A DNA stretch of 56,847 nt, the filler included, from Asterionella formosa (lineage: Eukaryota), in NCBI GenBank assembly GCA_002256025.1. It is 6 parts of 6 records of this genome, joined end to end, with 100 filler letters (N's around TTAATTAATTAA, not from the genome) between each part and the next. Parts side by side here need not be neighbours in the genome. Positions count along the whole stretch, not along the records: positions 9,506 to 18,902 come from NKIB01010701.1; 5 more parts are not named here. One strand, written 5' to 3'. Position 1 is the first letter of the stretch, and each line of letters opens with the position of its first letter. Below, in pieces: positions 1-56,847 of this stretch. The notes under the pieces were generated by a model. It was given only the letters and a program-made list of their open reading frames with translations. It was not told where the DNA came from and made no database searches. The position numbers were made by a program, and so were the translations under genes.

Positions 1-1647
1 AGGATTCTCCATATCCAATTCGGCCTCTTGATGTTGTGCTTGTGGGAGGGCAGGAGCTTAGTAGGGATGAGGGCGATATTGCAGTGGTGTTGATAGGCGC
101 AAGCATTTCATGTGGCTGAATGCATTTGCGTGTGATAGTGATATAAATACTGGATGCGAAAATTCTTAAAAATAATTTTGCGAAAACCAAACGGGGTAAT
201 CCGTGATCATAATGGTATATAAAATTATATACAATTATACATAAAAATTTAAGTACTGCTGTGACCCATTACCGGCAAATTTTGTCCACATAAAAGGGTT
301 CGTATCTCAGTACCTCGACCTTCAATGAGAATACCGACAGATCCACAACCTGCTGACTCCTTTGGTTAACAAGACCTGGAAGTTTGATTCTCGCAAGGCA
401 TGGAAAAGGTGTAGTCGAACTAATCAAACGAATAGGAGAACTCAGTGGGTCACAGCAGTTCTTTACTGGTACCATGCATTTATAGCTACACACCTCAGAT
501 GATCCTCCAACTAATACTAGTGTGGTAAATATTTTGACTATTAGATAGTCCTGGTAATATTATTTATACTGGAAGACACTTTCAAACGATATTTGGATAT
601 GTATTGCACATATTCAACTGAATACTGTACGTATATGTATTACTGGTAGCTAGTACTGCAGATGTAATCATTTGTTTGGTTTTGCCACCCTACAAATGAT
701 GAAGTCAACATAAATCTATTGCACAGCCTTAATTGTGCAATTTTCACCTTCACCTCCAAGGTGACCTTAACCTGCAAGGAGGCTCACCTAATTGAACCTT
801 GAAAATGGAGCCACAGACTACAAGATAAAATCAAATTACTATAGCACATTTGATTGCTACATGTTCTTTCATTGGAATTGCCTTGAAGGCCAGCCAATTA
901 TTTCACTATTGCAAGTTGCCATAGTTATTCTTGAGTATTAAAATCGTTGAGTAACTATGTTTGCACCTGGTATAAATCAGAATCAAGCTCACAACTTGAC
1001 ATAAAGGATATACCGGTATAAGACACATGTTTGTGTAAGAATCACAGAAATTGTGTAACCTGATGGTAGTACTGGTACTTATCTGGTTGTCAAAGATATG
1101 AAGTGGTGTGCCGTTATTTTATGCCGGAAGTTCGTTTTCATCCCATAAATTCTACCATCGGGTAAAATAAGCGCATAATTAATAGATAAATGATGGTGGA
1201 GCAAAATAGCAAAATTTACATTTATGCGGAATGACCTCATTTTTACTACATATGGTACCACGGCCTTCACTTGAAGTGCAGAATGGAAATGTGTTGCCTG
1301 CCGCTCCTAAAATTTATTCATCCACTGTATACCAGGTGCCAGGTACCGTAATTTGCTTGTGCCGGGCATCATTATGTTCCAGGGGAACAATTGAGTCATT
1401 TTGCTTCTATTTAAAATGATTCAGAGTCCACCATTCACGAATTTCATTTAAACGGCGTCCACTTTGCAGACATTCCCACTATCAGTTCTATAGCTATATC
1501 TTATGTACGAGAAACCAAAAAAATTATCGTCATTTTATGCGAGACAACTTTTCCAGAAAGTCATGGCAAGCACACATTTTTGTAATTCGGTTGGGCGAAG
1601 TCAAAATAAGCAACACACATCATACAGTACCAGTAACGCCCACGACC

Positions 1648-2961
1648 ATGATGGCATCCAAGCTTCTGCTCCTTCCGGTCGTCCTGTCCACTATAATCGC
1701 AACATCCTCCGCCGCAGTGTGCACGCCGATTGACGGGAAATACTATTACAACGTGGAAATCAATGTATCATCGGAGAGCGCCAACACTTGCTCTGCACAG
1801 GAACAGATTGCTATCGGAACGTTCTTGGACAAGTCCTTTGACTCAGTCGTTAATGCAGGTGTCTACGCCGGACCGGTTGATTTGCAAACGGGTGTTTGTC
1901 AACTACCACAGCCATACGTGCAGAAGTGCTGTTCATGGAACAACAAGTACTGTGGCAGTGATGCGTGGTGTGATGCAGCCACGTCCAACTGCGAAGGCGC
2001 TTGTCAAGGTTCATACATCGACCCGCTGGCAACTACCACCTGCTTGGCGTTATGGACGACCTGCAGTAGCAGCAGTCAGTGCTGTGGCAACAACGTTGAA
2101 TGCTTCGTCCACGTAGATGGCTGGAAGGGCTGCGAACGCATCGGGAGTGGTCTCATTCCTGGCGTCAAGGAACCAGGGTGTTGTTCGAATGACGCAAGGA
2201 CTTGCTCGACCACCGCTAATGAATGGTGCGACTTTCGGGCTCAAAACTGCAAAGCCTGTGGTGGAACTTTCATTGCGGGAACTCCAGCTACTCCTCCACC
2301 CACATCCGCAACCCACACGCTGCCTCCCACGCCTGCACCCAAGTCTCCGCCCACTCCTGCACCAACCCCTGCACCTACTCGTCCTCCCACTCTGTCCCCC
2401 GTGCGTGTCTGCAAATCACAATATACATCATGCTACTCAAGCACTGAATGCTGTTCCGGCTACTGTGGAAGGAAGTTTATGAGTTATTCCACACAATGCT
2501 TGCCCAGATTTCGTCGTGCTGGTCGCAACCTTGAATCCGACAACAACAACAACAACGTGGAAGACTTGGTGCAGCAGCACATGCCTCAGTCACAAACGGA
2601 ACTTGATGCACAGTTACAAAGTGAACGGGTCTCAAGCATCCCACTTGACGACATTGTCAACCGACAACTAGTTGTCAAAAAAAATGTATATCTCTTCAAG
2701 GGAACAGGAGTTTGCCGTTTGTGCACCCCTGATAACAACGATAGGCGTGACTTGCAGGGAATATCGAATGACAGAAAGTTGGTACTGTCTGATTTTGCCT
2801 TGATTGAGAACGACTTGAAGAAAAGTCTGGATATCTTTCTCACCGATGAGTTGACAAAGACCTTTGCCAATGATCCGACCTCCTGTTTGTATGGAGCCAC
2901 TGCTCTTCAAGTGAGCGTCCAACTTTCCCAAGCTACCTCCTTACCTACGACAACGTGCTAG
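1648..2961 (+). CDS. Secreted Cys-rich / Pro-Thr-rich cell-surface or cell-wall protein (diatom-type)
   Basis: Intronless ORF. Likely start MMASKLLLLPVVLSTIIATSSA reads as a signal peptide. Two CCSx4-5C..WC..NC..CxG modules, two knottin/CBM1-like C6 modules, PTPAP linkers, several RxL motifs and a CRLCxPDNND motif. Confidence 0.8.
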   Translation: MMASKLLLLPVVLSTIIATSSAAVCTPIDGKYYYNVEINVSSESANTCSAQEQIAIGTFLDKSFDSVVNAGVYAGPVDLQTGVCQLPQPYVQKCCSWNNKYCGSDAWCDAATSNCEGACQGSYIDPLATTTCLALWTTCSSSSQCCGNNVECFVHVDGWKGCERIGSGLIPGVKEPGCCSNDARTCSTTANEWCDFRAQNCKACGGTFIAGTPATPPPTSATHTLPPTPAPKSPPTPAPTPAPTRPPTLSPVRVCKSQYTSCYSSTECCSGYCGRKFMSYSTQCLPRFRRAGRNLESDNNNNNVEDLVQQHMPQSQTELDAQLQSERVSSIPLDDIVNRQLVVKKNVYLFKGTGVCRLCTPDNNDRRDLQGISNDRKLVLSDFALIENDLKKSLDIFLTDELTKTFANDPTSCLYGATALQVSVQLSQATSLPTTTC

Positions 2962-3133
2962 CCGGGACACACACTACCCATGGATTTTCAATACACTTAT
3001 AGAGCTAACTATGGAAAGATTTCTTGGCGTTGATGTTGGCACTTACATAATACTCGGGATCGAATGGCAACTAAACGTTAGAGAAAGTATTAAAATATAT
3101 CGTTATGCTCTCGTTGTCAAAGACTGATACTAA

Positions 3134-4450
3134 CTAAATGCCGTAGTCCATCACAAATCGAATAGCTTCCAGATTCTTCCATGAATCAGGAATATACTGT
3201 TTCTCAAACACAAGGGGAAAGGGAGTATCATATCCACAAACTCGTAGAATGGGAGCTTCTAATGAAAGGAAGCATTCTGACTGAATCTTTGCTGCCACTT
3301 CGGCTCCGAACCCACATGTAATGGGGGCTTCGTGGCTCACAACAAGTTTTCCAGTTTTAGTGACGCTCTTGGCGACAGTCTCGACATCCCATGGAAGAAT
3401 TGTTTGTAAATCAATCAACTCGCAGGAAATGCCATACTGAGTTTGAGCTAACGTACATGCTTCGCGAAGTATTTGGAGCTGACCACCCCACCCGACGACA
3501 GTAACGTCGGATCCTTGCTGGAGTATCTCGGCCTGACCAAGAGGGATTTCATAGTCCTCCTCTGGCACATCTTCGACGGAAGCTCGATACAGGGCCTAAT
3601 ATTTGAATGCAGGGTCAGTCCAATCGTGCAAATGAAGTGTGAAAATTGTGGCTCAACCGTACGGTAGACACAAACTCGTACCTTCGGTTCAAGAAAAATG
3701 ACTGGATCCTTGCTACGGATGGAACTCAAAAGTAATCCCTATGGTACCATTATGAGCGTTCATCATGTTGAATTTGCATATTTATTCGTCAGATGAACCC
3801 GGGTCAACTCACCTTTGCGCTCTTGGGACCTCTGGGCATGACCACAACCAGACCCGGTGTGTGGGCCAGGTACGCCTCCGGGCTTTGGCTATGATAGTGA
3901 CCTCCATGACCGACCTTAAATGTAAAATAATAGTTGAGCCTATATCGCTATTGCAAACTCGCATTACATTCCATCATCAACACTTTCCAAAACGTACCGC
4001 TCCACAAGGCGCTCGAAGAGTGACACTTCCACAATTCCATTGATTCCCGCTTCGATAGCGAAACTTCGCCATTTCATTGACAATCTGATCCATTGCAGGA
4101 AATATGTAATCAGCAAACTGAATTTCCCCAATGGCTGTGCCTCCCATGCTCGCGTATCCAATAGCGAAACCAGCGATTCCGTTTTCTGACAGCGGAGTGT
4201 TGAAGACTCGATCCTTCCCAAACTTCTCCTTGAGGCCAGACGAGCATCGAAACACTCCACCAAAAGCAACGTCTTCGCCAAATACAACGGCCGTGGGATC
4301 CGTCGCCATTGCAATAGACATGGCGTCGTTCACGGCGGTGAATAGATTCATGGGAATGGATTTCTTGACAGCAGCGGGAATGTTCTGATTCGAAGAAAAT
4401 GTCCTCCTAGCCGCTCGTGATGCAGATTTGTGCAGCGTCGATACGTTCAT
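3134..4450 (-). CDS. BCKDHB: Mitochondrial branched-chain alpha-keto acid dehydrogenase E1 beta subunit, 4 exons (4450-3998, 3914-3813, 3738-3682, 3595-3134)
   Basis: Motifs [57 protein letters not shown]. Three phase-0 GT-AG introns (83, 74, 86 nt) join the frames without stops. Confidence 0.96.
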
Positions 4451-5288
4451 GATTGATGTCGTCTCTAATGTAGATATATGTATATGCGGTTGTGGTATGT
4501 AGTTCTAAAAGCTCTGGTTGGGTTGGTGGAACATGTGATGGAGTAACAAGTAATGTAATGGAGTCAATTCTCATTCGTTCTTGCCGACTTGCATATTCTG
4601 AGTTCTTATTTTATACCGGTATTAATAGCTACCGGTACCAGGTAGTACGCATGATGTCTGCATGCAGCTGTGATACATCGCCCGATTGCTTGTCGTCAAT
4701 TTTTGTTCTTTGCTGGGGTTGATCATGCAGAGGATCGAGAATACAGTAGACTACTTACTATCGCTCTTTACTACCGGTACCGGTACCAGTACTCCAACTA
4801 TCATAAAGCAATTCTCACGACTGTTTTCCGCCCAAAGATTTTGTTATATCAATGACAGCACGGATTGCTGTATTCGGTTTCCCCGGATAACAGAATTAAT
4901 ATACAAAGATATTCATGTAAAAAAAGCGAATGTCCGACTTGACGTTTTCAATGGTCATCCATATATAGCAATTGATTTTTTTTTAAATTTATATTACAGA
5001 GTCTAAAACTATTTTTGTTCGATATATTCTATTGAGGGCTATTAAAAGAAACGTGATAATAGCATCGCCCATTATGAGCAGAACAAGCTAGCTCATTTTT
5101 TGGTAGGATGTTTCACTCTTCGATTGCTTGCGTAAGCATCAAGCAACGCCAAAAGTCATATCGGTAACTCTCCTTTGTTGTTCTTTTGCAGCCTGTATTG
5201 CTAATTACCTTTCCTCTAAGCTGGTCTTGCACAGTAACCGTTCGGCTTGCCTCTCCTTTTCCCATCGTTTTGTTTCTCGACGAAGAAA

Positions 5289-6254
5289 ATGCTCTCAATA
5301 TCATCAGTAATCAACTTGGGCGCCATCATGATCCTTCTAGCCCATTGTTTCCTTTGTGTCCATGGTCTTACTCTTCGAGTTGGAAAAATCAACATACCCA
5401 ATACCTTGCCCTCGGAAATTCTCACTCCCACCCTGTTTTCTCCACCGCACCAACTCCAGAACCTACAAGTTGGTGAATCATTAAACCCTATAGAAGGATT
5501 ACCTTTTCTTTCCATCAAACGAGTAGCCATGAATCCACCAATGTACATCTTTCGAGGCATATTGTGTCACAACGAAGACCGACAGGGCCTCATTGAATCG
5601 AGTTTACATGCTGGCATGGAGCTTGCAGAAACCAAGTCGGGAGCTGTTTCTCATCGAAGTGGGTCATATATGGCATGGGTGTCGCCGGAGGAGGAAGGAC
5701 GAAAGGATGATGCTAATAATCGAGGTAACCTTGTGGCGCAATTCATGACGAATCTCAACCGTGACCTCTTTGTAAGTCATGATGAAATATTTTCGGAACA
5801 TGTTCAAGTTGTGCGATATGAAAAGGGTGGAAAATTTGATCTACATCATGATGGCTTTGGTCGTATTGTAACTGTCCTTCACTACTTGAACGGAGTTGCA
5901 GGTACATGGTTTCCTTTTTGTCACGTTCAGGGCACCATGGAGGATGACAACAACAACAACAACAACAAGCCACCAGAAACGATTATAGATCAAATGAATA
6001 TGATTAAAACAAAGAGACTTGGAAAAGATGGTGTGTGGATTGTTGGAACGGAGAATTCCGAAATGCGAGAGGGTCCGCATGTCATTCGAGTAAATCCTGG
6101 CGATGCAGTAGCTTTCTACAATTACGAAAACATGATTATTGATGGATCTTCAAGTCCAGTCACAAACTGGAGATCATTGCATGCAGGTATGCCAACGAAT
6201 CAAGAAAAATGGATAGCAACCAACTGGTTTCGGCTGTATGAAGATGAAGAGTAA
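5289..6254 (+). CDS. 2OG-Fe(II) dioxygenase, prolyl 4-hydroxylase-like
   Basis: Q-V-V-R-Y...FDLHHDG (HxD), TVLHYLN, SLHAGMP, EKWIATNW. Hydrophobic N-terminus. Start could be 5289 or 5328. Confidence 0.85.
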   Translation: MLSISSVINLGAIMILLAHCFLCVHGLTLRVGKINIPNTLPSEILTPTLFSPPHQLQNLQVGESLNPIEGLPFLSIKRVAMNPPMYIFRGILCHNEDRQGLIESSLHAGMELAETKSGAVSHRSGSYMAWVSPEEEGRKDDANNRGNLVAQFMTNLNRDLFVSHDEIFSEHVQVVRYEKGGKFDLHHDGFGRIVTVLHYLNGVAGTWFPFCHVQGTMEDDNNNNNNKPPETIIDQMNMIKTKRLGKDGVWIVGTENSEMREGPHVIRVNPGDAVAFYNYENMIIDGSSSPVTNWRSLHAGMPTNQEKWIATNWFRLYEDEE

Positions 6255-6299
6255 GGGAAATCTTGAAATGTAAAAATAATCAGATTTTACTTTATTACT

Positions 6300-9074
6300 T
6301 CAACATGATCGGACGCTAGTTCCAGCAAAGACATCTTCTGCTTGAATGGCATAGAGTGGATCTGGATAGCACAATTGCATCAGTCCAATCAGGCATTCGG
6401 GAAGTTCATCGTCAGCTCGGCCTTCAATCACAAATCCGAAAGTAACAAGGACCTTTTTGAAAAAGTTTTCCTTCATGTAGCAAATCGCTTGCTTGGCCAA
6501 ATAAGGAAAAGGGTGAAGGGAAATATCAAACTCAATACACGAGAGTTCGGGATGTTGATAAAGAAATCCGGTTTGACCAGGGCGCTTAATAAGAACAGGC
6601 TTTCCGTTGTACTTGGTGATCCAAGCTGGCATCCCAATCTCCTTAAGATTCTGCGCGTTGGGAACTAGCTTAAAGCGAGACATGAATTTCGAATCATTGG
6701 GTGCACGACGACACCATTCTTCGAATAACTTGACAGCATTGATCTTCGACTTTTGAATATCGCCATTGGAAGGTTCCTTTGATGGATCATAGTCATCTGC
6801 AGTGATTCTCCTCAGAATGTTACGTGTCTCTGGTGCCATGCCCATATAGATGGTAATAGTGTAACCGCCACCATCGTCAGTTGCTTTTGTTAGCTTGGGT
6901 GGATCTGTGGGGAGAGAGACAGAAATGACAAATATATCTGGTGCTCGCCACGTCTTTGGTTGATCATCGTCGTCAAACGTCACTGTGGGAAGATGAACCC
7001 GAGGAGCCATGTCCGGATAGCGATTCTGAGATTCAAAAATATCGGAACAAAGAACAGTATACAAAGTACCCGGCGAGGGAACCTTCTTCTTTCCATTGGT
7101 CATGTATCCATGGGATCGAATCATTAAGTCAGGGGTTGGCTTCCTCCATGCGGCGAATATGTGGCCATCTTTTTCAGGAACATCAGTGGGGTTATGAATC
7201 TCGACAGTTGTACTTCCAGCATTAGGTTTAAAGGTGGAAGCGACAGCCGTATTTTGAGAGGGTTTGGATGGCGGAACTGCTACACTGAACGCTTCTCGTT
7301 TAGTCGTTCTTCTGGTGACAGTTGCGGCGCTCGGTGTGGGTGCCTTAGCCGGTGTTGTCGCTGTCGCAGTATCAATGCCTTGACTTGGCACTTGCTCAAC
7401 TGCCTTCTTTTTGCCTTCTTTTGCTATGAGTACCCAAAGACCAAGATTAGCGAAGGTAACAATGTACCAAAAATTTGACGCTGTGGTCGAGGAAGCATGA
7501 GAATATACCATTGCCACGTTGATAATCACAACACAAATGTAAAGATCATTTTCTCGAATAGTAACCGTTGGACCAATATTCACTTCGGCGGCAGGCGCCA
7601 CCAAGGTTTCAGAAGCGGACGATGCCGTAGGCGTAATGAGTTCCAAGTTTATTAAATTTCGCGACTTGATGGCTCCAACGATCATATCATCCTCGTTCAC
7701 CTCACTTTCATCCACCTCACTCTCTTCCACTTCACTCTCGCCTTCGTCATCTTCCACTTGGACTTTTCGCGACGACACAGCATATTCTTGAAGCTCCCAA
7801 AGTCTATGCCCTCCAGCAGCCGCCGTCCCATCTGTCTCCTCCGGCGGTCTATGAACCGTATTGCCAAAAACACTAGTGTCGACATGAGTGGGATCTGCGA
7901 TAAGGAGCAATTGTGCATTATATGAATCCACGCTGCACATGACCACTACATCTGTCAGCGCCGCCAGCCATTCCATCTGCTCGGAGTGAGAGTCATGACA
8001 AAACTTCCATTTCGTTTCTCCCCGCACTTTAATGGAAATGGCAAAGGGCGTCGGTGCTCCTGAATGTCCCGTCGCTGCAGCGACGGTCGCTCGTTCCTTG
8101 ACCAAATCCAAAACCCCTCTGGGCGCATTGGGATCAAGATTGTCATTAGGGTTCTTCAACATGGCCAGGCTCGAATTTACATTGGCCTTTGCTTTTTCCA
8201 AATTGGCTGCGGCTGTTTCAAGCCATGAAATCTTTGTATTTTTGCTTTCCGAATCTGGTTTTCCTCCATCGTCCAGCAACAATCCCAATGGATCATCCAC
8301 TCGCTGCTCCTCCTTTTCCGTTTTGTAATACTCCACAATGGATCCGCGTAGAACTACTCTTCGGCGCTCCCATGCATGCAAAGAGAGTTTTCCCAATCCT
8401 GATCGTCGTTTCCACACAATGGCGGTCAGTCGGACCTGTTGTTCGTCGGGAGGTAGCTTCGCCGACTTTTTCAGGTTTTTCCTCTCTGTCAGGCCTCGTA
8501 AACTAGCCTTGACTCGGTCCTTGGCTCTAGGTGACGACGGGGACACCGGTAGGGCCGAAAGGGGCGAGTTCGTTTTGTTTGATCGGAGCACGCTCGACGC
8601 AGACAGAGTCGTCGTCGTCGTCGTTGCTGTTGTCTTGACATGGGCATTCGTCACGTCCACGTGAAGGTTCTTGACTGATGTGGCAAAGGCACTAGCGAGT
8701 CTTCCTGGAATCAGCAAGCTCCCCATCGTTTCCTTTGGCTTTGGGGGACTATCCCGGATGAGCTCGAGCTGCTGGTTGTCTTGTGCTCCAACCAGCGCCC
8801 GTACTTGTTCCGGAGTCAGAGTGGGATTGGCCTGGATGGCCAAGGCCATGGCTTTGGCTGTGCGAATCTCAGCGTCGGCTGCATCATAGAGCCTGGATTT
8901 GTGAGGGGGAGATGTTGAGCGTGCCGCCAACGGGCTCTTGTTGCTGTTGGCATCGTCAAATGATCCAGTCGTTGTCACATCAGATATCCTCCCTTGATGG
9001 TCAGCGCTTCCAGCGATGGAGCCTAGGACTCCAGCGGAAGCACCAGCCGCTGTTCCTCTGTTGTCGGTAGGCAT
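6300..9074 (-). CDS. PH-domain protein with two TM segments and a C-terminal EDR2-C (DUF1336)-like domain
   Basis: Long intronless ORF. PH signature (WKRRSG..WERRRVVL...EQMEWLAAL), a hydrophobic pair near aa 515-555, and C-terminal RFKLV, KYNGKPVLIKR, GFVIEGRADDELPECLIG. First ATG at 9074. Confidence 0.85.
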   Translation of the reverse strand: MPTDNRGTAAGASAGVLGSIAGSADHQGRISDVTTTGSFDDANSNKSPLAARSTSPPHKSRLYDAADAEIRTAKAMALAIQANPTLTPEQVRALVGAQDNQQLELIRDSPPKPKETMGSLLIPGRLASAFATSVKNLHVDVTNAHVKTTATTTTTTLSASSVLRSNKTNSPLSALPVSPSSPRAKDRVKASLRGLTERKNLKKSAKLPPDEQQVRLTAIVWKRRSGLGKLSLHAWERRRVVLRGSIVEYYKTEKEEQRVDDPLGLLLDDGGKPDSESKNTKISWLETAAANLEKAKANVNSSLAMLKNPNDNLDPNAPRGVLDLVKERATVAAATGHSGAPTPFAISIKVRGETKWKFCHDSHSEQMEWLAALTDVVVMCSVDSYNAQLLLIADPTHVDTSVFGNTVHRPPEETDGTAAAGGHRLWELQEYAVSSRKVQVEDDEGESEVEESEVDESEVNEDDMIVGAIKSRNLINLELITPTASSASETLVAPAAEVNIGPTVTIRENDLYICVVIINVAMVYSHASSTTASNFWYIVTFANLGLWVLIAKEGKKKAVEQVPSQGIDTATATTPAKAPTPSAATVTRRTTKREAFSVAVPPSKPSQNTAVASTFKPNAGSTTVEIHNPTDVPEKDGHIFAAWRKPTPDLMIRSHGYMTNGKKKVPSPGTLYTVLCSDIFESQNRYPDMAPRVHLPTVTFDDDDQPKTWRAPDIFVISVSLPTDPPKLTKATDDGGGYTITIYMGMAPETRNILRRITADDYDPSKEPSNGDIQKSKINAVKLFEEWCRRAPNDSKFMSRFKLVPNAQNLKEIGMPAWITKYNGKPVLIKRPGQTGFLYQHPELSCIEFDISLHPFPYLAKQAICYMKENFFKKVLVTFGFVIEGRADDELPECLIGLMQLCYPDPLYAIQAEDVFAGTSVRSC

Positions 9075-9405
9075 TGAGATTGACACTTTAGCGCAGTGAT
9101 GGAAGGAGCAAGTAAGTGAATGTATTGTTGGGCAGGCTCAACAAATGGCAAGCCAACGGGCGGTTAGCACGGCTTGAGATCAACAAATGACGACAAGGGG
9201 CGGAGCAAAAAGTCGTTTTCATGTACTGGTACCTGCTACCGGTATTATACCACATCAGACATCAATTTTGGCTGTTGGGTCGTGTCGTACATACTGTGTA
9301 TTAGTGGATCACTGTTGTAGCTAAGGCGTGATGACGATGGCAGTGCTTCGTGGTTTGAATCATACCAGTAAATATCAGCCATGTGTAATCTCGTCTTCCG
9401 ACTAC

Positions 9406-9505
9406 NNNNNNNNNNNNNNNNNNNNNNNNNNNNNNNNNNNNNNNNNNNNTTAATTAATTAANNNNNNNNNNNNNNNNNNNNNNNNNNNNNNNNNNNNNNN
9501 NNNNN
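9406..9505. other. Artificial scaffold-joining spacer
   Basis: N44-TTAATTAATTAA-N44, with stops in all six frames. Identical spacers recur every ~9.5 kb. Confidence 0.97.
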
Positions 9506-10141
9506 GATGACAACCCCAATGATCTTGACATAGACCATGGATATGACAACAATAATGCCAATGACTCCAACGCTCACATTGCAGGAGTGTATGACAATGA
9601 CAATATTGAATATGAAAATGTTAACGAACCTGATGAAGAACAGACCGAACAAGAAAACTACAATGAATATGGAAACGAAATCGAATTACAAATGATCCCT
9701 GAGCAAGGAGACATCGAAACTGAACCCAGCGAAGCCGAGGATACCAGTAATGACTTTGAGAATGAAATGAATGAACGCTATGGGATTTGCGGTGAAAACT
9801 ATGACCTCCTTCCCAGGCGTCCACGTGATTACAGTCACTTACACACCACACTTGAGAGTATTATCATGACACAACACAGTATGAAGAAAGTAATTAAGCT
9901 GCTTAGGGAGGCAGGTATAGATGCAGTACTGCAGGAGCTCCAACAGCTTCACGATCGAGAAGTCATAAAGCCCAAAAATGCATCTGAGTTGTCAGGAAGC
10001 GATAAAGAAGGGGCACTGCAATACCTAATGTTCCTAAGAAAACAGAAGCGTAATGGCACAATTAAGGGCAGAGGATGTGCAGATGAAAAAAAACGAGATT
10101 ACACCTCCAAGGAAGAATCCAGCTCACCCACAGTGGCAATT
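9506..10141 (+). mobile_element. Ty1/copia pol fragment (INT-RT linker and RT N-terminus), truncated
   Basis: IMTQHSMKK...DAVLQELQQLHDREV...ALQYLMFL..KRNGTIKGRGCAD...SSPTVA is the start of copia RT. It breaks off abruptly. Confidence 0.85.
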
Positions 10142-11762
10142 TGGTGTTCTGTTGCTCGCTTACTAGTACTACTCTGACTACCCCCAGTATACCTCTTCCT
10201 ACCTGCTACTGGTACTCTGTATATATATATATATGATAAAATGTTATTGTCATATGATGTACCAGTACACATGAAGAACTCCCGCCCAAAAAGGGGCTTA
10301 AACAGCCAATTTGCTACCAAAATCCTTGCGTATAAATAATGATACAAATGGGTTATGACTTACACCAGCAATTGAATGGTCTGCCGGTAAATAATTAGTT
10401 CCAATGGACGTAGAAAATATTGATGCAAACAAATTTCAGAAACAACACCGGTACACGTAGTCATGGAAAACAATGGACATATCGTGCATTGAATATTTTC
10501 GAATTATGTATATGCGAATCTGATCATCTCAACAATACCAGACGTTCAATATTGAGAGTGCCTTTGAATTTTATAAATGTACAACACTTGAGATATTTAT
10601 ATATTTACAAATTTTATGACTATATACATGGCAGATATATTTGAAATCGTTATGTCATGTTAACAAACAATGCCTGCTTCATGAAAAGAAATATCGTAGG
10701 AAAGCACATGACAGCCAAGAAAGGAAAGTTTACTTAATACATAACAAAAAACATTGTGGCTTCGACACATTACGCCTTCGAAGGATGGAGTATGTTTAAG
10801 GTAATGAAGCCATCAATGTGGTAGCTACTTGGATGACAATCGTTGGGAGGTAGGACAACAACAAATTGTAAACTAAACTCACATTTCCTTTTTTCTCAGT
10901 TGATTCAACAGCTCGTTTTGATTCAACGGCTTGTTTTGCTTGTCGGGGAGCACGAATGTAAAACAAAACAAAATTGTTAAGTGATTTTGTCGTTGGACCT
11001 ATTCACTTCTGATGGAACATAACTGACGGAATCGCCACGTTTACCTTCTCTCAAAGTTAAGCTAATGAAAATGAATCGGAAAGTTTTATTCGACATTATT
11101 GGAAACCTGAAACTTCCTTATTCAAGAATTTACTGACAATTTATTATTACATACTTTTGCATCACTTGCTTTGATTTGTTGTGTAAGTGAAGCAAGCAAG
11201 ATGATATGATGGAGTGGCGTGATGTTGTGATGTCAGTGTAACATGTCTCGCTAACAAGTCATTCCTTCTCATTGTTACTGTAACTGCAAAGGACAATAAA
11301 ACCGATCAAACAACGGAATAGTCGGCGAGTTCAGAATGACACAAACAGCAGGTAAAGAGACGGAACATTAGTAAGGCATTGCTTGGCGCAAGATTCAGAA
11401 AAGAGGAAGAAAAGGGCGAGACAGGAATATAAATTGAGATGAGTGGAGAGGAGAGAAACATTCCTCGGGTAGCTGTCAAAACAGAAATATCATTGTTAAA
11501 TTTGTTAATTAAATTACGATCCATTCCAATCCTTTTTGAACAATGCTGACATTTGATTAGAATTATGATCATGTTTAAGATAAATTTACGATGAAACAAT
11601 TCACATGATAGCATAGAGTTGAGCTGGTTTTAGGATGTGTTGTAGTAATAATTTACATTGGGCGATCACGAGAACAAGTGAAAATAATATGAGAAGGTTT
11701 ATGATATTGATGAGAAATGTTGTTGATCAGTTTATATACATTGTGTGATGATAGTGTTCTTA

Positions 11763-11927
11763 ATATCATTATATTTCAAGGTCGGTAAAATATTAATAAA
11801 TCATCAAAGTTATAGGATACCTTGATCATAGTTTTGATCCAAAAGTTATCATATATACGAAAATCCTGTGCCACTTAGTGTATGATACCCTTGATCCTGT
11901 ATGCATGATACTTTTTATTTGCAGACG
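11763..11927 (+). repeat. Dispersed repeat homologous to the segment upstream of the Harbinger transposase (47496-47660)
   Basis: Collinear similarity, e.g. CTGTGCCACTTAGyGTAyGATACCCTTGATCCTrTAT...TTTTTATTTGCAGACG at both sites. Confidence 0.8.
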
Positions 11928-14248
11928 CCTTGTCCTTCATTATACTTGATTGCTTCGTTTTTTCTTTTGCAGCACCTCACAGGTTGTTTGTAGAGTTTAG
12001 GCGGTCGCCCAGAGCTGGCTGAGGGAAATGTGCACAGTTTTCCCGATGTGACAATCAACCTGAGTTGTAACTTTCCAACAGTAAGTGACAACAAGCAGAC
12101 CGGCTAATGAAACACAACTTTGTCCACCAGAAATCTCACTCAGTTGTCATTTTCATTTCTCTATTTTCCTGTGGAAGCAGCATCCAATAACGATGATATG
12201 AGCAAGGATTGGGTTGGTTTGAAAGAAAACTGGCGTATTGAAAGTCCAAGAAAAATTCCTCCAAGAAGGCAGGCGGACATTGGCAATCAGACAAGGAACC
12301 AATGGGCGACAAGTTCAAGCAAAGCTACAATCAACTGAGCGGCAGGGACAGGGGAAGCAACAAAGGGGTATTTCAATGGACAGGTGTAGTGATGGAGGTG
12401 TGGAAGATTCCGATTCGCAGATGGATTCTTGTTCGGAGATCAATTTCGGAAATGCCATTGCATGCAAATCGCCTACAGATCCGTCAGATCATCAAAGTGC
12501 CTCAAAACATATGATAGTATCTAATCATTGATTCTTATAAATTTGTTATCATTATACTTGCTCATTAGTTGACCAACGCAACCAAAAACACCACCATTGT
12601 TAATCAGCTGGTTGATTTAACATTGCTAGTGGTTTTCTTGTGCTATACTATGGTGCTCGAGGGGTATCTTAATGGCCGATTTTTCCAAAATTAGAAAGGA
12701 GTGACATAAAGTACTATATGCATTTGTGGAGAGGAGGATCCACTAAAACTTCAGTGAAACTCGAAAAAGAAGTTTCACCTATAGGAAAAACAGGCTAAAA
12801 CAACCCGGAAAATACAAACGTTTGACTACGGCAAAGGTTGCATGTGTGGGCACTTGGTACACCCAAAGTCGACTCATTCGGTATGTATTTAGCGTTGTGT
12901 GTACGGAATACCATAGCCTACGTAGACATTAACACACCCTCACCAGCAGATTCAGGTAGAAAAGTGGGAGGAGAAAGGGGAACAGCAGCAGAAGCCAGGC
13001 AAGCATAGTAGTTAGATGGACCAGGGAGGGAAGGAGGAAAATACGATATGGGTAAGGGGTAAGGGGGTTGAGCATAGGGACACTGCAAGATGGGTTGCTG
13101 GTAGGGTTAGGGTTACCGTTGCCCTGACGTAGGGTTAGGGGTAGGGTTACGCACCCTCAGTGTTTGGGCATCAAGCTTGGGGATTATGTGGAGGTTGGGC
13201 GCCGCCGGTGGACTGTGAACCCTCAGTGATGGAGCAGGGCTACAAAGGGTGGGGTTTGGTAGAGGGGAGAGAGTCGTAGTCAAGAGAATTTCAAGGAGCT
13301 GCTGGTGAAGAGTGGCCTTGTGGTGGGTGGTGGTGAGTGGGGCAACCGGAGACTGAGTGGTGGGGTGTAACAATGCATAGGGAATGTCCTGCAGACTGGT
13401 TGTGATGAGATCTGTGGACGAATTACTAGGGAGGGTGACTTTGGTTGGAAACCACGAGACATTATTGCAGATGTGTATTGAATGGGTGTCCCACATCCAT
13501 ACTCGGTAGCAGCGGTAGGATTCCACAGCAGGGCCCACATACCAGCCGTCAAGAGCATGCGGAGACCGCCAGCATGTTGTGCTGTATTGGGGTTTGGCGT
13601 GGACAAGGACCCGACAACCAGGGGGCGCCAAGGGGACATGGTTGTAATTGTATTTTCCATTGACCTGTGCCCAAGCAGACAGTTTTGGGTTAATGCGCAA
13701 GCCACGGAGGAGATTAAGAGTAAGTTCAGCTTGATCTAAGAGTTGGTCCCACAGGTGAAGAGGAAAATCTTTGTCAACACCACAGAGGCCAGCAATGAAA
13801 TGATTTTGAAATGTTCGAATTGCTCATTTGGCAGCATTACAGCGATGGACTGCCGGAGGGACCAACTGAAAAACAATATCTTCAGCATCCAAGAAATCTT
13901 TGAGGAGTGTAGAACACTCGTTGTCAGGGCGTTGCAGTTTGAGGCAAAGGCTTGATTGGCACAATCTTTGGTGCAATTTCTTATAAGCGCCAAGGAGACA
14001 AGAAGCGGTTATGAAAAGGTTGGACGAAAATGAATGTGGACCGTAGGTTTTGACGTGTTTGGTCAAGGTGGCCTTTGATGATGGCGACGGAATGTGGGGG
14101 ATGTTTGCGTAAGGTAGCCAAAGTAAGTACTGGAAAATTGACAAGATATCCATTGAGTAACGCTTGTTCCAAGGTTAAAAGAGCAGGAGAAAAAAGATCT
14201 GCATGGGCAAAAGAGACAAGAGCAGATGCGGGGGGACTACCAATGGCA

Positions 14249-15159
14249 NNNNNNNNNNNNNNNNNNNNNNNNNNNNNNNNNNNNNNNNNNNNNNNNNNNN
14301 NNNNNNNNNNNNNNNNNNNNNNNNNNNNNNNNNNNNNNNNNNNNNNNNNNNNNNNNNNNNNNNNNNNNNNNNNNNNNNNNNNNNNNNNNNNNNNNNNNNN
14401 NNNNNNNNNNNNNNNNNNNNNNNNNNNNNNNNNNNNNNNNNNNNNNNNNNNNNNNNNNNNNNNNNNNNNNNNNNNNNNNNNNNNNNNNNNNNNNNNNNNN
14501 NNNNNNNNNNNNNNNNNNNNNNNNNNNNNNNNNNNNNNNNNNNNNNNNNNNNNNNNNNNNNNNNNNNNNNNNNNNNNNNNNNNNNNNNNNNNNNNNNNNN
14601 NNNNNNNNNNNNNNNNNNNNNNNNNNNNNNNNNNNNNNNNNNNNNNNNNNNNNNNNNNNNNNNNNNNNNNNNNNNNNNNNNNNNNNNNNNNNNNNNNNNN
14701 NNNNNNNNNNNNNNNNNNNNNNNNNNNNNNNNNNNNNNNNNNNNNNNNNNNNNNNNNNNNNNNNNNNNNNNNNNNNNNNNNNNNNNNNNNNNNNNNNNNN
14801 NNNNNNNNNNNNNNNNNNNNNNNNNNNNNNNNNNNNNNNNNNNNNNNNNNNNNNNNNNNNNNNNNNNNNNNNNNNNNNNNNNNNNNNNNNNNNNNNNNNN
14901 NNNNNNNNNNNNNNNNNNNNNNNNNNNNNNNNNNNNNNNNNNNNNNNNNNNNNNNNNNNNNNNNNNNNNNNNNNNNNNNNNNNNNNNNNNNNNNNNNNNN
15001 NNNNNNNNNNNNNNNNNNNNNNNNNNNNNNNNNNNNNNNNNNNNNNNNNNNNNNNNNNNNNNNNNNNNNNNNNNNNNNNNNNNNNNNNNNNNNNNNNNNN
15101 NNNNNNNNNNNNNNNNNNNNNNNNNNNNNNNNNNNNNNNNNNNNNNNNNNNNNNNNNNN
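14249..15159. other. Assembly gap inside the copia element
   Basis: Run of N without the linker sequence. Confidence 0.97.
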
Positions 15160-16161
15160 AGGGGGGTATGACCACCAGTCTGAATAGCAGCATGAGCACC
15201 ATGATATCCCACAGTGGTTGCAATTAACATGCGTAAGCATTCCTTATCCCCGTGGATGAAATTTGAGCAAAAATTCGCCCATGTATGATTGGTCGAGGCA
15301 CAGTCACGCCAAGTTTGAAGACTATGAGCGTAAACACCGGCCTGTTCCAGTGCGGAAAGAGTCAATTGCATGACAGTGCTATTGGATAAAGGTTCAACGC
15401 CGGCATCGGCAATGGCACGGGTATGTTTGATGCGTACCCATAAAGTCTTGATAGGTTCATCGGGTGTCCAAGCATCAGCTAAACGCATGCGGTTAAATTC
15501 GAGATCATCGGAACTTAATGTGGCATAAGTAATCTCTAAAATGAGAGAGCAAAGACACCACAGTGAGGTCGGCATATCTAAAAGTAGCATCTTCGAGAAC
15601 ATTGCAGTTAGTAGGGTCGATGGCCGTTAAAATTTGTTGACGAAGAAGGGCTTCGCGGATTTGAGAATATTGGCGGAATGCATCAATGGAGGTGTCGTAG
15701 AGACGGTTGGCCGCAGTGATTTGTGACTGTGTAGCAGTGGCACTGTGCGGCGGTTGGGTGCCGGGATGGTCGGATGGTGAAAAGGGTTCACCAGCACGTA
15801 GGAGATAAGGCGCAGCAGCCATGACAATGCCAAGAAAACCGTTAGCAACACCGCCACTGGTACAATGTACAGAGCGCGCATTGGCGAAGATTTCCTTCCG
15901 AAGACGGGTCATGGTGAGGGCTGAAGGTTTACCATTGATCGGCGTTAGGAGCGGATGAGGGAGAGGGAAAACGGCAGAGGAAACAAGGGGAGTCGCCATG
16001 ATGTATGAAGGTTGGAAAGAGGGGCAAAGGAGAGAATCGAGAAAAACGCGGGCAATTGGGGGTGGGGCACAGGCGCGTGAAAAACAGCGATGACTCCACC
16101 AATGTAGGCCGCAATGGCACGAGTGCTGCGGAAAACAGGGAGAGAACAGATATTGTAACTC

Positions 16162-16487
16162 TGTTGAGGGAAACCTTATCGTGAATAAAGTTGAGTTACA
16201 ATATTATGGCTATTCTATTGCTACTAAACGTAATGCGTTTGGGTAACTTATTGGGATATGGGCACGGAATCCCGTAAACGTAATGCGTTTGCGGTGGGTT
16301 TTTCACTCCCGATAGCATCGTCTTTTAGGGTTACCGAAACCAAGACACTGTTTGGTTTGCGTTGTGGTCCACCGTTAGCAACGGCCTTACATAGCACTCA
16401 CGCATGTATCTAATCTGGTGGTTACGCCGGTATGTATCGTACGTTGCGTGTACGGAATACCAACTTTGACACACATATGTTACAACA
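16162..16487 (-). repeat. 5' LTR (326 bp) with TGTTG...CAACA termini
   Basis: 5-bp terminal inverted repeat directly upstream of the gag leader. Internal duplicated AAACGTAATGCGTTTG. A 34-bp block is shared with the PPT-adjacent sequence at 12880-12913. Confidence 0.75.
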
Positions 16488-16775
16488 TTAACCCCCCCCC
16501 TATCTGTACCGGTAGCCTCGAAGACAAGAATACTCGCACACGGCCTTTTCAGAATTTTTAAGGCTATTATTATATTATATCGACTAAATACAACTCCTTC
16601 TCAATTGAACACTTTTGTTCCTTTCCTCTCGTTGGGTTCTTCCTGATGGCGCTGACATTGTTGCTTCTACTTTTTGATTCTTGTTCATGCGTCATTTGAT
16701 TTCACGGATAAAAAAGATCTTAACGTGTGTCGAGTTCACTCACTTCCACCAAGTAATTTACTAGTTCCCGCCAAA

Positions 16776-17563
16776 ATGAGTGCAGCAAAGGGTGGAGCTC
16801 GACGGTGCAATGGTTCTCAAAGATCAGTTTCGACACAAAGCTGTCCCATCTGCAAGCTGAGCCTCCCTTCTGTGGTACGTGTATTGGTTTGTTATTTCCA
16901 TTGTCGACCGACCAAGATCCTTATTTTGTCAGTGGCTTGCATATAGCATATCTTGATGGGTGCTCACCCTATATTCAGCGCAACCTTGACCCTGTCGATT
17001 ATGAAAGGGCGATCTTCAAGCACATGCTAAAATGCTCTGCCTCAAACAAAACACCAGCGGCAGCCTCATCACGAAACCTATTGACACCAAGACTTATTAG
17101 GAAACGCTCTGAATCACAATCAAATGTCGAGAAGGGAGCATGTACTTTCCAGCAACTTCCGTCTGTTTCGTGTTCATCGGCACCCAAAACTCCATCCCTC
17201 ATTTATAAATCGGCATTTGGTATAGAATCATACCAAAACCGGAGGCATAAGATTCCTAATATCAACACGGGAAGAGGAGAGGTATTGTTGCCATTGGTAC
17301 GTATGTCAAACGAGTCTGCTTTTGAATATCTGAAAATATGTGGTTTTCTCGCTAATAAGTTTTCTACTCAGTGCCTTGTTCATCAAAATCCAGAAGACCG
17401 ATTCATGGCAAGTCCTGTTGCGCCGAACACATCTGGCCTGACTTTGAAAGAAAGAGCGGGTATTGCTTCTGCTTATGCCATTAGAGCTCAAAGCAACACA
17501 TATTTGATGCACGGGGAAGGTATGCAAGGTTTCTTAGACATGTGCTTGAAAGAAAGTGACTGA
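16776..17563 (+). CDS. Hypothetical protein with N-terminal C2HC (UBZ-like) zinc finger, 2 exons (16776-16874, 16979-17563)
   Basis: Phase-0 intron GTACGT...GCTCAC...TTCAG. Splicing creates CPIC-x21-HMLKC. Confidence 0.65.
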
Positions 17564-17613
17564 CGAACATGTGCCATAAAATAGAATAAAATGTGCTTAC
17601 TATTGTTGCTATG

Positions 17614-18902
17614 TTATATCTTATTTACAAAGCCTAAAATAACATCATCTGCATCGTTGTGGTTGTTATTGGGTGGGGCCGATGGGGAATACATGCGCTC
17701 CCTCAACCAAAGTTGAGCAATCCACTTATCATTTTCCGCATTTTCCGACAAAGCTTCTCCACAATGCAACGTTCGGATATCAAATGGAACGTTTGGCACA
17801 CCACCAGCTGCAGGGAAGAAAAGGAGGGCAGATCCTTTTTTGGGTTGACTGATTGAATAATTGAAATGAGAATATTGTTAGATGAGCGCGCGCGCATTTT
17901 CAATGGATGTTATCAGCACGACTTCTTCTTACACTCGTAATGGGCCGCTGCTCCCACCTAAATCCCGAAACATTGTCGCACCCCCTTCTTCCTCGGATAG
18001 ATCTGTCAAGTATACCAACAAGGTCGCTGTACGCTGTCCACCTCGCTTCTCCAATTCTGCTGATGGAGCCAGCGCATCTAAATGCCACGTGAATTTTTCA
18101 TTTCTCCGATATCTCACAGTCTGTGGTTCTTCCCATTGCGTAATATCATCCAATCCCATTAGTCGTGAAGCCTTCGCCATGAGTTCTGGAACAGTCCTAT
18201 AGTGATGGAACCACGTAGTAGAAGTCCGTTGGGCCTTAGCTGACGCGTCCTTCCCCACTGTCTTTGAGCGGCTTTCCATGGGGCTAAAAGGTGATTTTAA
18301 GCTGGAGAGTGATGATTTTTGAATGTATTCGTCGCATTCTTCGGGCGTGAAAAATTCATCAACGACAATTACTAAGGGATCAACATGAAGTACCCGAAAC
18401 TTGTCAAAGGCTGGGATCCGGGACAGAGTAAATGCCGCAGGTTGTCCCTTGATGGCCAAATTACCAATGGGTGGTGACTGAAGCATATCGGCAAGGTTAG
18501 ATGACTTCGCTGGCGACGATGACAAAAGATCCTCCAACGTCATATCAGGAGCGTCGTCCATTAAATAATTAAAAGATCGAAATCCATAGATACCAGCTAG
18601 TCGCTCATAAATCTCCGTGCTGAGATCTTGCGCTTTGCTGTTGTCTCCGTAAAATGCCAACAAAGTCTTTGCCACCTCTGGTTCCAGTTCTGGAAATGCT
18701 GCAGTGTCATCGTGTCCCTTCGAAGTACCAGGCGATGGATGGCTGGCATCAACCATATTTCCTCCACCAAAGCCACCTGTAGGTGATGCTAATTTGGTAC
18801 CCTTTGTCTTCTTTTTCGCTTGCAAAGCAAAAGAAAGCAACGTTTCTTTCGACCATTGGGTCGAAAAGGCCGGCACCCGAGAAACAACAGAAAAGGAAGC
18901 GA
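17614..18902 (-). CDS. Prolyl 4-hydroxylase-like 2OG-Fe(II) dioxygenase, 5'-truncated, 2 exons (>18902-17933, 17848-17614)
   Basis: DPLVIVVDEFFTPEEC, RTSTTW, EEPQTVRY, WHLDA, GGQRTATLLVYL, RTLHCGE, KWIAQLW. An 84-nt GTAAGA..CAG intron restores V-QPKKGSALLFFP. Confidence 0.9.
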
Positions 18903-19002
18903 NNNNNNNNNNNNNNNNNNNNNNNNNNNNNNNNNNNNNNNNNNNNTTAATTAATTAANNNNNNNNNNNNNNNNNNNNNNNNNNNNNNNNNNNNNNNNNN
19001 NN
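18903..19002. other. Artificial scaffold-joining spacer
   Basis: N44-TTAATTAATTAA-N44. Confidence 0.97.
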
Positions 19003-19456
19003 TTCAAGAGTGGCCTTTCAATCTGAAGTATTAGACCTTGATGAATGCCAATAGACTTATCACCAGTGCTAGTCTTGGTCTATACCTCTGATGAGATGAG
19101 AGAAATGGAGACAGGGCTAAAGGAATAACAAGGTGCAGTTTCAAAGCAGGGCATGGGCTGGAGACTGCACTGAAATTATGGAAATACAAGTATGGTCGAA
19201 TTATACATGAGGAGTTACCCGTCACTTGTAAAAGTTGTGCTATATTTGTTGTCTCGATATTATTTGCAGTTGGCATGGCTCTGAGCATTGGAAGCACTAA
19301 ATGGGTCACCTGTTGGTACTTCAACTTAGGATCAGTTACTTTGACCTAGATATCCCAGTGTTCAAGATTAGAAATGGTATTCCTAATCGATGTTTAGTCT
19401 CCAAAAATTCTTGATAATCCGCACAAGGAAGCTGAAAGTCTTCAATCCAGCATAAG

Positions 19457-20461
19457 TTATCGAAACCGCAGTGAGCCTTTTCCTGAAGCTTGTTGCAGTT
19501 GTGAGTTATGAATTTCACTTGCAATATTGAACAGTACATCGTCCAAATAGTTGTGTTTCAATATGGTTGCTGTTACATTAGGTGATGGAGTGTTCACATG
19601 TGATGAAACATTTCCCTTATTTAGAACGGAATGCTTGTTGTAAGCCACAGAAAACCAGGGTAGGAAGTGTTCAACAATGATTTGATTCTGTACTCCATGC
19701 CCCATTTTCAAAATAATGCATTTGGACAACCTAGATGAGATAACATCGACCTGATTTTGAATCAGGAATGGAAATGAGTTTCCATTCAAGGTGTTTACAA
19801 TTTCCTCATCCCATATAGATCCAAACACTCTTACAAACTCGTTGTTGCAGCCTTCACCATGAATGCTTAAAGCAATTGGTAAAAGAGTATCCCATTCTTC
19901 AACGCTTAGGCTTTCTGCATTTTTAAGGGGGCTTTCGTTTTCTTGCAACATACGGAAGTTCCAGCAAGAAAAGACTCGTTCAACCGTTGGTCGTATTACC
20001 GTGAGACATGAGAATGTGTTGGTCGATGGAAATGAAGAATAATTCTCTTCTCGTCGAAGATTAAGAGTGTTTCTTACATCATCATAGAAGAGGTGGCCCC
20101 CGTAAAGGCTGAATATCTTTTCATCAGGTGGGAGGAAATATGTTTTACATGACACATTGCCATAGCAAGGTAGGAAGGATGTTAAATTCATTTGGTGTGA
20201 CGCATTATATAGCATATCCCTAATGCTAGAACCCCCAGTCTTGCGTAGATGAAAGAACACAAAAGGGGTCATAGGCGTCGGCATTTCCAACGGCTCAAGG
20301 CTAGAAAAGTTCACAACACGAACAGCCAATTCCTGATGGTGGCGTGAGTATTTCTCGTTAAGGGGATCGATGTGAATGTCATTAGAAATAATGAGATATG
20401 CAAATTGACAACTTAAAATAAGTAATCCCAAAACTGGTAGCCAACTTGATTTAGACATCAT
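19457..20461 (-). CDS. Golgi-type (type II membrane) sulfotransferase-family protein
   Basis: N-terminal TM helix, 5'-PSB-like FFHLRKTGGSSIR, 3'-PB-like TVIRPTVERVFSCWNF, and C-terminal NYLDDVLF. Confidence 0.8.
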   Translation of the reverse strand: MMSKSSWLPVLGLLILSCQFAYLIISNDIHIDPLNEKYSRHHQELAVRVVNFSSLEPLEMPTPMTPFVFFHLRKTGGSSIRDMLYNASHQMNLTSFLPCYGNVSCKTYFLPPDEKIFSLYGGHLFYDDVRNTLNLRREENYSSFPSTNTFSCLTVIRPTVERVFSCWNFRMLQENESPLKNAESLSVEEWDTLLPIALSIHGEGCNNEFVRVFGSIWDEEIVNTLNGNSFPFLIQNQVDVISSRLSKCIILKMGHGVQNQIIVEHFLPWFSVAYNKHSVLNKGNVSSHVNTPSPNVTATILKHNYLDDVLFNIASEIHNSQLQQASGKGSLRFR

Positions 20462-20841
20462 ACTAGGGGCCCGGGAATACCGGTACTAATACGAAGAAGT
20501 GGAGAAATGGAGAGGAAAGTACCGGTATGCAAACATGAGTTCGTAAACATAACTTACAGCATAATATATAATCTGATGCCAACATATCAACGACGGTCAA
20601 AGCAAAGCTTAATAATATATATGACGGTATATAGACTCGTATGTAAAGGATTGTGCATCCCACATCGAGCCGCTTGTCACATGTACAAAGCCGGGGGGGG
20701 GGGGCACTTACAACAAGTTTTGTCGTTGAGATTGAGACTGAAAAATTGTATGCTAATCCCCTATTATCCTCCCGATTTTGACTCCATCGAGAATTCGGGG
20801 GCATATTAGTACGGTAGTCAAAATTGTAACTCTTCGAAAAC

Positions 20842-20925
20842 TATGGAATTTCTGGTAAGCTTTTCTTGAGCACATTCCCTGCAACTGCAAGAGTGATCAA
20901 AAAAATGCTTACCAGAAATTCCATA
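20842..20925. repeat. Inverted repeat / hairpin with 19-bp perfect arms
   Basis: TATGGAATTTCTGGTAAGC (20842-20860) and GCTTACCAGAAATTCCATA (20907-20925), with imperfect inner extension. Confidence 0.85.
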
Positions 20926-21989
20926 CTTTGACGACGTTGTCATCAGCCAAAGTTTTGCGCATGTCATGATGGTTTGAGATTTAAATTCTTATGTAAATTT
21001 TGATGTTTCGTGATATTATATATATTGAGCTTAAACAGCCAATTGTTAGTCTGGTTATTTTGCAGTAAACAGATTGAAACAATTAAGCAGGGCTATCACC
21101 AATGCATTTTTCTTCAGCATCAATGTTCTTCCTCTTGCTTGCCCTCCTCACTCATGGTGATGCTTGCTCCTCCTCTGCCCTTTTTACTGTTTCTCATGCA
21201 CTGCATCTAGGGTAAGTTTTTCATTGCAATTCGAATACATTAGTAGCTGGGATGCCAGTGATTGCTCTCAACACTTGCAAACACATTGCAAGGGTGAGTT
21301 TGTTCCTGATATGTCAATTACAATCAACGCATTGTTGCTCTAGTAACATACATAGCAATAATGGCATAAAGGACATGTGGGACAATTTTCTTGATTTTGG
21401 AAGGCTTCCAGGCATGGTCGAGAACATATTTATTGGAGACCCTGTTGCACGCATTGACCAACGCTTTGGCCTTTGTGTAGCTAGCATACAAACTGGCCAA
21501 ATTTGTCAGTATAATTACCCTTCAATACGGAAACAAGATCACTCATCTCCAGAAAAATGTCTTCATTTTCGTTCTGAGCAGACAACGTGTTGGGGGTTTG
21601 GAAGGCACTCATGATTGAATATATTCATGACATCTGAAATTGTTGTATAGTACTAGATGGCACATAAATTGTGGAGACACTACACTCTTGTAAACCGTAC
21701 ACCCAGAATAGTGTAGATGATATACTAGTATTTTATTACGAGGTCATCATGTCGTTTGTTGTATGTAAAACGTGTTCATGTCGAAAATGTCTGTAAATCT
21801 GACACATTATGCATCCGAATTCTTGACAATATAGACAGTAGTACAAAAATTGTTTATATTTTTCGATTTTCATTTTAGTAAGCAAAACGAGTCATTAAAA
21901 ATTAGTTAGAAAAATTATCTATCATTGATAGAAATGCATATTGATTTGCTACATTTTTAGTCTTAAAGGGTAGTCCCGAATTCCCATGA

Positions 21990-23270
21990 CTCAATCATTT
22001 TGCATTTTCGGACAGTTTTGTGCAAAATGTGTAGGGGACCAAACATGCATACCGACCATAAGATTGTCTAAACCAAGCACATTCATACCAAGTTTAGTAA
22101 ACCGATTTTTCCCCACTTTGTTGTAGTACATCTGGGTGAAGAAAATGCCATTGGTTGGCCGACATTTCAATTCTTCCTCTGTACGAAAAATAAAACCTCC
22201 CTTGATCTTTGCACAGTGCAAATAAGACAGTAAGAGTGACACTGGGCAAAACTCATTTGGGGATTTCTTCATCGATCCAGAGGAAAAGATGTACCCAGAT
22301 CCTATCTTCTGACTTCCCAAAGATTTTTAGACAAGAAGCTTGGATATTTCCAGCACCATTGAAAAAAGGATTTGATTCAAAATTGTCTAGCTCGATTTCC
22401 ACAAAGACATCAAAGCGAAGAAATAGTAGACAAATAGAAATTTGGATGTTGTAGATGTCTGCAAGTCAATTAAGGAATTGCTGGACAGAAGTAGTAGGGA
22501 ATCCCGCAACTTCGTACCCAGCAAGGTAGGAGCTGATATTTACTAGGTTGCCCTACTAAGTATTCTTGTCTATCCATTTCAATTCTGTCCAACCAATCTG
22601 CAAAGACTGAATTGTATGCAGGATTACTAGTTCTAAGTAGAGCAGGATGACCCGCCCTTCTGGGTACTGCATCCCTTATACCATGGCATACCACGATAAT
22701 TCTGACAAGCCAGTATGAAGTTACCAGTTAATTGTGAGCCTTATCAATGCACCATACTGCAGTACAAAATCCATTACGTTTTTCAGGGACATTCCAATCC
22801 GCACAACATTTTATAAGATGTCCAATTACATCAACCATTTCCGTTCCACCAAGATCCAATAATGTCATAAAAGTAGTAGACGCATCGTAGCTATTTCTAC
22901 CACATACACATTACAAGGGATTTTACCTTCATGGATGGACAGGTTGCAGGAGATTTGTCCCTAGTACTAAGCATCAACAGTGACTCCTAATCACCAATCA
23001 ACTTCAAGAACTTGTAAGACCATGAAAGTTATCCTCGTAGCTTATCTCTGCTGTACGATATTGGAGTGCCCTTGTACCAGTCAATTTATCCAAGAAAGCC
23101 CAATGTCGGTCAACATATGTCTTTTTAGATTTGTCCAAATAATTATGAATTCCTTGAGCTGCTACTTTGTTATCCTCGTCAACATCTGCTGGTATATCCT
23201 TGGCATTCAAGACATCCTGGGGTAGATTGTTAAGCCTTTTAGTCTCAGCATGTGTTTTCTTCTTACTCAT
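21990..23270 (-). pseudogene. Decayed Crypton-like tyrosine recombinase
   Basis: Across frameshifts: SNPAYNSVF..QLLP, ICLLFLRFD (catalytic Arg box), IFGKSED..HLFLWIDEEIP-EFCPVSLLLSYL..GGFIF. Many stops. Element limits uncertain. Confidence 0.65.
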
Positions 23271-23843
23271 TCTGACAATTCAAGTATATGGATGCAAAAT
23301 TGGCAAGTGAAGTGAACAAATTATTCAACAAATATTGGTCGGCAGTAATTTTGAGGATCACATGATGTACTATTCCTATACATCAGTTATGAATGTGAAT
23401 GTAGCAGCACAGAGTCAATATAGTCTGGTGCAATTCAGGCTACTCTAAGCAAGTATTGGTGGTGCAATTGTGGTGCAAATGCCAATGTGCAGTTGAATTT
23501 ACTAGCAGTTTTTAGTGTTTCATCCCGTTTTGGGAAAAGTCCCGAAATGATTGATACCACTCGTACCGTAATGCCCCGAGTAACAGCTAGTTTTTTAGTA
23601 GACGAGTGACGCTTAGAGGTGAGCGGCAAAGGTTACTTGCCATGTAACGATAAAATTTATGTATGATGTATACTATGAGATTATGAGAATATAAATTCAT
23701 GAACTTGAACACTTTATTATTCATAGACGGATATATATAACATTTATCACATCAATTTACTTCCCCCTCCTTTTCGGACATTTGGTCACACGCCGCCATG
23801 ACAACCACAAATAATTGCGTGTCACAAAATACAACAAAAAGCA

Positions 23844-25436
23844 ATGACATCAACTATTGCGGCCATTGGCATTGGCGCCACAATAAGCGCTGCATTCACG
23901 CATTTGATTTACAGAGGATCTCATGGGTTCCGAAGCGCCACGGACTTTTCTCATGTCGGACACGACGTTCCCGCAGTGATCTACACGGACGCAGCAACGC
24001 AGGATCTCATCACCAACCTGCCTGGTCTCTCGTACGACCCTGGCTTCAAGCAGTTCTCTGGATACCTCACTGTCGATAAAGAGCACGGTCGTAATATCCA
24101 CTATTGGTATGTGGAATCTCAAGGCTCGCCTTCTGAGGATCCCGTCGTGTATTGGACGAATGGAGGACCTGGATGCTCGGGATTGCTCGGATTTGGCCTA
24201 GAGCACGGGCCCTACTTCTACTCGGAATCTGGAGAGCTATCCCCCAATGAATTCTCTTGGAACAAAGTCGCCAATATTCTGTACGTGGAGCAGCCTGCTG
24301 GCGTAGGCTTCTCCTATTCTGATACGCAGAGCGATTATACCACCGGCGACGATCAGGCCGCTATTGACAACTATGTTTTGATTCGAGAGTTTCTTACACG
24401 GTTTCCGGAACGACAAGGTAATGCGTTTTACGTTGCATCGGAAAGCTACGGTGGTCACTACATGCCTCAGCGTAAGTTTTGACATTTGTCGCTTGGCTTT
24501 GATACACTGGAGGACTTGAATTTCGTTCTAATCCATCGCATTATCAATGCTTTAGTGACACGAAAGATTTTGAATCTGAACGTAGACGGCTTCATCAACT
24601 TCAAGGGTATGCTGGTTGGGAATCCCTGGGTTGATCCTGGTTCCAATATGTTGACCCGTTTTTCTGCTTTATACTCCCATGGATTAGTTGCCAAACCTGT
24701 TTACGATACATTTTTGAAGGTGTGCACAGGCGCTGATGCCTACGACCCAAGCTATGAGTGCGAACAAGTCATGGAGATGATCTATACCACCATGAGCACA
24801 GGCATAAACCCATATGCATTGGATTATCCCATGTGCACCCCGGGTTACTTGGATGACAGTGAATTGCTTCGAAGGGTGCATTCTCCTTCGTCGCAGGTTT
24901 GGCATATGTTTAAGAAATCAAATTCAGGTCCGCCGTTTTTGCCCCCACAAGATGACTACAAACCGTGCGCTGAAAACTACTTCACGGCCTACATGAACCG
25001 CCACGATGTTCAAGCAGCTTTGCATGTGAAATCTGGTGTCAACTGGGGCCCATGCACGGATGATGTCAAGTACTCCAACGATGATTACCTCTCAACAGTT
25101 GTCAATTTGTACCGGGATCTCATCCATGATGGTGTCAAAGGCGTTCACAATCTCACAATGCTAATTATGTCTGGCGATGATGATGCAGTCTGTGCTTTGG
25201 AAGGAACACAGGATTGGATTTATGATTTAGGTGTGGAAGCAAAAATTGGAGGGCTTTGGAACCCTTGGTATGCTGCTAGTGAAGTTGCCGGATATGTCAC
25301 GAAATTTGACCTTGGTAGCCGAACAAAAGCGACATTCACATTGGTGACTGTTCATGGATCTGGCCATGAGGTTCCAGCCTATCGACCTATGGAGGGGCTT
25401 GAATTGTTCAAGATATTTCTGGGAGGGGAATGGTGA
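23844..25436 (+). CDS. Serine carboxypeptidase (peptidase S10), 2 exons (23844-24471, 24556-25436)
   Basis: WTNGGPGCS, EQPAGVGFSYS, ESYGGHY (catalytic Ser), GDDDAVC (Asp), GSGHEVP (His). 84-nt GTAAGT..CTAAT..TTTAG intron. Confidence 0.95.
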
Positions 25437-26548
25437 GGCAAGCCAGTGTGCAAATTTAAGTAGACGATAGAGTCATAGAGAATGAGAATAAGTTAAGATA
25501 TCATTTAAATTCTCATATTTTGGTTACCAATTGGCAGACATTTCATTCATTGAACACAAAAAGACAACAATACCCAGCCAACTGTACAAAAACATTTCAT
25601 CTTTGGACTGGGTTGTTAATAGTTTAGTAGGAGTAGACTACTAGGTCTGGGCTACTTATGATACCAGGTATAGTCTACAATTATCCCTAACCCAATTTGA
25701 AAGGCCGATGCAGTTCATGTACTGGTACTGAACCCCAGTTTCCTATTATCCGGTAGCGGTAAAAAATGACTTTATACCATGGACAATTCACAGTATCATA
25801 CTCAGTACAGCTATGATTACTGTATAAGCTCCAAAGTTGCAGCACCAGGTTCTATGTTGCCACTATCATATGGTACTCAGCCTTGGCATTGGACATTAAA
25901 ATGCATGCTAGGAAAGTGTTTCTAAAAGAACCATGATGTGTTCGTTTACCTTAATTTGTAAGCTATTATAACAGAGTGAGCTAAATCTAATCTGAATGTA
26001 TTTTGATGTAAGACAGACAAATTCATCCAAAATACAGAGGAAAGCAATTAATGCACACATAACCTGATTTGGAATCAGGAATCTCTAGGTCTTTTCAATT
26101 TCGGGAAATTGTAGACTACGGCGCCGGTAGTAGGGATGATCATGCCCATACTTGTAGACCCGGATACCGGGTACCAGCGTACCACCAGCTAGTACCGGAT
26201 ACCGTACGATATTATTTTAGCCATCATATCGTAAATTTTTTTTACTATAGGAGTGCACGGTGCACAAACCACAGACGTCACGTGTTTTTCGTTGTTGACC
26301 TTTGAACCGATCTCATATTCGTAAGCAAACAAAGCGCGGATGAGGATCAGCTGACACATAGATCGCGATTTCGTATACAAATTGAGTGGATTCATACGAG
26401 ACTGTGATACTTGGCGCTATATCTCTCTCGTTGGTGGTCTTGATTTCACATCATATATTAATCTTCCTTTTCATATCTGTGCAGTTAGTTGGAAAAGGGA
26501 CGTTCATGTCATTCATCGAATCTTGATCCTCCGACTGTTGAATCCAAG

Positions 26549-27220
26549 ATGCGACTCGTGCACGGTATCACCGCTGTATGTCTTGCGTTCGCACCTCTTC
26601 TCGCGTCAGCGTTTGCACCCTCACAGCTGGCACCGTGGGCAGCTCGGCCCTTTGCAAAGCAGAGCGATACCTCATGTCTGGCGACTTCAAAAACATCATT
26701 GGATACAGATACAACATGGCGCTTCCGTTTTGTTCTAAACGGAATTCCAACTGAAAAAGGAAAGAGGGTCGACGAATTATTTGTTGTGGAAGCTCAGTTT
26801 GTTGAAGAGGATGGATATGAACCTCCGCAGGGTAACTTGAAGATTGTTCCAAGGGGTGATGCGGGAGATCGAATACTTAAGATTTCCAAGAGTCGATGGC
26901 AATTGTCGGAAGATCCCGAGGATCGTAAAGATGGCCTTTGGGTATGGGGCCTCTTTAAGGAACCATTGTACCCATTTATGTTGTTGCAACTCGAAACGGA
27001 AGCGGTTCCACTTGCTGGAGAAGATGGTGATACGATCAAGCCCCTGAAGCTTTTTGCTCAGATCAATCACAAACGTGAGAAAGACGTTGGAGTTATCTTG
27101 AGTGGAGGCGAGCTGAAGGTCCGAGTGGTTGAGACTTTGAAGGCAGATCCATTTGGTGCTGCTACAGTTGATGTTTACTCTGAAGATAAAGTTGGCCAAA
27201 TCCGCATTGAAGCAATGTAA
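26549..27220 (+). CDS. Plastid-targeted hypothetical protein
   Basis: Signal peptide ending in an exact ASA-FAP motif followed by a Ser/Thr-rich transit peptide. Conserved-looking WQLSEDPEDRKDGLWVWGLFKEPLYPF. Confidence 0.85.
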   Translation: MRLVHGITAVCLAFAPLLASAFAPSQLAPWAARPFAKQSDTSCLATSKTSLDTDTTWRFRFVLNGIPTEKGKRVDELFVVEAQFVEEDGYEPPQGNLKIVPRGDAGDRILKISKSRWQLSEDPEDRKDGLWVWGLFKEPLYPFMLLQLETEAVPLAGEDGDTIKPLKLFAQINHKREKDVGVILSGGELKVRVVETLKADPFGAATVDVYSEDKVGQIRIEAM

Positions 27221-27388
27221 CTGCAATGTGCTTATATTATTTGCTATGAAGGCAAGGGATCAGTTCGAGTGTTGAAACCATGCTAAAAATTCATGACTGC
27301 TCGCTGTGACACAAGCAATCAATAGAAAGCTAATCAATAAGAAGATGTATACCCATTCCTATTCATGTAGCAAGATGCGCGGCTCCTC

Positions 27389-27897
27389 TTACATGAGGTC
27401 ATCATCATTGTCATCGTCGTCACTATCAAAAGCATATCGTTTGCGTTGAATATTGATCTTGCTATTAGCAGCTTTGCCTTGTCGAGCACCGATATTTTCC
27501 AACATTTCAATCAGTTTTCCTTCATTCACTTGTCCCGGTAACTTTCCTTGCATCGCCATGGCCACAATCAAATTTTCCACTGCTGTTGTTTTCTCCGGTT
27601 TGACTAGCTGTGTAGGACATCCAACGGAAAATAAATCAGAGTTAGATGCTAGAAACGAACCGAAATCTATCCTTGCTTTGAAACGGAACGACGTTTGTAT
27701 GGACCTACCTTGATTCTACGAAGTCTAGCCAATGCATCTGTTGTAAGAGCTTGTTCTAAAACAGCTTGCTTTTGCTGCTCTTTTTGTTGCCCCTCCGATG
27801 ATTTTTGTTGATTATTACCGCCAGCGGCAGCGTTTGGGTCAGCCACGGAATATCCGTCAGGAAGTTCGTCTGGGTTGACCGGTGCAAGATTGTCCAT
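27389..27897 (-). CDS. PDCD5: Programmed cell death protein 5 homolog, 2 exons (27897-27709, 27607-27389)
   Basis: LEQALTTDALARLRRIK|LVKPEK..VENLIVAMAMQGKL...INIQRKR..DSDDD. Phase-0 101-nt GT-AG intron. Confidence 0.92.
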
Positions 27898-28394
27898 GCC
27901 TTCTAGGTGACGAGCGAAGCGCAGAGTACTGCTACTCGTTGAGGCACCAGCAATGGCGCGTTATAATGCAACTGTAAAGGGTATCAGCATCAGCAGCCCT
28001 GATGTTGTGGTAAGCATAAATATCCCATACCTGATACCTGGTACCCGGTACCTGGTACCAGTACCTGGAATATGCATAGAGCTACCGGTACAGTATACTG
28101 CAATAATTTTGCTGGATTGCTTATGGGCCGGTGGTGTTGAAACTTTTCTACTACTGGTACCCGGTACATAAACTAATTTGCATTTTTGGCTACGACAATG
28201 CATCGCGCTTACCGGTATATCATTACCCGGTACATGGACTTTTCATACATGGCTGTTGTAGCCTTTTGGCGTGGCTCCTATGTAACCCCGGCATGCAGTA
28301 GAAACAATTCGAAAAACATCATTTACCGGCAGCAAGTGCAAAAAACGTTCACCCACTGTTGCACTTCCTGTCGACACACCAACCGACAGGAAGC

Positions 28395-28494
28395 NNNNNN
28401 NNNNNNNNNNNNNNNNNNNNNNNNNNNNNNNNNNNNNNTTAATTAATTAANNNNNNNNNNNNNNNNNNNNNNNNNNNNNNNNNNNNNNNNNNNN
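28395..28494. other. Artificial scaffold-joining spacer
   Basis: N44-TTAATTAATTAA-N44. Confidence 0.97.
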
Positions 28495-28708
28495 ATCGAA
28501 GGGCAGCACATCGGCGAATGATAAGTACCTGGTACCCTTGATTTCAGCTCATTAGACTACCGGGGAGAGTTCAGCAATACTGGGTTGTTCCGGTCGTTGC
28601 TCATTTGTGGGCCTAATGCATCGTCTAACATAGCGGTATCATGTCAGTCTATAGCATTCTAGAGGTATCAGGTACCAGGTACCTGGTCCCGGGTACCGGT
28701 ACCTGGTA

Positions 28709-28808
28709 CCTGTAAGCTGGGGTAATTGTGCTGAAACGAAAAGTTTAGCTATCTTTATCCTATACATATTAAAATGTTTATTTAAGCCAAATGACCGCAA
28801 ATTGCTGG
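28709..28808. mobile_element. ~100-bp MITE, copy 1 (TA-flanked, CC...GG ends)
   Basis: TA|CCTGTAAGCTGGGGTAAT...ATGACCGCAAATTGCTGG|TA. Collinear with 35363-35464. Confidence 0.7.
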
Positions 28809-30088
28809 TACCTGGTACCCCTGGTCCCAGTCAAAAACTGCTTAAGACCACTAAATTACCCCGTTTTGGGACTAAAATTAAAATGTTCAGCTAACAAAAT
28901 ATTACCTGGTTTTCCATATTTTCTCTTTTTCCTTTGGTCACCTGATGTAGCAAGATTTTGAGAACGAATAATCACTCCTCCATCACCACAGCTTCATCCT
29001 CCTCATCATCCTTGTCAGCTCAGGCCATAATCATTGCTGGTGCTGGTGGCGGTTTGCTTTCGAGGCCAAAGTCAGAAGCGAGGTTAGGAAAAATAAGTGG
29101 CAAAGACGGCAAGGCTTCTTGGCGTTGATATGTTGGAAAGATTGCTTGCCTTTGTCGAGCGGGGCCTTTGCCTTTCACAACTTTGTGCATGCGAGCCATG
29201 TTGCACTCTCAGCCAACAAGCTACTAAAGCGAATCATCGCAAAAGCGGTGGATGGAGGCTTTCCATGGCGATAATTAGGCTGCTATCACTTCAGTGGTTG
29301 ACGCGATCAAAGCAATGATTGTTGTCGAACACATGATCCCAACATCCGATGTGGCCCACACAACGCAAAATTGGAATGAATTTTGCAAGTGTAACGAGAT
29401 TTTGTATATTGTAATGTTGGAGGCTTGTCTGATGGATCTGGACGGTCCAAGACTGATCCATCTGTCAGTTGATATGAGTTGGAAATTGCCTTTGTTGACT
29501 TTTAAATCATCCCACTAGCGAAAAAATTGGAGGAGGAAAGCGGAGTTGTTGGACTATTGTCTGGTAAATATCTTAATTATGTGAGGCAGAATCGAATGGA
29601 ATGGGAACACAAGGGAAGGGAATTAGAGAAGGAAATGATTGCAAAGTTGAAACATCATTGGTGATTGTTCAGTTTAGTGCTGCAGCTAATTGCGTTGGCC
29701 GCATCACAAGTACCCTTGCCGTGCAACTAAAATATATATAAATTATTCATAGAATTCTTTACATCAACTATGGCATATTCACTACAAGCCTTCTTCTAAA
29801 TCGTTGATGAGCTGAGGGTAAAAGCTGTTTTAGCGCGAGGGGGCAGCTTTGATAGGTATTGAAACACTCTTAAGGTTGCTGCATTTGAACCCCTAGCTCG
29901 AGGTAGGGTTAGAAAATAATATTCAGTCAGACTAATCAAACACGTACTTTTCACATACAATTTAAACATGTATAACGCTCGACGGAGCTTTCACCAATAC
30001 ACACCCTTTCCATATGCTTAAATACAGTCTTCGGACAAAGTAGGGGTGTAGGTTCACTCTATATATCGTCAGTATATAGGATCTGGTC

Positions 30089-30203
30089 AGAAACTGCAGA
30101 AAGGAACTTCGGTTTTTTAACTAGGCTAAAAAGACTCGAAATTTCGGGGGAAATCTGTTTATTTGGCATAGTAAAAAAACCGAAGTTCCTTTCTGCAGTT
30201 TCT
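30089..30203. repeat. Subterminal hairpin with 30-bp perfect arms
   Basis: AGAAACTGCAGAAAGGAACTTCGGTTTTTT (30089-30118) and its reverse complement (30174-30203). Confidence 0.92.
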
Positions 30204-30225
30204 CGCCAGAAGTTATATACTGATG

Positions 30226-31790
30226 CTATTTGGAAGTTACATATGTATCTAAATCGTCTTCAGACCCAGCCAACGTTGAGCTATCGTCGTCCAAAAACTC
30301 GACAAAATCGGCCTTTTCTACGGTCGCCAAAATATCGGAATCAGAATTACTATAAACCAAAACGTCATCATCGGAATAGTAGTCGTGTGCCGGAATTTTT
30401 AGTACTAAAATCTCCTGTCCAACAAATTCCATTGTAAGTGCCCGCTTCCACATATACAATATGATTGGTCAACATGAATTACTTACGTCCATTTGATTTG
30501 CCTGATCTGGAGGGCGTTGCAAACTTACGCCGGCCACACTGGATGCACATGTAATACCAGTACCGGTACTATGATTCGCTTTGCCTTGAAAGAATGGACA
30601 GAGCTTGCTGATTTTTCTCTGATGATCATTCCGGCCGCAATGTTTGCATTGCGCATTTGCATTCTTTGTTGTTGCCTCCTGATCTTGGTCTTCTAATAAA
30701 GCCACCCCAGAGCTGTAAGTCTTTCCAGTTTTATTGTCGTACCTTTCTTGTTTGACAGCTTCAAATCGTGCAGCATGAATTTTTTCGTTTCGTTTCCTTT
30801 TCCGATTGAATTGCGCCTTGTAGGCTGCACCATTGTTCCGTTGCTTTTCCTTCTGTTTCCAGAAGGATTCTTGTAGTTGCGACATTTTCATTCCACATCG
30901 TTTGTATACATCTTTATTGTATTTTGTGACTCCTTGTGTTTGTTGTCCGGCAACTGATGCCACTCTGTATTTTAGGCCACCAGATCCTGCGAACACTTTG
31001 TTGGTTGCCACTTCCGCCTCACCAACTTTCTCTTCTACCGCAGTGAAATTACCTTGGGTGGACCAAAATCCAACTGCAAGAGGTAAGTTCATTGCAGAAC
31101 AAACAATGTCGGCGTCACCAGGTCCCAATCCAGCTTCGTGACAACCAAGAATAAACTGCTGGTTGATTGCAAACTGTTTTGCTTCTTTTTTCTTTATCTC
31201 ACCATGGTCTTCATCTTCGTTGTTGCAGCTTCTTGCAGATTCGAGTTTAGCAACCTGTTTTTGGCAGGTCAAACATGTTATTTTGACGGCACTTGCCAAC
31301 CCGTAGGTCTCCGATGACACAACAATCAACGGTTGCATTACTGATTTTTCTAACAAGGCTTGTTCCAAGAAAGAATTACATTTTTCTTCCATTGTAATGT
31401 GGTAGGCACTATTGTTTTGTAGGTAAGTTACAAAGGCACGAACAGTTTGTTTACTATATTTGTCAACAAATGTACTAACACATGTTCTGCAAAACACATT
31501 TTCCTGCAGCAATGTCGACAATGAAGGATAATCGATGATTTGCTGAGAATGTTATCATCTTCTAAGAAATTTTCCACCAACTCTTCGACTTCATCCCATC
31601 GGCACTGACATTCAGGGCATCCAAAATCACAGCATTCGCAGAAGATGCGACTCTCACATCCCTCCACATCTGACTCTACAATCAACCGGTCTTGACATGT
31701 TGGACAGGTATCATGACTGTAGTTGAATGGATCATCCCCCTTGTTGTGATGATGCTGATGTGTAATTTCGCTCATGGTTGATTGTTGCAT
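30226..31790 (-). pseudogene. Kolobok transposase remnant (one frameshift near 31520, DDE core missing, intron 30415-30486)
   Basis: CRTC..GLASAVKITCLTC..FAINQQFILGCHEAGLG..CSAMNLP joined directly to KVFAGSGGLKYRV..; basic tail, YSSG, CKHCG..H..C; acidic last exon. Confidence 0.75.
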
Positions 31791-33051
31791 TTTTTTTCTT
31801 GCCAGTATAGTCATCAACGATATTTGCCATGCTGCCAGCTTGATTCTCTGACACACATATGTTGATCGTTTTATATGTATATATACATTCAGTGATGGAG
31901 AATGTTTACATATATATTTAGCGAATTCGAAAAGGAATCTATGTATGTACGCGCAAATTTCCACTGATTTAATTATTTCAAATGGAATCACGTCATTCAA
32001 GAATAGCTAATTAAATTCTTAATTCCAGGGAATTTTCGCAACCCTAAGCAATATTTTAATTTTTGCCTAGGGGTTCAAATGCAGCAACCTTAAGTAACTT
32101 TTACTCATCCAAATCATGAAGGCAATTACCATTCTATTTTACTCTAGGATTCCGCTCTGTATCTCGAGCATACTGTCAACTTCGAAGCTATGAGCTTCCA
32201 CGCGTTGCAGCAAGTCCCTCTTCTGTGAATGTTGGACAGCAATTGATTGACCAGCATAGCTGTGATGGTCGTCTCCAGAGCATTTCAGGTTGCATACTAT
32301 TGTAATAGCCAGTACAAAATCACTTCATTGCTATGGTGCAAACTAGTGTGCGTGCTATTTAAACTGGGATTGCGCACAGAATCGCGCCATAATAATAATA
32401 ATCGAACCAAAGAAAAGCGTTAAAGCAAGCTATAATATTTGGATTATAATATTTTTGATCGTATTATATATAATCATAAAATGTCGGCCCAGCTCAATGA
32501 GGTCATTTATTTTCTCCCGATGTGCCTCACTCAACGTTTTGTGACTCGATTATCTCCTCAACTGGAACACAACATCGATCAGGCATTAGGACATAATATT
32601 TGTACATGCATAAAAAAGAATTCTTCATAGTAAATTTTGTTGTATCTCTAAAATTGAAAAAGTTTGTAGTACAAAATGTAAGATTACCCCGTTATAGTGG
32701 TCTTAAGCAGTTTTGACTGTTAACAGATACTACCAGGTAATCCAGGAAGGTCTGGTAGCGCACGTTTTATGTAATCTACCGGTATTTCAGTTGCAATTCA
32801 CTCCCAATGATTCGTCCCATGCCTGCCGGACAAGATAGGCCAGCTTTCGATGAAAATGATATTCCTTACTAAGAAATTTAGGAAAGCGTTACCCGGTACT
32901 CTTATAGACCGATGACGATTTGCAGCATCAAACTCTGAACACGACTCGGGGGATTTGCTGCCTGATCGACCGGTTCAGTAAACCGTATTCTAGCTTTGGA
33001 GAACAAATAGGAATCATTCTACACCTAGAACTTGCTGACTACGAATAGAAC

Positions 33052-33363
33052 TTGCGGGCGAATAAGCTTTGCCAACAAGCTCAAGAGTTGGAAACAGCAC
33101 AGCTCGGACGCGAACCCAATGCAATAGGACGCTATTCTATCTGCAGCTCCGCCGCAATGGCGATGATCCTCTCCAGTGTTCCAAACTTCATGGTACTAAT
33201 GCTCATTGGATGGAGGAAGTTGAATGCATTCCTCACGTATGTGCGCAAACAAGTCGCCGAATTCACCAAGTTGGTGAGTCAAAAGATCATAACCAGACCA
33301 CTTTTTTCCATCCACCGGGGAATTCCGAGGGAAACCACACCCACGTGTTCACTTCTAACTTGA
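33052..33363 (+). pseudogene. Tyrosine recombinase C-terminal fragment (DIRS/Ngaro-like YR element relic)
   Basis: IGRYSICSSAAMAMILSSVPNFMVLMLIGWRKLNAFLTYVRKQV is a decayed match to the box II pattern IGTHSIRSGAAMAM..IMLIGRWxSDAFLxYIRKQV. Confidence 0.7.
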
Positions 33364-33543
33364 CAATGGCAGGACAGGAACAAGGACACGCTATGGCTCA
33401 CAGCCCACAATGGAACAAGCCGTAAGATGACAATGGCTGGCGAAGCAAAGCGTAAACTCAACTGCAGCTAAGGGGACCCAGAGGGGGGAAAGGAATCATA
33501 CTACATAGCACCAACTCGAAAATCCTAACTACGCCTCTAAATT

Positions 33544-34536
33544 TCAGTTGGAACAGAAAAACTCAAATCATTAAATTATCAAGGAGGAGTGAGAGAAATG
33601 TTTGCAGGAAAAGGAAATCGAACAAGTTGGTAATTGAGTCGAAGTAGTAGCTATAAGGCAAACAGGGGGATGTGCATGAAGCGCGCATTGCTTGAAACCA
33701 GGGGAATGACAAACAGCTAGGAGCAAATTTGACCTTGCTTGTAACAATAAAGGTATACTTACCGATAGTCATCATTCATCGTCAATGTGTCAACAACAAC
33801 AAGAAATCGATGACGACCATTACTTATAGTAAACTGGTCAAATAGAATCGAATAGTAGCTATGAATAGTAAACAATCTGAATTGTAACTACTGCATTTGT
33901 TCAGATATAGCAGATACAGTAAATCGGAAAACCACGAGCAAGTTGGCTGCATGACAAAGACAATATCTCGATGCCATGTTGTCGCATTCAAACGCGTCTT
34001 ATTTGTACTATGCGCTGTTATACAATGCTCCATTGTCTACAAGGGATCAGGCCCAAAAGAAAAATTGATTTATAATTCACTATTTATCTGTTAAGAACAG
34101 TAGGATTGTCATGTCATATACCTTTTTTCCACCACCAGTCACCATACTCCGAGAACATTTTCACTGAGCCCACAATCGCGGCAAAATTTCACTAATTCCC
34201 ACATAGGAATAATCATACTGTTTTATTTTAAAAAGTAATATAATTAAAAAAATGTATTTAGTATTACATTTTTGTCTTCCTACGTTACAGTTGATGGGTG
34301 GCTGACAACGTTTAGGTTTTCCCCAAAACCGTTAGCATTGCTTTTTCTTCTGTCTGACCAAAGCCAAACCAAAATTTTGGTTCTGGGTTTTGGTTTTGTT
34401 GGGTTTTGTCCACGGTTAGCAACGGCCTAAAGATCAGTTGGAACAAAAAATTCGAATCAACAAACTATCGAGAAGGAGGAGAGAGAGAAATATTTGCAGG
34501 AAAAGGCAGTCGAACAATTTGGCAATTGAGTCGAAG
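33544..34536 (+). repeat. Diverged ~100-bp direct repeat pair (33544-33644, 34434-34536)
   Basis: TCAGTTGGAACArAAAA...GAGAGAAATrTTTGCAGGAAAAGG..TCGAACAA.TTGGyAATTGAGTCGAAG in both copies. Confidence 0.8.
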
Positions 34537-34848
34537 CAGCTTCGAATGATATTAATTTATCTACCAGTATCGGTATATACAGTACTACATACCGGAAGTC
34601 AAAAATACTTAGCAGCATCATTTTACCGGGTATGTTGTAAATCTAGGATGTACTAGGAGTGGATAATGTCGGACACATGATCTAGAAGTGTGGGGCCAGC
34701 AGGTAGTAGACCCTACCAGCCAGCAGTGCCTGGGTAGCTGGTGTGTATATATTATAGTAGTAAAACGTTGGCAGGAGTTGAAGAAGAACTAAGTACATAG
34801 GTAATCTTCATATAGCACACATTTTAATCTTCATATAGCCCCACAAGT

Positions 34849-35193
34849 TAACTTTCGGCGAGAAACTGCAGAAAGGAACTTCGGTTTTTTGCTAGGCCAA
34901 ATAAACGATTTGGCTTGGTAAAATCCACTATTTTCAACATAGTTAAAAAACCGAAGTTCCTTTCTGCAGTTTCTGGCCAGATCCTATGTACTGACATTAT
35001 GTAGAGTAGACCTAGCTATACCCCTACTTCGTTCAATGACTGTATCTAAGCATATGGAAAGGGTGTCCAATGTTGAAAGCTCCAAGTAGCAATATACATA
35101 ATTATTTTACACCTCAAAAGTACGTGTTTGATTAGTCTGAATCAATATAATTGTTTAATCCTACCTCTAACCTAGGGTTGAAATGCAGTAACC
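34849..35193 (+). mobile_element. 3'-terminal fragment of a related Kolobok, inverted relative to 29874-30215
   Basis: Reverse-complement homology including the hairpin (34861-34974) and TIR CTAGGGTTGAAATGCAGTAACC|TTAA. Confidence 0.85.
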
Positions 35194-35362
35194 TTAAGAA
35201 AAATGACCGCAACTTGCAGGTACCGGATTAAGTTGTATGCTCTGCAGCAGTCACGTGGTCTACCTGGTACTTGTATGACATACCGGTATACTACATATGA
35301 TAAATAGACTAGCTATTCATTATCTTTTGTATGAAATGACGACACGATTATCTGTGGCCATA

Positions 35363-35464
35363 CCTGAAAATTGCGGTTATTGTGCTGAAACTGAAAGTTT
35401 ACCGATTTATTCCCATATTAAATTGTTTATTTAGTAAGCAAAATGCATGACCGCAACTTGCCGG
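35363..35464. mobile_element. ~100-bp MITE, copy 2
   Basis: TA|CCTGAAAATTGCGGTTAT...ATGACCGCAACTTGCCGG|TA, with imperfect 18-bp TIRs. Confidence 0.75.
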
Positions 35465-35466
35465 TA

Positions 35467-37534
35467 CCAGTTAAAAATGGCTTTGAGCCACTTAACGATA
35501 TATTGTTCACTGTGTTTACATAGATTATTTCTAATTTTCCAGCTATGACTATTTTTAGTACGACGAAGTAGTTCCTGATGTTGCGCCGGATACAACATAT
35601 ATAGTTGTCGATTAGGTCTTTTGTGTTTTAGATAATCAGATAAATATGTCGGAAAGTAGCGATCGGCCAAAAAGGGGCAAAAACAATATTATACCATTGA
35701 GTCGGCATCTCACGGAAATACACATATTCATTTGAGTAGAAAACGTAATATCTAATATATATTAAGTTGCGTTTTACCGCCATGGCCAATGTAAAATAGC
35801 AATAAATGAATCAATTAGTCACTCTTAGTAAATGAATGCAATATTTCTAGAGGCCAAAAAATGGAGCCATGTTTTAATATCAGAGACCGTAATTCACATC
35901 GGAAATTGCTTCCGACACACCACAAAATGAAGCAAATCGCAGTCATCTCATTAACAACGATGAAACCTACAGCAAGAATACAGCCTCAACCATCCAAAAA
36001 GTACAAGGTGATGCCTAATTCGTTGGAAAAGACTGTAGTGTCACTCATTTAAAAAATATATAGCTATGGAATTAGAAACTTGAAAGGCAAATAACAATGG
36101 CAAACTAACATATGGTGCAATATCGAGTATTGTTCCATCGAAGGCGGCTGCACTGGCTTGGCTTACAAAACCTATAGTCCAAAACCATTTGCAGAAGCTA
36201 AATCAGGCGGGAAAGGCAAGTAATTCACTAGTACAATTACATCTTACTATGACACTAAATAATTCACAGTCATTGGCAGGATATACCTCATCAATTTTTA
36301 CCCTGACAACAAATTCAAGTTTAAATATCCAACTCACGAGATGCAAGAGAGACTTACTCACCCAAAGGGAAAGGCGCCATGCTACATATGCTATTGAAAA
36401 GGATGACATTGTTGATCTGGCTCTGGTGTTGAAAGCTTGGGATGAATACTTTACCCATATCGCTACAAACCAAAAAGCTGTTGCTGAACAAGGTTGGGTC
36501 CATTGGAAAACAGATTGTAGCTCCATCCGGAAATTCAACTGACAAGTATGAAATCTGCAAACAGAAGCAAACAATAATCAACCAGTCTCTTTCATTCCCC
36601 CATGCGGACTAAACTTGTGCCAAGGATTCACTGGAACCCTTGTTGATCATGTTGTACAGTATCGCAATCATAAAGGATGCTAGAAACGGAATATATCTGG
36701 AAACACTTGCACGCCAACAAAAAGAAACAGCACTTAGGGCGATTGCAAGCAATGAACAATACATAGTCGGTATCATGTCGCTGCAGGCAGGTACTTGTTG
36801 GTTCCTGAAGTGGTCGATGACCAGCTGAAAAGGAAGAGGCATGCGGAAGAAGTGCAGAGTGAGCAAGAGAATAAGAAAATAGATGCACACATAGCGCTAG
36901 CAAACAAGGTTTATGTGATCAGATCTCGCAGAGTGGACAGTGGTGCAAGCGAAAACAGCGGCAGCATGGTACAAGCAAGCAGGCGATCATCCATTACCAA
37001 CAACAAAGCAACTTCTACTTACCAGATACCATGACATCATGATGCATGGCAACACTGAAGTACCAGTTGCAACTGCAATGGTGCCACTTCCTCACCCTTT
37101 GGTCACTCCTCTTACATGACAAGATATGATGGGAGGAACACCAGTCTAAGAACAAGCAATGCAATGACTACTGCGAAAAAATGCGAGGAGTCTTTGATGG
37201 AACTGACAAGATAAAATGGGAACACCACCAGTAGAAGAACGATGCAACTACAGCGAAAAAACATGCAAACGATATAATATTTTCTAACTGTCGCCTATAA
37301 AAATAACTTCATGTATGAAAAAATTTTAATCAATGGCTTTGAGCCACTTCGACCAGTTTTGTCACTTTTAAAATGGATAGATCTCAGTTTATATATGCTC
37401 AAGTAAAAATGATTCAATCCTCATGTAGCTTACCTGTAATGAACTAACTAATATCGAGCCGAAGGGCGAAAGAGGGGATCGATTTTAGCAGAATTCTAGA
37501 ATTAGTCGGAAAACGATATTACAACGTGGCTTGG
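35467..37534 (+). mobile_element. Decayed pogo/Tc1-like transposon
   Basis: TA|CCAGTTAAAAATGGCTTTGAGCCACTT left end, with an internal copy AATGGCTTTGAGCCACTT near 37333. Transposase-like remnant EKDDIV..VLKAWDEYF..NQKAVAEQGW. Confidence 0.6.
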
Positions 37535-37794
37535 TACCAGGTACTTCCACGAGGTACCTTGATTTTATCTACGTACCGTATGGTAGGTTCAAATAAAACA
37601 ATCTTTTCCAGGGTCGTAGACAATTGGGAAATCTAGGTGATTCGCAGCGTCCAGATGAGTTTTGTTCGCCAGCTATAAGCATAGTTGAGTATAGAGCATC
37701 CTTTATAAAAGGTGACATTTGGGAAAGGAATCATTAATCATAATAACATCCAAAAGCCAGGCAGCAGCAGCGGCATCTGGAACTATTATCTAGT

Positions 37795-37887
37795 CTAGAT
37801 ATCATCGAAATCAATACCAATGTCATCGTCGGCATCATCTCCAGCCATGGCCATGTCAACTGCAGTCTCGTTAATGCGTGCTGTTTC
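37795..37887 (-). CDS. EIF1A: Translation initiation factor eIF1A, C-terminal 30 codons (cut by scaffold end)
   Basis: ETARINETAVDMAMAGDDADDDIGIDFDDI* matches the (LP)ExAxINE...acidic..DDI tail of eIF1A. Confidence 0.75.
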   Translation of the reverse strand, partial: ETARINETAVDMAMAGDDADDDIGIDFDDI

Positions 37888-37987
37888 NNNNNNNNNNNNN
37901 NNNNNNNNNNNNNNNNNNNNNNNNNNNNNNNTTAATTAATTAANNNNNNNNNNNNNNNNNNNNNNNNNNNNNNNNNNNNNNNNNNNN
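37888..37987. other. Artificial scaffold-joining spacer
   Basis: N44-TTAATTAATTAA-N44. Confidence 0.97.
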
Positions 37988-38538
37988 TTGTTATTATGAT
38001 ATTGTGGTGAACAAGTCCTTGCTTGCTTTGCTTGCTGACCTTACTTTCGCAATTCGGATCACCTTCCCGCAACCGGTAATAAGAAAAGGAAGACTCCGTA
38101 CTCCGTATACTACCGGTAGATTGCTCCCTGGTGCGTGTGTGTGCGCGTCGGTGGAAGCTAAGATACATACCAGTACATAATCATCATCCTCATCGAGGAC
38201 CATCAAAATCTGGTAGACTACCAGCTACCAGCTACCAGGTACCTGGTTCCAGGTTCCAGGTACCAGGTACCAGGAACTTACTATACATAAATGATAGAGC
38301 TATGAATACAACGCCATGAATAAAATATATTCACGATACGTATCTGGTATAACAAATGTTCTACTCTATAACTCTGATCAACACTGTTGAAGGGAACCTT
38401 TTTAACGTAGTTGAAACCACCACTGAAAAAAATACGCACAGGTAGTACCGGTAGTAAGTAATATACGGTACACAGGTTGCTAATGTGCCAGGTACCTGCA
38501 GGATATCGGTAATCCACGAAGGATAATGCGAACAAAAT

Positions 38539-39267
38539 TTATGCTGTAAATTCAGCATCCACATCATCGCCCATGTTATCTTTGGGTGCAGGTTCTTGTA
38601 TAGGTCCTTCAGGTTCGGCTTCGACTTCTGGTTCATCCGCAGCCACCCCAGCTTCCTCAGCATCAGCAGCGACATCGTCAGTAGCAGGCTTGCTGTCACT
38701 GGCATCATGTTTCTTGAAACCTACCATCATCAATAAGCCCGCAGTGAAAAATAAGGCACACGAGGCAATGTTGAGCTTAATGCCCCACCCAAAGGAGCAA
38801 ACTTGTTCGTATTTGCTGGCATCATTGCCAATCACCTTGGTAGCGTCACATGCATTTGATGCCAATATGAGCATGGTAAGGCCCTGGAACAAAGAGGCAA
38901 CAAGGAGCACGAGACCTCCAATCTTTGATGTGGAACTTCCACTGCCGCCCTTACTCATTCCCATGGCGATGAGTCCAAACACGGGGGCAAGGACAGCAAA
39001 AGCACGCACGGACTTCCACTTGGAATCGATATCAGTGGAGCTGGAGTAACCGAGGCATCTTTCGCCAACATGGAGTTCGCCGTTGATATCACCATAGGTT
39101 ATTTGCTTCTGCAACCAAACACCAAAGGGCAAAGTTGGGAGACTTGGATAGGCAGCACTGGGGTAAAATACAACTGTCTCGCAATAGGTATTTCCAACAA
39201 GGGACAGTACCGCGGCAGCGAAAGCGAAGAACACTGGAACGATTGTAAACAATGCATTGCTGAACAT
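38539..39267 (-). CDS. Four-TM claudin-like membrane protein with acidic tail
   Basis: Four hydrophobic helices, FGVW and Cys in loop 1, C..C.FGWG in loop 2, and a D/E/A/P-rich C-terminus. Confidence 0.75.
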   Translation of the reverse strand: MFSNALFTIVPVFFAFAAAVLSLVGNTYCETVVFYPSAAYPSLPTLPFGVWLQKQITYGDINGELHVGERCLGYSSSTDIDSKWKSVRAFAVLAPVFGLIAMGMSKGGSGSSTSKIGGLVLLVASLFQGLTMLILASNACDATKVIGNDASKYEQVCSFGWGIKLNIASCALFFTAGLLMMVGFKKHDASDSKPATDDVAADAEEAGVAADEPEVEAEPEGPIQEPAPKDNMGDDVDAEFTA

Positions 39268-40157
39268 TGAAGAACATCGTTGGAAAGCAGAAGAGCGATG
39301 TGTTAGGAATATTGTGATGCGACAATATTCACAGCATGTTATTTGCCTTTTACATATTGCAGCTCCGAAAATTTCAAACTATTTCTTGCGGGTCCGAGTT
39401 CTGTCCAATAGCTAGTTATACTTGATGAAGAAGAGGACGCGTTCGGTATCATAATGTTCCTTTAGTTGTTTCGAAGTATAAAAAAATGCTCTATAATACT
39501 CACGGCGCCATAGTTCTTTTCTTTCTTCCTCACGGGGTAATTTTATGAGGCGAACACACGGCGACTAAAGAATGATTCTAGCTTGTGCCTGGTGACACCA
39601 AGAAATGAGAATGTTGACATGAGAACACATCAATTAGCATGCTACGTATGTGTACTGGATTTCTACTGTAGCTACAACCTCAAGCCATTTGTTGGACCAT
39701 GGTACCGGTACTTGGTACCATGTACCAGGTACCTGGTACCGTTCTGGTAGACCATCACTTATGCTACCAGGTACATACAAGATAAAAGCAAAAAAGGGTG
39801 TTTATGCAGTACCTGGTACCAGGTACCTATGAGAAAAGAAAGTGTGACACATCTGTACCTGGTACCGCTATAATTAGCTGAAACACATCGGGTACATGCT
39901 TTTTTAGGATACGTAGTACGCTTGCGAAATGGAATATTTTTAATCGCTGCAATTAATTCTTCACGATCATTGTATTCGCGAGAACCGCCAAGAATTTGCG
40001 GGAAGAAAGCGATGCAACCACGTCACTATAGCTTACCAATACAATTCTTGTGGTATACCTGGTACCGGCACATCTATATTGAAAGAAGCCTTCGTCGATA
40101 CGCTATGTAGTATGTTGTTGGGACTATTGATGTGTAGGTACCAGGTGACAACCGGTG

Positions 40158-41023
40158 CCAGAAAAAACAGCATTTGACCCACTGAGAAAAATTACGAACT
40201 GCATTGACCCATTGACGGTATAAAAAACACGTTTTGTTATGAAAAATCATTCATTTTCTATTTCTTAAGCTCCAGAATGTATCTTGTGCATATACCGGAT
40301 GGTGTGATACTGTTAATTCTCAACCGATTGGACGTCGATCTTTCGTTAAATAAATTAGCTCAAAAGTGGCGATCGGAAAAAAAAGTGAAAAGCACGGATC
40401 ATCCCTAGTTTTGAGTTCTCATCTTATGTTGTGTACAACGTTTTAAATAAATTTCTCGCATTTTATGTCTTATCCATAACCTTGTCAATAATAATTCAGT
40501 ATATAAAAATTGATGAAACCCGGTGCAGCCGTGTAATCCCAGTATCTACCGGTATGTAGGCAGACAATTATAAGTGGCACGGAGTACCTGGTGCCTGGTA
40601 CCTATAAATATGTACCCATGGCTGTGCACAAAACTGATACTGTACATCTATTGTACCAGGTACCAGGAATGGTACCTCTACAATGTACAGGTATCATGTA
40701 TGGAGCATCATGCATTTTATGTCTTTTCGCTTTGAACCAAACAGGATAATCCGTGTTCACCAACGAATATAAAATTACTTTCAGGTATGCTAAAAGGTAA
40801 AAATTTCATATACTGCATTGACCCACTGAGACTGAATTTTACGTCCAGATGTATATAAATATCTTCTGAACCAGATGTTCAATTTAACGAGGAAAAGGAT
40901 GCTAATGTACGGCCTTATGCCATCAATACTTCCGAACAGATTTCAGAGAGAGGGAAGCTAAGTGTTAGTCGAATTAATCAAACGAATGGGATAAAACAGT
41001 GGGTCAATGCAGTTTTTGACTGG
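40158..41023. mobile_element. Non-autonomous TIR element (CCAGTCAAAAACTGC family)
   Basis: Left end CCAGAAAAAACAGCATTTGACCCACTG, right end CAGTGGGTCAATGCAGTTTTTGACTGG|TA. Internal copies of ACTGCATTGACCCAyTG near 40198 and 40812. Confidence 0.8.
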
Positions 41024-41193
41024 TACCGCACAACGGTACCATAGGTGGAACATGTAACAAAAAAAGGCAACAAGTGTGTTCATGCATCGTATAATAACCG
41101 TATGTATAATAACATGTTGGTGCTCACATGCAATAAATCATTACACTAATGTGCTGCTGTTGCTCCTTTCTATCCCATTCATAGCTCGCCATC

Positions 41194-41949
41194 ATGTCCA
41201 CAAACGATCGTCGTGCAGCTCATCAGGCATCTCGAGATAGGTCAAGTTTTGTACGGTCCTTTTATCCATTGAAATTTGCTGATAGGGACGAAACCAACGC
41301 TACTACTAACGACAATGTTCTTAGTGAAAGTACGCCACTTCCAGTCATTAACAACAATGAAGAAAGTAGACTCAGTAGTTGGTATGAAGACGCATTGAAT
41401 CAGACTGAAAAAACAGATCAGTTGGATGACTTATTTGGCATTGCCAATTCTACAGGTAATGACGGTAATACTGACAATAGCGACTTCACCTTTGACGATG
41501 GTGAAATTTTGGAACAATATCGCATCATGGCACAGCATCAAGCCTTATCTCGTGTCAAGGAGATTATTGGATTTGACAGGCACGATTATGAAAAAAAGAA
41601 GAAATTCTCATCTAATGATGATCAAAAAAAGTTGCCGTCGAAAGCAACTTGCCTCCCAGAACCCATACTAATAAAAAGTACGGTGGCATCGCCACCCAAA
41701 CCAGAAGAACCATCCTCCATACCAGCACTAACATTCAAAAGTCGGTTCATGCATCAAAGAATGGTTCGCGTCCCTGACTTGTGTTGTGGTACTCCTAGTC
41801 GAGGAACTCCGGTCAACACCATGCCTCCGGACGAGCATAGTGTCCGTTGCTTAGGATGCCGGGCGCAACTGCGGGTCAAATTATTAGCAACATTGGTCAG
41901 TTGTCCAGAATGCAATACAGTGAGTTCAGCTACCAGTACGAGACGATAA
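41194..41949 (+). CDS. Hypothetical protein with C-terminal LSD1-like zinc ribbon
   Basis: Intronless 251-aa ORF ending VRCLGCRAQLRVKLLATLVSCPECNTVS. Confidence 0.75.
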   Translation: MSTNDRRAAHQASRDRSSFVRSFYPLKFADRDETNATTNDNVLSESTPLPVINNNEESRLSSWYEDALNQTEKTDQLDDLFGIANSTGNDGNTDNSDFTFDDGEILEQYRIMAQHQALSRVKEIIGFDRHDYEKKKKFSSNDDQKKLPSKATCLPEPILIKSTVASPPKPEEPSSIPALTFKSRFMHQRMVRVPDLCCGTPSRGTPVNTMPPDEHSVRCLGCRAQLRVKLLATLVSCPECNTVSSATSTRR

Positions 41950-42155
41950 GTTGAAACTTTGAAACCAATTGTAAGTATGTTAGTACTTTTAGGATTTATA
42001 AAAATACATAGTCATTCGAAAGAGTCAATGCTCCTTTCCTTCCAAAATCTGCTACGAAACTAACAATCATACTAGGTGGCCATGCCAAGGATGTCATCAT
42101 ACATGCATTTTCAAAAACTCAATTGTGAACAAATCATAATAGTGAAGCAGTGGAT

Positions 42156-42327
42156 CCTCCCTCATCGTAGACACATTTGGCGTGGACAATATTATTATCA
42201 ACGTTTACAGCTGGCAACAACCACTATCGAAATACCCGCAGCCTCCCTCATATTGGACATCTTTGGCGTGGACAATGCTATTATCAACGTTTACAGCTGG
42301 GAACAACCGCTATCAAAATACCCGCAG
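42156..42327 (+). repeat. Tandem duplication, 2 x 86 bp
   Basis: CCTCCCTCAT...TTTGGCGTGGACAAT..TATTATCAACGTTTACAGCTGG.AACAACC.CTATC.AAATACCCGCAG twice. Confidence 0.85.
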
Positions 42328-42833
42328 CAACTTTGATAGGTGCCGTCAATGACCTTTAAGACGTTTGTTTCCTATGATGGATGAACAGGAAACATCAACG
42401 CTCGCCCTCTCATGCAATTATCGCAAACCGCATGGTTCCGACCTGGAAATATTCAAGGAAATTTGACATTAATTGGAATGCTTCCTTGTTTGATGGACAT
42501 TTCGATGGATGTTTTTTTACCATTGTATAATGATGTTACATAATGAATTTCCGCTACTTTGAGCATTCTCAAATTTGGATGGTTTTGTAAGGCGCACACA
42601 TAAAGCTTTCTTATGTTGGGATTCTGATGACTTTTAAGATATTGTTGCCCTCAATTTCTCATGTCGGAACGATTACAATCGATTACTGTAACATTGTTGT
42701 TCATATCTACAGCCTACCGGTATTTGGTCCCTGACGTCTCCTTAGGGCCCTTACAGGATACAAGAAAGCTACCGTATACTTTATTGTCCTGGACCCTCCA
42801 ATGTACACTGCCGTGACTGAATTTGACTGATTT

Positions 42834-43651
42834 TAGAAAAGATTCGAATAGGCGCTCGCAGACCGGGATACTGATTTTTGTGAATCGGGCTCCAATTATA
42901 TGGTACAGTAAGCGACAGAACACTGTCGAGACATCGACGTTTGGTAGCGAATTTGTGGCTTTGAAGATCTCGGTCGAACTGATCGAGGCATTGAGGTATA
43001 AGCTGAGAATGTTTGGAATCCCAATCGATGGACCGACTAACGTTTTCTGCGACAACGAGGCGGTGACGAAGAACACGATTCATCCAGAATCGACTTTGAA
43101 AAAGAAACATAATGCGATAGCATATCACAGAGCGAGAGAAGCTGTGTCGGCAGGGATGATTCGGGTAACGAAGGAAGATGGAAAGACTAATTTGGCTGAT
43201 GTGCTGACAAAGCCATTACCCCAAATTACACGAGAGAATTTGTGCGACAAGTTCATGTATTGATGGCTGTTGGATCACAGTGGGTCGAAGATTGAAGCCA
43301 AGGTTCATTGTGATGTCACAACCTATGACTCCGGTTACCTCCTGGGCACGCAATGACGTGTGGCACCGAATCCAGGTCGATGTTTAGTGACATATTTGTT
43401 TGGTTTCACCTCCCATGTATTCGAGGGGACTGAACGAATATTGCAGTGCAGTATGGGCGCGTGGGTGAATGTACCGTGTCATACGGTACAGGGTACTAAC
43501 TAGCCGTTAGAGTGTTTTAGCGATAGTACAGTGTGCAAGCTTGGAGCAGCGAATGCGCTGGAACGGCATAGGTTTATATATCTTTAAGTCTATCTTTTCA
43601 ACCTTTATCTTTCTTTCCTTGTGCACCATGTAAGTTGTTCTGCCGACAACA
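42834..43651 (+). mobile_element. 5'-truncated copia: RNase H, PPT and putative 3' LTR (43431-43651)
   Basis: RRSQTGILIF..WYSKRQNTVETSTFGSEFVA..CDNEAV..LKKKHNAIAYH..NLADVLTKPL. PPT GAGGGGAC then TG...ACAACA. Confidence 0.88.
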
Positions 43652-43863
43652 CTAGCGTATTTATTCGAATATAGTGGTCTTAGCAGTTTTTGACTGGTAC
43701 TCCGAACCACTGTCCACGATATGCATCAGTCGACTGTTAGTCATAGCTACCGGTTAGTAGATGACGAGCACACTTTCACAACACGGTACCAGTACCTGGT
43801 ACCTGGTAACAGGTACCAAACTCTCAACTCTCAGCAACTCTCCACAAGGTACCATACCTGGTA

Positions 43864-45000
43864 CCACTTAAAAACTGTAAGCCACCGTTATTTTACTCTA
43901 TCTTTCTACTAAAAATATTTATGTAATTCAATGATCAAAACTTGACGCAAGTACTAAGCTTATGTAAAACAATGCTCTCTGCTATACTATTAAGGAATCA
44001 GTTTTGATTCAGTGTAGTATGTAGCCATGAAGAAATAATTTTTCCAAAGTCACTAAGATTATTGCATAGCGGTGGCTTACAGCAGTGCATATTTCTCTAT
44101 TTGTAATGTACATATTTTCCTCCCAAACTGTGTTTATTTTTACTCCGTTAATACTACAAAATTATTTTCTTATTACTTTACATTTTACACTTTTGCAGGG
44201 CAGCATCATTTGGAGAATTCTTCTGATGCATTACATTAATCTTGAGCTTCTTTGCATCCAATTACTTGCTTGCGGAGTCTCAAACTTCATCACGGAATGG
44301 TGGATCGGCAGTAGCAGTTGTAGAAGGAGGCAGAGGGAATAGCAACAGGAGGAGGTGCAGTAACAACAACCACAGCAATAGGAGGTGTATGGAGAGGGAA
44401 TGGCGGCTGCTGGTCACCATGGTGATTGGTGTTGTCGAATCTTGTAATCAGAGCTTCCCTTGTTTGTGGAACCAGCAAATCACCTGATTGTTTGTACCAA
44501 CGCACCATTAATTTCAATTCTGGCACAGACATCTGTCCTTTTGTTTTGTTCTGTTCCTTCAATGTAAGTACTTTTCCGCGAAGTGTATTGAATTCTTGTT
44601 GCATTTTTGTTTCTTTTGTACTTATGACAATGTCTGAAAATCGCTTCCATTCCAGTGTAGCAGCAAGAATATTTGGCCCAAGGGCAAAGGTTTGTGCAGA
44701 GGCTAGTAGTCCTGCTTTTCTCCTCTTCTTGTGTCCCTCATCTTGTGTCCCTCAAAATGTGAATCCCCTGTCTCCTTTCTCTTTCTAGCTTGGGCCTCCC
44801 GGTCGATTCCATTTCGCACATCCTTGCGTTTGCAAAACTAGTTAATTCTTCCAACAATTGTTCCAGCAAAGCCAGTTTGGAGGTTTAACTCATCAAGAGG
44901 GAGAGTGGCAGTCTCTATGGGCGCATTGATGCTCTGTTGTGGTTGGGTTAGTTGAATCTCAGGGTGAAGCAAGACATTTTAGTTCAGGGGATAGGATCGA
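43864..45000 (-). mobile_element. 3' part of a decayed pogo/Tc1-like transposon
   Basis: TA|CCACTTAAAAACTGTAAGCCACCG end, with an inverted internal copy near 44068. Remnant PLN*NVLLHPEI..LNLQTGFAG.. and LKLMVRWYKQSGD. Confidence 0.6.
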
Positions 45001-45936
45001 ATTAAAAGAAAGGAGCGTAGCTAGCTTTCCAACTATCAGTAGTCTATTCTTGCTTTGCCACAGCGGAATGGTATCATCATCGGCTGTAACGACAGGATAG
45101 TTTAAATTTGCATTATAAAAGCAACTTACCACTCGCTCTTGATGTGGTCATTTGATAACAAGCGACAAGTCCCTCAATTTTCTTGGTCCAAATCGTGGTG
45201 TAGAATACATGCGACAGCGGTCACCTGCCAATGGGGACTCAAAGAAAAGCAAATTGCAACAACCCATTCAAATCGATATCATTATACATACCCACCACCA
45301 AGTGAGAAGCCCTCTCTAGTACTAGGAACTGGGATGACCATGTTTGGATGGTTTGTACTTGACATTTTATAGCTTATTTATTTATTTATTTTATGAACGA
45401 AAGTGTACCGGTATTAATATTCTCATTATTATACTTGACTTATCATGATGATTTGTGAAGATGCATTTGAACAGATCGCCAACCATGACGACACTGTTTT
45501 TCTTGCATCGGCACTAAAATACACATCTCATAGAGCAAGAATGACGACGCAAAGGAAGGTACCGGTATATCGCTGCACAAAAATTCAGGTACCTGGTACC
45601 GCGAGTAGTCTGATACCATGTGCCTGGTACCTGGTATGGAATATGATGGTTTATGTGCAATAAATATATACTGTAAATATGTAAACGGTAGAAAGATGTA
45701 TGTATGTATATATATATATCTATAAGCGTAACAAAAATATCATCAGTCATAATCAATCTGGAGAAGAGACCTAAAGTTAAAAGTGCCATACCGGGTATTA
45801 GGTAGGAGTACCGGGTAGTATAGTTTAGATATAGCAGAAATAATATAGGTGAGCCTATAAGACTGAACTATTTCGAGCTATTTATTGTCCATAAGGAACT
45901 AGAACATTTAATTGACATCTATTTGAGGTTATCCCT

Positions 45937-46477
45937 CTAGGAATTTTGAATATGAAAAAATTGAAAAATGGTAATCAAGGTCCCAATCAATCCCACTCCC
46001 GCAACAAACAATCCAATGATTTTTCCAATTTTATCCCGCTGATTTTCTTCAATCTGTTCGTCACTTTGTTGAACTTCAATTGTCACTTTGATAGTCAAAT
46101 CTAAATCTCCAGACTCCCCCATTGAGGTACTTTGATCCAAAGTGTTTGTCCTGGTGAGGTTTCCTTCTTCCAGGTCGCGAGTCCGCTCATTGGCCAAGAC
46201 CATTCCCGTGCCAGTCCCCAAGTCGCCCTGACTGTTGCTGAAACTGGCATCGACTGGCGCGGCCAAGTCGATACTAAACAACGACGGTAAAGGCAGAGAG
46301 TCAATGAGTCACACGGAGACGCAGAGGGTCAATGAAGGTTTCAACTACTCACGTTTCAGTCGTTTCGATAACTTCGGGATTCGTTCCTGCCTGTGTAGTA
46401 GATACATGAGTCACTACAGCACGGAGATCTGAAGTGCAGAAACTGGTAGTATTCTTAAGAGAGTGCTTGGGTTTCAT
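45937..46477 (-). CDS. Small tail-anchored hypothetical protein, 2 exons (46477-46353, 46273-45937), 153 aa
   Basis: 79-nt phase-2 intron GTGAGT...TTTAG joins two ORFs in frame. Single C-terminal TM IIGLFVAGVGLIGTLITIF. Confidence 0.55.
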
Positions 46478-47070
46478 GTTGGAGAATTTGCCTATCGTAC
46501 AAATTATGATCGCATGATGTGAATTTTTGAAGAAATGTAGTCGGGCAAAGGTGACACTAAAACAAACTTTTTGTTGTTGTTGTCGTTTCTGTTCACATTT
46601 CGGTCTGATGCCAGACGCGCGCGGCAAGGAGATCCGAGAAAGTGCAAATATTACCCATAAGTATAACACTGACACTCCTCGGTTAAACCGGTAATCGGTA
46701 TTTATGTCGCTCAAGACCTCGCGCCAGGCAACTTGTGACATTTTTGCTTGGCTTCATCATCTTCAAATTCTTTTTGCCGACAGGACTATTCTGAATATCT
46801 GATTCTACGTAGTTCCAGTATAAAATAGAAAAGATTCGAATAGGCGCTCGCAGACCGGGATACTGCCACCACCAAAGATTCCTCTCATTCAACAACACCG
46901 TTGACTGATGCACGCACGCCAATTCAGCAAAATGTAGCCACACCTTCTTTAACCCCGTGCATTGACCGATCTCGTATTTCCAAAATGATGGCATCGGCGC
47001 CTGCTGCTGTCAACAATTTTTTTAAATCATCAGAGAACTGATGGACCAACATCACGCTGTATGAACATTT

Positions 47071-47368
47071 ATGATGCACACAACGTCGGCGAAGCTCCCT
47101 GCGCTTTCCTTCTTATCGGCTGCCCTTTTCGTGGCAGGCTTTACCCCGAAAATCAACCATCATAGAAAGCTATTCTCAATTGCAGCAAACAGTCTAGGAC
47201 TTATCGAATCTCCAAATGCCAAATCCATTTCCGGCGTTTCTTACTCTGACGTTATTGATGGATTAGATTTGCTCTATCCACCATCTGAACTATCGCAGAG
47301 AAATGCCCTCTCCCGAACTGATGGCTACTGGCCGTTTGTCAAGGACGGACAAACTCCTCCCCCTGAAT
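47071..47368 (+). CDS. 5' part of a probable plastid-targeted protein (possibly methyltransferase-like), cut by scaffold end
   Basis: Signal peptide ending VAG-FTP. Open frame to the scaffold end (LYPP..RNALSRTDGYWPF). Confidence 0.65.
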
Positions 47369-47468
47369 NNNNNNNNNNNNNNNNNNNNNNNNNNNNNNNN
47401 NNNNNNNNNNNNTTAATTAATTAANNNNNNNNNNNNNNNNNNNNNNNNNNNNNNNNNNNNNNNNNNNN
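47369..47468. other. Artificial scaffold-joining spacer
   Basis: N44-TTAATTAATTAA-N44. Confidence 0.97.
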
Positions 47469-47660
47469 TGATGCAATGGTATTATAACTATGATAGTATC
47501 ATCATACTTCAAGCTCGGTAAAAGTTTACTGCATGATCATAACTATATGATACATTGATCATATTTTTGATCGAAAAACTATCATATATGTAAAAACTCT
47601 GTGCCACTTAGCGTACGATACCCTTGATCCTATATTCATGATTGTTTTTATTTGCAGACG

Positions 47661-49176
47661 AATGGTGAGGTAGAACCAGAGAAATAGTTCCAGTAACTTC
47701 AGTTTTTGTCTGATTTCGGAAGAACTCTACTCATGCCCACTCAAGAAATACAAGGTCTTAACAATTTGCCTCTACCCCCAAGAGTTAGAGTGAGAGGAAA
47801 GAACAAGATCTGTGAATACATCAATGACGAAGGGCTAATTCAAATGATAACTCCTGTGATGTCTTACTGGTATATACTATACATTTCCAGACCACACAAC
47901 CAGTTCCTCCGATTTGTTGTTGATGCTAGAGATTCAAATTGGTTTCCTCGCTGGACTCGACCTGATGCAACAGGAAGGGCATCATCACCCCTTGAACTTA
48001 TGGTTTTAGGAGCATTCAGGTACCTTGGTGGGAGAGGATGGACTTTTGATGACATTGAGGAGAATACTGGTATCAGTCAAGAGACCCACAGGCAATTCTT
48101 CCACGCCTTTATTGAAGTTGGAAGTACCATCCTTTACAAAAAAATATGTTAGAACTTCAACAAACCCATTGGAAGCAGAGCATCACATGTTTGAAATGAC
48201 ACAGGCAGGTTTCCTTGGATGTCTTGGGTCCACAGATGCTACACATGTGTCAATAGAGCGATGCTTCAATTGGCTTCGGAACCAGCATATATCATCAAAA
48301 CTTCCTTGTACAGCCAGGACTTATAATGCTACTGTGAATCATCGCCGGAGGATCCTGTCTAGTACCACAGGGCATCCTTGTCGATGAAATGATAAAACAT
48401 TAATCAACTTTGATACTTTTGCTCGAGGCATCCAGAATGGAGCAGATGCCTTGAAAGATGTGGAGTTTGAGCTTAAAGAAAAAGATCGGAATGGAGAAGT
48501 TGTATCCATAAAGTATAGTGGATGCTTTTTGATAGTAATAGTTGACAATGGATATCTAAAGTGGTCTACAACAGTGCCTCCAACCAAAAACCCAGAAACT
48601 GAACAAGAACTTAAATGGTCTGAATTGCTGGAGTCATTTAGAAAAGATGTGGAATGTACCTTTGGAATACTCAAGGGACGAAAAATCAGGCATCCAAATA
48701 CACGGAGTAACAGAACCTGACAAGGTCTGGCTGACATGTTGCGCATTTCATAACATGCTACTTGATATTGATGGCTTAGACCTGCAATGGAAAAATGGTG
48801 TTTTAAGTGACTAGGAAGAAGGACCATTAGGCCAATTAAATGGAGCTTAAGCACCTTTCGCTATTCAAAGGCTAAATGCAGTTGCAAGACCGGCAGTACT
48901 TGGATTAGCCAGCTTGCGAACAATTGATACCTCTGGAATGGGTCCTGGTAATGATGGTGATGGACAAATTCCTTATGCAATTCGCAATTTAGTGCCGGAT
49001 CCAAATGACAACTTCAATATTGAAGTGCTAACAAAGAATGTTGATACAGTTTGAGTGGTCTGGCATTTAAGTTTACAGTTGTTCTTCAAGAGTAAACCAT
49101 TGAACATTTTGATATTTTATGGAAACAAAACAAGATTGTTTGGCAATCACGTTGTAATGTAAATGATCATCCCTAA
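47661..49176 (+). pseudogene. PIF/Harbinger DDE transposase pseudogene
   Basis: LELMVLGAFRYLG.GWTFDD..TGISQETHR, GFLGCLGSTDATH, VDNGY, RKDVECTFGILKGR, TCCAFHNMLL. Several stops and frameshifts. Confidence 0.9.
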
Positions 49177-49272
49177 ACCATAAAATTATCTATTTAGAAA
49201 CTAAAAGAAAAGTAGTATGAGCATAAACTAAATTAGATTACTGGGCACCAACATCTGTGAATAAAATGTCCG

Positions 49273-49812
49273 CATTCCCGTCATCCCCTTGTTTCAATAC
49301 CCGGTCGGAAAATGACGTGGCTACTGTGAAACCATACCGATTCCTACGTTAGTACTGTTTGCCCTACCAGCATTCCCGTCATCCCCTTGTTTCAATACCC
49401 GGTCGGAACATGACATGGCTACTGTGAAGCCATACCTATTTCTACATGAGTACTGTGAAACTGTAGGTTTGCCCTACCAGCATTCCCTTCTTCCCCTTGT
49501 TTCAATACCCGGTCGGAACATGATGTGGCTACTGTGAAACTGTACAATACTACGTTAGTACTGTGAGACTGGCTGTAGGTTTGCCCTACCAGCATTCCCT
49601 TCTTCCTCTTGTTTCAACACCCGGTCGGAACATGACGTGGCTACTGTGAAACTGTACCTATTGCTACGTTAGTACTGTGAGACTGTAGGTTTGCCCTACC
49701 AGCATTCCCTTCTTCCCCTTGTTTCAATACCCGGTCGGAACATGACGCTGGTACTAAGAAACTATACCTATTACTACGCTGGTACTATGAAACTGTAGCT
49801 TTGCACTACCAA
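49273..49812 (-). repeat. Tandem repeat, 5 units of 98-112 bp, with exon plus intron-like structure on the minus strand
   Basis: Unit starts at 49273, 49371, 49481, 49593, 49703. Constant 54-nt block plus a variable GT...AG block. Confidence 0.9.
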
Positions 49813-50214
49813 TCTAATGTATATTACTGAGTATGTTGGTGCTGCATTGCTTCCGATCCAGCACTCGCCCACTGTGTAATCCTTTGTTGACAGACCATTA
49901 TCCCTTTCTGCTTCCTTGTTTCTCTTGACATTCGCATGCTATCGATAGTGCAATATATCATTTGTTATCTGGGCGGAATGGCAAATGTTCCGAGTGCTAC
50001 AAGGAATGGAACGATCTTGGTTGTGAAGGGGATACCAATTGCAGATTTTTCAATCAGGTAAAACCTGTTTCTATGGCGTATTTCATGTCTGTTCAAGAGA
50101 CAACGGAAAAGTAAGGAACGACTCTTACTGGTTAGATACTTTGATCATGATGACAAAGGCAAGGAGACGAGGCTAGATGACAGTGTCCTTGATTTTGTTC
50201 TCATCAAATTCTAT

Positions 50215-51180
50215 GTGGTCCTAGAGTCTGGCTTGTTTAACAAAACATCATTTGGAACTTCAAGAAAATTTCGGAATCATATAGGACCAGCGATGATTTT
50301 ATGGAAAACTCACTTTCCTCAAGATTTTAGACTACATCAGAAAGACAACAATATGCCGCCAAATGCAGCAGAGATAGAAGGCTTCCTATGTTTCATCACT
50401 GATTCATTATGGCTAATCAAAACAGTTCTGAGAACAGATAACTTCCTTTATGTTATCGACGTAATTGAACAAGAACGTGTGTTTTTCCTCAATCTATCTT
50501 TCCTTCCAGATGAGTTTTTTGGAACAGAAGAAAAAGACGATCCATTTTTACATGTGGCAAAATCTTTTTGTACTTCCAAGAAAATCTATCACCCTCCTAT
50601 TCGTTTGTTGAAACAAACATTCAAAACAACTGCAAAATACAAAGAACTTGCAAATACTATGGAAGGAAAAGCCATGCAAGTGTTTCCTTTCAAGAATTAT
50701 ACTGACAGCTTAAAATATTCAAAGCTGGATCTGCCAAAGAATGTAAAACCATTTTGGCTTATGACAAAGTCCTTGTTACTACCAGGTTACAATGATGTCT
50801 CCAGCAATAATGACAGAGTTATACCGCACACTGCCACTATGTTGTTCACCAATTCTGGAAAGAATGGCTACCCAAAACCTCAGAAACCACAACAAGATTA
50901 TACACCAACAGAATGCGAAAGGGAAACACCTATGCCTTGGGGAATGATAATGTCGTTGTCTTTAGGAGGGAACTGCTTAAATGTATGGGATAACTGTGCA
51001 GGTGAGAAACATGCAATACATTTGTCCATACCATTCAAATTCATCTTTCTCATGTGTGGAGATATAGTCCATGGAGGAGCCTTGGATAATAGTTTAAAAA
51101 ATGGTGCTCTACGGATTCATTTCTATTTATCGCCAGCTATAAAACAAAGAAATGGACACACTGTCGCTGAACTGAAATGA
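50215..51180 (+). CDS. Hypothetical ORF with C-terminal 2OG-Fe(II)/cupin-like beta-helix features, probably a TE-associated relic
   Basis: 321 open codons. PQ(Q)DY..PWGMIMSLSLGG..LNVWD..LSIP..FLMCGDIVHGG..GALRIHFY. No clear ATG start and stops upstream. Confidence 0.45.
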   Translation: MVLESGLFNKTSFGTSRKFRNHIGPAMILWKTHFPQDFRLHQKDNNMPPNAAEIEGFLCFITDSLWLIKTVLRTDNFLYVIDVIEQERVFFLNLSFLPDEFFGTEEKDDPFLHVAKSFCTSKKIYHPPIRLLKQTFKTTAKYKELANTMEGKAMQVFPFKNYTDSLKYSKLDLPKNVKPFWLMTKSLLLPGYNDVSSNNDRVIPHTATMLFTNSGKNGYPKPQKPQQDYTPTECERETPMPWGMIMSLSLGGNCLNVWDNCAGEKHAIHLSIPFKFIFLMCGDIVHGGALDNSLKNGALRIHFYLSPAIKQRNGHTVAELK

Positions 51181-51232
51181 CAAGATAACAACATACACAC
51201 TGATGGATCAATATGCGGTCGTAATCAGAAAT

Positions 51233-52785
51233 TTTCGTCATTCATAAAGCCAGATTTTAACCCTGGAGGCGGATATCAATGGACAACACTGACAGTGATC
51301 TTTGACGTCAAACAAGATCTACGGCGCAAGGCAAGACTTGTGGCTGGCGGATATCTAGTTGACGCACTTGACAACAATATTTACTCTTCAACTGTGAGAG
51401 GCATAAGTGTTAGAATGCTACATGTGATTGCACACAAGCAGAACTTGAAGCTGCTTTGTGGCGATGTTGGAAATGCTTACGTCAATGCATACACTAATGA
51501 GCTAGTATACTCCCGTGCTGGACCAGAATTTGGAGAGGAGTTGAGGGGATCAATCATTCTCATCCGAAAAGCACTATATGGTTTGAGATCAAGCTCTGAG
51601 CGTTGGTTGGCGCATTTTGCGGACCCGATCCGGGGAATGGGGTTCCAGCCAACTAGGTACAACAAAGATGTGTGGTACAAGATGAGCAATGATACTTCAC
51701 ACTATGAATATATCTGCACCCAATCAGATGACTTCATGATAGTGTCAAAAACTCCTGAAGTAATTATGGAAGGACTCAAGCAGGTCTATATGATCAAGTC
51801 TGAAGGTCCTCCAGAATATTACCTTGGGAACGACTTCAAGAAGGACAAGAAGGGCAGGTGGTGTTTTGGATGCAAGAAATACATACAAGAGTCGATTGCA
51901 AGAATTGAGGTGATGTTTGGTGTGCAACCCAAAAGTACAATTCCAATGAGTGCAAATGATCATCCAGAACTAGATGACACCACACTACTTAGTGATGACG
52001 AACATCGAAAGTTTCAGATGTTAATTGGCATGTTGAATTGGGTAGTAACAATTGGGAGATTTGATGTCGCACACGCCACAATGTCATTGTCAAGATTCTC
52101 TGCATGTCCAAGAAAAGGACACCTTGAGCGGGTATTGAAAGTGTTTGGCTACCTTAAGAGGAGGCCAAATAGGCGAATTGTTGTGGATTCTAGGTCTCCT
52201 GACTTCTCAGGATTTGAGGAAGATTTTTCTAAAGACTACGCAAGTATTCTTGGTGAAGACTACCCTGAAGCATCTGAGGAGGTTGACTGCAACGTACCAA
52301 AGCCATTGGTCGATGAGTTGGACATAACTGTGTTTGTTGACTCAGATCATGCCCATGACAAGATCACACACCGGTCAGTGACCGGTTTGATTATATTTTT
52401 TGGAAGAACACCTGTATTCTTTATGAGTAGGCGACAAGGAGCAGTGGAGACATCAACATACGGCGCTGAGTTTTGTGCTATGCACATTGCAGTTGAAGAA
52501 ACCATAGCTATTCGTTATATGCTATGCTCAATGGTAGTGTGGGTGGCTCATGCCTCATACCTGTTCGGTGACAACCTTGAGGTAGTTCAGAATGTTTCTA
52601 TCAAGGATAGTTTGTTGAAGAAGAAACATGTTGCCATCTCATATTACAAGGTGAGGGAGGCGGCGGCATGCGGAATTGTACATCCAGTCAAGATTGATGG
52701 AAGGTATAATTTTGCAGATGTGCTCACCAAGGCCCAGACTAACAAGGTGTTTGCCATGTTAGTTGGGGAGGTGATGCATGGATAG
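51233..52785 (+). mobile_element. Ty1/copia reverse transcriptase and RNase H, 5'-truncated
   Basis: IFDVKQDLRRKARLVAGG, DVGNAYVNA, KALYGLRSS, QSDDF (degenerate YVDD), FVDSDHA, ETSTYGAEF, NFADVLTK. Confidence 0.93.
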
Positions 52786-52865
52786 GGATTAGGGATTTGC
52801 ATATTCTATGCAAGTATTATTCTATTATGGTCAATCAAACTATTGGGTTATTGATTCAAGAGGAG

Positions 52866-53115
52866 TGATAAATACGGGAATGAGATTGCTCGGGTTCTCC
52901 GGGGAATTGGTGACTTACCGCTTACCACACCAACTGATGAATCAGATATCCATAGTACTTGATGGGTACTGGTACAACGTGGTTGTACCATCTACGTAGA
53001 TACATACTAGCCTAGTAAAAAGTACTGCTGGAATGGCCTCAAGTCACAACTTGTTGGACCTACCATTACAGCAGGGCACTAACAGGCCAATTCGTCTTTA
53101 GATAGCATCTTATCA
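52866..53115 (+). repeat. Single central LTR (250 bp), TGATAA...TTATCA
   Basis: Preceded by PPT AAGAGGAG and followed by PBS-like GATTATGAGACC. 6-bp terminal inverted repeat. Confidence 0.85.
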
Positions 53116-53127
53116 GATTATGAGACC
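53116..53127 (+). promoter_or_regulatory. Primer-binding site complementary to the tRNA-Met anticodon arm
   Basis: GATTATGAGACC is the reverse complement of GGTCTCATAATC (CAT anticodon loop) and abuts the LTR end. Confidence 0.65.
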
Positions 53128-53171
53128 GAGTCTACTAGTTCATGAACCGACGAAGAGTGACTAGTAGAACC

Positions 53172-56017
53172 ATGGATCCGAAAGTGGTGGAATTGTCTGG
53201 AATGACTCAACATGAGTTGGAAACACTCGCAAACGCTGGTCTGACAAATACAGACAACCTTTCCGTCCTCGAAGAAGCGGACATCGTCCAGTTACTTCCC
53301 AACTCTTCTATCCTGCTTAGGCGCAAGTTGGCAAGACTTGGGACATTTCTCGCAAGAGGACATGTCGTAAACGTCCAAACAACTATGTAGAATGTCATGG
53401 TGACACTAAGCATGCCCATGGCCACTACGGCACAAGCAGTGGTACCAGCAGTACCAGCCATGCCTCTTTACCCTACGCGTGGGGCCCCGAAAATATATGT
53501 TGATGCACTCAAGGATTTTTCCGGGGATCCAATTGACTGGGAGGAATGGTACATTGGTACAGGTGCAACACTTGGCCAGACGGCTTATGCAACATTTTTG
53601 ACTGATACAGACAAGCCAGTACAACCTGATACAGTAGGTATGGCATGTGACTGTGAATTATACAACATGCCGAAGAAAGCACTGTATAAGGGGACTGCAC
53701 CACATCATATAATTGATGCAAATGTGCTCCAGAGTGGACATGCTGCCTGGACTGGATTAAAGATGTGGTATGGAAAAGCAGAAGTATCAAGGACCCTTAT
53801 TGATCACTACAGGAATCAACTCAATGAGTTAGAACTTTCCAATAAGGTGAAAGCTAATGAGTACATAAACACGTTCATTCTCTGCAGTCGAAAGTTGGAA
53901 GAGAAACATGAAGGCTACACTGAAGCAACAAAGCGGACTAAATTCCTTGATCAAATTGAGGACGAAGACTATGATGTTTGCATTCAGAACCTTCGTGGTG
54001 ACACCAACAAGACTTTTGATGAGTGTGTTCAACGTATTCGGAGCAGAGAACAGGAATTGGAAAGATTCTCACGAGAGAGTTCCACCAAGGCAAGGCGTGC
54101 AACAACTTTTACAAGTAAAGGTGGAGCCACACCTAAATCATCTAAAGACAACCAAATTCCTTTCCTCCCCACACCTACTCAATACAATTAAATCCAATTC
54201 TATCAAGAAAGATCTATTTAGGTGGAGAAGTGTCTGGAATAATGAAGGAAGGGCAATTCGTGTCGATGAGTTGACTGGCGCCAATGGAGATGCCAAGAAA
54301 TTCGACAACTCAGTCGAATCTGACAAGGGATGCCACTCCAAGAACAAGCCAAAGACAAGAAAGCGCAAGAAGAAGGCTAGAAGGACAAAGACCTCAACTT
54401 CTGGATTATGCGATATGGCTAAACCTCATGTAAAAATCAAGGACTCTGATGACAAAGACAGTGAGGATGATGGAGATGATAGTGACCAGGAAATAAATCC
54501 TACAACAAGTACCCAAAAGAAGAAATCTAAGAAGGAGCCTCCCAGGAAAAAGAAAAAGGGACGTCACAACCCAGTACTCCGACGTGGACGCATTCCGGGG
54601 GAAGCAGCAAGGGCTGTGCTTGATGGAGGAACTGAATTTGAGGTCATTGGCGGAGTCGGATGGAGAGTTCTGGAAAAAGTGAGTCAATGCAGTCACTGCT
54701 TATGAACATCCAGAAACAAAAGAAACCTATTTACTTGGGTTGGGGGGAGCAGCCTTTGATGAAAGACCAGAACAAACAGAAGCGCTGATCAACACTCATG
54801 TGATGAGGCATAATAATGTTATTGTTCATGACATTTCTGAACGGGATGGCGGTTTGCAATGCATTGAGGTCGACAACATTCAGATTAAACTATTGTTCAC
54901 TGATGATGAAAAACTTCTTACATTCAATGTTCGCCTACCTACAATCGAAGAAGCAAACTCCCACACAATTCATTAGTTGACACCACAAATTCCCAGCAAC
55001 TCATCTGAGTTGTTGAAACGGTCATCTAGGAGGGGACGCGGAAGCATTGTTGAAGAGGAGCCAACTCTATGGGAGAAACGTCTTGGAAATTCAACTGAGA
55101 TTGTAACCAAGAAGACACTTGAAGCAACAACACAGCTCTGCACCCAGGCAGTTGAAATGGAGAATAGAGAAGCACCTAGACAGCATCAAAAGAAGCGTCT
55201 AATTCCTCTTCATCCTAATCGACTCGATGGCAGGACAGATTTGGATATGTTTTTCTCATCTATCAAGTCTATCCGGAACTACTCATGTGTGCAACTCTTC
55301 ATTCATATTCCATCGCAATTTCTGTTTGCACGTTGTATGTTTAGAGAGGCACATTCACATGGAGCATACCAGGATTTTGTATGGGAGGTTGGAGCTCCCA
55401 ACATTTTGTTGACTGATAACTCTCAAACTCAGTCTAGCACATTGTGGACTAAAACAAGCCGGGAAAACATCACAAAACAAATCCATTCTGTCCCACACAA
55501 CCAAAACCAGAACCAGGCAGAGCTCAAGATCCGGGACATTAAATCTCGAACTATTTTATCTCTATTACGCTTGGCAAAAGCTCCACTGACATTCTGGTGC
55601 TATTGCATGATGTGGGTTATTAATTGCCTAAATCATTCAGCACATAAGGGACTGGATTGGAGGAATCCCATTGAGAAACTTTACGGAAGAACTCCAGACA
55701 TTTCTGTGTTTCGATTTTCCTTCTGGCAAGCAATCTATTACTATGAGCCAACAGCCAAGTACCCCAACCCAAACTTTCTTCTAGGAAGGTTTGTTGGTAT
55801 CGCATGGAACCATGGAGATGCATTCACTTATCGCATTTGGACATGTCCTGATGGTAATTGGGAAAAAGGTGTTGAACTCATTCGTAATATTGTTCGACCA
55901 CGAAAGGAAACTTCAGCTGAGCCTTACAGTGATGAGGTACCTTATGGTGACCTTACGCTCAAGTCCAGAATAACAAAAATGAAGGATCGTAAACGCAAAA
56001 GGAACGTCTGCAAATAA
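53172..56017 (+). mobile_element. Ty1/copia gag-protease-integrase, degenerate and 3'-truncated
   Basis: gag FSGDPIDWEEW..SGHAAW..WYG; protease-like AVLDGGTE; integrase VGAPNILLTDNSQ..PHNQNQNQAE..FWCY..TPDISVFRF. Stops and frameshifts. Confidence 0.9.
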
Positions 56018-56847
56018 AAACCATCATATTTCCATGATGCATCATAGGATTATGATCATCTGATCATAATTTTTCGTTATATCATCTAATAATTGTGATA
56101 AATGCCCTCGTAATTTAAATAGTAACCCTTTTGACTAAATATATTTAATTATTATTTGTATTGTTTCTATTTGATTCCTGTATTGGAATTTCTTGGTAGG
56201 ATAATGTAACAGTTCAAGTAATGTAATTTGGCTCGTCATTTCCATCCGCCCCTCATCACTCCGATTTTTGCAACAACAACGAAATACTAGCGATGACAAG
56301 CAGAATGAATGTTTGCGATAACGTCTTCAATTTGTTGGTCAAGTGATCATTATATCTTCGAGTAATCGTCATGTGCAGTGAACCTTTGTTCATAATCATT
56401 CAATTAAGAGTTTACAGGAGAGAAGAAACCATTCGAACTTGTAATGTTTCCGCACACAGCGCACAAAGTATATCCGTTTCGTCCACTTCAGCATGACAAT
56501 CTCGCCAATCAACCCATAAACAAACACATTCTACTTGTTCTCGTTGAAATTTTCAATTCTCACATGATACTACATCTACTATTGAGATTCAGCATAGAAG
56601 GAGATACGAAAATGTGCGTAACAGACTACTGTCCACATAGCTATAGTTATAGAATGATTCTGATTGGAATGTATTTCATTTTCATATCGCTCGCTCGTTT
56701 CTGCATTTGGCATACTGTACTTGAATTAACTATTGAACTTGTCCGCATCTTTGATACCATCAAGAGAGCGAAAGCAAGTGGCTCTTTTCATTGTTGTTTG
56801 CTCGTAGGAAGAATTTGATATCTGTATCGTCATTTGCTTGTTGGAAT

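Follow-up and report, generated by a model that had tools for sequence, protein, structure and literature searches.

The start of reverse transcription is a defining trait of LTR retroelements, almost all of which use a host tRNA as primer. In any LTR element, a 3' OH must be annealed directly beside U5, and the first nucleotide copied is the last base of the LTR. To our knowledge, experimental proof of self-priming exists for Tf1/Tf2 alone, and a few further lineages are predicted to use it. In Tf1, bases 1-11 anneal to the primer-binding site (PBS), and the RNA is cleaved by RNase H at the junction of bases 11 and 12 (excerpts of PMC7175516). The idea of a self-primed copia element is not new either: the plant Ty1/copia lineage TAR (Houba, Osr-1) is described in excerpts of PMC6317226 as being without a tRNA PBS, and self-priming was predicted for it from its sequence. 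A third system of interest is GalEa, a fungal copia group placed in 'branch 1' together with the diatom CoDi-like elements. According to excerpts of PMC5445492, GalEa elements have no classical PBS and carry a conserved hairpin where LTR and leader meet. In this Conserved Hairpin Site, a palindrome at the LTR end (CHSeq1) is paired with CHSeq2, located 12-41 nt downstream, and the authors state in the same excerpts that no complement of the hairpin site was found in U5. The diatom CoDi-like elements (Maumus et al. 2009) are, like the family studied here, diatom Ty1/copia elements. A term search of the text of their founding paper (PMC2806351) returned no mention of a primer-binding site, and a term search of the Llorens network paper (PMC2774666) none of PBS, primer binding or self-priming. 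In the full-text literature searched, which did not extend to subscription journals, Repbase/GyDB entries and supplements, there was no report of self-priming in diatom copia elements.

The window analysed here is the whole stretch of 56,847 nt from the Asterionella formosa assembly GCA_002256025.1, composed of 6 parts joined by N filler, in which positions 9,506-18,902 correspond to NKIB01010701.1. The element lies on the minus strand of this part. Its 5' LTR (16162..16492, minus strand) reads ...CCCTCAACA up to its end at 16162, the last five bases being CAACA (16166-16162), and is followed directly by GAGTTACAATAT (16150..16161, minus strand), the putative PBS or arm A'. The order on the minus strand is thus ...CCATAATATTGTAACTC AACTTTATTCACGATAAGGTTTCCCTCAACA, the LTR end, then GAGTTACAATAT CTGTTC.... 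Inside the LTR lies ATATTGTAACTC (16193..16204, minus strand), the perfect 12-nt complement of the PBS, which we call arm A and propose as the self-primer; 31 nt (16192-16162) separate the two arms. The 3' end of arm A, C16193, pairs with the first base of the PBS, so that a primer ending there would point at the last base of the LTR. No TGG follows the LTR end. The window itself carries no tRNA gene. On the two arms, their spacing, the LTR end and the missing TGG, the initial annotation, which had first described the complementarity, proved accurate. The 5' edge of arm A is marked by the motif CATAAT (16203..16208, minus strand), and an inner stem-loop (16172..16192, minus strand), seen in a single-sequence fold and with the family consensus ACCTT...AAGGT, lies between the arms.

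Folded as RNA, the segment 16215-16130 reached -21.2 kcal/mol (z = -6.1), and 0 of 200 shuffled sequences folded as well. In this fold, the 12-bp stem encloses a 9-bp inner stem and is prolonged outwards by 6 bp. Outside the two arms, the window has no exact copy of the 12-mer; with at most one mismatch allowed, 0.32 matches are expected in the window, and one extra match with a single mismatch was seen at 20821. Inverted repeats with perfect 12-nt arms and loops of 3-60 nt are nevertheless present at 6 places in the window, where a Markov simulation leads one to expect 0.18, and because of these 6 places the inverted repeat by itself is only mildly unusual. The weight is carried by the exact abutment to the LTR end and by the conservation described below, not by the repeat alone.

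Like in Tf1/Tf2 (S. pombe, Tf1/sushi clade of Ty3/gypsy), the PBS after the LTR is complementary to an upstream stretch of the same RNA, which measures 11 nt in Tf1 and 9-13 nt in the diatom family. A candidate stem-loop between the arms, at the position of the Tf1 U5-IR, and an apparent absence of a tRNA-type PBS would be further common features. Unlike Tf1/sushi elements, the diatom family has its integrase before an RVT_2-type RT, which is the Ty1/copia arrangement; membership in the Tf1/sushi clade, with its PR-RT-RH-IN order and gypsy-type RT, was rejected since the integrase precedes RVT_2. In the diatom family, arm A as the exact RNA 5' end and the RNase H cut after it are predictions. 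With TAR the family shares the Ty1/copia affiliation, an apparent lack of a tRNA PBS and a predicted self-priming, a likeness drawn from the published description of TAR. TAR is a land-plant lineage, unlike the diatom family, and in the excerpts of PMC6317226 its self-priming is a computational prediction as well. Unlike GalEa, where according to the excerpts of PMC5445492 both arms lie 3' of the LTR, the diatom family has one arm within the LTR, 31 nt upstream of its end, and the other at the first base after it. Identity with the GalEa Conserved Hairpin Site was rejected on the same ground, the partner arm being inside the LTR.

What the window contains is a dead relic that still retains the putative priming device intact. 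Its gag (15160..15999, minus strand) begins with an ATG at 15999, is frameshifted near 15620 in translation and runs into a block of 911 N inside the element (14249..15159), which spans the gag end, the protease and the integrase N-terminal region. Beyond this block, the integrase core and C-terminal SH3-like region of pol (13113..14248, minus strand) are 77% identical to P0001, with an in-frame stop at 13824-13826. Comparison with the C-terminus of P0001 revealed that the integrase tail is then fused to the extreme pol C-terminus (..NYYACLAS..ESAGEGVL; 12935..13112, minus strand) and that the copy lacks RT as well as RNase H. A polypurine tract (PPT), GGTGAGGGTG (12935-12944, minus strand) abuts TGTTAATG... 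at 12934, the start of a 3' LTR remnant (TGTTAATGTCTACG...; 12879..12934, minus strand) whose likeness to the 5' LTR is confined to its first ~56 nt. We consider this copy dead because gag is frameshifted, RT/RNase H are deleted and the 3' LTR is truncated; activity is therefore not readable from it. A direct-repeat search and blastn of the LTR and of the whole element detected no second copy of the 5' LTR in the window, and the sole LTR match elsewhere in it by blastn (35 nt, 86%, 12879-12913) is the start of the truncated 3' LTR.

The boundaries of the 5' LTR were fixed by comparison with relatives, labelled L001 to L021 below. The initial annotation had set the LTR start at TGTTG 16487. Homology to the LTRs of L002-L004 moves it to ~16492, where the window copy reads GTTAAT... 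with its first base changed from T to G. The LTR end at 16162 was confirmed by homology: in the relatives, the complementary arm comes after ...CAAYA, except at position 737 of L005, where unrelated sequence adjoins CAATA. The contig depth profile, together with loose ends, likewise put the edge of the repeat close to 16162 and let the consensus begin beyond 16462. A 168-nt U3 segment (16224-16391) of the window 5' LTR is absent from the LTRs of L002-L004. Within the inner stem-loop, position 16191 is A in the window copy and C in nearly all other copies; the corresponding T>G on the plus strand was found in 57 contigs of run X1.

That the element belongs to the Ty1/copia elements of diatoms, as first annotated, is borne out by the integrase preceding RT, an RVT_2-type RT, a separate gag, TG..CA LTRs and relatives in diatoms. 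In P0001, an integrase SH3-like domain (367-423) precedes RVT_2 (840-957), which is the copia order. The Pfam scores in our own scans were below the curated cut-offs (25.7 vs 27; 20.9 and 28.5 vs 31.6), and the placement also rests on precomputed PF07727 labels and on names given by the sources. The integrase piece had 849 longer relatives at E <= 0.001, many of which carry PF07727 (RVT_2), and some of the pol relatives are named as coming from Fragilaria crotonensis, Cylindrotheca closterium and Fistulifera solaris. Gag had 1402 relatives at E <= 0.001, in which it forms a separate ORF of ~350-370 aa. A pol-alignment search of viral contigs detected no relative. The stretch occurs in public runs of freshwater, lake and 'algae' metagenomes. 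Contig depths of the best DNA run summed to ~1e5-1e6 over the LTR vs ~650 in the flank beyond 16517; this depth shows a very abundant repeat family and is not a copy number.

To collect relatives, an alignment of the gag N-terminus was searched against metagenome contigs, the site itself being unused in the search. We employed alignment A2, built from 10 closer relatives, since A1 with its 38 gag relatives was too diverse. This yielded 21 loci with 37-82% gag identity. A common layout was present in 18 of them, consisting of CATAAT, an arm of 9-13 nt, an inner stem-loop, the LTR end and the complementary arm. The stem-loop is a conserved ACCTTTAT...CAAGGT, and the LTR tail is a pyrimidine-rich run to CAAYA (TTCA in L019), after which the reverse complement of the arm follows at once. 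In every relative with the device, the helix begins at the very first base 3' of the LTR. The LTR start in the relatives is TGTTAAT or TGTTGA; it was fixed by differing flanks upstream in L003, L004, L010 and L017, and also by the preceding pol C-terminus and PPT in L002, L005, L007, L009 and L013. In these five, the PPT is the one seen in the window, and its conserved sequence adjoins the start TGTT of the LTR. No recognisable device was found upstream of gag in L006 and L018, and L015, cut by the start of its contig so that the PBS side alone is visible, gives no support.

Complementarity extended over 9-13 nt in 17 of the 21 relatives and over 11 of 12 positions in one more (L009), and 12-13 perfect pairs were reached in twelve (L001-3, L005, L007, L008, L013, L014, L017 and L019-L021). 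With the window included, about 10 combinations of arm and PBS sequence could be distinguished. The window, as described, pairs ATATTGTAACTC with GAGTTACAATAT over 12 nt. Twelve pairs are likewise formed between arm A ATATTGTAGTTC and PBS GAACTACAATAT in L001-3, between TTTAACTAGCTC and GAGCTAGTTAAA in L005 and L007, between ATTTACTAGCAC and GTGCTAGTAAAT in L008, between TTTATCTAGCTC and GAGCTAGATAAA in L013, L014 and L017, and between TTTACTAAGCTC and GAGCTTAGTAAA in L020 and L021. The longest helix, with 13 pairs, joins ATTTACGTAGTTC to GAACTACGTAAAT in L019. Shorter or interrupted helices were seen in L010-12, where CGTCTAGTTC and GAACTAGACG form 10 pairs, and in L016, where GTCTAGTTC and GAACTAGAC form 9 pairs and one G-U. 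Two loci share their arm A with others and differ in the PBS: L004 has the arm of L001-3 and a PBS, GAACTACAATTT, that carries a mismatch and leaves 10 contiguous pairs, and L009 has the arm of L013 and a PBS with one internal mismatch (11/12 paired).

Pair counts were made on alignment A4 (15 sequences, 14 distinct), cut to the arms; A3 was left out of these counts because it gapped one arm only. The covariation between PBS and LTR 12-mer that the initial annotation had proposed to look for was indeed present. Changes on both sides, compensating each other, occurred in 9 of the 12 arm pairs, 2 pairs never varied, and 18 of the 21 relatives keep the pairing. In the arm helix, 95.2% of the cells were paired (12 pairs, A4), and 95.4% over all 17 pairs. 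The covariation score over the 17 pairs was 0.443 as compared to 0.120 +/- 0.023 in shuffles, 0 of 500 of which scored as high. When the 3' partner was slid by 1-3 columns, pairing fell to 28-44%. RNAalifold, with no structure supplied, returned the same two helices and compensatory change at 8 pairs. The inner stem ACCTT/AAGGT, predicted by RNAalifold and by the single-sequence fold, was pairable in 95.7% of the cells; it is a candidate only, since it is kept in sequence with compensatory change in 0 of its 5 pairs. The search geometry was controlled with viral and prokaryotic contigs, in which the flanking motif has 113 chance matches; these displayed complementarity of 3-8 nt, 0 of them reaching 9 nt, whereas 13 of 14 gag-anchored sites matching the same motif reached 9 nt or more. 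Covariation alone is no proof of selection if the primer serves as template for the PBS, yet it would still reflect priming.

These observations support the priming without tRNA that the initial annotation had suggested, and we consider it likely that this diatom Ty1/copia family primes its minus strand at the site described, in the way Tf1 does. The element RNA would carry arm A (16204-16193) near its 5' end, with its start probably at or next to the invariant CATAAT. It would fold back, aided by the conserved inner stem-loop, and arm A would pair with the 12 nt after the LTR (16161-16150). By analogy with Tf1, the RNase H of the element's RT is predicted to cut after arm A, between the conserved C and A. 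The freed 3' OH would then be extended across 31 nt of U5/R from A16162 on, so defining the LTR end, and a strong-stop DNA of 31 nt would be made. Strand transfer and later steps may proceed as in other LTR elements. As is known from retroviral biology, the primer serves in part as template for the PBS in progeny DNA. Plus-strand synthesis would here copy the primer while it is still joined to the minus strand, and a change in arm A would in this way pass into the PBS of the progeny. Arm changes being writable into the PBS, this would explain the free co-drift of arm A and PBS.

The start of the RNA may be sought at CATAAT, which is invariant in 15 of 15 sequences of alignment A3 and inside or next to which the helix always ends. 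We regard it as a candidate initiator or transcription start region; no diatom initiator consensus was found in the literature searched. At 10-30 nt upstream of CATAAT, the relatives carry a semi-conserved motif rich in A and T (AATAGAAT, AAATATAG, AAATTA), which might, speculatively, be TATA-like or a poly(A) signal. The pol ORF of L002 continues into the LTR for ~130 nt, its stop codon falling just short of CATAAT. If this tail is expressed, the poly(A) site would have to lie downstream of its end, as would suit a very short R. From RNA runs X18 and X19 there are assembled contigs over the gag, leader and LTR regions, and contigs cannot show RNA ends. One X18 RNA contig, ~90% alike, is interrupted exactly at 16161; we read this as an assembly break at the repeat boundary and not as an RNA end. 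No transcript start or poly(A) end was apparent among the contig ends of L001-L021.

Three other explanations deserve consideration. With 12-nt inverted repeats at 6 places in the window and a window copy that is degenerate, one might suspect chance or a quirk of a single decayed copy. This reading, to which we give practically no credence, is refuted by the conservation of the pairing with compensatory change in 18 of 21 relatives and by the control sites, 0 of 113 of which reach 9 nt. It could also be argued that the hairpin of LTR and leader serves another RNA function, such as packaging, dimerisation or the control of translation or polyadenylation, and that the true primer is a host RNA, a tRNA fragment or small RNA, pairing with part of the sequence after the LTR. 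The first 7 bases of the PBS are fairly similar across lineages, roughly G-A/T-R-Y-T-A-S, as would suit such a primer. Excerpts of PMC6317226 report internal tRNA fragments in use by other copia lineages, and those of PMC5445492 a conserved hairpin of unknown role at the place of the PBS in the fungal GalEa elements. We nevertheless hold a host primer to be unlikely. A tRNA would keep the PBS constant, as would any host primer, yet the post-LTR site differs at most positions between lineages and its intramolecular partner changes with it. The helix starts from the first base after the LTR in every relative, as the 3' end of a primer requires, and no other candidate PBS was seen after the LTR; the only sequence always complementary to the bases there is the element's own arm A. 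A tRNA-shaped reading of arm A was considered too; no anticodon-arm register seems to fit it, an impression to which we attach no weight.

The third explanation accepts that the duplex of arm A and PBS primes and differs from Tf1 in the manner: priming might occur in trans from a co-packaged RNA, or from an RNA started upstream and cut on both sides, or the hairpin might be extended without a defined RNase H cut. The complementarity data indeed fit pairing in cis and in trans equally. A start of the RNA at CATAAT would, however, be expected to make the helix end always at this invariant motif, as it does, and the conserved 31-nt spacing and inner stem-loop favor a defined fold-back. We therefore judge these variants improbable and retain a Tf1-like fold-back of the element's own RNA as the preferred reading.

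Our data point to a probable self-primed LTR retrotransposon device in a diatom Ty1/copia family. If the reading is true, the mechanism would exist in a second superfamily outside plants, in stramenopiles, and it would explain why annotation tools based on the PBS fail on such elements. It would also supply a simple sequence rule for spotting intact copies and for defining lineages in diatom genomes, of which copia elements are major, stress-responsive components according to excerpts of PMC2806351, as well as a set of naturally varied primer/PBS pairs on which the rules of self-priming could be tested. More tentatively, and with less confidence than for the family itself, self-priming might be the general, possibly ancestral, mode of a large clade of CoDi-like diatom Ty1/copia elements, in which primer and PBS would co-drift freely as the PBS is rewritten in each round. 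Each lineage would then own a private primer/PBS pair, and these abundant elements would be freed from host tRNAs and from any silencing based on tRNA fragments. Such a general mode would also lend support to the notion of hairpin-primed early LTR retrotransposons, which is raised in the discussion excerpts of PMC3601003.

In locus L002, one of the relatives of the element found in metagenome contigs via gag, the pol ORF (1299 aa, at 657-4556) had its last ~130 nt inside the LTR, and its stop (junction at 4552-4560) lay immediately 5′ of CATAAT, the invariant motif at the 5′ edge of the proposed self-primer. This LTR-encoded pol tail was also present in the pol relative protein P0001.

In the relative L005 (707-760), no more than ~15 nt of polypurine tract (PPT) separated the LTR end CAATA from a new LTR start, an LTR-PPT-LTR arrangement from which the entire internal region is gone. 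The contigs of L001, L002 and L013 (5.4-6.1 kb) were circularly permuted or had ends that overlap, and they held a single LTR, flanked by the end of pol on one side and the primer-binding site/gag on the other; collapse of a multicopy element during assembly, a tandem array or a one-LTR circle would be compatible with this form. The start of the L019 contig (1-60) resembled a sequencing adapter.

In the window, the element itself contains a block of 911 N (14249-15159), possibly masking or a gap. Pairs of 44-N blocks with 12 nt between them recurred every ~9.49 kb, at the joins between record parts (9406-9505, 18903-19002, 28395-28494, 37888-37987 and 47369-47468). Two host genes, for a protein with PH and EDR2_C domains (6300-9137, minus strand, E = 1.3e-36) and for a 2OG-Fe(II) oxygenase (5238-6254, plus strand), lie beside the element in the window, in a separate record part from that of the element. 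A tandem array of ~110-nt units (49272-49877) and scattered GGTACC-rich repeats with a 14-nt period (28022-28717, 38220-38291, 39696-39753, 43780-43823) were also observed.

Just upstream of the 5′ LTR, on the minus strand, a nine-G run (16500-16492) is preceded by a few more purines (ACAGATAGGGGGGGGG). This flank (16493-16510), where depth in the metagenome run X1 was slightly raised, bore a loose likeness to the PPT context of the family; another copy that once lay upstream may have left it behind.

Within the 5′ LTR, a 168-nt U3 segment (16224-16391, minus strand) carries two copies of the palindrome-like motif CAAACGCATTACGTTTA. It was absent from the LTRs of L002-L004 and was the stretch of greatest depth in run X1, a depth summed over contigs that does not give copy number. 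Below 16224, 72 contigs of this run diverged from the window sequence; the U3 segment is therefore a module common to several LTR variants.
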